Shown here piece after piece: positions 1 to 64,000 of a stretch of 64,000 nt of DNA; the first letter of the stretch is position 1, and each line of letters begins with the position of its first letter. Below the pieces are notes generated by a model. The model worked only from the letters and a program-made list of their open reading frames with translations. It was not told the DNA's origin and did not search any database. The DNA lies in the NCBI GenBank assembly GCA_951406725.2, contig OX597827.1, positions 70,308,001 through 70,372,000 on the forward strand, given 5' to 3'. Origin of the DNA: Octopus vulgaris. Lineage: Eukaryota. Made by a program: the position numbers and the translations under genes.

Positions 1-1435
1 CGTATATTCACAGAGCTGGAACTCAAGAGAGAGAGTATCAAATTGAATATATTTAACAAAAAAAAAAAAAATTTTTTTTTAATGCTTATATCCATTTTCT
101 CATTTCCCATTGGATGTTTGCCAAAGTAGCTACCTCCATATACGAATTATAACCAGCTGGGATAGCTTTTCTATCACTAACCATCCCAGTTTAATGCAGG
201 ACTGGAGCACAATTTTTTGTTTGTTTTGTCTTTCTTTTTTAATGTAGGCAGTCAACCAGCATTGATCAGAGTAATGTTTCTAGAATAAAGATACCGTATG
301 ATGGATGTAACAAGGATTGAACTCACTGTGGTGCCTTAACTTAGGTCCCTATAAACAGTTTCAGATGGCATAAATTGCTCTATCCAGTTTTGGAGAGTGA
401 TGTCACTAGAGTCATTTGTATTTAAAATATAAAAGATATGGCTTCCTTATTGTTGTTATTTAAGACGTTATTCAAATGGTTTGTCAATAGAAATTATTTT
501 TAAAAAAAAGGAATAATTCAGGGGTATTATATTACAGTAGTAAGGGATTGTAAATGATGTTTAGCTCCTGGATCAGACTGGATGAAGCTGACCTATAATC
601 AAAAACCATTTCAGGTGTTACTATCCCATCTTTTTAGACGTACATAAGACAGTATTATCTAATGTGTGCTTTCCTTACTTAAAATGATAGGGTGTAATTT
701 GAGGGAGATTTGGTTGCTATTTCTAGTAGATCAAGCAACCATATAAATGCTCTCTTGGAAGGGAGGGTTACAGTGTATGGTAACTAGAGAGAATTCTAAT
801 ACTGTATGGTCATGAGGTAGTGTTGTAACAGAGTTGCAGCAGGATTGTAACACTGCACATTAGTAAGATGTAATACTATTTGTATTGCAGTAAGATTTAC
901 ACTAGTACTTCATTTTAAATTATTCACCCGTTCTCATAAGAAAATTTCATCATAATTCTGAGGAAAAAAAAAAAGTATTTCTGACATACAAAATACAAAA
1001 AAAAAAAGAAAAAAAAAAGTGAAGTATTTCTCAAAATACTCATATTTAATCTTTTTTGCAAATTTGGCCAGATCAGTTTTCATGCTACACTGAGAAAATG
1101 AGTTCTTTACAATCATTTCCAAATAGATATATATATCTATATATCTTTTTATATATGCAGAGAGAGAGAAGTGACAAAGTGTTATATAACATTGTTGCAC
1201 AACACAAGAAGTTAGGTTGGATGCCAATGGATATTCTTAGTAACAGAGATGTAACAGAAGTACCTTGGTATAGATCTGTGACCATTACAAACTCTGTTTA
1301 ATTCTCTATTGCACAGTATACCAACTGTGGTGGGATGGAGGGGTTAGGCAGAGCACTTCACTGTGTAATTTGATGAGCTGGATTCAGGTAGTATTTTACA
1401 AAAAAAAAAAAAAAAAAAAAAAGTCACCATGATGT

Positions 1436-2659
1436 TTACCAATAATAAATTTTCAGCAGTGGAGAGTCTTCTGTTAATGCAGCAGATAAATCCTGTGAAT
1501 CCGATGTAACATCTTCAGAAACTGTGGGTGGCAAATCAATGGAACACTCGACTTTTTCTTCCTCTTTCACCTCAGCCGTCTCTTTGTTGTCCTCGCTCAG
1601 AGCAGCGGAACTTTGCTTCACATTAATATTTGATAGAATTTGGTCAGAGTGTATTTTAGTATGGCGTAACAAATTACAGTTAGTGGAGAAAGATTTACCA
1701 CAGATATCACATATATACGGCCTCTCAGTGGTGTGCGTCCACTCGTGACGTCGGAGGTTGGTACTGGTGGAGAAGGATTTCAGACAGACAGAACACTGAT
1801 ACGGTCTCTCGTTCGAATGAGTCTGAATGTGACGCTTCAATTGGAAATTGTCTGGGAAGGATTTGTCGCACATGTCACACATGAACGGTTTCTGATCTGT
1901 ATGAGTCCAAATGTGGTGTTTCAGGTGTGTGCTGGTGGAGAAACTCTTTTCGCAGATGACACAACGAAAAGGTTTCTCCGACGTGTGAGTCCGTAAATGG
2001 CGCTGTAGATGGGAACCGTCGGAAAACATCTTCTGACAGATTGAACAGGTAAATGGCTTCACGCCTGTGTGAATTCGTGTGTGGATCTTTAGTGAAGATG
2101 AAGTTGTAAATGCAATGCCACAAACGTCACACTGAAAGGGTCTTTCGCCCGTGTGCCGCCTAATATGAGTTTTTAAATTCGTAGAGGTCGAGAAAGTCTG
2201 ATGGCAGTAACCACACTCGTACGGCTTTTCGCCCGTGTGTGTTCTGGTATGGATGCGCAAATCTGAACTGCAGGCAAAACATTTACAGCAATAGTCACAC
2301 TTGTACGGTTTCTCGCCGGTGTGTGATCTTGTATGAAGCTTTAACTGTGAAAACTTGGCATACGCTTTCGAGCAAATGCCACACTCAAATGGTTTCTTTA
2401 CTGAATGTGTTTTAATGTGTTTTTGCAAGAGGGCAGAATCATTGAAAGATTTTTTACAAACAGTACAAGTGAGAGGATCGATGACTTCGGTCATCGCAGT
2501 TGTCTCTTTATCCGCATCTCCAGCTGATGAAGTCTCGTTCATATTTTTCGCACTACTTTTTTCACTCTCTGTAAAATTCCCTTCCACGGATGCTTCAGAA
2601 TTGGAAGTTGTCAGAGAAGACATCAAATCTCCATCTGCAGCTTGCTCCATCATAGACAT
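1436..2659 (-). CDS. C2H2 zinc-finger protein, paralog A (407 aa, 10 tandem fingers, single coding exon)
   Basis: Ten C-x2-C-x12-H-x3-H units with TGEKP-type linkers, acidic Ser/Thr-rich N-terminus and acidic tail. Splice acceptor tttctcttttcag ends at 2678, 18 nt before the ATG, with an in-frame TGA in between. Confidence 0.95.
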   Translation of the reverse strand: MSMMEQAADGDLMSSLTTSNSEASVEGNFTESEKSSAKNMNETSSAGDADKETTAMTEVIDPLTCTVCKKSFNDSALLQKHIKTHSVKKPFECGICSKAYAKFSQLKLHTRSHTGEKPYKCDYCCKCFACSSDLRIHTRTHTGEKPYECGYCHQTFSTSTNLKTHIRRHTGERPFQCDVCGIAFTTSSSLKIHTRIHTGVKPFTCSICQKMFSDGSHLQRHLRTHTSEKPFRCVICEKSFSTSTHLKHHIWTHTDQKPFMCDMCDKSFPDNFQLKRHIQTHSNERPYQCSVCLKSFSTSTNLRRHEWTHTTERPYICDICGKSFSTNCNLLRHTKIHSDQILSNINVKQSSAALSEDNKETAEVKEEEKVECSIDLPPTVSEDVTSDSQDLSAALTEDSPLLKIYYW

Positions 2660-2957
2660 CTTTCACAGGTTTGTTTTCTGAAAAGAGAAACTCATATTTA
2701 GTGGCCAATCATAGAAACTATCATCTATTATATTTTTATTCATATTAAATCACATTTTCATGAACAACAGTAGCAATGAGTGTAAGTTTCCAACTAGTCA
2801 ATTACTGGTTCACCAAACTGGAGAGGGTGAAAAAGATATAATCTGCATAACTCATAAAACCTCAAGTAATTTTCATTTGGAAACATGGATTTATCAGATA
2901 TCTCACACATATAAATCACCGAGACATACACACACAAACAGCTTCCATACAGTTTCT

Positions 2958-3188
2958 TATTTCTTTACTGCCCACAAGGGGCTACACACAGAGGGGACAA
3001 ACAAAGACGGACAAACGGACTTAGTCGATTATATTGACCCCAGTGCGTAACTAATACTTATTTAATCGACCCCGAAAGGATGAAGGCAAAGTCGACCGCA
3101 GCAGAATTTGAACTCAGAACGTAGCGGCAGACGAAATACCACTAAGCATTTCACCTGGCGTGCTAACGTTTCTGCCAGCTCACCGCCT
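2958..3188 (-). mobile_element. tRNA-derived SINE family B (MetaSINE-like central domain)
   Basis: B-box-like GAGTTCAAAT and central GTCGACTTTGCCTTCATCCTTTCGGGGTCGAT. Multiple copies in the window. Confidence 0.8.
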
Positions 3189-4264
3189 TCCATACAGTTT
3201 CTGTCAACTAAAATCCACTCACCAATCCAAAGCTACAGAAGAAGACACTTTCTTAAGATGGTATGAAACCCAGAAACGTAAGTAAAAAAATTATACAACC
3301 ATATCTACATCTGTCATATGTTTTACACTGTTTACATCAGTCGAAACTAACAAATATTCAAAACAGTTGGTTGATGAGGCACTTGCCAAGGGATGGTACA
3401 CAGCCTCATTTGTTATTGAAGTCAGCTGCCATGGCTTTCCAGCTAGATTGGTGTGTTATTTCCTGCAGAAGATTGGTCTGGAACCCAGACAAAGAAAGCC
3501 ACCAAGGAGATAAGCATGGCAGCTGAAAGCAGCTTGAGGTGGCTGTGATTGACAAGAGCCCACAGGTGGGACCCTTCTTCAGGTGAAGATTGAATCCTTG
3601 TGCCCCTTGTTCAGGTTAAGCATATAGGCTAAGGGACAAAATGCTTGTGACCCCAAGACCTTGCAATACCTGCAGTTAGTTGTATGAGACGAAGCACCCC
3701 TGATGTTTGTTTCATTTCATAATTTTAAAACAAACATTTCCAAATGTAACTGGATGTAGAACATTCAATGAAGTCACCAAAATTCCTGATAACAGAGTGT
3801 ACAGAGGGATGTATGGGTTCAGGATTAGATAGACAATTAGATATACAGATGGATGGATCGATGGATATGTGTGTGTGTGTGTGTGCAAGTATTGTAGATT
3901 TATGAGTGATTCTTTTATTGCCTTCAGTCATTAGACAGTGGTCATCCTCATCAGTACTTGACCAGTGCTTATTATTTTTTTACCTCAAAGAATGAAAAGC
4001 AAATGCAATCTGGAAAGGGTTTGAACTTAGAATGGAAGAGGGACAAGGATAAATGAATTACACTGCAAGACACTATGACTGATGCTCTACAGATTCTGCC
4101 AGACACTGTACATATATTGTTTATAGCAATAGCATTAAACTAGAGAAACTGCTTAATAGCATAAATTATCATATGCCACATGAGGTAAACAATGGGGCAC
4201 TACTCCATCTGAGAGAGCACTTCTACAAAACATTCAAGGATTCTAGAATGCACATGCACTTCTT

Positions 4265-4585
4265 GCACTCCATCAGTTACGACGATGAGGGTTGCAGTTA
4301 ATCTGATCAACAGAACAGCCTGCTCGTGAGATTAAGGTGCAAGTGGCTGAGCACTCCACAGACACATGTACCTTTGACATAGTTCTGAGGGAGATTCAGC
4401 GTGACACAGAATGTGACAAGGCTGGCCCCTTTGAATTACAGGTACAATTCATTTTTGCCAGCTGAGTGGACTGGAGCAGCGTGAAATAAAGTGTCTTATT
4501 GAAGGACACAACGCATCACCAGGAATTGAACCCACGAACTTAAAATTGTGAGTTGAATACCCTAACCACTAAGCCACCTGCCTTC
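4265..4585 (-). mobile_element. tRNA-derived SINE family C
   Basis: A-box TGGCTTAGTGG and B-box GGTTCAATTCC on the minus strand. Body shared with 43054-43408 and 43659-44000. Confidence 0.8.
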
Positions 4586-4659
4586 GCAATGCATACCAAA
4601 TGATTGGTATGAAGTTATTCAACAATACATTCCAACCTCTTGTGCCACATACAAGATAA

Positions 4660-5042
4660 TCATCATCATCGTCGTTTAACGTCCGCTTCCCATGCTGGCA
4701 TGGGTTGGACGCTTTGACTGAGGACTGGCGAACCAGATGGCTGCACCAGGCTCCAATCTTGATCTGGCAGAGTTTCTGCAGCTGGATGCCCTTCCTAACA
4801 CCAACCAGTCCGAGAGTGTAGTGGGTGCTTTTTACGTGCCACCAGCACGTGGGTCAGTCAGGTGGTACTGGCAACGGCCACGCTCGAAAATGGTGTTTTT
4901 TACGTGCCACTTGCACAGGAGCCAGTCCAGTGGCACTGGCAACGACCTCGCTCGAATGTTTTTTCACGTGCCACCGGCACAAGTGCTAGTAAGGCAACAC
5001 TGGTGACGATCATGCTTGAATGGTGCTTTTTACATGCCACCA
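4660..5042 (-). mobile_element. Family D repeat: short element with RTE-like 3' tail ending (GAT)n
   Basis: CCAACCCATGCCAGCATGG...GGACGTTAAACGA(T/C)GATGATG tail and internal GTGGCACGTAAAAAGCACC repeats. At least 9 copies in the window. Confidence 0.75.
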
Positions 5043-6342
5043 AATTCTTAGATTTTTTTTTTTTTTGGCCACCACAACCACAGTGGCTTCTGTTCAGTGT
5101 AGATGGCTGGACCTGTACCAGCTCCACACAGGCCCAAACAGTCTCACTTATCTCTGTTCTGGTCATCCATATATAAGTTCATGTGCAGAGGCAGCACCAT
5201 GCCAGATGTGGGTGGAGGTAGAATTTGACTGTAAGTCTTAGTAGGATTTTGTGAGGTGTCAGAAACTAATTTGGAAGCTGAAGTATTTTCTGGGGTTAAA
5301 GAGGAAAGCCAGTCGGTAAGATGTAGTTTTTGTGTTCTGACCCCAAGAGTAATCACTAGTGATTATGAGGCCCTTCCATCAACTACTTTGATTTCACCAG
5401 GTTCAAAGGGCCTGCAAACTCCAAGGAGACAACTGCTTCCTTTCAGACTACACACTGTTAAAAAACAAGCAAATAAAAGTATAGAAAATGGCATTTTATT
5501 TTCTATAGCAATGGTTCTGAACCAGGGTCCATATAAGATTTTCTTAAAAATTCATCATCATCCTTTATCATCCATTTTCCATTGTGCAATAAATTCGTTA
5601 TACTTCTGGCAGATTTTCCACAGCCAGATGCCCTTCCTGTTGCCAACCCTCACCTGTTTCTAAGTAAGGTAACCGGTGGCTGCCAAGCTTGTGGTGGGCA
5701 GTAGCTAACCAATGGAACACAGGGGTCCCTCCCACCGTCAGAGGTAACCCGTAGCACCCATATCTTACGCCAATCTGAATGGACTTATCACTTGTGACTG
5801 CTACCTCTTGTGTATTTTCTGCCACTTTTTACAGCAGCACTGAAGTGTCCTCTCCAGTTTTGCGCAGGCCTGGGCTAGAAATAAGAAAATCCTGGGTATT
5901 AAGTAAGGCAATATTTCTTCATAACCCATACCAGCATCAACGACTGACATTAAACGATGATGAATGATGGACATGTTCTTGTGGAAGACTGGAAGCTAGC
6001 AACACTGCATGTATGATGGAGATGCTTATTTAGTAATGCAAGACGTCAAGATCAGGAGACACAAATAAACACGTAACACGTAAAGGGCACATGTGCCAGA
6101 GACACATGAAAGGCACCTGTGCCAGTGACACAAAATGCACCCACTACACTCATGGAGTAGTTAGCATTAGGAAGGGCATCCAATCATAGAAACTAAGCCA
6201 AACCAGACTAGAACCTAGTACGGCTCTCCTGCTTACCAATTCCAGTCAAACCATCTGACCCATGACAGCATGGAAAATGGACACTAAATGATAATGATCA
6301 TGTGTCTGAATGAATATATGTGCATGTGTGTGTGTGCACACA

Positions 6343-6376
<34 letters not shown>

Positions 6377-6380
<4 letters not shown>

Positions 6381-7127
6381 CGTGTGATGGGTAAATTGTC
6401 GTCATTTTATGTTTTTAATTTCATGCATGCACATTGGTTGTATTATTTGATTTTATCAACTACATAGTATAGTAGGGTCAGTTGGGCACCGTCTGTAAGA
6501 AAAGCAGCACCATGACACAATTGACTCTGCCAGAAATTTGGAAACGACATGCTGCGCTGCTTGGCATTCATGCTGGAAGCTCCAATACGAACATTTCGGA
6601 GGTGTAAATCTGAGAACAGTGCAGAGGATTCAGAGAGTTGGATGAGTCTAATGGTGACTACGAAGGTGCGGCAGCTCGGAAAACTCACCACTCTGATCAT
6701 TCTGATAAGAAAAGAACTCCTGAAATTTGTTGGTGAGATCCAGGCCATGATTGACAATGATCCCTCCAAGTCAATCAGGTCCATCACTAGGGACACGGAA
6801 GAGTCTGAATTTCTTAGTAGGCAAGTAATGCATGAAGACATTTAGTATTCCTCATAGAAGATGAAAAAGGGCCAATTTTTATCCCAAGCCATCAAGGACA
6901 AGAGGAAAGACCACGTTTTGAAGCTTTTGAACAAACTCAAGCATCCCCTCCAACTGAACATGCTTTGGTTTTTCTGCCAGAATCAGATGCTGAACACACA
7001 AAACAACCATCGGCTTGTTGTGTCCCCAAAGTATGTACCGATAATGATAAAAATCTAACATCTAGTTAACATCATGGTGTTTGGAGTGATCACTAGTGAT
7101 GGCAATGTTATGCCTCCATTCATCTTT
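6377..7127 (+). mobile_element. Degenerate Tc1/mariner (maT-like) transposon, 5' part
   Basis: IQAMIDNDPSKSIRSI HTH-like segment and MVFGVITSDGNVMPPF motif, with frameshifts and stops. Related to 51080-52254. Confidence 0.75.
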
Positions 7128-8116
7128 ATATATAACACCATACCTCAAACATTTAATCACATATAAGTAGTACCATGGTTTCTAAACATATAAAAGTATA
7201 TACATAGAAACACACAAAGTAAAAATATATATGCGAATAAAATACAAATATATAGAAGAGCCTATCAAAAAGGTGTATATATAAAGCTATAAATGATGGA
7301 GAAATATTATGATGAACATAATTTAACAATCAACATCAAAATACCACAACAAATTTGTTTCAATGGCCCCAAAACATGTAAATAGCTCATCTTGAGCAAA
7401 AGACTGCAATCCATATTGCTCCAGTCCACTCAGCTGTAAAAGGGTACACCCTACAACGAAATGATCTTTCAATCAGAGTAAATGATGCCCTGCTTCACTA
7501 GCCAGTAAGCAAAAGTAACAACAATGCAAGTGCACTGTGACCAGTAGTGTATAACAACATCCAATAGGCTGGTTGATACGTCCCATCTTCCATTCATGAG
7601 TAGGACGGTTGACAGGAACCAGCCAGGTAGAAGATTAATCCAGGTTACTGTATCTGTTTTGGTAAGGTTTTTACAGCTGGATGCCCTTTCTAACACCAAC
7701 CACTCTGCGCAGTGGACTCAATGCTTTTTACATGGCACTAGTACAGGTGAGGTCAGTTTTGGCATGGTTTTTACAACTGGATACCCTTCCAAATGCTAAC
7801 CACTTTACAGTGTGGACTGTTTTTACATAGCACCAGCACTGACAGGGTCACCAAGTATATATATATATCTTTTATCTATTACTTGTTTCAGTCAGTAGAC
7901 TGTGGCCTTGCTGGGGCCCCACCTTGAAGAATTTTTCGTCAAATGTATTGACCCCAGTACTTAATGGATTTCTGCTTTTGTTAAGCCTGATACTTCTTCT
8001 ATCAGCCTCTTTTGCTCAACTGCTAAGTTACAGGGATATAAACACATTAAAACGCTGGGTTGTTAAGTGGTCATGGGCAGACAAACAAAGACACACGCAC
8101 ACATTGATATATACAT

Positions 8117-8151
<35 letters not shown>

Positions 8152-8154
8152 CAC

Positions 8155-8187
<33 letters not shown>

Positions 8188-8566
8188 GAGAAAGTGAGAG
8201 AGATATATTCAAATGTCTGATGTCAAATAAGTCAACATCAAATCAACAGTGTCGAATAAGCAGGGCAAAAACAGCTGAGCCAAAACATCGATCCTGGTTC
8301 TTCTACCACTGCTCTCCTTTCTGTTCACCGTCTCAGTCACTTGCCTTGAACAAACAAACAAACACATTACAGAACAGTGAAGACCCTCACAGTTTTGCAA
8401 AGTTACAAAACTATCTCACAAATGTTTGCCTTCATGACAAAAAGCACACCACTACATTCTAAACTGGTTGACAACCAAGAAGAGACAACACAGGGTTGAA
8501 AGGATTCCGCAGTCTTGTCGACAACGACATACTAGTACAATGACGACACACTGCACACTCTAGTTC

Positions 8567-9114
8567 AGTGGTTCTCAATCAGGGTGCATATAACCCTTAG
8601 GGGTCTGGGGGAGGTAGGGCATGTAAGATTTTGTTGTTAAAATCTATGTGCAGTAAACTGGTTATATTTCTACAATACACAAAATATTAAAACTTTTTTT
8701 TTAGACAATTCCCAATAACATTTAACTATAAGAATATAAAAGGATTTTTTAGAATATTAAATGGCTATGAGAGTCCATGGTGGAGGTGTGTAGCTTAGTG
8801 GTTAGGGTGTTAGCACCATGATCGTAAAATTATGATTTCGATTCCTGGACAGGGCGACGCGCTGTGTTCTTGAGCAAAACACTTCATTTCATGTTGCTCC
8901 AGTCCACTCAGCTGTCAAAAATGAGTAACGCTGCGATGGACTGGCATCCCGTCCAGCTGGGGAACACATATGCCATTGAAACCAGGAAACCGAGCCCATG
9001 AGCCTGGCTAGGCTTTAAAAAGGGCGCATTTATTTATTTATTTATGAGGGTCCATGTGAATAAAATAGGAATCGGGGGTGTGAGGGGCATTGGTAAAAAT
9101 TGGTTGAGAACCAT
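8567..9114. mobile_element. Degenerate hAT-type MITE with a nested SINE (family C head, ~8781-9028, +)
   Basis: CAGTGGTTCTCAA start and TTGAGAACCATT end; internal tRNA-like head GTAGCTTAGTGG...TTCGATTCC. Confidence 0.55.
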
Positions 9115-11143
9115 TACAAGAAAAAAGAGCAGGAAAAAAAGCCCCCCACCATGACTCAATATTTGAGAGGGGTCAGTAGCATTATGTCAGGTATTGAGAG
9201 GATAAGGTATGACATAGGTACAAGTGCAGGTACCTTACTAGAGAGAAAATACATGGCTACCCCCACATTATAGAAGGGTGAATGGTGGTAGCTGGGACTA
9301 ACAAATAAATAAAAACTTTATCATTATTATGTTGATATTTTTGTACACAAAAAAGGTTTTTACATAAACTTATAATGGCTGGTTTTAATTTAAATGTGAA
9401 CACTTTAAAACATAATCCGATGATTTTGTTCCACAGAATCAAAGGCTGCCTTGGCAGCTGAGTTATCAAAAGTTCTGGGAAGAAATATCAAACTAATGTA
9501 AATACATAATTTTTTTTTAATGCCAATTTCTTCTAGAGACCCAAGGGCTGATGCCTAACTCTAACTTTTTTTTATGGCCTTATCAGACATGGAAAGGCAA
9601 CACGCACGATCCTTTTTAGAAAGTCCAAGAAAAGTGGGAGACAGTGAAGGTGTTTTTCCTCAGACCCTGCTAAAGGTACTTAATGTGTTAAACTAGACTT
9701 TGAATTAAGCTTAGCACCCATTGACATGACTCTTTCCCAGGATAGGACACCCAAATAACAATATTCTTTCCTGACAGCTGTGTGAAACGAACGAAGAATA
9801 TAGAACTGTGTTACCCTCAGGCAACAACGTGTTTGGAAATGATTCGAACTCGATAATTACGAGGTGATGGTGTTAATTCATACCGTATCTAATCAGTTAT
9901 CGAACACATACTTTTTTTTACCTTTATTCCTCCCATCGTATTTCGGCAACTTTTCGACGACAACAAAAAAAAATAATAAATAATAATAATAATAATAATT
10001 CTTTAAAATTCTGTCTCGATCAAAAGCTATAAAACAACTGACAGATATGTTAAGATCATTTATTGGTTTATATTTACATAGAAAAATATTGTCTGATTCA
10101 GCAATTTGTTTGTGTTCGACGTTGTCAAAATGCATCGGCAATTGTTGATGAGAGAAAACATGATTTTTCTGGTGTTCATAGATGTCACGATGTTATATAC
10201 CGCCTGATCTAGCACCATCACCATCACCTCCACTGTCACCCACAAGCACCTCCAAATGGCTAATAATTTATACAATTGACGAATTGAAGCGATTCCGTCA
10301 AAATGGCTAAGTAACAACAGCAAAACGAATCGAATTTAAAAGTTATTGTCTCAGCTGTAAGAGGGTATATAAAAGTAGCAAGATTCAATACCTTTTCTCA
10401 AGGACATCGGAGCAAAAAAATTAAGTAATTACCTGAGGATTTATGCTAAAAGATAGCGGTTCATAATCTCCCCGACAAACACTCATTCACATGCATATAC
10501 GCACATGGGGGGGTTTTCACCGGTTATATAAATCCCGTCGATTTTTAGCTTCGGTTCTAATCAGGTTAATATTTTGCTAACGACCTTAATCTTATCTCTG
10601 TCGCCTATTTACAAGATTAAAAAGAAATATATATATATAAAATACAGCCCCGCCACCAGCACCACCACCGCTTGCTTCTTCCATTTAAACTCCAAATATG
10701 AATGTATCTTATTTAGTTTATGTTACCAGTTTTGTTTCACCTCTAAAACATGTCATACGCCCTTCGTCTAGGAACGGATTTTGTGCATGTCAGCAGAAGA
10801 TGAACGGAATAGGAAAGAGACGATGGGAGCGGGGGGGGGGGGGACGAGACATTAAAAAAGGATCCTGTCTACTACGGTGCTGTCCATTTCTCCCGTCAAG
10901 TGACTTGTCCACCGAGACAGCACGGTCAACTCAAGCAACAAGGTCATCCCTACGATCGCCAAATATCCTTTCTCCATCTCCAAACATGCGAAGATTTTTT
11001 TCTCTCCAAACGGGAACATCACAACTAAAATAATAATCTTAAGGGGTCACTTGCACGTTGACAAGAAATTTTTCGTTTCTTTATCCGTTACGAAACAATA
11101 ACAGAACTTAGTTTTATTTTAGAAGACATCTACAAAGTATTTG

Positions 11144-11490
11144 GCATTTATATTTTCTATAGAATAGCCGGAATTTCTTTAATAATAATTTTTTTTTAAA
11201 AACCCTCATTATTCCTCCCCCCCCCTTTTTTTTGACCATAAATCCAACATGGCGGACAGGATCTGAATCTGACTTAATAGAATCCGTCTAAAAGACTTAC
11301 CAAGTCATTCCTTCGTACGTCTGCTTCTTTGATGGAACCCGCCTCTGTCCTCGTCTTCCTAGAAACTACTAACCTACAATTTCCAACTTGGCATTAAAAC
11401 CGTCGCAACCTCAACCAACCACAAGTCCAGGAGGCCCCCGGGGGACCCAAACGGCTCTGCCCTTCCTACTTTACAAGACTAATCAATAAA
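11144..11490 (-). promoter_or_regulatory. Putative promoter and non-coding first exon of paralog A (exon 3' end 11301)
   Basis: Minus-strand donor TTG|GTAAGT at 11300, YY1-type CAACATGGCGG at 11245-11255, locally GC/CpG-rich. A near-identical copy lies at the equivalent position upstream of paralog B. The link to the coding exon is inferred. Confidence 0.65.
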
Positions 11491-11535
11491 TATATAAACA
11501 AAATAAATGAAAACTGTGTCATCTAACACATACAT

Positions 11536-11568
<33 letters not shown>

Positions 11569-12379
11569 CGTGTGTGTGTGTGTATAGATATGAATGTATG
11601 TGTATATGTGATTGTTTGTGTGTGTGACAGATTTATGTATGTTTATGTGTGGCTAGTTTGTGTATTTGTGTATGCATGCACACAAGAAAAGATGAAGGAG
11701 GAGGAAAACAAAAAACATACCCGGAGACGGCACACAGGTAAATATGTGAGTATAGCAGTTCAATAGTGAACTGGTGCAGTCACTGGTGAAAACATGTCAT
11801 AGAGTGTCTTGGGTTATTTTCCAGAATAAAGGGGACCAAGTGTCGCTGGCTTCGACGACACCGACAGACAGATTGAAAGGGAGTGTTTAAAAGAGCACTG
11901 ATATATAATGTTATCGATGTATATATATATGTATATACATACATAGGAAAATATATAAACATAAATGGCAACAGCGTGTGAGGAATTAATTAGCAAACAA
12001 CAGGTAGGTGACCCTTCCGATGAGAAAAGTTCACATTGAGCTTTGGATATAAATAAATAAATAAATAAGATTAATAATGTGGAGAAAAAAAAAGAGAGAG
12101 AGAGAGAGAGAGCAGTGTAAGTTTCGTCTCTCGCTCTCTTTGTTAGAAGCTTAATGTTAAGACCATTCATCGGTGTTTAACGAAAAGTAGTTTCCCCTGT
12201 CAAATATTTCCCCCTGGCAACTATTTCGTGTTCTTTGGAGTACAAGGCTGTATTCGTATATATATATATATATATATATATACAAACACACTCGAACGTA
12301 TGCTTGTGTGTGTGATGTGTATATGGGTGGGTGTGCGTGTATAATTTTAACGTCAGCATGTTTCACAGTAAATTTTATA

Positions 12380-12418
<39 letters not shown>

Positions 12419-12963
12419 TGCACACACACACATATATAGTTGAAATTTATAGAAGAACAAAAGACGAAGATAGGTGTATGAACACCAAGAAAGTGTATTA
12501 GTTTGACGCTCGGGAAAAAGGGAAAAGTCTTTTACATTTCGAGCCTACGCTCTTCAGTAGAAAAGAATAAGAGAAAGTAAACACAAAGAGAGAATGAAAA
12601 AAACTTGTAGAGTTCAGTGGTCCAGTATTGCAAAGATATAATATATATGCAAGGACTTGGGAACAGGGAGTGCAGCGGGTGCCTTTGCATCCCCTAAAAT
12701 TTTGTGAAGGCACAAAATTCAATATTGCACCCCCTACTTACCTTTGCTAGACTTAGAAAATAGTGTTTGAAAATTGATCTGTAAAAAGTTACTTGAAGTT
12801 AGGTTTCTTTACAAAATAAGAACAAATAGCTGAAATAAATAAGAAACCGATAGAATAAGTACTAGGCTTACAAAGAATAAGTCTTGGGGTTGATTTGCTT
12901 GACTAAAGGTACTGCTCCAGCATGGCCACAGTCAAATGACTGAAACAAGTAAAAGAGTATACA

Positions 12964-14662
12964 CACAGACATGACAGAAGCAAATAGAACCATTTTATGT
13001 TTATTTTAACCTGAAAAGTTTTATATTTTTTATTAATTGACATTTTTATGTTTCAGATTCTATATGTGACCATTTAATCATGCCACAAACAAAAGAAGCC
13101 TTGAAACTGTCTGAACTTCAAAGAGGCCATATCATAGGTCAATTTGAAGTGGACTTAGTCGTAATAAAATCACAGAAAACCTTGGTATCCCGCTTTCTAC
13201 AGTTAATAGAGTGACTGGGGAAATTCACCAAAGAGGGGAAGGAGTCCACATCACCTCATCCAAGTTGACCAGAGCCCTCTGACAGGACTCTTCACTATGG
13301 TTGTGAAACACGATCTATGAGGGTAGTCGATTAGCGAGGGCTGGAGGTGTTCAACAATGACTGTCTCCGCCGCATTGTTTGCTGCCGACGCATTGATCGG
13401 GTTCCTACAGCTGGTCTTCGTCGTCATCTGAGTCTCCGGCCCCTCCCTTCGGTGCTTCTACAACAGCGCTTAAGGTGGTTCGGTCATGCGGCTCAGTGTC
13501 CAGAGGGTGAGCTGATTCACGATGTCCTTCTCCCACCTTCACTTCCCAGCTGGCGCAAACGCACGGGCGGGTAGCTGAAGACCTGGGAAACGACGATAAA
13601 GGAGGACCTCTCTGAACTTTCAGATCTTCAGGTGGTCGGTCTGCGCAGATGGAACCGCGAATGGCTTGCTGTCTCCAGTGACCTCACTCAAGACTGTCGA
13701 GCGTGGGCCGCCATGGTTCGTGATGCCGTTAGGAACAGAGAAGAAGCTGGCTCAACCCACCCTGGGTGAATGCCGTCACAGGTACAAGTAAGTAAGTATA
13801 ACCTTCGTTGGAAGGCCTGATATAGCAGAACAAGTTGATGTCAGTCCCAGAACAGCTGTCAGGTATCTCCACAAACTTCGCTACTATAGTAGAGCAGCAA
13901 GAAGGAAGCTACTTCTACAATCAGTCAATATCAAGCAGAGAAAAGATTAGGCCAGTGAGATGATGGAGAGGCCACTTGCATCTTGGGACACTGTCTCTGA
14001 TGAATCCAGATTTACTGTATTTTCTCACAATAGTCAAGTGTGGGTTTGGAGACTCTGTAATCAATAATTTGAACATGAAAAGACTGCTGCCAACAATAAA
14101 ACATGGCAGCTGTTCGGTGATGGTCTGGGAAGCAATTTGGAGCAATGGTCTGTCAGAGCTGGTGGAGTGTGAGGGAAACATAAACTCAGATAAATATGCA
14201 TTCATATTGCAAAACGGACTCCTTCTAATCTTCTCTAGAAGAAGACTATTTATGGAAGATGGGGCTCCTTGTCACACAGCTAAAACGACCCAAGATTGGT
14301 TGGAAGAGAAGTGCATTAAAAAGCTTCCATAACCAAGCCAGTCACAAGATATGAACCCTATTGAACACTTCTGGGGCATAATGGACAAGACACTTTGTAA
14401 AAAGAACAAGAAAGCATCCTCAAAGCCAGATCTTTTGAGATTACTGCATGAAACTTGGCAAGAAATTCTTCAAGAGAATATTCGTCATCTGATCAGTAAC
14501 ATGCCTAATAGGGTCCTTGCATTCAAAAATGCAAAGGGGCATGTCTACTAAATATTAGATATTTACATTACAATAATTAATAAATAATTTGAATGTATAT
14601 TTTCAGATTTGAATGTATTTTAATGATTATAAGGGTGTTTATTTACTTCTATCATGTCTGTG
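12964..14662 (+). mobile_element. Tc1 (DD34E) transposon, non-functional, interrupted by an RTE LINE fragment
   Basis: Imperfect ~28-bp TIRs (CACAGACATGA[C/T]AGAAG...), TA at the right end, KHGSCSVMVW motif and EDGAPCH...MNPIEHFW with D-x34-E spacing across an in-frame stop. Confidence 0.88.
13293..13798 (+). mobile_element. 5'-truncated RTE-clade LINE (ORF C-terminus plus 3' tail)
   Basis: HYGCET...LRRI...RLRWFGH motifs, two in-frame stops and a CAAGTAAGTAAGTA tail. Confidence 0.85.
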
Positions 14663-14694
14663 TATATATAACAACAATATACTTACAATATAAC

Positions 14695-15062
14695 CCTTTC
14701 TACTCTAGGCACAAGGCCTGAAATTTGGGGGAAGGAGGCTAGTCAATTAGATCGACCCCAGTGCACAACTGGTACTTAATTTATCGACCCTGAAAGGATG
14801 AAAAGCAAAGTTGACCTCAGCAGAATTTGGACTCAGAACGTAATGACAGACGAAATACCTATTTCTTTACTACCCACAAGGGGCTAAACATAGAGGGGAC
14901 AAACAAGGACAGACATAGGTATTATGTCGATTAGATCGACTCCAGTGCATAACTGGTACTTAATTTATCGACCCCGAAAGGATGAAAGACAAAGTCGACC
15001 TCGGCGGAATTTCAACTCAGAACGTAGTGGCAGACGAAATACCACTAAGTATTTCACCCGGT
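14695..15062 (-). mobile_element. SINE family B dimer (two bodies with different tails)
   Basis: Central domain occurs twice (~14750-14855 and ~14930-15045). Confidence 0.75.
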
Positions 15063-15583
15063 GTAATATACTAACAATATAACAACATCAAAAACCATGG
15101 CCAATCCTCAATACTAGCACAATTGATGAACTATTACACTCCACAACCAACAACCCTTCATAGTTCAGCTATCCACTTCTTCATTTCCCTGAAGTACCAT
15201 AAGTGATGCATTATCCTCATTGTCATCGTGTTCCACTTCTACCAGCCTTACCACAACTAAACAATAGCAACAACAACAAAATCAGCATTGGAAGTCACTC
15301 TTCAATACGAGAACAATTGATGACTCGTTAAGCCCCACAATCAAGAGCTGTCATCATATTGGAGGCTTGAGTCTGTTATATCAAGTGAGAGCCTGTTCAG
15401 CACACATCGCTGTTTGAAGACCTGATTCCATACCACACTGACACAATGCTGTCTGACATGCTGTGCTGTATTGAATGTACATAAAATCTTGCACAATGAA
15501 AACACTTTGGACATCCTCTTGGAAAACTTCATTGCCAAAACAAGCGAGGAGAGAAAAAATGATTTGAAGCATTACTTATTTAC

Positions 15584-15912
15584 CTAAATTTTAACATAAT
15601 CCCCTTTGAAATAGTCACCTTGCACAGCAATACACAGGTCCCAGCATTTCTGCCTCTTTAGGAATCTGGTCTGGAATTTATTTTCCATAAGCGAGTTGAG
15701 GACTTTCTGTGATTCATCTTGGATCTCGACGATGGTGTCAAAAGGGCAACCTTTGAGCTGCATTTTCATTATGGGGGAAGAGATGAAATTTCACAGATGT
15801 TAAATCTGGTGAGTAGGGCAGATGTGGAAATGACACCGTGTTGCTTTTGGTGAGAAACTCACGAGTGAGGAGAGCTCTGTGATAGAATGCATTGTTGTTG
15901 TGAAGAATCCAA
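15584..15912 (-). mobile_element. Mariner transposase 3' fragment
   Basis: WILHNNNA...HLPYSPDL and MKMQLKG...CIAVQGDYF motifs, frameshifted. Confidence 0.8.
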
Positions 15913-15924
15913 TTTATTCACATA

Positions 15925-17702
15925 CATTTCCACCCAATTAGCACTACCCCTAGTAGCACTGCCCCCTTTCATGGCTTCCATCCCCTGAATCTGAGTCACC
16001 TTGAGATGCATGTTTGCCAAGTTTGTGCCAAAACTGCTTTCAACTGACAACACACCTGCCCATTCAGCACAGTTTATGCAGCAATTTTTGGCTAGGCACA
16101 GCATTCCCCAGGTCCGACATTCACCGTATTCCCCAGACTTGCCCCTTGCGACTTTTTCCTTTATCCAAAAATCAAATCCGGCTTGAAAGGAAGAAGATTT
16201 CAGGATATCAAGGAAATCAAAATGAATGCAACAAGGCAGCTGCTGATCATCCCAGAAAACGAGTTCCAGGAATTCTTCCATCAGTGGAAACAACACTGGA
16301 TTAAGTGTGTGGCTTCTGAAGGCGACTACTTTGAATAAACTAACTAATAAAGAAACTAACATATATATATTATATATCATTATTATATATTACTAGCAGT
16401 ATCGCCCGGCGTTGCTCGGGTTTGTAAGGGAAATAACTATATAAGCATTTTTAGAGAGTTACTTCCCTTATAGATGCCAATTCGGGCTTTCTTAGCCATT
16501 TCTGTTTTGGTGTCTTCAAGCCATGAAGTCGTTGTTCTAAAAGAACGCTGGTCTCCTTGACAACGCTTTACGATGTTGATTTCCTTACACTCCCTTCCCC
16601 ACAGCTTCACGAGGGAGGGAAGAAGGGGGAGAAGCAAACACAGGTGCAGGTGTGACCGTGGACGCCAACTCCGCTGCCATCGACACACGAAAAATTATGC
16701 ATTAAAATGGAATAAAAAATGATGTTAAATTATTTTTAAAATCGTAGACTCATCGTAGACGCGCGCTAATACTCAGACGGGCTCGATATGAATCACGACT
16801 ATAAGATACCCGAATTTGGTTAAACTGCACCGCAAAATGTGGGAGTAGTTAGGAATCTAAATCGAAGGGGACAGACACTCACACAACTACAGTTTTATAT
16901 ATATAGATTTTCCTTCAAATAGAAGTTGTGTGTTGATCACTCTTGCTTTGGCAGCTTTCAATTATTCCACTGCTCGAAGAAATTGGCAGACAGGGCTTAG
17001 AGGTCTTCCTGCACAAGTTGACTGAGCAGAAAGTTGGAACAATAGTCAGCCACCTTCACATACGAGGTGGTATCAAAACGTTCCCAAACTAGTTCAGATG
17101 GCAGCACACAGTTGTGTGTGCAATGAGAACTAGCAGTGACCTTCACGAGGCAGTGTGCCCCGTGATATTGCTGTGTTTACTTCACAAGCTGTGAAATTTG
17201 TGGTTTTGCGATCACCTGTGATTTTTGTCATGGACAGGAAGTTGGAACAAAGAACCAATCTGTAATTATGCTACAGAGACATTGAACATGCTTCAGCAAG
17301 CTTATAGCAACAAGGCAATGGGTCGTACACAATGTTTTGAGTGGCATGGGTACACGACAGAGCCACAGTTCAATCAAGAGGATACTCATCATGTTTCTTT
17401 GACATCTGCAGTATTGTGCATTAAGAGTTCACCCCCCAGGGCCAAATCATCAATCGAGAGTTCTACAGTAACAGTTTGAAGCATTTGAGGGAGGACATTC
17501 AGCTAAAGTGACCAGATAAAGCACGAGAAGGTATTTATGAGTTATTTAATGTTTATGCTTAGCATCAAAGGGGTCAGTAGGCAGTAGGTGATCAGTTTGG
17601 TCATGGTAGCAACAGGGGTTACCTCAAAGTGACTCAGATTCAGGAGATGTAAGCCATGAAGGGGGCAGTGCTACTAGGGGTAGTGCTAACTGGGTGGAGA
17701 TG
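15925..17702. mobile_element. Element bounded by ~80-bp inverted repeats with TA flanks, containing mariner fragments and a Helitron
   Basis: 15925-16004 is the reverse complement of 17623-17702 (~90% by eye); TA|CA...TG|TA ends. Mariner DNTPAH...HSPYSPDL fragment at ~16001-16335 and a mariner 5' fragment at ~17064-17520. Confidence 0.6.
16393..16907 (-). mobile_element. Non-autonomous Helitron
   Basis: 5'-TC start, 3' GC-rich hairpin (CCCGAGCAACGCCGGG) before CTAG-3', inserted between A and T with no TSD. Confidence 0.85.
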
Positions 17703-18957
17703 TATTATTGTTGAGAGACCTTAAAACACGTAAGGACCTCAGGAAACATCCCTTTTCGTGTATCTAAGAGCATCGCAAGATGATGTATGGAAGTTAGTGC
17801 CCCAGCATGGCTGCAGCCCAAAAGACTGAAACATGTAAAAGATACAAGGAAAGTATGTGTGTGTATGTATATACATATGTATACATGCGCACACACAAAT
17901 AGATGTGTGTTTATGCATGTGAGTATACGTGAGTGCATGTGTATTTGTGAGCTTGTAATCCAGCCAGGAGAAGCCACAAGTAATTTGGATATAAAATGAA
18001 ATTTATGTAATCTTAGATGTGGTTTGCAGTCCTACCACACACATAGACACACACATACATAGACACACATACATGCACACACACATAGACACACACGCAC
18101 ATAGACACACACATACATAGACACAAACAGAGAGGGAGAGAGAGTGGGGGTGGTGCTTAGCCACAAACACACACACAGATACACTAAGGCAGGCACAGAC
18201 ACACACACAATGCATATTCTTCCTTCCTCTGAAAAATATAATCTAATGTCCTAGATATTTTCTGGGATGTGCAATATTCATCCCTGCTCCCTGGAGCATT
18301 AGCAACATAGATATATATTACAGATTTGTGCATAGACACACACACACCGTGTGTGTATGAATACACATATACATATGAATACACATATACATATGTGAGT
18401 GTATGAATACACATACACAAACACATACACACACAGATATTTATGTATCTCTCTGTCTCTGTCTGTCTCTCCCTCTCTCTCTCTATATATATATACACAC
18501 AAATAAATGTATACATAAATGCATATGTACATATATATGTATGCATGCACACACACACTCATACACTTGTGTGTTTGTATGTGAATTGTATCTGGGTCAT
18601 GGACTTGGTTTGTTGAGAACTTCCTGTCACACTACACCAGTTCCTACACACACATACACACACACAAACATGCACACAAACACGTACACACACACACACA
18701 CGCATTATCAATTTACAAAATCAACCACTTGGATACAATTCACTATAAATACAATGTTAGGCCTTCAGACATTACTAAAATACTTAGATCATTTTTCCCC
18801 AAGTAGACAATTCCTCACACACACACCCACCCACCCACACACACACACACACACACAGATGCTCGCTCACACACCAGGGTGTTGCAAGATGTTGCTAAGT
18901 GTTCTTTGAAAATGATAAAATTATATTTTAAAAATGTGAAAAATATTTATATTTGTA

Positions 18958-19718
18958 GGTGCAGGCGAGGCTGTGTGGTAAGAAACTTGTTCCCAACCAC
19001 ATGGTTCCAGGTTCAGTCCCATTGCATGGCATCGGTGGGCAAGTGTCTTCTACCATAGCCTCGGACTGACCAGAAGCTTTGTGAGTAGATTTGGTAGGTG
19101 GAAACTGAAGGAAGCCCATTGTACATATATATATATATATTTATTGAAATCAAAATCGAATTCGCTCAAAAATCAATGGAAATTGTAGTTGTGATACCAG
19201 TGCTGGTGGCACGTAAAAGAACCATCCGAACGTGGCCATTGCCAGCGCCGCCCCGACTGGCCTCCATGCCGGTGCCACGTAAAAAGCACCAACCAATCGT
19301 GGTCGATGCCAGCTTCGCCTGGCACGTAAAAAGCACCCACTACACTCACGGAGTGGTTGGCATTAGGAAGGGCATCCAGCTGTAGAAACTCTACCAGATC
19401 AGACTGGGCCTGGTGCAGCCTCCTGGCTTCCCAGACCCCAGTTGAACTGTCCAACCCATGCCAGCATGGAAAGCGGACGTAAAACGATGATGATGATGAT
19501 GATCTGTCTGGGTCTTTCTGTGTTTGTCCCCCATCATCACTTGACAACCGGTGTTGGTGTGTTTACTTCCCTTTAACTTAGTGGTTCAGCAAAAGAGACT
19601 GATAGAATAAGTACTAGGCTTAAAAAATAAGTCCTGGGGTTGATTCGTTCAACTAAAACTCTTCATGGAAGTGTTCTAGCATGGTCGCAGTCAAATGACT
19701 GAAACAAATAAAAGAATA
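18958..19718 (+). mobile_element. SINE family A copy with a family D element nested at ~19150-19503
   Basis: Family A head (GGCTGTGTGGTAAG, GGTTCAGTCCC) and tail lie on either side of a family D body ending (GAT)n. Confidence 0.75.
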
Positions 19719-21489
19719 AAATATTTTCCTTTGGTCTAATTATTTTTATATGTTGTTAAGTTTAACATAAATCTACAGATGCCATACTGCGACCCCTCTT
19801 CAGTGTTGTATTCTGAGATTATTGGATGTTTCGTGCCTAACAATAGACACCCTCATCCCGAGAACCCGACTTACCTGAGTTGATCTGAGCTTGTTTCCTA
19901 AAATATATAAATACCTAAAAAAAAATTTCCCAACCACATGGTTCCGGGTTCAGTCTGACCTTGGGCAAGTGTCTATATAGCCCTGGGTAAACCAAAGCCT
20001 TGTAAGTGGATTTGGTAGACGGAAACTGAAAGAAGCCTGTCATATATATTTATGTGTGTGTGTTTATCCCCCATCTGTGGCATTGCTTGACAACTGATGT
20101 TGGTGTGTTTACGTCCCTGTAACTTAGCAGTTTGGCAAAAGACACCAATAGAATAAGAACTAGGCTTACAAAGAACAAGTCCTGGGGTCAGTTTCTTCAA
20201 CTAAAACCCTTTAAGGTGGTGCTCCAGCATGGCCACAATCAAATGATAGAAACAAGTAAAAGAATAAAAGAAAGAAGAACATTTAATAGATGAAGGCTTG
20301 ACTGAGTGGTAACAAGTTCGTTTCCCAACCACATGGTTCAGGGTTCAGTTCCACTGCGTTGCATCTTGGGTTTCTACAACTGGATGCCCTTCCTAATGCC
20401 AAAGCTACCAGATAATGTATGATTAATTCCAAACAAGGTGAATAACTAAACATTACACTTGATAGAGTAATTTGAAAGCCGAAGGGTTAAAGTAGATTTA
20501 GTTGATATTTCTAGCAGGCCAAGTGGCTATGTAGAAGCTTTTTTATCGGTTTGAGCAAGACAATTTCAACCCCGGTTGTAGCCAGTTCACTTCTCTGTCT
20601 CCACAAATACCAATGAGAAATGTATGAATGCCACTGCTTCCATATTTACTGTTCTCTGATAAAATAAGCTGGAAAATGAGTACCAAGGACAACTGGGAGT
20701 TAAATTTTGTGATAGACTGGTATCCCATTCAAGGGGTTAGTACTGTACTCTTGGTTACTCTGGCTTAATGAACCATTTTACTACAAGGTTCAGACATTAT
20801 TGTGGTGTGGTGGTTTGTATATGGCCCTGAGAGCTATTCCACCGGAGCTCATGCTCCTGGCAAAGCCTTCCATGCTGGACAGGCCAAACAATAGGGGTCA
20901 GACTAATATGGATAACTTCATTCCTGAGATGAAAATGGGTTTGTGTAGGACCAACACCCCTACCTAGAATAAAATAAAGTCACAAAGGCACCAGTGACGT
21001 ACTTACCAGTCTGTGTCTCATCGGCACTATGGACCCCTTTTCTACCTTACCCAGGATCTAAACTATTACAAACTGTCACACTCCACACTCTAAGAATCCA
21101 TTACAGCTGATCTTAGTAATTGGTTTCACATAAGATATTAGGTAACTGGGTGGTTATCTAATACACATGCTCTTCAGTGATGGCATTCTTTCCATTCCTG
21201 AAAACATGTGTTAGATAACCACTCTTAATATCCAGTGGAAAACTGGCAGATAAGATCAGCTGTAATGCATCTATGGCACTGTATACTTTGATAAATATAT
21301 GATGTATGCTTCAGAGAGAAGCATCAGTTAAGTACAAGCATAGCAGCAAGCAACCATATAAATCAGAAGGGAGCAAGAAATTATGCAATGAACTACATTG
21401 GCTAACAGTTGTTTCTGCTGTAGGATACAATGCACTCATAGTTAGGTGCATGTGTATCACCACCTTGTAGCTTTGTCAGAACTCCAGAT

Positions 21490-21700
21490 ATATGTATGTA
21501 TGTATGGGTATGTGTGTGTATGTATGTATGTGTTTGTATGTATGCCTGTATGTGTGTCTGTCTGTATTTATGTATGTATGTCTATCTGTATGTGTGTGTG
21601 TATGTATGTATGTGTGTCTGTCTGTATTTATGTATGTATGTCTGTATGTATGTGTGTGTGTGCATGTACGTACGTATGTATGTATGTATGTATGCATGTG
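21490..21700. repeat. (TATG/TG)n compound microsatellite
   Basis: Direct reading; includes a duplicated ~60-bp sub-unit. Confidence 0.9.
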
Positions 21701-21704
21701 AGTA

Positions 21705-22075
21705 TGTCATTATTCAGTTTTATTTCAAGATTTCTTGCCAATAGAGAAAGGAGTCAGTTTCTAACCTAGAGGCTCCTTCACTGGAATTTCAACATCAACA
21801 ACAGGGTGTTTTTGTTTGTTTGTATGTATGTATACGTGCAGATTTATATGTTTTGTTCTATGCATATTCTTCTCATGCATATACTAGCATATCAAGACAA
21901 GCTCATATATGATAAACTTCTGGAAAGTCTCACAGAATTTTACAATTCCAGAGATGGCGTGGATCTTTATTCTTTGAATCAGCTTTCTCCTTTCTAGTTT
22001 TGAGAAGCATAATTTCACAAGATTGGTACTTAGGCAGATTGTTACATATCCCAATGCCCCAATAATTACAGGTGT
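21705..22075 (-). mobile_element. 3' fragment of an RLE-type non-LTR retrotransposon (R4/Dong-like)
   Basis: PVIIGALGYV...LIQRIKIHAISGIVKFCETF C-terminal motif; the 3' end runs into (CATA)n. Confidence 0.6.
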
Positions 22076-22320
22076 GTGTGTGTGTATAAAGCACTGTTGT
22101 ATAACACTGGAAGTTAATTTGAACAACAAGGAATTTTCACGATAATAACAGAGACATAACAAAAATGCATTGGTGTAGAGAGATTTATGACTTTTATGAA
22201 ATTTGTTTCATTCTATGTTCCAGTCTGTACCAATTACGGTAGGATGGAGGGCTCAGATAGTGTTTCACTAAATAACATGATACGATAGGGAACAAAACAT
22301 CTGTATGTAGGGACTGTCGA

Positions 22321-23241
22321 CTATGAATAGTACATCTGTAATAAAGTGGTGTCTTTAATCATTGGGGTATCTATATCATGGGAGAATGAGGTACTCTGTT
22401 CAGAAAAGGTGGATTTAAAATCAAAGGGGTACTCTTCTTTTTTCTCCTCTTCTTTTACCTCGCTTTTATCTTTTTCTAGTTTGTTGCCGTCTAATCCAGG
22501 GGGAGCTGTAGCTCGCCTCATGTTAATGTTCGACAGAATGTGGTCAGTGTGTATTTTAGTATGGCGTAACAAATTACAGTTAGTGGAGAAAGATTTACCA
22601 CAGATATCACATATGTAGGGCCTCTCGGTGGTGTGCGTCCACTCATGACGTCGGAGGTTGGTACTGGTGGAGAAGGATTTCAGACAGACAGAACACTGAT
22701 ATGGTCTCTCGTTCGAATGAGTCTGAATGTGACGCTTCAATTGGAAATTGTCTGGGAAGGATTTGTCGCACATGTCACACATGAACGGTTTCTGATCTGT
22801 ATGAGTCCAAATATGATGTTTCAGGTGTGTGCTGGTGGAGAAACTCTTTTCGCAGATGACACAACGAAAAGGTTTCTCCGATGTGTGGATTCGTAAATGA
22901 CGTTGTAGATGAGAGCGATCAGAGAACATCTTCTGACAGATTGAACAGGTGAATGGCTTCACGCCTGTGTGAATGCGTGTGTGGATCTTTAGTGAAGATG
23001 AAGTTGTGAAACCAATACCACAAAGGTCACACTTGAATGGGCGTTCCCCAGTGTGTGTCCGAATATGAGTTTTTAAGTTCCAAGATGTTGTGAAAGCTTG
23101 TTTGCAGTGATCACACTGGTAGGGTTTCTCCCCCGTATGTGTCCTGGTATGGATACGCAGATCTGAACTCCCTGTAAAACACTTGTTGCACACTTCACAT
23201 TTGTATCGCTTTTCAACAACATATTTCTCAACAAAATACAT
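22321..23241 (-). CDS. C2H2 zinc-finger protein, paralog B (306 aa, 8 fingers matching fingers 3-10 of paralog A)
   Basis: Eight C2H2 units, the last four identical in protein to paralog A. Candidate acceptor CAG at 23253-23251. The true N-terminus is uncertain. Confidence 0.92.
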   Translation of the reverse strand: MYFVEKYVVEKRYKCEVCNKCFTGSSDLRIHTRTHTGEKPYQCDHCKQAFTTSWNLKTHIRTHTGERPFKCDLCGIGFTTSSSLKIHTRIHTGVKPFTCSICQKMFSDRSHLQRHLRIHTSEKPFRCVICEKSFSTSTHLKHHIWTHTDQKPFMCDMCDKSFPDNFQLKRHIQTHSNERPYQCSVCLKSFSTSTNLRRHEWTHTTERPYICDICGKSFSTNCNLLRHTKIHTDHILSNINMRRATAPPGLDGNKLEKDKSEVKEEEKKEEYPFDFKSTFSEQSTSFSHDIDTPMIKDTTLLQMYYS

Positions 23242-24363
23242 TTTTACAACCTGATTTTAAAAATGTCAGAAAAAAAAACAAAAAAAAAAAACTGTAAGTG
23301 TGTGATTTTTGAATAGGTGTTACACTCAGGCAAGTTTTAGAAGTGTGTTTTAGAAAGCAAGATTTAACAAATATTACTATGATTGGTCTTAACCATTTTC
23401 TTTCTTTTTTTTTTTTATATCTATTTGATATGATGCCACAATTTGTTTCTTAAACAAAGGAATAGTCTGGAAATACACCACAATAGTGGAATGCGAAGGT
23501 ATTGAACCTGGTCTGCTTACTTGTGTTATTCCTCCAATATTCAAATCATCATCGTAACAATGGTCATGAAAATAATATCCAAAGTTTACCCTGATTTTCC
23601 AAATACTGCTGACAGAAAGGTCAGCAGCATATATATATATATATATATATGTGTGTGAGAATCTAAGGATTGTTACCAACCAGTCACCTACAACAACACT
23701 GGTTTAAGCAATCAAGATTTCCTGTTCTTTATCTCCACCTTCTCATTGAGTGGGTGAGTGTTTTGATGTTTGGCAATGAGTGTTTTGAAAGATTTACTAA
23801 TATAAATCACAATTACAGATCTGTGATGACAATGAAAAATAAGGATTATGTTGATGATGGAGATACTGATGACGATAATGATGATAACTGATAATTTGAA
23901 AATGAAATTTAATGCATTGTCTTTTGTTGTTTTTATCTTCTTGATTAATCTGGTTGTTTATTTTTAATTTTCTATTTTTATTTCTCAGCAGGAAATTATA
24001 TTTATGTCAGCATGAATCACAGGTCAAACCTAACTTCTTCAAGTCGGCATCACTTACGTACATCAATAACCAATAAAATATATATCGTTGCTAACATTTT
24101 CTGGTGGGGAGAATATGTTGTGATATTTTTGGGGTTACAAGAGTTTCACCCCCATTCCCAGGTAAGTGTGAGTGAAAAATAGTTGATAGCTGGTAACAAA
24201 TATCTCAAGATGGAGGAAGCTGGACGAGTAAAAATGAACTACTGGAAGAGGTTAGAACAAGAGCTGAGGGTAGTAAGTAAGTGAATGTGACTAAATAACC
24301 ATAGAATGCACTGATATGACAAGAGATGATGTGTTGCTGGGGACAAAGTGGGGAAGAAGATCA

Positions 24364-24654
24364 TCAGGGGATACACAACTCAAAGGAAATGACTGCGGTA
24401 AACTCTAGCAAGAAGAGTTTAAAGTAACAGCAAGACAAAACACTTATGGAAGCGAATATATTCTTATTGCAATAAACACAGGTAAAAGGTGGAAATTTGT
24501 TGATGATTCTTAGGCTCTGTAAATGTAATGATTTTCTGACTGATGTAAGAGTTGTTGTTGCTGGCTTTTGGAGGAACTTGGTGTGGAAGACATTCTGAAG
24601 AGAGACTGTAGCCGTGTCAGAGGTATGGAGGTGTGAATCTTCAGTGGAGCTTTT
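24364..24654 (-). pseudogene. Possible decayed N-terminal exon of paralog B with a degenerate zinc-finger remnant
   Basis: Acceptor ttcag|AAAA resembles that of paralog A; MSSTPSS resembles MSSLTTS; in another frame PFTCVYCNKNIF resembles PLTCTVCKKSF but lacks the His ligands. Confidence 0.4.
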
Positions 24655-24713
24655 CTGAAATGAGAAACAGATATTTATTGATCTGTCACAGAAACTGTCA
24701 CTTTGCACGAATT

Positions 24714-25152
24714 ATATAATAACTGGACACATTGAAACTCCGACGTCTGGCAGACACCCATAAAATTATCAACCATCGCACAAACAATAACACTGAGCAC
24801 CTCTTCAAACTCCACCCATCTAACACCCGTGGACATATTTACAAAGTAAGAAAACAGCACAGCTCCCATGACTTTAGGAAACATTTTTTCACGCTGAGAG
24901 TTGGTGAAGCGTGGAACAAACTGCCGGCATCGGTTGTTAGTTGTCGGAGCACTGCATCCTTCAAGACTTCCATGCTTCCTGAGATTCGCCAACACTACAC
25001 TTGATTTTCTCCCTCCATACACACACAAGCATGTTCACTTTCCAGACATTTCTACATTACTGCATGTACTTTATATGCACTTTCTGACAAGTTGTGGTGC
25101 ACCTGAGCACTGTATACAATAATTTCATTATTATTATTATTATTATTATTAT
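24714..25152 (+). mobile_element. CR1/L2-type LINE 3' fragment with (ATT)n tail
   Basis: TRGHIYK...FFTLRVGEAWNKLP motif followed by a 3' UTR and ATT repeats. Confidence 0.82.
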
Positions 25153-26439
25153 AACTATTCACGACACCGGTGATTGTTTAATCACTGTTTTCCTACACAT
25201 CCGTGGCAAACAAATTTCATGCAAGCATGCATTTGGCTGTGAGTACATGCTATTGATAAGGTACAATGACGGAGAAATACATCTGGTGTTCTCACTAACT
25301 GCTAGTGGGATGGTTTTTAAACAGGCAGCAAGCTGGCAGAATCATTAGCACACTGGACGAAATGCTTACTGGTATTTCATCCATCTGGGTTCAAACTCTG
25401 CTGAAGCTGACTAACAATATAATCTAATCTTGGCAAGTATGGGTGACAACTTCAGGTGTGTTTCAGTGTTATTAAATCTCTTCAGTTAAGTATAGCTTTC
25501 ACAAACACTTGTCAGATTCGTGATAAGAAAATAAATATATTGATGTACATGAGTAGACATCAAAAATAATGAGATTGACTGAGAGGAAAATTTATCCAGG
25601 GTCTTCAACTGTATGAAAAAACAACAGTCAAGTTGGGCAAATATCTTCTACTATAGCCTCAGGCTGACCAAAGCTTTGTGAGTGGATTTGGTAGACAGAA
25701 ACTGAAAGAAGCCCGTCATATATATGTATATGTTTGTGTATCTCTGTTTGTCCCCCCAACATTGCTTGACAACCGATGCTGGTGTGTTGTCCCTGTAGCC
25801 TCGCAGTTGCACAAAAGGCTTACAAAGAATAAGTCCGGGGGTCGATTTGCTTGACTAAAGGCGGTGCTCCACCATGGCCACAGTCAAATGACTGAAACAA
25901 GTAAAAGAGAAAGAGAAAGAGTATAAAATTTTGATGGAAATTTGAACTTAGATCACTTTGAGCCTTTATTATTTCAACTGGTTAAGTCCATCCTAAATAT
26001 TCTACCTGTTTTGTGTTCAAACCAGTCATATCAGGACTCCTACAATTATTCTACAATGTCATTTATAGAATGTAAACAATCACCTCATCAAAATCTTGAA
26101 GCTACAAAATAATGTATTATCAATTCAAAACAACGTGAATAAGCATTACATGTCTTTTCTACTCTAGGCACAAGGACCAACATTTTTGGGAAGTGGGGGG
26201 CAGTTGATTAGATTGACCCCAGTATGCAACTGGTACTTAATTTATCAATCCCGAAAGGATGAAAGGCAAAGTCAACCTTCATGGAATTTGAACTCCGAAC
26301 ATAAAGACAAACGAAATACCGCTAAGCATTTCGCCTGGTGTGCTAACATTTCTGGCCCAAATATTCTATTGAGTTCTGCTCAAATCTGCCAGATTAGGCC
26401 TCTTACACCTACCTTACAATGTCATTTGAAAAATTAACA

Positions 26440-26777
26440 ATTGCCTGACTGGCACTTGTGCCGGTGGCACGTGAACAAAACATTTGAGCGAGGTCGTTGC
26501 CAGTGCTGCTGGACTGACTCCTGTGCAGGTGGCATGTAAAAAACACCTTTTTGAGCATAGCCATTGCCAGTACCACCAGACTGGCCCTCGTGCAGGTGGC
26601 ATATAAAAGCACCCACTACACTCTTGGAGTGGTTGGCATTAGGAAGGGCATCCAGCCGTAGAAACTCTGCTAGATCAAGATTGGAGCCTGGCGCGGCCAT
26701 CTGGTTCACCAGTCCTCAGTCAAATCGTCCAACCCATGCTAGCATGGAAAATGGACGTTAAAGGATGATGATGATGA
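26440..26777 (+). mobile_element. Family D repeat (RTE-like tail)
   Basis: Same body and tail as 4660-5042, in opposite orientation. Confidence 0.75.
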
Positions 26778-27784
26778 CCATCAAAATCTCAAAGATACGA
26801 GATGATGCATGATTAATTCAAAACAATGTCAATAAATAAGCATTACAGTTGACAGAGAAATGTAAAGGATTAAAACAGGGAATTTGTATCACAGAACTAT
26901 GGAAGATCTCAGGTGGGTTGGTGTCAAAAGGGTTAAGAGAATAAATGGATAATCCACTACAGGGATTTGCTGGGGGATAAATGGGCTCTAATTTACAACA
27001 GTCTTACTGAAAGAAAAAAAAAATCCCAAATATTTCTTCTCCATACATGTGAGGTCATTTCAAAGCCCCTAGAGGAAATAAATAAAGGAAAGAAGGAGTG
27101 GTAAGTTATTTTTTTTTAAATACTGACTCCTTGGTATTTTGAATGACATCCGACTACATAATAACCATTGCTCCAGATACAAAAGCTCTGAGACATATAA
27201 TGTTACCGAAATGTTGCCGCTACGTCGTGACAGATGTGGCTGGTGACTAGGCTGAGAGGCTGAACATTGCCTAAGCTTCAGACAAATAAAAACAAATTAG
27301 AAAAAATAAAAATAAAGCTATCATAAATTTTATTTTTATTAACTTCTTTTTGAAACATGAAATTAAATACCAAAACCTTTACATTTAAAAAACAATTTTC
27401 TTTTTGTTTTTAAGTCGTTTCATATTTAAATAAAGGTATCAAATATCAGATTTATTGTTGGGGTTATATCAGATTTATTTTTATTTTTTTGTTTTAGTCA
27501 ATGGACTGCTGCCGAGCTGGGGCACTGCCTTGAAGGGGTTAGCTGAACAAATCAACCCCAGCACTTATTTTTAAGTCTGGTACTTCTTCTGTTGATCTCT
27601 TTTGGTGGCCTGCTAAGTTACAAGGATGTAAACAAATCAACACTGGTTGTTCAAATGGTGGACACACACACACACAGGCCCACTATATAGCACCTTGGGG
27701 AAGTGTCTTCTATTATAAGCCCTAATCAACCAAAGCCTTGTGAGTGAATGTAATAAACTGAAAGAAGTCCATCATTTCTTCATA

Positions 27785-28180
27785 GGTGCAGGAGTGGCTG
27801 TGTGGTAAGTAGCTTGCTTACAAACCACATGGTTCCGGGTTCAGTCCCACTGCGTGGCACCTTGGGCAAAAGTCTTCTACTATAGCCTCGGGCCGACCAA
27901 AGCCTTGTGAGTGAATTTGGTAGACGGAAACTGAAAGAAGCCCGTCGTATATATATATATATATATATGTGTGTGTACATACTTGTGTGTCTGTGTTTGT
28001 TCCCCCAGCATCGATTGACAACCGATGCTGGTGTGTTTACCTAGCGGTTCGGCAAAAGAGACCGAAAGAATAAGTACTAGCCTTACAGAGAATAAGTCCT
28101 AGGGTCGATTTGCTCGACTAAGGGCGGTGCTCCAGCATGGCCGCAGTAAAATGACTGAAACAAGTAAAAGAGTAAAAGAA
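27785..28180 (+). mobile_element. tRNA-derived SINE family A, full length
   Basis: A/B-box-like head, internal (TA)/(TG) tract and AAAAGAGT tail repeats. More than 10 copies in the window. Confidence 0.85.
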
Positions 28181-29070
28181 TAGTTAGAGAGGGGCCTTAT
28201 GGCCAGAGAATAGTTCTGGAGCAACAAAATATGTCTGGAATAGCTAGAGTTTACTTCCAAAATACAGCTTGTTAATAAAATAACTGGTTTCTTCGTTAAG
28301 CATAAGGTCATATCGTTGAAAATAGGTGAGGAGAATGAGATTTCATGGCATTTGTGTCTTTCTCAAGGAAAACTAGAGCCATAATTATTGAACTGGCTTT
28401 GACCGATACTCGTAACTGAGTCGTGAAATTGGTCCCGCCAGGATCTAACATCATTGTAACTGAATAAACAAGAGAACAGCCACACGTTGTTAAAAACCTA
28501 ACAATATCATTTCAGTGGACAGAAAAAAAAAAGAAAAAAAAAAATTAAGTATTAAAGGGAGGCAACCCCTGCATGTCTACAAGCTGTTAGCTTTTCCTAA
28601 AAATCTGTCATGGATTTGAATTAGCGTTGGTCAAATAGAAGCACCCTTATTCTAGAAATAAAGCAAAAAGAACGTGGATATGTTGCATTCTTTTCCAAAG
28701 GTCATAAGTGATGGGATTTAATTCTGTGACTGGAAACTGCAACATGATCTATGATTGCTCACAGCTTATACTGCTTAAAAATTTTTTAAATATCAGACCA
28801 TATAGTGGAGAATACAGCGTTGGTTTTGAGGACCATAAGCCCATAACAGATATAAATACAGAGTTTATTTAGCATAAATATATACATTTGTATATTAAAT
28901 ATTGTTGGATTATAATTCACGTAAAAACGTTCTAACGTGGTCGCTGGACCTGCTAGAAATAGTATCGAAATCTCTCTCAAATCACATCGTTGTCTAAACC
29001 CGTTTTCAGCCCAAAGAATTTTCATCGGTTTCTCCTAAACACCCCTGTTTGTTTTCAGACTTTTGGTTAA

Positions 29071-29189
29071 CCCTTCTTTCGTACATTCTGAGTAATATAA
29101 AGCTTTCCTTTCATAAGTCCCAAGTTTCTCAGGCAGTTGAAAAAAAGTTTGGAATGTGCATCACATGTATACATCGGACAGGCAAAGGG
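29071..29189. mobile_element. Small piggyBac-like MITE
   Basis: TTAA|CCCTT...AAGGG|TTAA. The TIR match is short. Confidence 0.45.
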
Positions 29190-30007
29190 TTAAGGGACTG
29201 GACACAGTGTATATAATATAGTCCTCAACATACTCTTTACTCTCTTTTGATTGCGGCCATGCTGGAGCACCGCCTTTAGTCGAGCAAATCGACCCCAGGA
29301 CTTATTCTTTGTAAGCCAAGTATTTATTCTATCGGGTCTTTTGCCGAACCGCTAAGTTACGGGGACGTAGACACACCAGCATCGGTTGTCAAGCAACGCT
29401 AGGAGGACAAACACAGACGCACAAACATATACACACACACACACATACATATGTATATATACATATATACAACAGGCTTCTTTCAGAGTCGGCAGAGAAA
29501 GAGTTGGTTACGATTATGATGATGATGGTATCCTTTCTTCACCATCAAACCTTGTAAAACAATTTTAGGATCTTAGATTTCGTCCAACTTCTTGCATCGA
29601 GGCATCGATTGGCTAAAATTACGTATTTCTAAATGCTTGCAACTTTTCAGAACTACATTTTCCCTGAAAATAATCTGATGAAAATTTGAAAAACTTCAGC
29701 TGCTCGGAAGAAATTTAACAAGATCCGTAGGGCCGAGGGAAAGTAACTTTGTGGAACATTCTACATGCTAAATACATATACGGCAGGGTATCACATACGT
29801 AATAGTGGTCCCTCAGCCTATTAGAAATAGCAGCCAAATCCCCATCAAATCCTGTTCTCCTGCCTAAAGTAAAAGAATACACACTGGACAATGTGGACAA
29901 GGTGGTCACTAATGGAGTGGCTTTGATCATAAGTTAGTAGAAGACTGACCTGGTGTTTTGTAACTTAACGAAACTGAGTTTAATGTTTCTTTTTCTTGCA
30001 TTCCCTG

Positions 30008-30401
30008 TTTTACTTGTTTCAGTCATTTGACTGTGGCCATGCTGGAGCACCGCCTTTAGTCGAGCAAATCGACCTAAGGACTTATTCTTTGTAAGCCAAG
30101 TACTTATTCTATCAGTCTCTTTTGCCGAACCGCTAAGTTACGGGGACGTAAACACACCAGCATCGGTTGTCAAGCGATGTTGGGGGCAGGGGGGGGGGAC
30201 AAACACAGACACAAACATATACACACACATACATACATATATATGACGGGCTTCTTTCAGTTTCCGTCTACCAAATCCACTCACAATGCTTTGGTCGGCC
30301 CGAGGCTGTAGTAGAAGACACATGCCCAAGGTGTCATGCAGTGGGACTGAACCTGGAACATGTGGTTCGTAAGCAAGCTACTTACCACACAGCCACTCCT
30401 G
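30008..30401 (-). mobile_element. SINE family A, near full length
   Basis: Reverse complement of 27785-28180. Confidence 0.85.
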
Positions 30402-30559
30402 AATATTAATTAACAAGTCCAGGTAATAAACTCCAACAATCAATAGCAATCAATTAAACACAGCTGGTTCCGTGTTACAGTAAAATAGATATTTTCGTTT
30501 GTCTGACGGTTTTTCATTCAGAGTAAGGCTGTCTACTATTAATTACAAGAGCATAACTA

Positions 30560-31558
30560 CAGAAACGTGCCACCCCGTAGACCTTTGCTTCTACATAACT
30601 TTCTGTATGTTTTCTGTTTTTTGAACGAAAGTTTCTACAAATATATTTCAAATGGTGTAGATTATGATTTTATCGGAATCTGCAGTGAAAATACATTTTT
30701 TTCCTAAATTTTTTTTATAGGAATTTAATGTCCAAAGAATCGAAGAGGAGATGAATATTTCACGCATCTCGACTTTGTTTTCTCATAACTTTTAGAAAAA
30801 TGCATACAGTCGCAGGAGTGGCTGTGTGGTAAGTAGCTTGCTTACCAACCACATGGTTCCAGGTTCAGTCCCACTGCGTGGCACCTTGGGCAAGTGTCTT
30901 CTACAATAACCACGGGCTGACCAAAGCCTTGTGAGTGGATTTGGTAGACGGAAACTGAAAGAAGCCCCTCGTATATATGTGTATATATATATATGTATGT
31001 GTGTGTATATGTTTGTCTCCCACATCGCTTGACAACCGATGCTGGTGTGTTTACATCCCCGTAGCTTAGCGGTTTGGCAAAAGAGACCGACAGAATAAGT
31101 ACTAGGCTTACAAAGAATAAGTCCTGGGGTCGATTTGCTCGATCGACTAAAGGCGGTGCTCCAGCATGGCCACAGTCAAATACATGACTGAAACAAGTAA
31201 AAGAGTAAAGAGTATAGTTTTCCTCCTCCACGACTTTCTTCCTATCATTTACTGTAAATTTAACAAAATTTCATTTTTACTTTTCAGGTTTACATGTTTG
31301 AAATAGTAATATTTACGTAATCCGCATCTTCGAAAACGTATTTTTGCAAAATGTCATTTAAAAACATGTATTTTAGAGAGAGTAATGAGGAAACTAGGTC
31401 GGCAAGGAGGAAAATAAAATGATCCGAAACGTTTCTAAAATTATAACTCATATAATCATAATCTACATGCTCGAAAATGCATCTATGAAAAGTTTCATTA
31501 AAAAAAATACGCGTTTTTCAGAAAACTGACGGAAGAAAATCGGTGAGGCACTAAACTG
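30560..31558. mobile_element. Old Tc1/mariner-type MITE with imperfect ~130-bp TIRs, carrying a SINE A insertion (30808-31214, +)
   Basis: TA|CAG...CTG|TA ends; TGTAGATTATGATT and flanking sequence mirrored at both ends. Confidence 0.6.
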
Positions 31559-33036
31559 TACTTGTGCCGGCTTAGTTTCTCTGACATTTGCTACGCCGAG
31601 TGGCTTGCATAAATTACATTGACATTTGCTTAACCCAAGTCAACCTTCATTTAGCAGTACTGTGATGGGAATGATTCCAATCGTGACTACCCAGTCTTAT
31701 TTCCAGATATAATGCAAACTTATACTACATTAGCGAAATTATACACTTTTATTTAAAAACAATTGGGCGTGATTTGGGATGAACTTGGCTGTTATTTCTA
31801 ACAGGCCGAAGGACCACATAGAAACTGTCCCTTCCTCTTGTATTTCAAATACGTGGAAGATACATTTTCAAAATTTTATTTTGAATGTGTAAGAAATGAC
31901 GTGTCAAATTCTTTATTAGTAGTAGGTCAGCTACAATCAAGCAGATCTACAATAAAGGCATGCCAGCCATGACCACTCCATTTTGGTGGGGTTGTGTTGC
32001 AGGACTATATTGTCCACTGTATCCTGTAATATATTAAGACAGTAGGATGTAGTGTTAGGCTGATTTAGCTGCCATTTTTAGCATGTCGTACGACCGCGTA
32101 GGGGATCTGTCGTTGTGAAGAATACATCTTAGATTTTAGTTTTGTCTTCTCCAATTTACATTTGGCAGAGGCTGTGTGGCATCTCAGAATTATACCTTCT
32201 ATATTCCCCCATGACCTGAAGGAAAAATAATTTCTTACGATACAGGTCTTTAATTACAATTAAAGAAAATCTTGGAGAAGAGAACAGATATTATTACCGG
32301 GAATTTGATAGACGAAATCCTACAGCTAGTGTTTGGAGACGAGACAGTGGGCGCCAGTCCAGATTCGCCAGACACTGTTGAGAAGTCTTAGTCTTCTAAT
32401 AAATGTGTCAATTTCGCAAATTCTTAATCATCAGAAACAACTTTCATTGATAATGAGAATAACAAGAATTCGATTATAATAGAAGTGACATGATTAATTG
32501 TTGGTTAACCCCGGATCAGCTCTGGTCATGGAGATATAGCTGGATCAAAAGACAGTCCAGTCGTAACCACCCCGATCATAATAACAAATGTGTTCAGTTA
32601 TTTTAAGGTGATAAGATGCATCATGAAGGAAATTTGGGGTGTTACTTTTAGCTGGTCAAACGACTATCTTGTCCCAGGTTCCGTCTTTCTTTTACCAATG
32701 CACACTACCCTACCCAAAAAGCTGGAAATAATTTTTCGGGACACATACTTCAATTTAATTAATAAGTTCGTTTTCAAAAATTTATTTTAGTCTTTGGAGA
32801 GAATTTTTTCCCACTTCATCTCGTTCGTTTTTGCGGCATGCAAAGATGTTATAAAGAAAAACAAAACCAAGGGTCGGAGCAAGCTGATGGAAATTAGAGA
32901 AATAAAAGTACTTAATTGTCCCGAGGGGTTCCCGCACTCTAAAATGACATTATTTCGCCGCGCTAATTACTGAAATTATGAAAAGGACTTGCGTTACAAA
33001 GAACGATTTTAGAAACTATAATTGTAGTATCATCTT

Positions 33037-33384
33037 GCATTTATATTTTCTAAAGAATAGCCGGAATTTCTTTAATAATAATTTTTTTTTTTAAAACCCT
33101 CATTATTTCTCCCCCCCCCTTTTTTTTGACCATAAATCCAACATGGCGGACAGGATCTGAATCTGACTTAATAGAATCCGTACTAAAAGACTTACCAAGT
33201 CATTCCTTCGTACGTCTGCTTCTTTGATGGAACCCGCCTCTGTCCTCGTCTTCCTAGAAACTACTAACCTACAATTTCCAACTTGGCATTAAAACCGTCG
33301 CAACCTCAACCAACCACAAGTCCAGGAGGCCCCCGGGGGACCCAAACGGCTCTGCCCTTCCTACTTATAACACTAATCAATAAA
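33037..33384 (-). promoter_or_regulatory. Putative promoter and non-coding first exon of paralog B (exon 3' end 33196)
   Basis: Near-identical to 11144-11490. Donor GTAAGT at 33195, YY1-type motif at 33139-33149. Confidence 0.65.
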
Positions 33385-34065
33385 CGAGAAACGCGTGTCC
33401 GTGTATGTAGAACGAGTGTGGTGGTTGTTAGATGTAGGCATGGATTTTTGGCTTTATGCGCGTGTGTGTGTGTGTGTGTGTAAGTAAATATTTGCATGAA
33501 TTTATTGGTGGTGCTTTTTTGTATGTTCGCGTGTCTGCATAACATGCACACAAGACCATGAAGAAGAGAACGTACCCGGAGACGAGACACAAAGTAAAAT
33601 GTGGATATAGCAGTTCATCTAGGAAACCAAGAGCGAACCGACGAGGGTGTCACGGAGGGAAACTTGCCATTACTGTCTTTGGTTAATTTCCAAGAATCTC
33701 GACCAAATGTCATTATTTAAAACAACCAAACAAAAACAAAAACAGACACTGGTGTAACTGATCTACGTAAACATTGATATATATATATATAGATAGATAT
33801 ATCAGTGGTGTGTGTTTGTGTATTTCAACCGGAATGGCGAGGTGGGGAAGTGGAATAGTTTCCACCCCGAAAAGTTCTCTTTCAAGCTTTGAAATAAAAT
33901 TAATAATAAACATTAGGATGTTTTTCCCCTCAACTCCCTTTGTCGGAACATTTTGGCGGTGTTCACCGAGAACTTGTTTCCATCGTCAAAAATATCCACC
34001 AACTCATACGTGTGATTTATCAAGTAAAACATTTATCAAGTCCCCGCCTCATGATAAAACTGGGT

Positions 34066-34290
34066 GGTACTACTTAAGAAGAGTGGTCCCGGTGCGCGCA
34101 CTCGCGTACTCGGGCATCGAAGCTAGCTAGGGCAAACCTTCGGTATAGGTACCGGTACTTATACCGTAAGATCGCCATTTATTTTGTGTTATATTTACTT
34201 TGCTAGGTAGTCATTGTAGGATCGACTAGCTAGCGCGGATGCGCGACTACGCGAGTGCGCGCACCGGGACCACTCTTCTTAAGTAGTACC
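34066..34290. mobile_element. CpG-rich MITE with perfect 43-bp TIRs
   Basis: GGTACTACTTAAGAAGAGTGGTCCCGGTGCGCGCACTCGCGTA occurs at both ends, inverted. A half copy lies at 47564-47666. No TSD visible. Confidence 0.8.
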
Positions 34291-34459
34291 AATACGTTCC
34301 GTAACTGAAGGCAACTTGTTAAAAAGTAAGCTAGTATATGCTTAACAATCGAACAGTGAATAAACGAATAAATGGACCCATATCTATAAGTGTGACAAAA
34401 CTTTTTTTGTATTCAATAGATACAATAGCGTTGATAAATATCAGAATTTTTCTTACATA

Positions 34460-34972
34460 GGTGTAAAAGAGGCTGTGTGGTAAGTAGCTTGCTTACCAAC
34501 CACATGGTTCCGGGTTCAGTTCCACTGTCTGGCACCTTGGGCAAGTGTCTTCTACTATAGCCTCAGGCCGCCAAAGCCTTGTGAGTGGATTTGGTAGACG
34601 GAAACTGAAAGAAGCCCGTCGTATATATATGTGTGTGTGTATGTTTGTGTGTCTGTGTTTGTCCCCCCCCCCCCAACATCGCTTGACAAGTGATGCTGGT
34701 ATGTTTACATCTCCGTAACTTAGCGGTTCGGCAAAAGAGACCGATAGAATAAGTACTAGGCTTACAAAGAATAAGTCCAGGGGTCGATTTGCTCGACTAC
34801 AGGTGGTGCTGATGCTGGTATGTTTACATCCTCATAACTTAGCGGTTCGGCAAAAGGGACCGATAGAATAAGTACTAGGCTTACAAAGAATAAGTCCAGG
34901 GGTCGATTTGCTCGACTACAGGTGGTGCTCCAGCATGGCCACAGTTACATGACGGAAACAAGTAAAAGAGTA
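34460..34972 (+). mobile_element. SINE family A with a ~119-bp internal tandem duplication
   Basis: TGATGCTGGTATG...CAGGTGGTGC present twice (from 34691 and 34810). Confidence 0.85.
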
Positions 34973-35116
34973 TCATCCGAACAAAAAAGGGGGGAACTCT
35001 GTAAAGACAAAGAAAACTACACACAGGCAATCTCCAGGAACCCATTTTGACTCTTCTAAATAATTCCCTTCGCTTTATCATCCATACTCTTGAGAAAGAT
35101 GGATGATAAAAGGTCA

Positions 35117-36203
35117 TAGACTTAATCCTGTTTAATATTGTCACCTAACATTTTGAATGCCTTTAGAAGAGAGGGCCATTCTATGCCAGGTTTCTGGTTT
35201 GGAGAGGATTCGCACCCTCTCTACTTCCCTCCTTCTCTCCTTCCCACCAATCCCAGAGGCTCTGTGAAGGGTCAGGGGCATTACTTTCTTTCCTCTTTCT
35301 CCTATAAATCAAGAGACAAAAACTTTAATCGCAAACAGTTATTTCTATTTCATTTAGTCTTTCACTATGAAACTTTTCTAATTCTCAAACGGAAAAGGCA
35401 AACTCTGTTTCGGATGGTTTCTTTGTTTATTAAAAAAAAAGAAGCAGCCAATTCTCTCTTAAATCATCCCACTGTCTCAAAATACAGGATACATGGGGCA
35501 ATATAATTCCTGATATACAAAAAAAAAACATGTGATCAGAGATAAAACGCTTTTAATCAGGCCCACCCAATTGGGGTCAACTCAAGGCTAGACAATGACA
35601 ACCCAAGTGGAGGTGCAATGGCCCAGTGGTTAGGGCAGCAGACTTGCAGTCATAAGAGTGCGGTTTCGATTTCCAGATCAGGTATTGTGAGTGTTTATAG
35701 AGCAAAAATGCCTAAGCTCCACGAGGCTCTGGCGGGATGGGAGGGGGGATCTTTAACCCCACTGCCCTCTTTCACCACAACTTTCTCTCTCTCACTCTTT
35801 CTTCCAACTTCTGCCACAAAGCAGAGGAACCATGGTGTAACCTACTATGGTATGGTAAACTTTCAGACCCTAGTCTAGATTGCGAATCCTCTGTACCCCA
35901 GGATGGTTTGGCTCTCCACCCGTTAAAAGCCACCATTTACAAAATGAGGATAACAACATAGCTTTCGCTGTCCATATACCGTTACCATCAAGAAAGCTTT
36001 CCTCCACCCACCTTATTTTTCAGTCAGGAAAGAAGGTAATGCCTCTGACCCTTCACAGAGCCTCTGGGATTGGTGGAAAGGAGAGACGGAGGGAGGTAGA
36101 GAGGGTGCAAATCCTCTTCAAACCAGAAACCTGGCATAGAATGGCCCTCTCTTCTAAAGGCATTCAAAATGTTAGGTGACAATATTAAACAGGATTAAGT
36201 CTA
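35117..36203. repeat. Foldback: 178-bp inverted repeat arms (35117-35294 and 36026-36203)
   Basis: Seven mismatches and no indels by manual alignment; outer 85 bp perfect. The loop contains a SINE C head. Confidence 0.9.
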
Positions 36204-38154
36204 CCACCTTAATTGGTCCCATCCTTGTTGTGGTATAGTCTACCCCAAAGTCCCATCCTTGTTGTAGTATTGTGGGTTCTGTGCCCCATTGACCCAGAAA
36301 ACTATACCAGTAGAGTGCAAGATCCTGTTAGGGCTTCCCATGCTGGATAAGTCAAAGGGCAGAGGCCAAACTAACATGGGCCACTTCTTTGTAGAGGCAA
36401 AAATGGGTTTGCTGATACCCCTACTTAGAAAAGAGCAAGAAGCATCAATCACAAATCAAAACCAACAAGGCCTGAGAGAGGAAGGCTTTCCTTCAGGGAA
36501 ACATATGATGCAGAGCAGCAAAACCCGGAAGGGAGAATCCAACGTCCTGCATTACACAACAGGCCCTGACCTAGAACCCAGAAGGGAAGCAAAAGAGAGG
36601 AAGCCTTAAAAATAGTTGATGGTGATTTAGATGTATCCTGGTCGTGGAGTCATCTAAACATGACTCTCTTCAGAAGGCTGTAATATCATTTGACAGGAAC
36701 ATGGTATAAAGAATATATAAAACAAGACCATCGGTATCTACATATCAAATTTGAGTGCAATCGGATGGAGGATGCCCAAGATTCTAGAAGACACACACAC
36801 AGACAGGCAGAACGGATTTTATATAATAGATATGACAAGCTTCTTTCAGTTTCCATCTACCAAATCTGCTCACAAAGCTTTGGTCAGCCCAGGCTAGAGT
36901 AGAAGACACTTGCCTAAGGTGCCAGGTGGTGGGACTGAACCCAGAACCACATGGTTGGGAAGCAAGCTTCTTTACCACACAGTCATACTTGCCCCTTAAC
37001 AGCATTTCTTTATCTCTACTTTCCGAGTTCAAATTCTGCTGAGGTGAACATTGCATTTCATCCTTTTTGTGGTCGATAAAATAAGTCGCGTTTTGGGGTT
37101 GATGTAATCGACTTCCCCCTCCCCTCAAAAACTGCAGTCCTGTACCAAAACTAGAAACCATTATTAAACAATGTTTGAAACTCATCATGAAATTTTAATG
37201 GAAGGTTTTTCACTTGGATATCTTTAAACAGGAAGTTTGTATCATAGAACCAACGGTGGTTTCAGGCGGGTTTGGTATCAAAAAAGCTAACACAATTCAA
37301 AGTAGTCCTAGGCTAAGCCTGAAACAGGCTGATGGTCACGGTTGGAATGTCTTTGGTCATGCTGACTCAAGGCTGAATCTCAAATAGATTCTTTTTTTTT
37401 TCTTCTATTTTCTAAAAATTTATGATTGTTTTTGATATGAACACAAGCTAAAAAAAAATTGTCGTCCACCCAAACATCATTTAGAAGAGAGAGCCGCAAT
37501 GTGGTCGCTAGAAATAGCAGCCAAATCTCCCTCATATTGTACGACACCATTTCGAAATAAGAAAGTGCACGTGAGGTACTGTGGTCCTAGATATGCTGCG
37601 TCTGAGAACAAAAAAGAAAAAGATAGACGGTCATGTTTGGAATGCCTTTTATTGTAGATCTATTCGAATAAAGCGATTCTGGAAGTGGACAATAATTCCC
37701 TGGTACAGACGTACAATAATTGATTGTAGAGCTAAGGTGATAGTTACGTATAAATCAATTTTTCTTCACAGAACACAAAGTAAAGTAGAAGTAATCTAAG
37801 AGCAGTAGTGGTGTTTGCCAGTAAAATAATTTTTTTTCAGTAAAATTATAAATTCAAAAATATTTGTTACATTTTAAAATATCTAAAAAAAATAAATGTG
37901 CAGCACGAAGTTTTGTCAGGGAACAGGTCGCGGTCCCAAAGCGACGAAAATATTTTGTCAAATTAAATTTAAATGTTGAAGTGAATCCAACGGTTTTTCT
38001 GTGTTTCTTAAATGGCTTATAAACACCTTCCACGCTGCAATTGTTTTAAAAAAAATATTATCGGCATGGGTGTTTATTCACAATTTCATTGAGGCGAAGA
38101 ATAGGAAGCCAAATGTTGATATTCTTACAAAGCAAGAGAGATAACTCTCCACAG

Positions 38155-38200
38155 TTTATTGGGCGGCCATTGTAGTGTGGCTCCCGTCTTTTTTGTACGT
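38155..38200 (+). promoter_or_regulatory. Probable IK core promoter region with YY1-like GGCGGCCATT
   Basis: GGGCGGCCATTGT at 38161-38173, ~130 bp upstream of the ATG. Motif resemblance only. Confidence 0.4.
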
Positions 38201-38293
38201 TTTGCGGATATTTATTGTAATTTCACTGGGAAGGAAGATATTCCTGCACTTGAGATAAGAGGTACCGAATAGTGGTTTGTAAACTCATCCAAA

Positions 38294-40363
38294 ATGCCGA
38301 AGGAGGACGCGGAAGCGTATTCCAATCCGTTGCCTCCTGCAGATTACAACGCAGAGGTAGGTGACGATGCTCATCCGTTGACGAATGAAGATTTCCGTAA
38401 ACTTTTGATGACACCCCGAGTGGCTGCCGGATCCTCGTCCAGCGGCCACGTTTCTTTGTCAGCGTTATCCTCTTCAAGGAGTTCTGCGTCGGCTGCCGCC
38501 GCTGCTAATGCGGGGTCCGCATCCTCTGCAAGCCACGATCTGTCTGGCGGGGCTGCAGGCTCGTCCGGTTTGGGGTCTGCCAGTGGAGCCCACGGTGGAT
38601 TAGGTTCCGGAGTCAGTGAACTGGGAAGTTCTGCGACCGGTGCCGGTGCCGGGGATGATGGCGGGAATCTGTCCGGTTACGAAGATGCTCACGAGTTGGG
38701 AGAACAGGACGATGATGACCCGGCGACCAGGAGACGGAAGAAAAAAAGTTACTACGCCCGATTGAAACGTCTCGAGGAGGACCGACAGAAAGAACTAGCC
38801 CAGAAGTACAGGGATCGAGCGAAAGAGAGAAGAGATGGGTTAAACAGGGATTACGCCGAGACTGAAATTATTAGCACCACGGCTGATTACCGTGCCGTGG
38901 CCCCAGATGCTAAATCTGGCGAAAACTACGCCGAACGGCGTAAACAGATTATCCAAGAGTCCAAATACCTCGGAGGTGACATGGAACATACCCATCTTGT
39001 GAAGGGGCTTGATTATGCCCTTTTAGAGAAAGTCCGTGCCGAAATCACCAGCAAAGAACGCGAGGAGGAAGAAGAGCTTGAGAAGGCCCTGACACAGAAG
39101 AAAGAGAAAGAAGAAGACCCAGAGGATCAGATCTTATTCAAAACCAAGATGGGAAGGAATATTTACCGTATCATCTTCAAATCGAAGTACCCTGAGCGCA
39201 ATGAATTGTTTCTGCCGAGTCGTATGGCCTACGTGGTGGATTTAGAGGATGAATTTGCTGACTCTGATGTCCCAACAACACTTATCCGCAGCAAGGTTGA
39301 CTGTCCAGTGCCCGAATCCGACACGACATTGACCACCAATGATATTGTCATTAATAAGTTGACACAGATTCTGTCCTACTTGCGACAGGGACGCCGCGAG
39401 AACAAAAAGCTGAAGAAGAAAGAGAAAAATAAAATGAAAGAAGATGCTCGTCCAGGAAGTAATGCAGGTGGTGGAAATGGAGGCTCTGGAAGTGCAGGGG
39501 ATAAAATGCTGTTGCCTGGCCATGACGAAAGTATTTATGGTGATCTTGGTGAGTACAATCCGTCTGTGATGTCTGGTCAGTTTTCCAAGAGCAAAGACAA
39601 ACGTGATCGTAAAGACAGAGATCGAAGCGATCGCGATAGGGATCGGAGTGACCGGGATCGAGGAGACAGAGGGGACCGAGATCGTGATCGAGATAGGGAT
39701 ATGGATCATCGGGACCACGATGGAAGCTACTACAGCCGAGATAAAGACCGAAGTTCAAGTGGTATGGACCGCAGGGACAGAGACCGCAGCGACAGGGATT
39801 ATGATCGTGATAGGAGCTCGAAAAAGACTTACTTCGAGAAACCTGCTGATGAGGACGAAGACAAAGACAGAATGCCAAACTCAGCGAAGGATTTGGTAAA
39901 ATCTATCAACGAATGTTTCAAGTCATTTGCTGAAATAGAAGAAGAGAAGGAAAAAGCTGCTACGAAGAAAGAAGAGGAAAGACTGCGGAAGTTAAAGGCC
40001 AAAATGGAAATCGACAGCTATGCAGAGTGTTACCCGGGTATGATGGAATCTGCTGATGCCATCGATGATTCTGATGATGAAGTGGATTATACGAAAATGG
40101 ATCACGGCAACAAAAAGGGTCCCATAGGGCGTTGGGATTTCGACTCGCAAGAAGAGTACAGCGAGTATATGGCGAATAAGGAGGCTATGCCTAAAGCTGC
40201 TTTCCAATATGGTGTCAAGATGGCCGATGGCAGGAAAACCCGTCGTACTGGTCCCAAAGATGAGAAAGCCGAGCTTGACCGGCAGTGGCAGAAAATCCAG
40301 CGCATCATTGAGAAGCGTAAAACTACAGATGACAACTACGAGTACAAACGGATGAAGTACTAA
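38294..40363 (+). CDS. IK: Protein RED / IK (spliceosomal B-complex factor, SMU1 partner), 689 aa, intronless ORF
   Basis: Recognisable motifs LTNEDFRKLLMTPR, KYRDRAKERRDG, LGGDMEHTHLVKGLDYALL (RED_N), Arg-Asp repeat tract, YAECYPG, GRWDFD and KEAMPKAAFQYGVKMADGRKTRR (RED_C). Uninterrupted from ATG to TAA. Confidence 0.97.
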   Translation: MPKEDAEAYSNPLPPADYNAEVGDDAHPLTNEDFRKLLMTPRVAAGSSSSGHVSLSALSSSRSSASAAAAANAGSASSASHDLSGGAAGSSGLGSASGAHGGLGSGVSELGSSATGAGAGDDGGNLSGYEDAHELGEQDDDDPATRRRKKKSYYARLKRLEEDRQKELAQKYRDRAKERRDGLNRDYAETEIISTTADYRAVAPDAKSGENYAERRKQIIQESKYLGGDMEHTHLVKGLDYALLEKVRAEITSKEREEEEELEKALTQKKEKEEDPEDQILFKTKMGRNIYRIIFKSKYPERNELFLPSRMAYVVDLEDEFADSDVPTTLIRSKVDCPVPESDTTLTTNDIVINKLTQILSYLRQGRRENKKLKKKEKNKMKEDARPGSNAGGGNGGSGSAGDKMLLPGHDESIYGDLGEYNPSVMSGQFSKSKDKRDRKDRDRSDRDRDRSDRDRGDRGDRDRDRDRDMDHRDHDGSYYSRDKDRSSSGMDRRDRDRSDRDYDRDRSSKKTYFEKPADEDEDKDRMPNSAKDLVKSINECFKSFAEIEEEKEKAATKKEEERLRKLKAKMEIDSYAECYPGMMESADAIDDSDDEVDYTKMDHGNKKGPIGRWDFDSQEEYSEYMANKEAMPKAAFQYGVKMADGRKTRRTGPKDEKAELDRQWQKIQRIIEKRKTTDDNYEYKRMKY

Positions 40364-42277
40364 TCATACTCACACACACACACATGCTCATACTCACATA
40401 CATTCAAAAATCTGAAAGCTAATATGGTATTAATACAGTCTGAATGAAAGGATAAAGAACAGTATATGTGGATATTCTACAATTTGTATTAATTGTGTAT
40501 ATAATTATGAATTAGCCAAGCCTTTCTCTATCAACTGAAGCTGGCAAGGAAAATGAATGTGAAAATATGAATGCATTTACAGAGACACAATATATTGAAG
40601 AATATGTATTGATATATGTACATATATTTATATATTTCATATGTAAATATATATACCAAGTTGGATTATCATCTCGAATTGATTTTTCTTGCAAATTTTT
40701 ATCCTAACTTTCAACACTTCACTCATGCTCACAAAATGACTCAGTTTATTCGTTTACATCGACAGTGTACCTATTAAATGTGGCAGTTTTGAAGCTCCAA
40801 ACTTCAAATGAAAATGTTGGTATTTTCTCATTTGAAATCTATCCCTTGTCACCTATGATCACTAAAGGTACACCTTACTGTTACTGACTTTGGTAAAATG
40901 GATGTTCTGCTCCCTAAGCAAAGTGGACTACACAAAGATGAAAGAACCACGTTCATAAGGAAGTATCTTTTTAAGACTGTGTTTGTGTGTCTTTAACAAG
41001 CAAGAACAATGCATTATCATAATGTGGCGTCTTTACTCGGTTTGTAAAGAGTATAACATTTGCACATAGCAACATATAAGAGTGCATATTTGCTTGTCTG
41101 TTGTGTAATTTCAGGTGTCCAGATGCAGAGGAACGGCTGGGGTACATGGAACAAACATCACATCATTGTCAGTGTATTTGGAACAGAATTAGTTCAGATG
41201 CCAGTCCTTGAATTGTATTAGTATTTTGTTGGAAGGTTGCTCCTGTCTACGTGTGTGTACTTCCATTCATATCTTCAATATTCCTCCACAAAAAAATTTA
41301 TTTTGGAATATAAATAAATGTATGCCTTATTTGAAGGTAGAAAAACGAAAGTTTAATGGACTGAAAGTTACATTTGATCTTTAGTTAGAATAATTGTACA
41401 GAAAACATTTTTAGATGTAACATTTTTTTGTGTTCTTTTCTAAAAGACCAGAAATTTTTGTAATATTTTTTTCTTTTGTTGAACAATTTTTGTCATAAAT
41501 GTGAAGAATTATTTCCTAGTTCTTGGCTTGATATGTTTTTTAAATCCTTAAATCCTTAAAAATGTTTTAGCCCGAAGGCCGCAGCCATGCTGGGGCACCA
41601 CCACTGAAAAATAATTTTTGTTAATATTATTTATTTTTTTGTATTTTTGAAATTTCAATTATTCCTTTCATCATCATAATTTATTCATACTAACATTGAT
41701 CGACAAATGAAGTGAGTTCATGGCTCGCAAGACGACCTGTTATGCTAACCTTGGATTGTAGAGTTATGTGCTGTTCTTGAGGAGACCTATTGAGTCAAGT
41801 ATGTCAACACCAACATCAAAATGAAAATCAAATGGAAATTGTAGTTAAGATACCTGTGCTGGTGACACGTAAAAAGCACCGTCCGAACGTGGCAGATGCC
41901 AGCACCAGCTTGACTGGCATCCATGCCGGTGAAACGTAAAAAGCACCAACCGATCGTGGACGTTGCCAGCCTCCTGTGACACCTGTGCCGGTGGCACATA
42001 AAAAGCACCCACTACACTCTTGGAGTGGTTGGCATTAGGAAGGGCATCCAGTTGTAGAAACACTGCCAGATCAGACTGGAACCTGGTACAGCCTCCTGGC
42101 TTCCCAGACCCGAGTCAAACTGTCCAACCCATGCTAGCATGGCTGCAGTCAAATGATAGAAACAAGAGAAGGGATCCACTAGTATTTTAAGGGCCCCTGA
42201 AAAACTTTTGCTTCATATATATTGGAATGTACAAGATTTAGGTTTCTTTCTCTAACATTATACATAGTTCAACATAA

Positions 42278-42481
42278 GGCAGCAAGCTGGCTGAATCATT
42301 AGCACATCGGGCAAAATTCTTTGCTTGTTGCTACATTCTGAGTTCGAATTCTGCCAAGGTCGACTTTGCCTTTTATCCTTTCGGGGTCGATAAATTAAGT
42401 ACCAGTTGTGTACTGGGGTCAATCTAATCGACTGGCCCCCTCCTCTCCAAAATTTCAGGCCTTGTGCCTAGAGTAGAAAGG
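42278..42481 (+). mobile_element. SINE family B, full length, with ~20-bp imperfect TSD
   Basis: Flanked by ATTATACATAGTTCAACATA and ATTATACTTAGTTCAACCTA. Confidence 0.8.
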
Positions 42482-43053
42482 ATTATACTTAGTTCAACCT
42501 ACACATTTTATGAAAAATAAAATATGAATTTTGAAAGAAGTTTCTTTAAAATTAGTTTTTAAACATCGAATGATTATGGGGGGGGGGTGCACCAGAATAA
42601 AATAGTAATCAAAGGGGTACGAATGTGAAAAATGGTTGAGAACCCCTGATCTAAATCAATTTTAAAATAGGCAATTTGTATCTCAGAATTAAGGACTGGA
42701 CTGACATGAAAAGTGCCAACCCTTTCAGGTACAACATTTCTATTGAAATATTCCACTTTTGTTTCAGTTAATTTTGTAAATAATGAAAAATTAATTAAAA
42801 TTACTTTGTCATTATTAAACTGGTCTTTGGGAATATAAATCAACATTTTGATGGAAGGTTTTAATTAAGATCACTTTAAAGCAGGGAATTAGTACAACAG
42901 AACCAAGGGCAGTTTCATGCAAGTTGGTATCAAAAAGGGTTAAACACATATTCCCATACTTTTTACTAATCTCATTCACTTTGTAACTCAGATTCAATTT
43001 TCTTGACTCACGCTGACATCTTTTGTTGATGCAAGATGTACACACATATCATG

Positions 43054-44000
43054 GCACTCCATCAGTTATGACGACGAGGGTTCCAGTTGATCTGATCAAC
43101 AGAACAGCCTGCTCATGAAATTAATGGGTAAGTGGCTGAGCACCCCACAGACACATGTACCCTTAATGTAGTTCTCGGGGAGATTCAGCATGACACAGTG
43201 TGTGACAAGCTGGTCCTTTGAAATACAGGTACAACAAAAAGAGTAAGTTGTGGTGAAAGAGTATAGCAGGGTTCGCCACCACCCTCTGCCAGAGCCTCGT
43301 GGAACTTTGTAGGTGTTTTTGTTCAATAAACACTCACAACCCCTGGTCTAGGAATCGAAACTGCGATCCCACAACTGCAAATTCACTACCCTAACCACTG
43401 GGCCATTTCCACACACACACATACATCCATTTCACACAGAAAGTAATTCAAGAAAGCAGCAACCAGAGAGATATCAAGCTAAAGGACCAAGGTATGAAAG
43501 TAAAAGAAATAGTCTTGGCTCAACTGATTAGGAAGCGAATCAGATGAGGTGAGATGCAGTTTGCATTTATGTGAGGTCAGAATATATCTTTTTTCCTAGG
43601 GAGACAACTGCACAAGATTTTTTAAAACTAAGTTTGTCTACCTAGTATTCAATGATCTGGAGGTGCAATGGCCCAGTGATTGGGCAGCAAACTCATGGTT
43701 TCGATTCCCAGCCTGGGTGTTGTGAGTGTTTATTGAGCAAAAACACCTAAAGTTCCCTCTGGAAGGGCGGGGTGGCGAACCCTTCTGTACTCTTTCACCA
43801 CAACTTTCTCTCTTTCTTTCTGTTTTGGTTGTACCTGTATTTCAAAGGGGCCAGCCTTGTCACACTGAATCTCCCCAAGAACTAAGTTAAGGGTACAGGT
43901 GTCTGTGGAGTGCTCAGGCACTTGCACGTTAATCTCACGAGCAGGCTGTTCCGTTGATCGGAACAACTGGAACCCTCGTTGTAACCGATGGAGTGTCACA
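43054..44000. mobile_element. Inverted pair of SINE family C copies (43054-43408 minus; 43659-44000 plus)
   Basis: Same head and body in opposite orientations, ~250 bp apart. Confidence 0.8.
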
Positions 44001-44049
44001 ATGATTCGTTGATCTGGAAAAATCTTTTGACTGGATATCAAGCTCTGTG

Positions 44050-46615
44050 ATCTGGTAGGCCTTCATGAAATTCAGTGTAGGTGAATGGCTTCTGAGAGCA
44101 GTGCAAACTATGTACAGAGATATGTGTAATTTGACAAAGGGAGGGTTGGCGATGAGTTCAGTGGCGAATTCAGTATGCAGGTAGGTGTTCATCGTGGCTT
44201 AGTTCCCCGCTCCCCTTATTATAGTACCCCAAGCCATAACAAAGGTCTTTGAGACTGATTGTCTGTCAGAACTTGAATATGTTGGTGACATAACACTCGT
44301 AGTTGAGCCTGTGGAAGGTTTAGAGAAGAAATTCTAGAAACCGAACCTAGAATTTTGTAGACTAATATTTTGGTAAGTAGGAAAGAAGACAGGACCTCAT
44401 TACTATCTGGGAAATGTCAGTGCTTGACAAGCGGAAAAGGAGTTGGTAAAATTTCCACATATGATAAAAAAACGATAAACGTCGCCCTTTTCAAGCCTAG
44501 CCAGGCTCATGGGCCTGGTTTCCCAGTTTCTGTGGCGTATGTGTTCCCCCCAGCTGGACAGGATGCCAGTCCATCGCAGCATTACTCAAGAAACAGGAAG
44601 AGAGAGAGTTGGGGTGAAAGAGTACAACAGGGGTTGCCACCACCCCCTGTCAGAGCCTCGTGGATTTTTTAGGTGTTTTCGCTCAATAAACACACACAAC
44701 ACCCGGTCTGAGAAACGAAACCGCGATCCTCCGATCACGAGTCCGCTGCCCTAACCACTGGGCCATTGCGCTTCCACAAAATTTCCACATAGTGTATCTA
44801 AAATAAACTATAGGTACACAAGAAGTGTTGCTGTGCCACATGCAGGCTGGTAAGAAAGTAGACGTTGTATGTGGCAAGTATACAGGAGCAGTAAACAGTC
44901 AGAGCCCAGCCTTAGCAATCCTTTCTGTTATAAGTACGGGGAGTGAGAGAGCTAACTGAATGCATTGACCCCCCCCACCTCTGCTCAACTGATACTTATT
45001 TGATCAACCCTGAAAGGCAAAGTTGACCCCAGTGGAGCAAAAGATAGATTGTTTGATGCTTGTGTACAAAGTGTGATGCTGCATGGTAGTGAAATGTGGA
45101 TAATGAAAGAATTGGATGCAGAGGATGTTTGGAGGCTGAGAAACATGAAGTGAGGATGCTCCACTGGGTATTTAAGGTTAGTGTAATGATGAGGCATAAG
45201 AGAATTGAGAGGAAAACTAGATATAAATTAAATAGGCGTAGGAGTGGCTGTGTGGTAAGTAGCTTGCTAACCAACCACGTGGTTCCTGGTTCAGTCCCAC
45301 TGCGTGGCATCTTGGGCAAGTGTCTTCTGCTATAGCCCCGGGCCGACCGATGCTTTGTGAGTGGATTTGGTAGACGGAAACTGAAAGAAGCCTGTCGTAT
45401 ATATGTATATATATATATGTATGTGTGTGTGTGTTTGTGTGTCTGTGTTTGTCCTCCTAGCATTGCTTAACAACCGATGCTGGTGTGTTTACGTCCCCAT
45501 CACTTAGCGGTTCGGCAAAAGAGACTAATAGAATAAGTCCCGGGGTCGATTCGCTCGACTAAAGGTGGTGCTCCAGCATGGCCGCAGTCAAATGACTGAA
45601 ACAAGTAAAAGAGTAAAGAGTATAAGAGGAATAGGCTGAAGGTTGCTGGAGAGAAGACTGCACTGGTGTGGACTCAAGGCATTGGTCAATGCAAAGTCTG
45701 GTGGAATAAAAGAGACTTGCCTACCGAGGTTGACTTTGCCTTTCATCCTTTTGGGGTCAACAAAATAACTACCAGTTGTGTACTGGGGGTCAATGCGATT
45801 TACTAGATCCCCTCCTCTTAAATTGCAGGCCTTGTGCCTAGAATAGAAACAATATATATAGCTGTATGCAAACACTCACAATCCCTGGTCTAGGAATTGA
45901 AACCGTGATCCCACAACTGCAAATTCACTGCCCTAACCACTGGGCCATTGCGCCTCCACACACACATATACATACTTCCATTCCCCACAGAAAGCAACTG
46001 GAGAGAGTGGGGGGGTCAGTGCATTCAGTTAGCTTCCCCACTCCCCGTACCTATGCTTGACGATGGGCAGAATATGAGATTTCTGGATCTTTTCGGTTTG
46101 ACCGGCAGTTTTTTAAAATAATTTCCACGTAACTAAACACTTTTAAACTTCGTATACTGGTAGAATGTGTTTATAAAACATCTTTTTCTCTTGGCTTTAT
46201 TGAGAAAATTCTATAGTTTGTAAGATATTTGTTGTTTTTTTTTCTTCAGTTTCTACAATTTCAACCAATCAATGATGTCTATTGAGGTAAAAAAACATTC
46301 TGTGCCGTATGAAAATGTCCCTCGTTTAAGAAACAGATTGGGTTTATTTACATTTGTGAAGAAAAAAAGATACCCTTCCCCTACCCCGAACCCTAACCCT
46401 AAAACATTGAAATGCAATAGATCGATACTAGGGTCATAATTATGGGTGACAATTTCATGACACCGCTAGAAAAAACTGCCGTTCAAACCGAAAAGATCCA
46501 GATTTCTTACTTCAAAGCAGGTAAGAGTAGATGACAGGAAGGATACCTGTCTGTAAAAGAAATACCTTGATAACACATGTCTAACCCATGCGAGCATGGA
46601 AAATGGACGTAAAAG
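44050..46615 (+). mobile_element. Ancient RTE-clade LINE remnant split by nested insertions
   Basis: AVQTMYRD, QVGVHRG and RLFDACVQSVMLHGSEMW motifs in colinear order, and a 3' tail AACCCATGCGAGCATGGAAAATGGACGTAAAA. Nested SINE C at 44462-44777 has a 14-bp TSD (AAAATTTCCACATA); SINE A at 45235-45622. Confidence 0.65.
46085..46499. mobile_element. Merlin-like MITE (GG termini, 8-bp TSD)
   Basis: ~29-bp TIR GGATCTTTTCGGTTTGA[C/A]CGGCAGTTTTT; perfect TSD AGATTTCT at 46077-46084 and 46500-46507. Confidence 0.85.
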
Positions 46616-47054
46616 TGAAAAAATAAAGTTTTTTAGTGAAAACTTTGCTGCAAAACCTCTGGCTCAAATATCTTCTTTACGACCTAAAGAAAGAGCTTCT
46701 ATGTGGTCCCTCAACCAGGCTAGAAATGGCAACCAAATCTCCCTCAGGCTATACACTATCACCTTAAAAAAAAAAGATTGTTAAATAACAAAGTCCTGGC
46801 TTTCTTATACGTAAAGAAAGAGATGAGATCGTCACTGTTGGAATGTCTTTGATCATTGTTTCGTTCAAATCTTAGCTACGTTCATATATATATTATGAAT
46901 GACGGGTGTAAATTAACTCCGTGTGTGTCCTCAGAATATCGATCTACTGGAAACTGTCCAGGGACGTGCAATCACACGAACACTCTCTGTCAGTCACGAT
47001 ATCTCGAACGTCTTGCTTCTCTGGCCATCGACAAACTAATTTCAACATCTAGAC

Positions 47055-47255
47055 CAGTGGTTTTCAACCAGGGTTCCGCCAGTACAGTCCAGGGGTTCCG
47101 CAAGAAGTTACAAAACTGCTAAAATCGGCAGTAATTTTTAAGTCTCCTGTACAGATATGTGTGCAAAAGACTATTAAATTATTGCACAGGGTTTCCTCGA
47201 GCCAGTGGAATGTTTCCTTGGGGTTCCGCTCCAGCAAAAAGTTTGAAAAGCACTG
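47055..47255. mobile_element. hAT (Charlie-like) MITE inserted in a decayed CR1-type fragment
   Basis: CAGTG[G/C]TTTTCAA TIRs; perfect 8-bp TSD ATCTAGAC at 47047-47054 and 47256-47263. Confidence 0.88.
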
Positions 47256-47563
47256 ATCTAGACAACTGTCTTCTTGAATTTCAACATCACCACCCGTGGA
47301 CACGTTTATAGAAAAACACGCACACATATAACAAAAAGCAGCGAGGCAGTTTTGCAAGTTCAGATTTGTCGAAGCATGGAATAAACTGGTCGCAACAGTT
47401 GTTAACCCTTTTCTTTATTAGGCATAAAGGCCTAAATATAGAGGGGACACCACGAGGACAGACAACACAAACGTGGGGTACATATAAAAATTAGCGAATG
47501 ATTTATACGAGATGTGAAAATAAAATTATAATGATGAAAATGACTTTCTACCCAACAAAGTAG

Positions 47564-47666
47564 GGTACTACTTGAGAAGAGTGGTCCCGGTGCGCGCACT
47601 CGCGTACTCACACATCCTCACTAGCTAGTCGTGACTAGTCGGTCCTACAACGACTACCTAGCAAAG
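47564..47666 (-). mobile_element. Half copy of the CpG-rich MITE
   Basis: Matches the reverse complement of ~34197-34290. Confidence 0.8.
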
Positions 47667-48188
47667 TTTTTCTTTTTTTTCATTCCATTTTCCCATTTTT
47701 ATTTTTGGATGTCCTTATTTTATTTCATCGATCCCAGGTTGCAGTGGAGATCAAGTAAAATCGATGAAAGACAAAGTCGACTTCGGAGGGATTTGAACTC
47801 CAAATTTAAAGAACCCTAATGAAACACCCTCTACCTATCCTGACCAAGGTCGTGAGCTGGCAAAAATCCTTAAAGCCGGAATAAATGTTTTTACGGTATT
47901 TCTTCCGACTCTGTTACATTCCGAGATCGAATCCTAACGATGTCGACCTTGCTTTTTAACCTTTCCAGGGTCGATAAAATAAAGTACCAGTAAAATACTG
48001 AGACAAATGGTATCAACTAACCACTTCTTAAACATTGCCAGCCTTGTGTCTAAATCGGAAACCAATCTGGAAATCTTGTGGTGCCAAAGTCATTCATTCA
48101 ACGGAGAGAAGCAGATGTTTAAGGTAAGAAGAGTTGCATCCCTTGCAATATGAAGTTCTACAATATGAAAGTTGACATTAAAATAAAA

Positions 48189-48583
48189 TCTCTCTCTATA
48201 TAAAGCTGAAGTTGTCTGTGTGTGGCAGGTTTGGTAGTCTTCAACTAACACTATTTCCTCCGAGACCCTGCGGTGCGAGTTGACCAAAATTGAGAGTATG
48301 ATAGAAGAAGGTTTGCTCTTCCTTCTGTAGAAGAAAAAATTCAAATCAGACCATGTTAACACCAAAAATTATTTACATCAAAAAGGTGATTTTTTTTCTA
48401 TTAAAATCCCTATTTTTTACGATTTTTTGACTGCTGTGTCGCCGTTTTTCGGTGTATTTCAACCAGAAAAATGTTCACTTAAAGAGAATAAACAAGCTAC
48501 ATAATGCGAAAATTTTTACTTTTCAAAAATTCCAATTCTAAAGGGTCGAAACAAAGCCGAGCAACGCCGGGCGATACTGCTAG
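48189..48583 (+). mobile_element. Non-autonomous Helitron
   Basis: A|TC start and CCGAGCAACGCCGGGCGATACTGCTAG|T end. Confidence 0.85.
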
Positions 48584-49254
48584 TTATTAATGAAAATTGT
48601 TTCTAATTTAGACACAAGTGGGGTGGGTTGGTCGATACTTGTGACACCAGGACTTAACCAGCGTTATATTTTATCAACCCCAGAGGAGTGAAAGGCAAAA
48701 ATGACCTCAGCAAGATTCGAACACGGAACATAAGAGTTCTGGCACAAACGCTACCTATTCACCCCAGCTCGCTGTTTTTCCGATAACCCTTTCTATTAAA
48801 GGCACAAGGCCTGAAATTTGGGAGGACGGGTCTCGTTGATTACATTGGCCCCTAGTGTTCGATTAGCTCTCATTTCAACAACCGCGAGAAGATCAAAGGC
48901 AGAGTCGACTTGGGCGGATTTTGAAACCAGAAGGTACAGAGCTGGGGAAAATTCCGATAAACATTTTGTCCGACGCACTAACGATTCTGCCAGCTCACTC
49001 ACTGCCCTTTCCTTCAAATCTTGGCACAAGGTCAAATATTTTAATGGGAAGAAGCTATTCGATTACATCGACCCCTAGTGCTTGATTGATACTTTATTTC
49101 GTTGACCTCGAAAGAGTGAGAAGCGAAGTCGACCCCAGCGACATTCGAACTCTGAACATAAAACAGCCGGAAGAAATACTGCAGAGCATTCAGTCCAATG
49201 AACGAACGATTCAACCAGCCTGCCACTTTATTAAGAACAACAACAATAATATTA

Positions 49255-49260
49255 TAATGA

Positions 49261-49294
<34 letters not shown>

Positions 49295-49673
49295 GGTGGT
49301 AGTGGTGATGATGGTGATGATGATGATGGTGATGGTGATGGTGATGGTGGTGATGATGATGGTGATGGTGATGGTAGTGGTGGTTGTGGTGGTGGTGATG
49401 ATGATGATGATGGTGGTGATGATGGTGATGGTGGTGATGATGATGGTGATGATGATGATGATGATGATGGTGGTGATGATGATGGTGGTGGTGATGGTGA
49501 TGATGATGATGATGTGATGATGATGATGATGGTGATGGTGATGGTGATGATGGTGGTGATGGTGATGATGGTGATGGTAATGGTGGTGATGATGATGATG
49601 ACGACGACGACGACGACGATGATGATGATGGTGATGATGATGATGTTGATGATGATGGTGATGGCGATGATGA
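49255..49673. repeat. (GAT/GGT)n compound trinucleotide microsatellite
   Basis: Direct reading. Confidence 0.95.
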
Positions 49674-50335
49674 TTGGTATAAAAGATGGGCTACAGCAAA
49701 TATTCTGCTCAATACCACAGATTTGCTTGTCAGTTGCTTGACCTTAACCAGTTGAGCATGTCCCTTGGTGGCTGATGATATGTGCATCTCTGATCCTGAG
49801 CAGAAGTAGTGGGGGAGCATCGTAGCCGTGTGTTCAAAGGAATTGTTAGAGGTTTGGATAATTCACCTTTGGAGACTTGGGTGGTTTGTTCAACATCTAT
49901 AAACAATCCTTATTCAGGGACATTTTGAGCAGGATGAGATAATTGACCAGAAGAAAATTCTAACTGGGCCCCACCTGCAATGTCATGCGCTATTTATCTT
50001 GATATCAGATCACCCAGACAGGTAGTCATGATGGATATAATGGCTTCGTATATTTTGCCCCAGTGTCACTTTGATGGCATGCATTGCTCTCTCACTCAAT
50101 AATAATCCTTTGTACTATAGGCACAAGGCCTGAAATTCTGAGGCAGGAGGCTAGACAATTACATCGACCCCAGTGTTTTACTGGTACTTAATTTATTGAC
50201 CCTGAAAGATGAAAGGCAAAGTTGACCTCAGTGGAATTTGAACTCAGAACGTAAAAACAGATAAAATACCTTGAAGCATTTTGCCCAGCATGCTAACGAT
50301 TCAATCAGCTAGCTTCTCTAATAATAATGATGATG

Positions 50336-50402
<67 letters not shown>

Positions 50403-50458
50403 TGATGATGATTTCTTTTATCATCACACTACAAATGATAATGATTTATTTTATAATT

Positions 50459-50489
<31 letters not shown>

Positions 50490-50493
50490 TAAC

Positions 50494-50868
50494 ACCAAGA
50501 GCACTCAGAGAGCGCAAGCCTCTGCCAAGGCAACACTAATGTCCTTTCAACGATTAGCCAAAGATGATTTTTAAAATGAGAATATCTGAAATAAACTCAA
50601 CTGCTCTCACAAACGAGAATACTAATAATGAACCCAACCACTCTCAAAAATTGAGTAAAAAAGCAGGAAAAATAATCCAGATTCCTTATCCGGTAGCAGA
50701 TCAATCCCAAAATTTAATTAGTTCATGCCAGTCACGAGACCAGACATCCCTGAAAGTTTCATCCGAATCCATCCAGCAGTTCTTGAGATATCTTGTCCAT
50801 GGACAAACAAACAAACAAACAAATATGACTGAAAACAATACCTCTACCTTAGTGAAGGCAGAGGTAAT
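50494..50868. mobile_element. Helentron-associated (DINE-1/HINE-like) element
   Basis: Sub-terminal inverted motif CCTCTGCC/GGCAGAGG, terminal hairpin ACCTCTACCTT...AAGGCAGAGGT and internal (ACAA)n. Confidence 0.55.
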
Positions 50869-51079
50869 AATCCTTTCTACTAAAGGTCACATGGTTCTAG
50901 GTTCAGTTCCACAGTAAAGCACCTTGGACAAGTGTCTTCTATTATAGCCTTGGACGCATCAAAGCCTGATGAGTAGAATCGTTAGAGGGGAAAGTGGAAG
51001 AAGCCCATCGTATGTACCTGCATGTGTATCATTGTGTCTGTTTGTCCCCAACTACCACTTCACAACTGGTGTTGGTGTG

Positions 51080-52251
51080 TTATGTGGATAGAAATAAACC
51101 TTCATTTCTATAATGTTTTTCAATAAAGCCACCTTCAGCTTCAACAACTGCTTCTATATAAGATCTAAATCGTCTACATGTTCGAATCAAGTGGTCCTGG
51201 TTCATTTTGGATATTATTGTGACTATGGCAGCTTTCAAAGAATCTTTGGTGTTATGGGCGTGTTCATTGACCTCTCTCTCAACAATGCTCCACATGCAAT
51301 AATCCAATGGATTGTGATCTGGGGAATTAGGAAGCCAAATGTTAGGGGTTGTGTAATCATGAAAATTTCAGCCATCCATTCCTGTGTTACGAGAGCCATG
51401 TGTGATAGTGCAGAGTCTTACTGAAACACATATGACCTTCCATTGCATACACTGTCTATCCAGGGCTTCACAATTATTTCCAGGACCTCAATATAGGCGA
51501 CAGAGTTAACTCTAAGGCCTTGTGGAAAGAAGTAAGGAGGCATCACATATCCTTCATTGCTGACAACCCCTAAAACCATGACAGTTGCAGGAAATTTTGT
51601 ATGCATAACACTTGGAACTTCAGAAAGGTCTGCACATAACCATCTATCATTTTTTCTGTTAATTTTTTGATCTTGCTTGAAGTTTTTCTCCTTTGAGAAA
51701 AACCAAATCAAATCTTATTCTGTGGATTTTTCAGTTTGTTTAGGAACCTTTTAGATCTGATGTAGTGATTTTCTTTTGCTTTTTCTGACAAATTGATTTT
51801 TCCTCATCATATAAGATTTATATCTGATGTCTTCATGGACAACATTTCTCACTGTTCCTTCTGGCACATGGAGATCTTTTGCAATTGACCTCATGGACTT
51901 TCCGGGATTGTAATCAATGGTCTGTTGAACTTGCTGGATAAATTCAAATATTCTGACGATTCCAGACCGTTTAGAATGCTTTTTAAGCTTTGATACTGAT
52001 GATACGTTTCCATCTTCAGTCTCTAACTCCTTACAAACTTTGTAGACGAAAGATCTGGCAAATTTTAAAAATCGAGATATTTCTAAATCGTTATGCTCAG
52101 CCTTTATAACCACAATAACAGCAGGCCTCTTCACTTCTTGAGTAAGCTGAGGGTATGCCATTATTATTTTCTGAAACCAAGATTATACAGAGTTAGCAAA
52201 AAATGCAGCAATGACCCCCCAAAAAGGCATGTCCTCAAATACCTTACGCAG

Positions 52252-52254
<3 letters not shown>
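51080..52254 (-). mobile_element. Tc1/mariner (maT/DD37D-like) transposase pseudogene, near full length
   Basis: HTH (NPGKSMRSIAKDL), WFFSKEKNF, VMVLGVVS, YVFQ*DSA, NPLDYCMW and EAVVEAEGGFIE motifs, with stops and frameshifts. Confidence 0.88.
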
Positions 52255-52295
<41 letters not shown>

Positions 52296-52548
52296 CACAT
52301 ACATACACATACTTTTATTGCTTTAAACATTTCAGCTCAAAGGCTGTGGCCATGCTGGAGTATCACCAGTGCAATCACCTTTCCAATAGCCATTTTTTAA
52401 TGGTCCTCTTTCAGTTTCTGTCAACCAGATCCACTGACAATGCTTTGTTTGGTCTGGCGCTGCAGAAGAAGACATTCGCCCAAGGTTCCATGCAGTGGGA
52501 TTGAACTCAGAACCATGTGGTTGAGAAGCAAACAACATGGTTCAAGGT

Positions 52549-52589
<41 letters not shown>

Positions 52590-53407
52590 CGTGCAGGTGG
52601 CATGTAAAAAACACCATTTGAGCGTGGCCGTTGCCAATACCGCCTGAGTGGCCCTCTAGCCGGTGGCACATAAAGGCACCCACTACACTCTCGGAGTGGT
52701 TGGCGTTAGGAAGGGCATCTAGCCGTAGAAATTCTGCCAGATCAAGATTGGAGCCTGGTGCGGCCATCTGGTTTGTCAGTCCTCAGTCAAATCGTCCAAC
52801 CCATGCTAGCATGGAAAACGGATGTTAAACGATGATGATGATGATTATATATATAAATATATATATATATACACATATATATATATATAGTACAGGAGTG
52901 TATAATGTTTGTGCTCATCAGCTGACTAGCTGCCTGGTGGGCTTTCCAATCTGTGTAGTTACTTATTTATGTATGTGTCTGTCTGTCTGTATGTATGTAT
53001 GTATGAATGGATGGATGTATAGATGTGTGTGTGTGTCTGTGTGTAGATTATATGTTATGTAAAGACACCCATCAAATATCAATGAACAGTCATTAGAACA
53101 TCAATGAATGATGAACTTCACGTGCAAAAAAGTCAGACGCTCCACCTATTATCCGGCACCTCATTGGCTAGCCTTAACAATGATGTCACGTTTCCATCTG
53201 TTGTCACATCCTGTTCCATTGGTTGATTGAGAAGCAGTGTCTTTTGTGACTTTAGTTCTTGGGATATTTTCTCCAAACCTCATTTCATCACATACATACA
53301 CACATACACACATACATACATACATAATCACGATCATCATCATCTTTTAGTATCCATCTTCCATGTGGTCCGTCCCATACCGGTATGTTAGACAGAAGTT
53401 AAAAGCT

Positions 53408-57240
<3,833 letters not shown>

Positions 57241-57309
57241 TTCACTGCCGGGAATCAAACTCAGAATCATGGGGTTAGTAGCCCGCGCTCTTAACCACTA
57301 CGCCATATG

Positions 57310-57695
57310 CCCGTGGTCATATCGAATGACATATTCTCTTTTTGTATGGGAAGGGTAGAAAGATCTAAAAAATCTAAATATTGGTGTGTGCCTGTGTCCT
57401 TGCAGTAAGCATTCTTTATTACTCTCTCATTTTCTGTAATCATTAGAATATTCCAGAAAGCGAGTTTCTTTTCCTTCATTTCCATAACGAGTTGGATTGA
57501 TTCACGAATGTTGTTTATTAATTTAAGGAATCCTGTGAGCTCCTGCTGACTTTTGTTCCAAAACTTATGAAAACGTCATCCAAGAATCCGAGAATCTTTT
57601 CCAGTTCCCAATTTAATAAGTTTTGAGATGATGACCAAAAGTAATTCTGGACAGGGTATAGGTTTATTTTTTCCATGAACTCCATTACTAACTTC
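57310..57695 (-). mobile_element. Penelope-like retroelement RT/thumb fragment
   Basis: LVMEFMEKINLY...FLDDVFI...MEMKEKKLAFWNILM...YCKDTGTHQYLDF resembles the PLE RT motif order; frameshifted. Confidence 0.7.
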
Positions 57696-58016
57696 TTCTT
57701 CTTTGACAACCAACCAATCATCATCATCATCATCATCATCATCATTTAACAACTGTTTTCTATGCTGGCATGGGTTAGACAGTTTGACCAGAGCTGGTAA
57801 GCTAGAGGTCTGCATCAGGTTCCAGTTGTCAGTTTGGGATTAGTTTCTTACGGCTGAATGCCCCTTCTAATGCCAACAGAGCATACTGGGGTTTTTTAAA
57901 CATGTTTGCTGGCATGGGTGTCTTTTACATGTCACCTGTACAGGTGCCCTCTCATGTGTCACTGACACGGGTGCCATTTATATGTCTTTTACAACAAATA
58001 GTATCCATAAATACCA

Positions 58017-58090
58017 GGAACAGCAATGTTGACCAAAGTTGCACCAACATTTGAGACACCAGTAACAGGATACTTGGAAGAAAGAACTCC
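58017..58090 (+). mobile_element. Penelope-like RT motif-B fragment
   Basis: GTAMLTKVAPTFETPVTGYLEE resembles the GTAMGTKxAPxYAxLxMGYLEE consensus. Confidence 0.6.
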
Positions 58091-58379
58091 AAAAGCATGC
58101 ACTTGGGAAGTAAACTTCTTACCCCCATTTTATTTTAGAAATTTACATCAAGTGGGTTGATAAGTGATCAACAATTTCAAGATATCAGAAGTTTGTTGAC
58201 TCCTTCTTCCAAACTTTCATTTGACCAACTACAAAAGAACAGCTGCCAAATTCCCTTCAAACACACCCTAACATCTTAAATAATGCAAAACACATTACAC
58301 AGGGTAATCCTTCATAGACCTTTAACACGAGATGGTCATGGCAATAGACTGTCTTTGAGAGCTGGCCTGCTCAATTAAT

Positions 58380-59310
58380 TCTCTAATATTCAGATTTCTT
58401 GATCTAATATAATGCTTATTTATTCACATTGTTTTGAATTATCTCATAGCTATGAAATTTCAATAATGTGGTTGTTTATCTTAAGAATGATATTTTAAGG
58501 CAGGTGTGAGATGCCGTATCTGGCCAATTTGAACATAAAACAGGGGGAATATTTGTGCTGGACATGGTCAGTTTAAATACTACAGGATTAAATACTCAGA
58601 CTGATTCTTTGTGTAAATCACATACGCAATATGTCTAAAGTTTAGATCACCACCATTTTGCTGATTTACACTCTTTATTCTTTCACTTGTTTGTCATTTT
58701 ACTGTGGCCATGCTGGAGCACCGCCTTTAGTCGAGCAAATCGACCCCAGGACTTATTCTTTGTAAGCCTAGTACTTATTCTATTGGTCTCTTTTGCTGAA
58801 CCGCTAAGTTACGGTGACATAAACACACCACCATCGATGTCATTGGGACAAAGACACACAAACATATACACACATACATACACACACACACACACACATA
58901 TATATACGACGGGCTTCTTTCAGTTTCCGTCTACCAAATCCACTCACAGGCTTTGGTCAGCTTGAGGCTATAGTAGAAGACACTTGCCCTAGGTGCCACG
59001 CAGTGGGACTGAACCCGGAACCATGTGGTTGGTAAGCAAGCTACTTACCACACAGCCACTCCTGCACCTATAAAAAGCTTGTTCCCATTTAACTCTTTAG
59101 CATTCAGATTATTCTGTCAAATGTAATGTTTATTCACTCTCACATTGTTTTGAATTAATCATGCATCATCTTATAGCTTTGAAATTTCAAATACGTGAGA
59201 TGCCAGATCTGGTCAGATTGAACATAAAACAAGGAGGATATTCAGGCTGCATATGGTTGGTTTAACCTTTTAGTATTCACATTATTCTGTGAAGTGTAAT
59301 GCTTATTTAT

Positions 59311-59352
<42 letters not shown>

Positions 59353-60064
59353 TTCTTCTTCTTCTTCTTCATCATCATCATCATCATCTTTATAATCATC
59401 ATCCTCATCATTTAATGCCTGTCGTTCATGCTGGCATGGGTTGGACAGTTTGACCAGGGCCGGCAAGCTGGAAGGCTGCACCAGACTCCAGTCTGATTTG
59501 GCATGGTTTCTATGGCTGGATGCCCTTCCTAATGCCAACCACTCCGAGAGTGTAATGGGCACCTTTATGTGACACTGGCATGGGTACCATTTGCACGACA
59601 CCGGTATCTGCTACAACTGCAATTTGGCTCGACTTGATGGGTCTTCTTCTCAAACACAACATAATGCCAAAGGTCTTGGTCATTGCCTCTGTGAGGCCCA
59701 ACACTCAAAATGAATTCAGCCACTTTGCCTCTGTGAAGCCCAACATTCGAAAGGTGCTTTTCACATGCCATCAGCATGGGTGCCAGTTACGTGATACCAA
59801 CATTGACGATGACTACGATTTCACTTGGCTTGGTGAGTCTTCTCAAGCTCAGCATATCACTGGTTTTGAATTAATTATGCCTTATCTTGTAGCTTTGAAA
59901 TTTTGATGAAGGGGTGGCTGTGTGGTAAGTAGCTTGCTTACTGACCACATGGTTCCGGGTTCAGTCCCACTGCGTGGAACCTTGGGCAAGTGTCTTCTGC
60001 TATAGCCTCGGGCTGACCAAAGCCTTCTGAGTGGATTTGGTAGATGGAGACTGAAAGAAGCCTG

Positions 60065-60112
<48 letters not shown>

Positions 60113-61065
60113 GTATGCATATATGTGTGTGTGTGTTTGTGTGTCTCCACCAGCATCGCTTGACAACCGATGCTGGTGTGTTTACGTCCCCATAACTTAG
60201 CAGTTCGACAAAAAGCGACTGACAGAATAAGTACTAGGCTTACAAAGAATAAGTCCTGGGTTCGATTTCCTCGACTAAAGGTGGTGCTCCAGCATGGCCG
60301 CAGTTAAATGACTGAAACAAATAAAAGAGTAACTATTAATTTTTAGGATGACATTGTAGGGCTGGTGTGATAGGTTAGATCTGGCCAGTTTGAACATAAA
60401 AACAAGTTGAATATTTTGGCGGGATACTGCTGGTTTAAATGTTAGAGGGTTAGATACTACAGAGGTTAAGACTTTGATCCGTTTTCTAATTCCCATGAGC
60501 AATATGTCTAAAGCTACAAGTTTAGTCTCCCCTGTGCCACGTAAAATGCACTCGTGCCAGTGCTACATAAGTGTACCCATGCCAGTGACACATAAAAAAC
60601 ACCATTTGAGCATGGCCATTGCCAATACCGCCTGGCTGGCCCTCGTGCCGGTGGCATGTAAAAGCACTGACTACACTCTCAGAGCGGTTGGCGTTAGGAA
60701 GGGCATCCAGCTGCAGAAACTCTGCCAGATCAAGATTGGAGCCTGGTGCAGCCATCTGGTTCGCCAGTCCGCAGTCATATCATCCAACCTATGCTAGCAT
60801 GGAAAGTGGACGTTAAACGATGATGATGATAATGATGATGATGATGATGATGACGATGATTTGTTTTGAATTAATCTTGCATTATCTCATAGCTTTGAGA
60901 TTTTAATGATGAATTGAATCGAACCGGTTTCAGCTAATAAGAGGTAGTCATGCTGGAGCAAATGCCAATGTAGGGTGGGTGTGAGAAGTTGATTCTGGCC
61001 AGATTGACCACAAAACAAGTGGAATACTCGGACCAGATGTGGCTGGTTTAAATACTTTCGGATTA
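58380..61065 (+). mobile_element. Cluster of degenerate TTAA-bounded repeats interleaved with SINE A (58671-59068 minus; 59911-60331 plus) and family D copies
   Basis: TTGTTTTGAATTAATC...TTTGAACATAAAACA...GGTTTAAAT motifs recur about four times. Confidence 0.6.
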
Positions 61066-61153
61066 AGGATTACTTCGAGCTAAGTAACAACAAGAGCAAC
61101 AACATTAACAAGAAGAGGTAACACTGCTAAGAGCAAGCTGGAAATTCATTCAC

Positions 61154-61299
61154 CTTTTTTTGCATGCACATAAATTCACACAGCAAACTGCATTGCAGTT
61201 TTGATTTTGACATTTCTTTTTGTGCATCAGTTATGTGCAGCAAGCTGCAACTGGGCAGTGGTTGTTTGATGTGTGTGCAGCTGCTACCAGTCAAACTAG
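61154..61299 (-). CDS. Candidate Cys-rich coding exon of an unidentified gene or pseudogene
   Basis: Pyrimidine-rich acceptor (ttttttcttagtctctag), donor AAG|GTGAAT, open frame SLTGSSCTHIKQPLPSCSLLHITDAQKEMSKSKLQCSLLCEFMCMQKK. Confidence 0.35.
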
Positions 61300-61404
61300 C
61301 TAGAGACTAAGAAAAAACAAAACAGAGGAAGGGGAAAGTTGTAAGGGGTCAGCTAAAACTAGTCACAAATTAAGGTCAGTTTGAAAGAGGGGAAAATTTT
61401 GGCT

Positions 61405-62144
61405 TTGTGATGGTGGTTGTTGTGATGTGGTGGTGTTTGCTGTGATGGTGTAGTGGTGGTGGTGGTGGTGCTGGCTGTGGTAGAAGTGCTGGTGGTAGTG
61501 GTGGTGGTGTTTGTTGTAATGGTGGTAGTCCTGGCTGTGGTAGAAGTGATGGTAGTAGTGGTGGTGGTGGTGGCGTTGATGGTGGTTGTGATGGTGGTGG
61601 TAGTGGCCTTGATGGTGGTTGTGATGGTGGTGGTGGTAGTGTTTGTTGTAATGGTGGTGCTGGTGGTGCTGGCTGTGGTAGAAGTGGTGGTGGTAGTGGT
61701 GTTGGTGGTGGCGTTGATGGTGGTTGTGATAGTGGTAGTGGTGGCCGTTGTGATGGTGATGGTAGTAGTAATAGTGGTAGTAGTGGTGGTGGTGGTGATG
61801 ACTGTGCTGTGATGTGGTGGTGGTGATGCTGGTGATGATGATGGTGGTTGTAGTTGTAGTGATGGTTGTGGTGACTGTAGTAGTCATAGCGATAATAGTG
61901 ATGATGGCGATGGTGATGGTGGTGTTGTGGAGTCGGTAGTAGTAATGATAGCAACAGTGCAGGTGCAAGTAGTATAGATGATGATGGTGGATGTGGTAGA
62001 GGTGGTGGTGGTAGTGCTTGTGATTGTGGCTGTGTTGTTGTTGTAGTGGTGGTAGTGACATGGTGATGGTGGTGGTGGGATACTAGTCGTAAAGGTGAGG
62101 GTGGTGATGATGGTGGTACTGGTGCTAGTATTTGTAGTAGTAGT

Positions 62145-62209
<65 letters not shown>

Positions 62210-62470
62210 CAGCGGTAGTAGTAGTAGTAGTAGCAGCAGCAGCAGCGGTAGTAGTAGTAGCAGCGGTAGTAGTAGTAGTAGTAGTTGTAGAGGTACTGTT
62301 GATAGTAACAGAGAGAAAGAAGGTGAAAAGGAGAAAAAAGATGAAAGCAAAAGAGAGAGAGAGAGAGGGAGAGAAAGAGAGGAAAAGAGCAGAGGGTGAG
62401 AGAGAGAGTGGGGAGAAAAAACAGGGAGAGAGAGGGAGAGAGAGAGAGAGAGAGGGAGAGGGAGAGAGAG
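61405..62470. repeat. (GGT/GAT/AGT/AGC)n and (GA)n low-complexity block
   Basis: Direct reading. Confidence 0.92.
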
Positions 62471-62591
62471 AATTGTAAAACATTAGGATCAAATATTGAT
62501 TGATTTCGCAAGCAGTCAAGTGCAGCAGACTACAGAGAAAGATGCACTTTCAATAGTTTTCGGTGCTGTTCATTTCTTCAGTTCTGCTGAA

Positions 62592-63669
62592 CACTGTATT
62601 ACCACTGCAGTGTCATACTAACATTCCTTCTATTGTGCTATCACTCTGGTGTCATACTAACATTCATAGCCCTGTATAACAACCGCAGTGTCATACTGAC
62701 ATTCCTACCACTGTAACACAGTGTTACCATTGCAGTGTTATACTAACATTCACTCTATTGTATTACCACTGCAGTGTCATACTAACATTTCTACCCTTGT
62801 ATTACCACTGCAGTGTCATACTAACATTTCTACCCTTGTATTACCACTGCAGTGTCATACTAACATTTCTACCCTTGTATTACCACTGCAGTGTCATACT
62901 AACATTCATAGCATTGTATTACCACTGCAGTGTCATACTAACATTTCTACCCTTGTATTACCACTGCAGTGTCATACTAACATTTCTACCCTTGTATTAC
63001 CACTGCAGTGTCATACTAACATTCATAGCATTGTATTACCACTGCAGCGTCATACTAACATTTCTACCCTTGTATTACCACTGCAGTGTCATACTAACAT
63101 TCACTCTATTGTATTACAACTGTAGTGTCATACTGACATTCCTACGACTGTATGACTACGGCAGTGTCATAATAACATTCCTACCCTTGTATTACCACTG
63201 TAGTGCCATACTAACATTCATTACACTGTATTACAACTGCAGTGTCATATTGATATTCCTACAGTTGGTATTACCGCTGCACTGTCATGCTAACATTCAC
63301 TCTACTGTATTACCATTGTAGTGTCGTACTAACATTTATAGCTCTGTATTATAACTGCAGTGTCATACTTATATTCCCACCATTGTATTATTACTGCAGT
63401 GTCATTCTATTGGCCTCACCAGCCACCTCCGGTCTCATGGCGGCAGTTCCACCAGATGATGTCAGTGGTCATCTTCGAACCCGAAGGACGAACATTCTAT
63501 TGTATTACAGCTGCAGTGACATACTGACATTCCTATGACTGTATTATTACTGTAGTGTCATAATACCATTCCTACCATTGTAATACCATTGTAATACCAT
63601 TGTAGTGTCATACTAACATTCATAGCACTGTATTACAACTGCAGTGTCATACCAAACATTCACTCTATA
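62592..63669. repeat. 39-bp minisatellite (TTGTATTACCACTGCAGTGTCATACTAACATTTCTACCC), about 25 units
   Basis: Period confirmed by the 13-aa repeat in the ORF track; homogeneous centre and degenerate edges. Confidence 0.93.
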
Positions 63670-63699
63670 GAAAGCACGATTTATTCATGATCATTGTTG

Positions 63700-63777
63700 T
63701 TCTTAATCAGTTATCAACCGAAATACTAATACCCACGAAACTGTATATTAGTATTTCGGTCAATAACTGATGAAGAA
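63700..63777. other. Hairpin with a 32-bp stem (3 mismatches) and 14-nt loop
   Basis: 63700-63731 pairs with 63746-63777. Confidence 0.8.
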
Positions 63778-64000
63778 TTAGGATCCTTCTGTGTCTGGCT
63801 TATGTGTATGTCTTTTAGTATTCAATGCATTTTTCATTTATTGTGTAACTGAATGCCACACATCCTGACTTTTGTTAACAGTAAATTTATGTGTGTGTGT
63901 GTATATATATATATCATCATCATCATCATCTTTGTTTAACGTTCGTTTTCCATGCTAGCATGGGTTGGACGGTTCGACCTGGGTCTGGGAAGCCAGGAGG

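Follow-up and report, generated by a model that had tools for sequence, protein, structure and literature searches.

Two old tandem C2H2 zinc-finger genes (A and B) in a 64,000-nucleotide stretch of Octopus vulgaris DNA (contig OX597827.1; hereafter the window) share a block, comprising a predicted non-coding first exon and the start of the adjoining intron, that probably owes its near-identity to recent interlocus gene conversion, a reading drawn from sequence comparison. Self-BLAST aligned the two copies (Table 1) at 97.7% identity over 349 columns, with 5 mismatches and 3 gap openings (E 8e-167), in line with the near-perfect alignment claimed in an earlier note on this DNA. The sole difference within the 238-bp core is the 1-bp indel which that note had reported, located 13 nt into the predicted intron, and the longest exact run, of 184 bp, starts at 11288/33183; the tract measures 238 bp if one indel is allowed and 347 bp overall. 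Differences rise toward both edges of the block (4.4% and 12%), with its low-complexity intron part diverging by 4.4% over 90 bp. Along the pair, identity follows a step profile with abrupt edges around the block, and three tiers of divergence can be distinguished: 26-29% in the remaining non-coding remnants (acceptor, 3'UTR and upstream patch), about 12% at the silent sites of a coding tract, and 0.4% in the core. One difference in 233 sites has a binomial probability of 3e-29 at a divergence of 26%, and of 9e-5 at 5%.

Table 1. Features of the zinc-finger (ZF) gene pair, in window coordinates.
Feature	Position	Strand	Remarks
Near-identical block, copy A	11144..11490	-	Predicted non-coding first exon (about 11490-11301) and first 157 nt of intron, ZF gene A
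Near-identical block, copy B	33037..33384	-	Equivalent position relative to ZF gene B
Putatively youngest core, copy A	11234..11471	-	One 1-bp indel vs 33128-33366; 184-bp exact run
Putatively youngest core, copy B	33128..33366	-	From sequence comparison with copy A
ZF gene A coding exon	1436..2677	-	Acceptor 2677; ORF 2659-1436; 407 aa; 10 C2H2 fingers
ZF gene B coding exon	22321..23250	-	Candidate acceptor 23250; ORF 23241-22321; 306 aa; 8 C2H2 fingers
Gene B ancestral acceptor (24654)	24651..24737	-	Homologous to 2677 of A; 26% diverged; no long ORF after it
Second, older inferred conversion tract, last four fingers	1649..1981; B 22549-22881	-	7 differences in 333 bp, all silent
Predicted splice donor GTAAGT	11295..11300; B 33190-33195	-	Read directly in the sequence
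YY1-type motif CCGCCATGTT	11245..11254; B 33139-33148	-	46 nt inside predicted intron
Unconverted upstream remnant	11679..11840 vs 33547-33711	.	27% diverged
3'UTR remnant	1179..1342 vs 22080-22251	-	29% diverged
Copy-specific microsatellite	11526..11569	.	Just past upstream edge of block; B has a different GT array, 33462-33481

The patchy similarity previously noted upstream of the block could be aligned, and its A copy contains plus-strand donor-like sites at 11738 and 11746. The introns, described earlier as devoid of alignable unique sequence, are so for most of their length, but once repeats are masked, which leaves 6401 of 8466 and 6431 of 9786 bases, they do have one sequence in common, the final 46 nt ahead of the acceptor. 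Because collinear remnants flank the block on both sides in A and B, it occupies a homologous position in the two genes and constitutes a replacement rather than an insertion. The remnants also show that an old duplication took in the whole gene. This arrangement bears on the proposal that both genes received a young mobile element or some other recent insertion of 350 bp, which is largely refuted where near-identical copies are concerned and which we regard as extremely unlikely even though dispersed repeats abound in the window. The genome search suggested in the earlier note, which is insensitive to diverged copies (it missed a paralog at 73% identity), returned just two matches in 2.8 Gb, namely A and B, and not hundreds of dispersed ones. 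The block has no self-inverted match, and neither the many dispersed copies nor the terminal repeats of a young transposon (MITE/SINE) were found; no further copy was present within 100 kb on either side of the pair or in 400 kb taken from two genuine ZNF clusters. The pair is moreover isolated, with no other C2H2 ORF within those 100 kb on either side. An expression module shared by clustered C2H2 genes is not supported, the block being absent from the ZNF clusters and present twice in a genome search that misses copies near 73% identity.

The coding exons present an independent signature of conversion. The N-termini and tails of the two proteins differ, and their four C-terminal fingers are identical (dN 0). 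Among degenerate codons for the same residue, silent changes affect 7 of 107 inside positions 1981-1649 versus 35 of 96 outside, and in a permutation scan that allows for the choice of boundaries none of 2000 permutations reached the observed value. Finger 4 harbors only 2 amino-acid changes yet has a pS of 0.61, beside 0.07-0.16 in the adjoining fingers, and the silent mosaic is therefore not explained by protein constraint. Homogenization at weakly constrained sites is thus found in the silent positions of this tract, whereas in the 5' block such sites are confined to low-complexity intron DNA, a weaker indication. The coding tract is a separate, older event, and it proves little about the first-exon cassette. 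Biased conversion would be expected to raise GC, and no clear rise is seen: the block has 0.41-0.42 versus 0.40 for the window, and GC3 is slightly higher (0.55/0.53 versus 0.49/0.44) on small counts of about 110 codons each. Whole-protein searches for orthologs that might date the duplication were swamped by unrelated zinc fingers, with top matches at most 50% identical, tail-only searches returned none at near or longer lengths, and none of 4 ZF start variants turned up on exact look-up; the ESM Atlas contains protein A and yielded only generic C2H2 clusters.

The earlier note had also raised the possibility of paralogous ultraconservation, in which extreme purifying selection alone would have held a regulatory element in both copies since the duplication. 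Ultraconserved elements are defined by perfect identity over 200 bp or more among orthologs from distant species; the exact run observed here, of 184 bp, lies between paralogs. The block does coincide with a predicted donor, a YY1-type motif, uORFs and CpG-retaining DNA, the combination of donor and YY1 motif occurs 14 times genome-wide (two of them copies A and B) versus 5 for the reversed control, and the dN of 0 in the last four fingers indicates strong constraint on the pair. Constraint as the sole cause is nonetheless unlikely, since the acceptor, 3'UTR and upstream patch, which are also constrained in this pair, fall in the most diverged tier, the identity of the block extends to homopolymer runs, and the coding exons bear their own trace of conversion. 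The C28 ZNF cluster, in which first exons were inferred and one of 12 donor-spanning matches was dropped for want of a donor, served as a control. Among its 48 pairs with pre-finger DNA at most 85% identical, a comparator that differs from the one applied to A and B, predicted first exons had a median identity of 75.7% and a maximum of 92.9%; among all 55 pairs, the only one reaching 95% in the predicted first exon was a young duplicate. Predicted first exons of older ZNF paralogs thus lie near 76% identity, which makes constraint alone unlikely to account for the block. Pre-finger and first-exon identity were uncorrelated (Spearman 0.10, p 0.48). Short islands of 95-97% identity in this cluster were set aside, as those inspected proved to belong to young duplications or to be repeats, inverted-repeat elements among them.

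The block likewise lacks recognizable RNA structure or family membership, which argues against ultraconservation and against the RNA element that had been offered as a cause of the identity. Rfam gave 0 matches at gathering score, the 20 weak matches falling on the flanking microsatellite (19) or at the edge (one, E 0.12), and folding was no better than in shuffles (z of -0.08 and +0.83); a structured RNA element was rejected on these grounds. The minus strand of the block is G-rich (G-skew +0.31), and support for R-loops from this skew was set aside because 13% of 748 background windows reach it.

An almost exactly identical core could also arise in assembly or polishing, had reads of one copy overwritten the other, which is very unlikely here. 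The block covers little sequence and is bordered by unique DNA on either side, it still contains differences, which become more frequent toward both edges, and mis-mapping of reads would presuppose copies that were already near-identical. The coding tract, which differs at silent sites only, is also unlike a product of polishing. Together, the silent-site mosaic, the collinear remnants and the C28 control support an old duplication followed by recent gene conversion, as the earlier note had proposed.

The donor, YY1-type motif, palindrome (11435-11444) and two uORFs ascribed to the block were all found in the sequence. The donor lies in the minus-strand context TTG/GTAAGT (G at 11300/33195), two upstream ATGs are present, and both copies sit within CpG-retaining domains (o/e about 0.7-1.3 versus a regional median of 0.41); these features fit a 5'UTR exon, with the exon status of copy A predicted from its donor and CpG profile. 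The YY1-type motif, which resembles a factor consensus given as CCGCCATnTT in PMC10760456, falls in the predicted intron and not upstream. A coding role for the 5' exon was rejected, as none of its ATGs is in frame with the main ORF of gene A or B. A bidirectional promoter shared with the downstream IK/RED gene was not needed, since IK has a CpG-rich 5' region and a YY1-like word to itself.

A single transcription unit might instead use the two exons as alternative first exons and splice them to one finger exon or the other, an arrangement compatible with their shared strand and tandem order and with the fact that each main ORF stays intact when the exon is joined to acceptor 2677 or 23250. 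Any GT donor, however, can join any downstream acceptor, so that such splicing requires no identity between donors, and gene B, the upstream one, has AATAAA signals of its own at 21971 and 21724; the cross-gene splicing envisaged through the identical donor is thus unsupported. This arrangement, which we consider very improbable, would describe the usage of the exons and not the cause of their identity, and cephalopod protocadherins, as characterized in PMC9068888, do not use variable first exons. Since the two exons do not differ between the donor and 11471/33366, cross-gene splicing would escape detection by junction reads; three differences lie upstream of 11471/33366.

Under gene conversion, a break in one copy would be repaired from the other, 21.9 kb away. 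Purifying selection on the first exon may have kept the island similar enough for pairing once the flanks had drifted, each conversion would reset identity and leave the island eligible for the next, and diverged intron and microsatellites would halt the tract, the microsatellite beyond the upstream edge being a possible barrier to its extension. The tract, hundreds of bases long, has a core matching the minimal efficient segment of roughly 200 bp described for yeast in PMC3924818. As a likely result, A and B have their 5' leader, uORFs, donor and YY1-type site in common but lie under different upstream DNA, and the four identical C-terminal fingers and the identical predicted leader have apparently both been kept by copying. 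The tract coincides almost exactly with promoter-proximal transcribed DNA, beginning at the predicted start and reaching about 150 nt into the intron, whereas the upstream promoter lies outside it. It is conceivable, though rather doubtful, that recombination breaks aimed in cephalopods at transcription start regions re-homogenize the tract repeatedly in every octopus lineage. If so, first exons of old paralogs would renew themselves as islands of identity and offer natural reporters of where hotspots lie in a mollusc, and selection for matched expression of two factors with four identical fingers would also be implied. An SSXRD search for PRDM9 gave no match, with controls equally without signal, and our literature search returned nothing on mollusc recombination hotspots.

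Gene conversion is a known process, and the octopus pair is a clean invertebrate example of concerted evolution of a 5' leader. It illustrates that near-identical non-coding DNA of paralogs need not signal ultraconservation, and that expression or junctions of such first exons cannot be assigned to one of the two genes by short reads. Recurrence of the pattern by lineage would hint at where octopus recombination starts; the pair alone changes no general view. In the portions of the literature consulted, we found no first-exon conversion tract in an octopus C2H2 pair. Conversion has been suggested in cephalopod tandem clusters of protocadherins (PMC9068888) and of reflectin and tyrosinase genes (PMC9635652), which represent the same animal group and process but, as far as those accounts describe, concern gene bodies. 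In the primate SIGLEC11/SIGLEC16 pair, which with the mammalian BEX/WEX/GASP genes forms the closest precedent, neighboring paralogs, as outlined in PMC5701461, similarly share an upstream and 5' untranslated tract at 97-99% identity, with a microsatellite at a boundary of the similar region. That tract spans about 2 kb, includes coding exons and has surroundings 88-93% identical, whereas the octopus 5' tract is non-coding, about 350 bp long and apart from the coding tract. TPRX1/TPRX2 are likewise paralogs encoding transcription factors, and conversion falls mainly on the part that binds DNA, in fragments reported at 9-492 bp; in that case it affects coding sequence and is shown by trees across many mammals (PMC8208926). 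In the mammalian BEX/WEX/GASP genes, as presented in Winter and Ponting 2005 (PMC1274310), concerted evolution of the 5'UTR also involves linked paralogs with a single coding exon, in which gene conversion homogenizes the 5'UTR and upstream DNA independently of diverged coding DNA that has separate conversion events of its own. That system extends over more than 20 genes, shows raised G+C and is supported by multi-species trees, whereas the octopus case comprises one mollusc pair in one genome, in which G+C is not clearly raised and the tract is shorter, amid surroundings 26-29% diverged. As proposed here, recurrent conversion has been proposed there to keep the 5'UTR eligible for further exchange.

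The two copies of the 5' block align at 97.7% identity over 349 columns, with a longest exact run of 184 bp and one 1-bp indel as the sole difference in the 238-bp core, and the near-perfect match claimed in the earlier note is thus borne out. The claim that the introns are otherwise unalignable also held, as after repeat masking the introns of ZF genes A and B have in common only 46 nt beside the acceptor. A DNA search of the 2.8-Gb genome for further copies, proposed earlier, returned two matches, both inside the window; this count stands for close copies but not for old, diverged ones, which could escape, since in a trial this search overlooked a paralogous patch of 73% identity. That the block is a mobile element is barely credible at this copy number, and an assembly artefact appears a highly improbable source of the identity. 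Far upstream of both copies lies a 63% similar collinear patch, either a distal element of ancestral origin or a repeat of low copy number.

Genes A and B are each other's only close paralogs (89% over 691 bp), all remaining matches being short (E 2e-8 or weaker). No further C2H2 ORF was found within 100 kb on either side, and the pair is an isolated tandem pair rather than part of the clustered C2H2 genes previously envisaged. Gene B has lost the N-terminus and the first two fingers that A retains, and has a new acceptor and ATG at 23250/23241. In the non-coding remnants, divergence between the two genes is 26% at the acceptor, 27% in the upstream patch and 29% in the 3'UTR; it reaches 40% in the coding tail (pS 0.74), and the first four shared fingers show pS of about 0.54 and dS of about 0.9 (per-finger counts summed); the duplication is therefore old. 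Core divergence is 0.43% (95% interval 0.01-2.4%), nominally 78-fold and at least 14-fold smaller than the corrected non-coding distance. The block edges are intermediate (4.4% and 12% different), as expected for nested tracts of different ages.

Features of the gene pair, the block and their surroundings
Feature	Coordinates	Strand	Basis or remark
ZF gene A C2H2 ORF, 10 fingers	1436-2662	-	ORF and domain search
ZF gene B C2H2 ORF, 8 fingers	22321-23256	-	ORF and domain search
Segment of 1.4 kb past ancestral acceptor of B	23251-24654	-	no alignment to A beyond acceptor
Single-copy segment	23900-24660		single-copy in genome
Distal collinear patch, 63% similar	20779-20969; 36241-36430
Donor-like sites close upstream of each copy	11738-11752; 33480	+
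MITE-like inverted-repeat element, about 680 bp upstream of copy B	34065-34291		66-nt arms, 92% complementary
Partial relative of MITE-like element	47564-47667
Inverted pair, 185 bp	35110-35294; 36026-36210		95% identity; low copy in 664 kb examined
IK/RED splicing-factor gene	38294-40363	+	one uninterrupted 689-aa ORF; Pfam RED_N and RED_C
SNAP-25-family ORF, 219 codons, uninterrupted, about 90 kb from IK	L019:2360-3016 (locus outside the window)	+
468-codon ORF ending 2.6 kb before the window, convergent with ZF gene A	L012:6035-7438 (locus outside the window)	+	no Pfam match

On the minus strand, about 190 nt of the block run up to TTG|GTAAGT and are followed by 157 nt of predicted intron, and we infer that the block represents a non-coding first exon and the start of its intron. 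When spliced to 2677 or 23250, the predicted exon brings no coding sequence and contributes two short uORFs, one of 6 aa and one of 2 or 4 aa; splicing to 24654 yields no long ORF. It is very unlikely that the block exons belong to a cross-gene splicing unit. The motif CCGCCATGTT, 46 nt beyond the donor in the predicted intron, agrees with the YY1 consensus quoted in PMC10760456, and at human start sites YY1 motifs are enriched in the DNA immediately downstream (PMC8384218). The genome has 14 occurrences of the donor followed by this YY1-type motif, two of them being these copies; a reversed control gives five. Both copies lie in CpG-retaining stretches, with observed/expected ratios of about 0.7-1.3 over 500-bp intervals; the region has a median of 0.41 and a 95th percentile of 1.02. 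Rfam and folding checks gave no support to a structured RNA element. G-skew changes sign at the block edge, partly owing to microsatellites, and together with the plus-strand donor-like sites this may reflect a divergent transcript.

Among the neighboring genes, the IK/RED protein clusters with proteins of Octopus sinensis (100%) and O. bimaculoides (98%, identities rounded), and its gene has a CpG-rich 5' region of its own. In other animals the IK gene is interrupted by many introns, and a retro-origin of this one-ORF gene is possible. The SNAP-25-family ORF is a second apparently intronless housekeeping-type gene nearby.

A second tract, in the coding exon, provides evidence beyond that in the earlier note. 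Within 1981-1649, the last four fingers, silent changes affect 7 of the 107 degenerate codons that encode the same residue in both genes; outside, they affect 35 of 96. None of 2000 permutations reached the observed scan statistic, which was computed across every segment. The disparity holds for fourfold/sixfold codons (3/45 inside versus 18/41 outside) and for twofold/threefold codons (4/62 versus 13/48). Protein constraint is ruled out as its cause, since the adjoining finger has a pS of 0.61 despite only two amino-acid changes. The pattern of silent sites thus indicates that gene conversion produced this mosaic and that A and B have most probably swapped DNA on an earlier occasion; conversion thereby becomes the parsimonious explanation for the 5' block as well.

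Constraint alone, the alternative by which first-exon function would keep the block identical, was weighed against a ZNF cluster of the same genome (C28). Twelve matches spanned the common donor region, and the 11 retaining the donor entered the comparison. Of 55 pairs of predicted first exons, a single one, which is a young duplicate, reached 95%. For the 48 pairs whose pre-finger identity did not exceed 85%, first-exon identity had a median of 75.7% and a maximum of 92.9%, with two reaching 90% (unrelated DNA gives 57% with this aligner), whereas the A/B pair shows 99.6% over the same donor window and 72% at its acceptor; the C28 first exons are themselves predicted, and their comparator differs from that for the A/B pair. 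First-exon and pre-finger identity were uncorrelated in C28 (Spearman 0.10). By this control, a first-exon role in ZNF genes would not on its own keep sequence at 99%, and constraint alone is accordingly an improbable explanation. No copy of the block occurred in 200 kb of each of two ZNF clusters, C28 being one of them. Some C28 paralogs have discordant first-exon and coding similarity (e.g. 70.6% vs 97.3%), suggesting first-exon shuffling. An inverted-repeat element of ~430 bp recurs about seven times (87-97%) at 5.40-5.60 Mb (loci L067-L086) and is confined to C28 among the three regions compared.

The 5' block is a real feature and most probably an ordinary interlocus gene-conversion tract, to which its collinear position, stepwise identity and the second tract point. 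A break in one copy would have been mended with the other copy as template, the two lying 21.9 kb apart in direct orientation. Identity above about 80% and a perfect match of about 200 bp favor conversion (PMC3924818), and first-exon constraint may have held the island above that threshold as the flanks dropped below, each event renewing it. Copy-specific microsatellites lie 35-80 bp beyond the upstream edge. Hotspots coincide with promoter-like DNA in many eukaryotes (PMC11703093); renewal of the block lineage by lineage through breaks aimed at start sites is a doubtful extension.

No report of this octopus ZF pair was found in the literature searched. In cephalopods, conversion has been suggested for protocadherin (PMC9068888) and for reflectin and tyrosinase (PMC9635652) clusters. 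In this one genome, position, step profile, silent sites and length are those of a conversion tract, and the block appears to work like the 5'UTR tracts of single-coding-exon paralogs, which, according to Winter and Ponting (2005, PMC1274310), were homogenised by recurrent conversion alongside separate coding events, the same picture of a 5' tract plus a separate coding tract. SIGLEC11/16 (PMC5701461) and TPRX1/2 (PMC8208926) offer further precedents for conversion.
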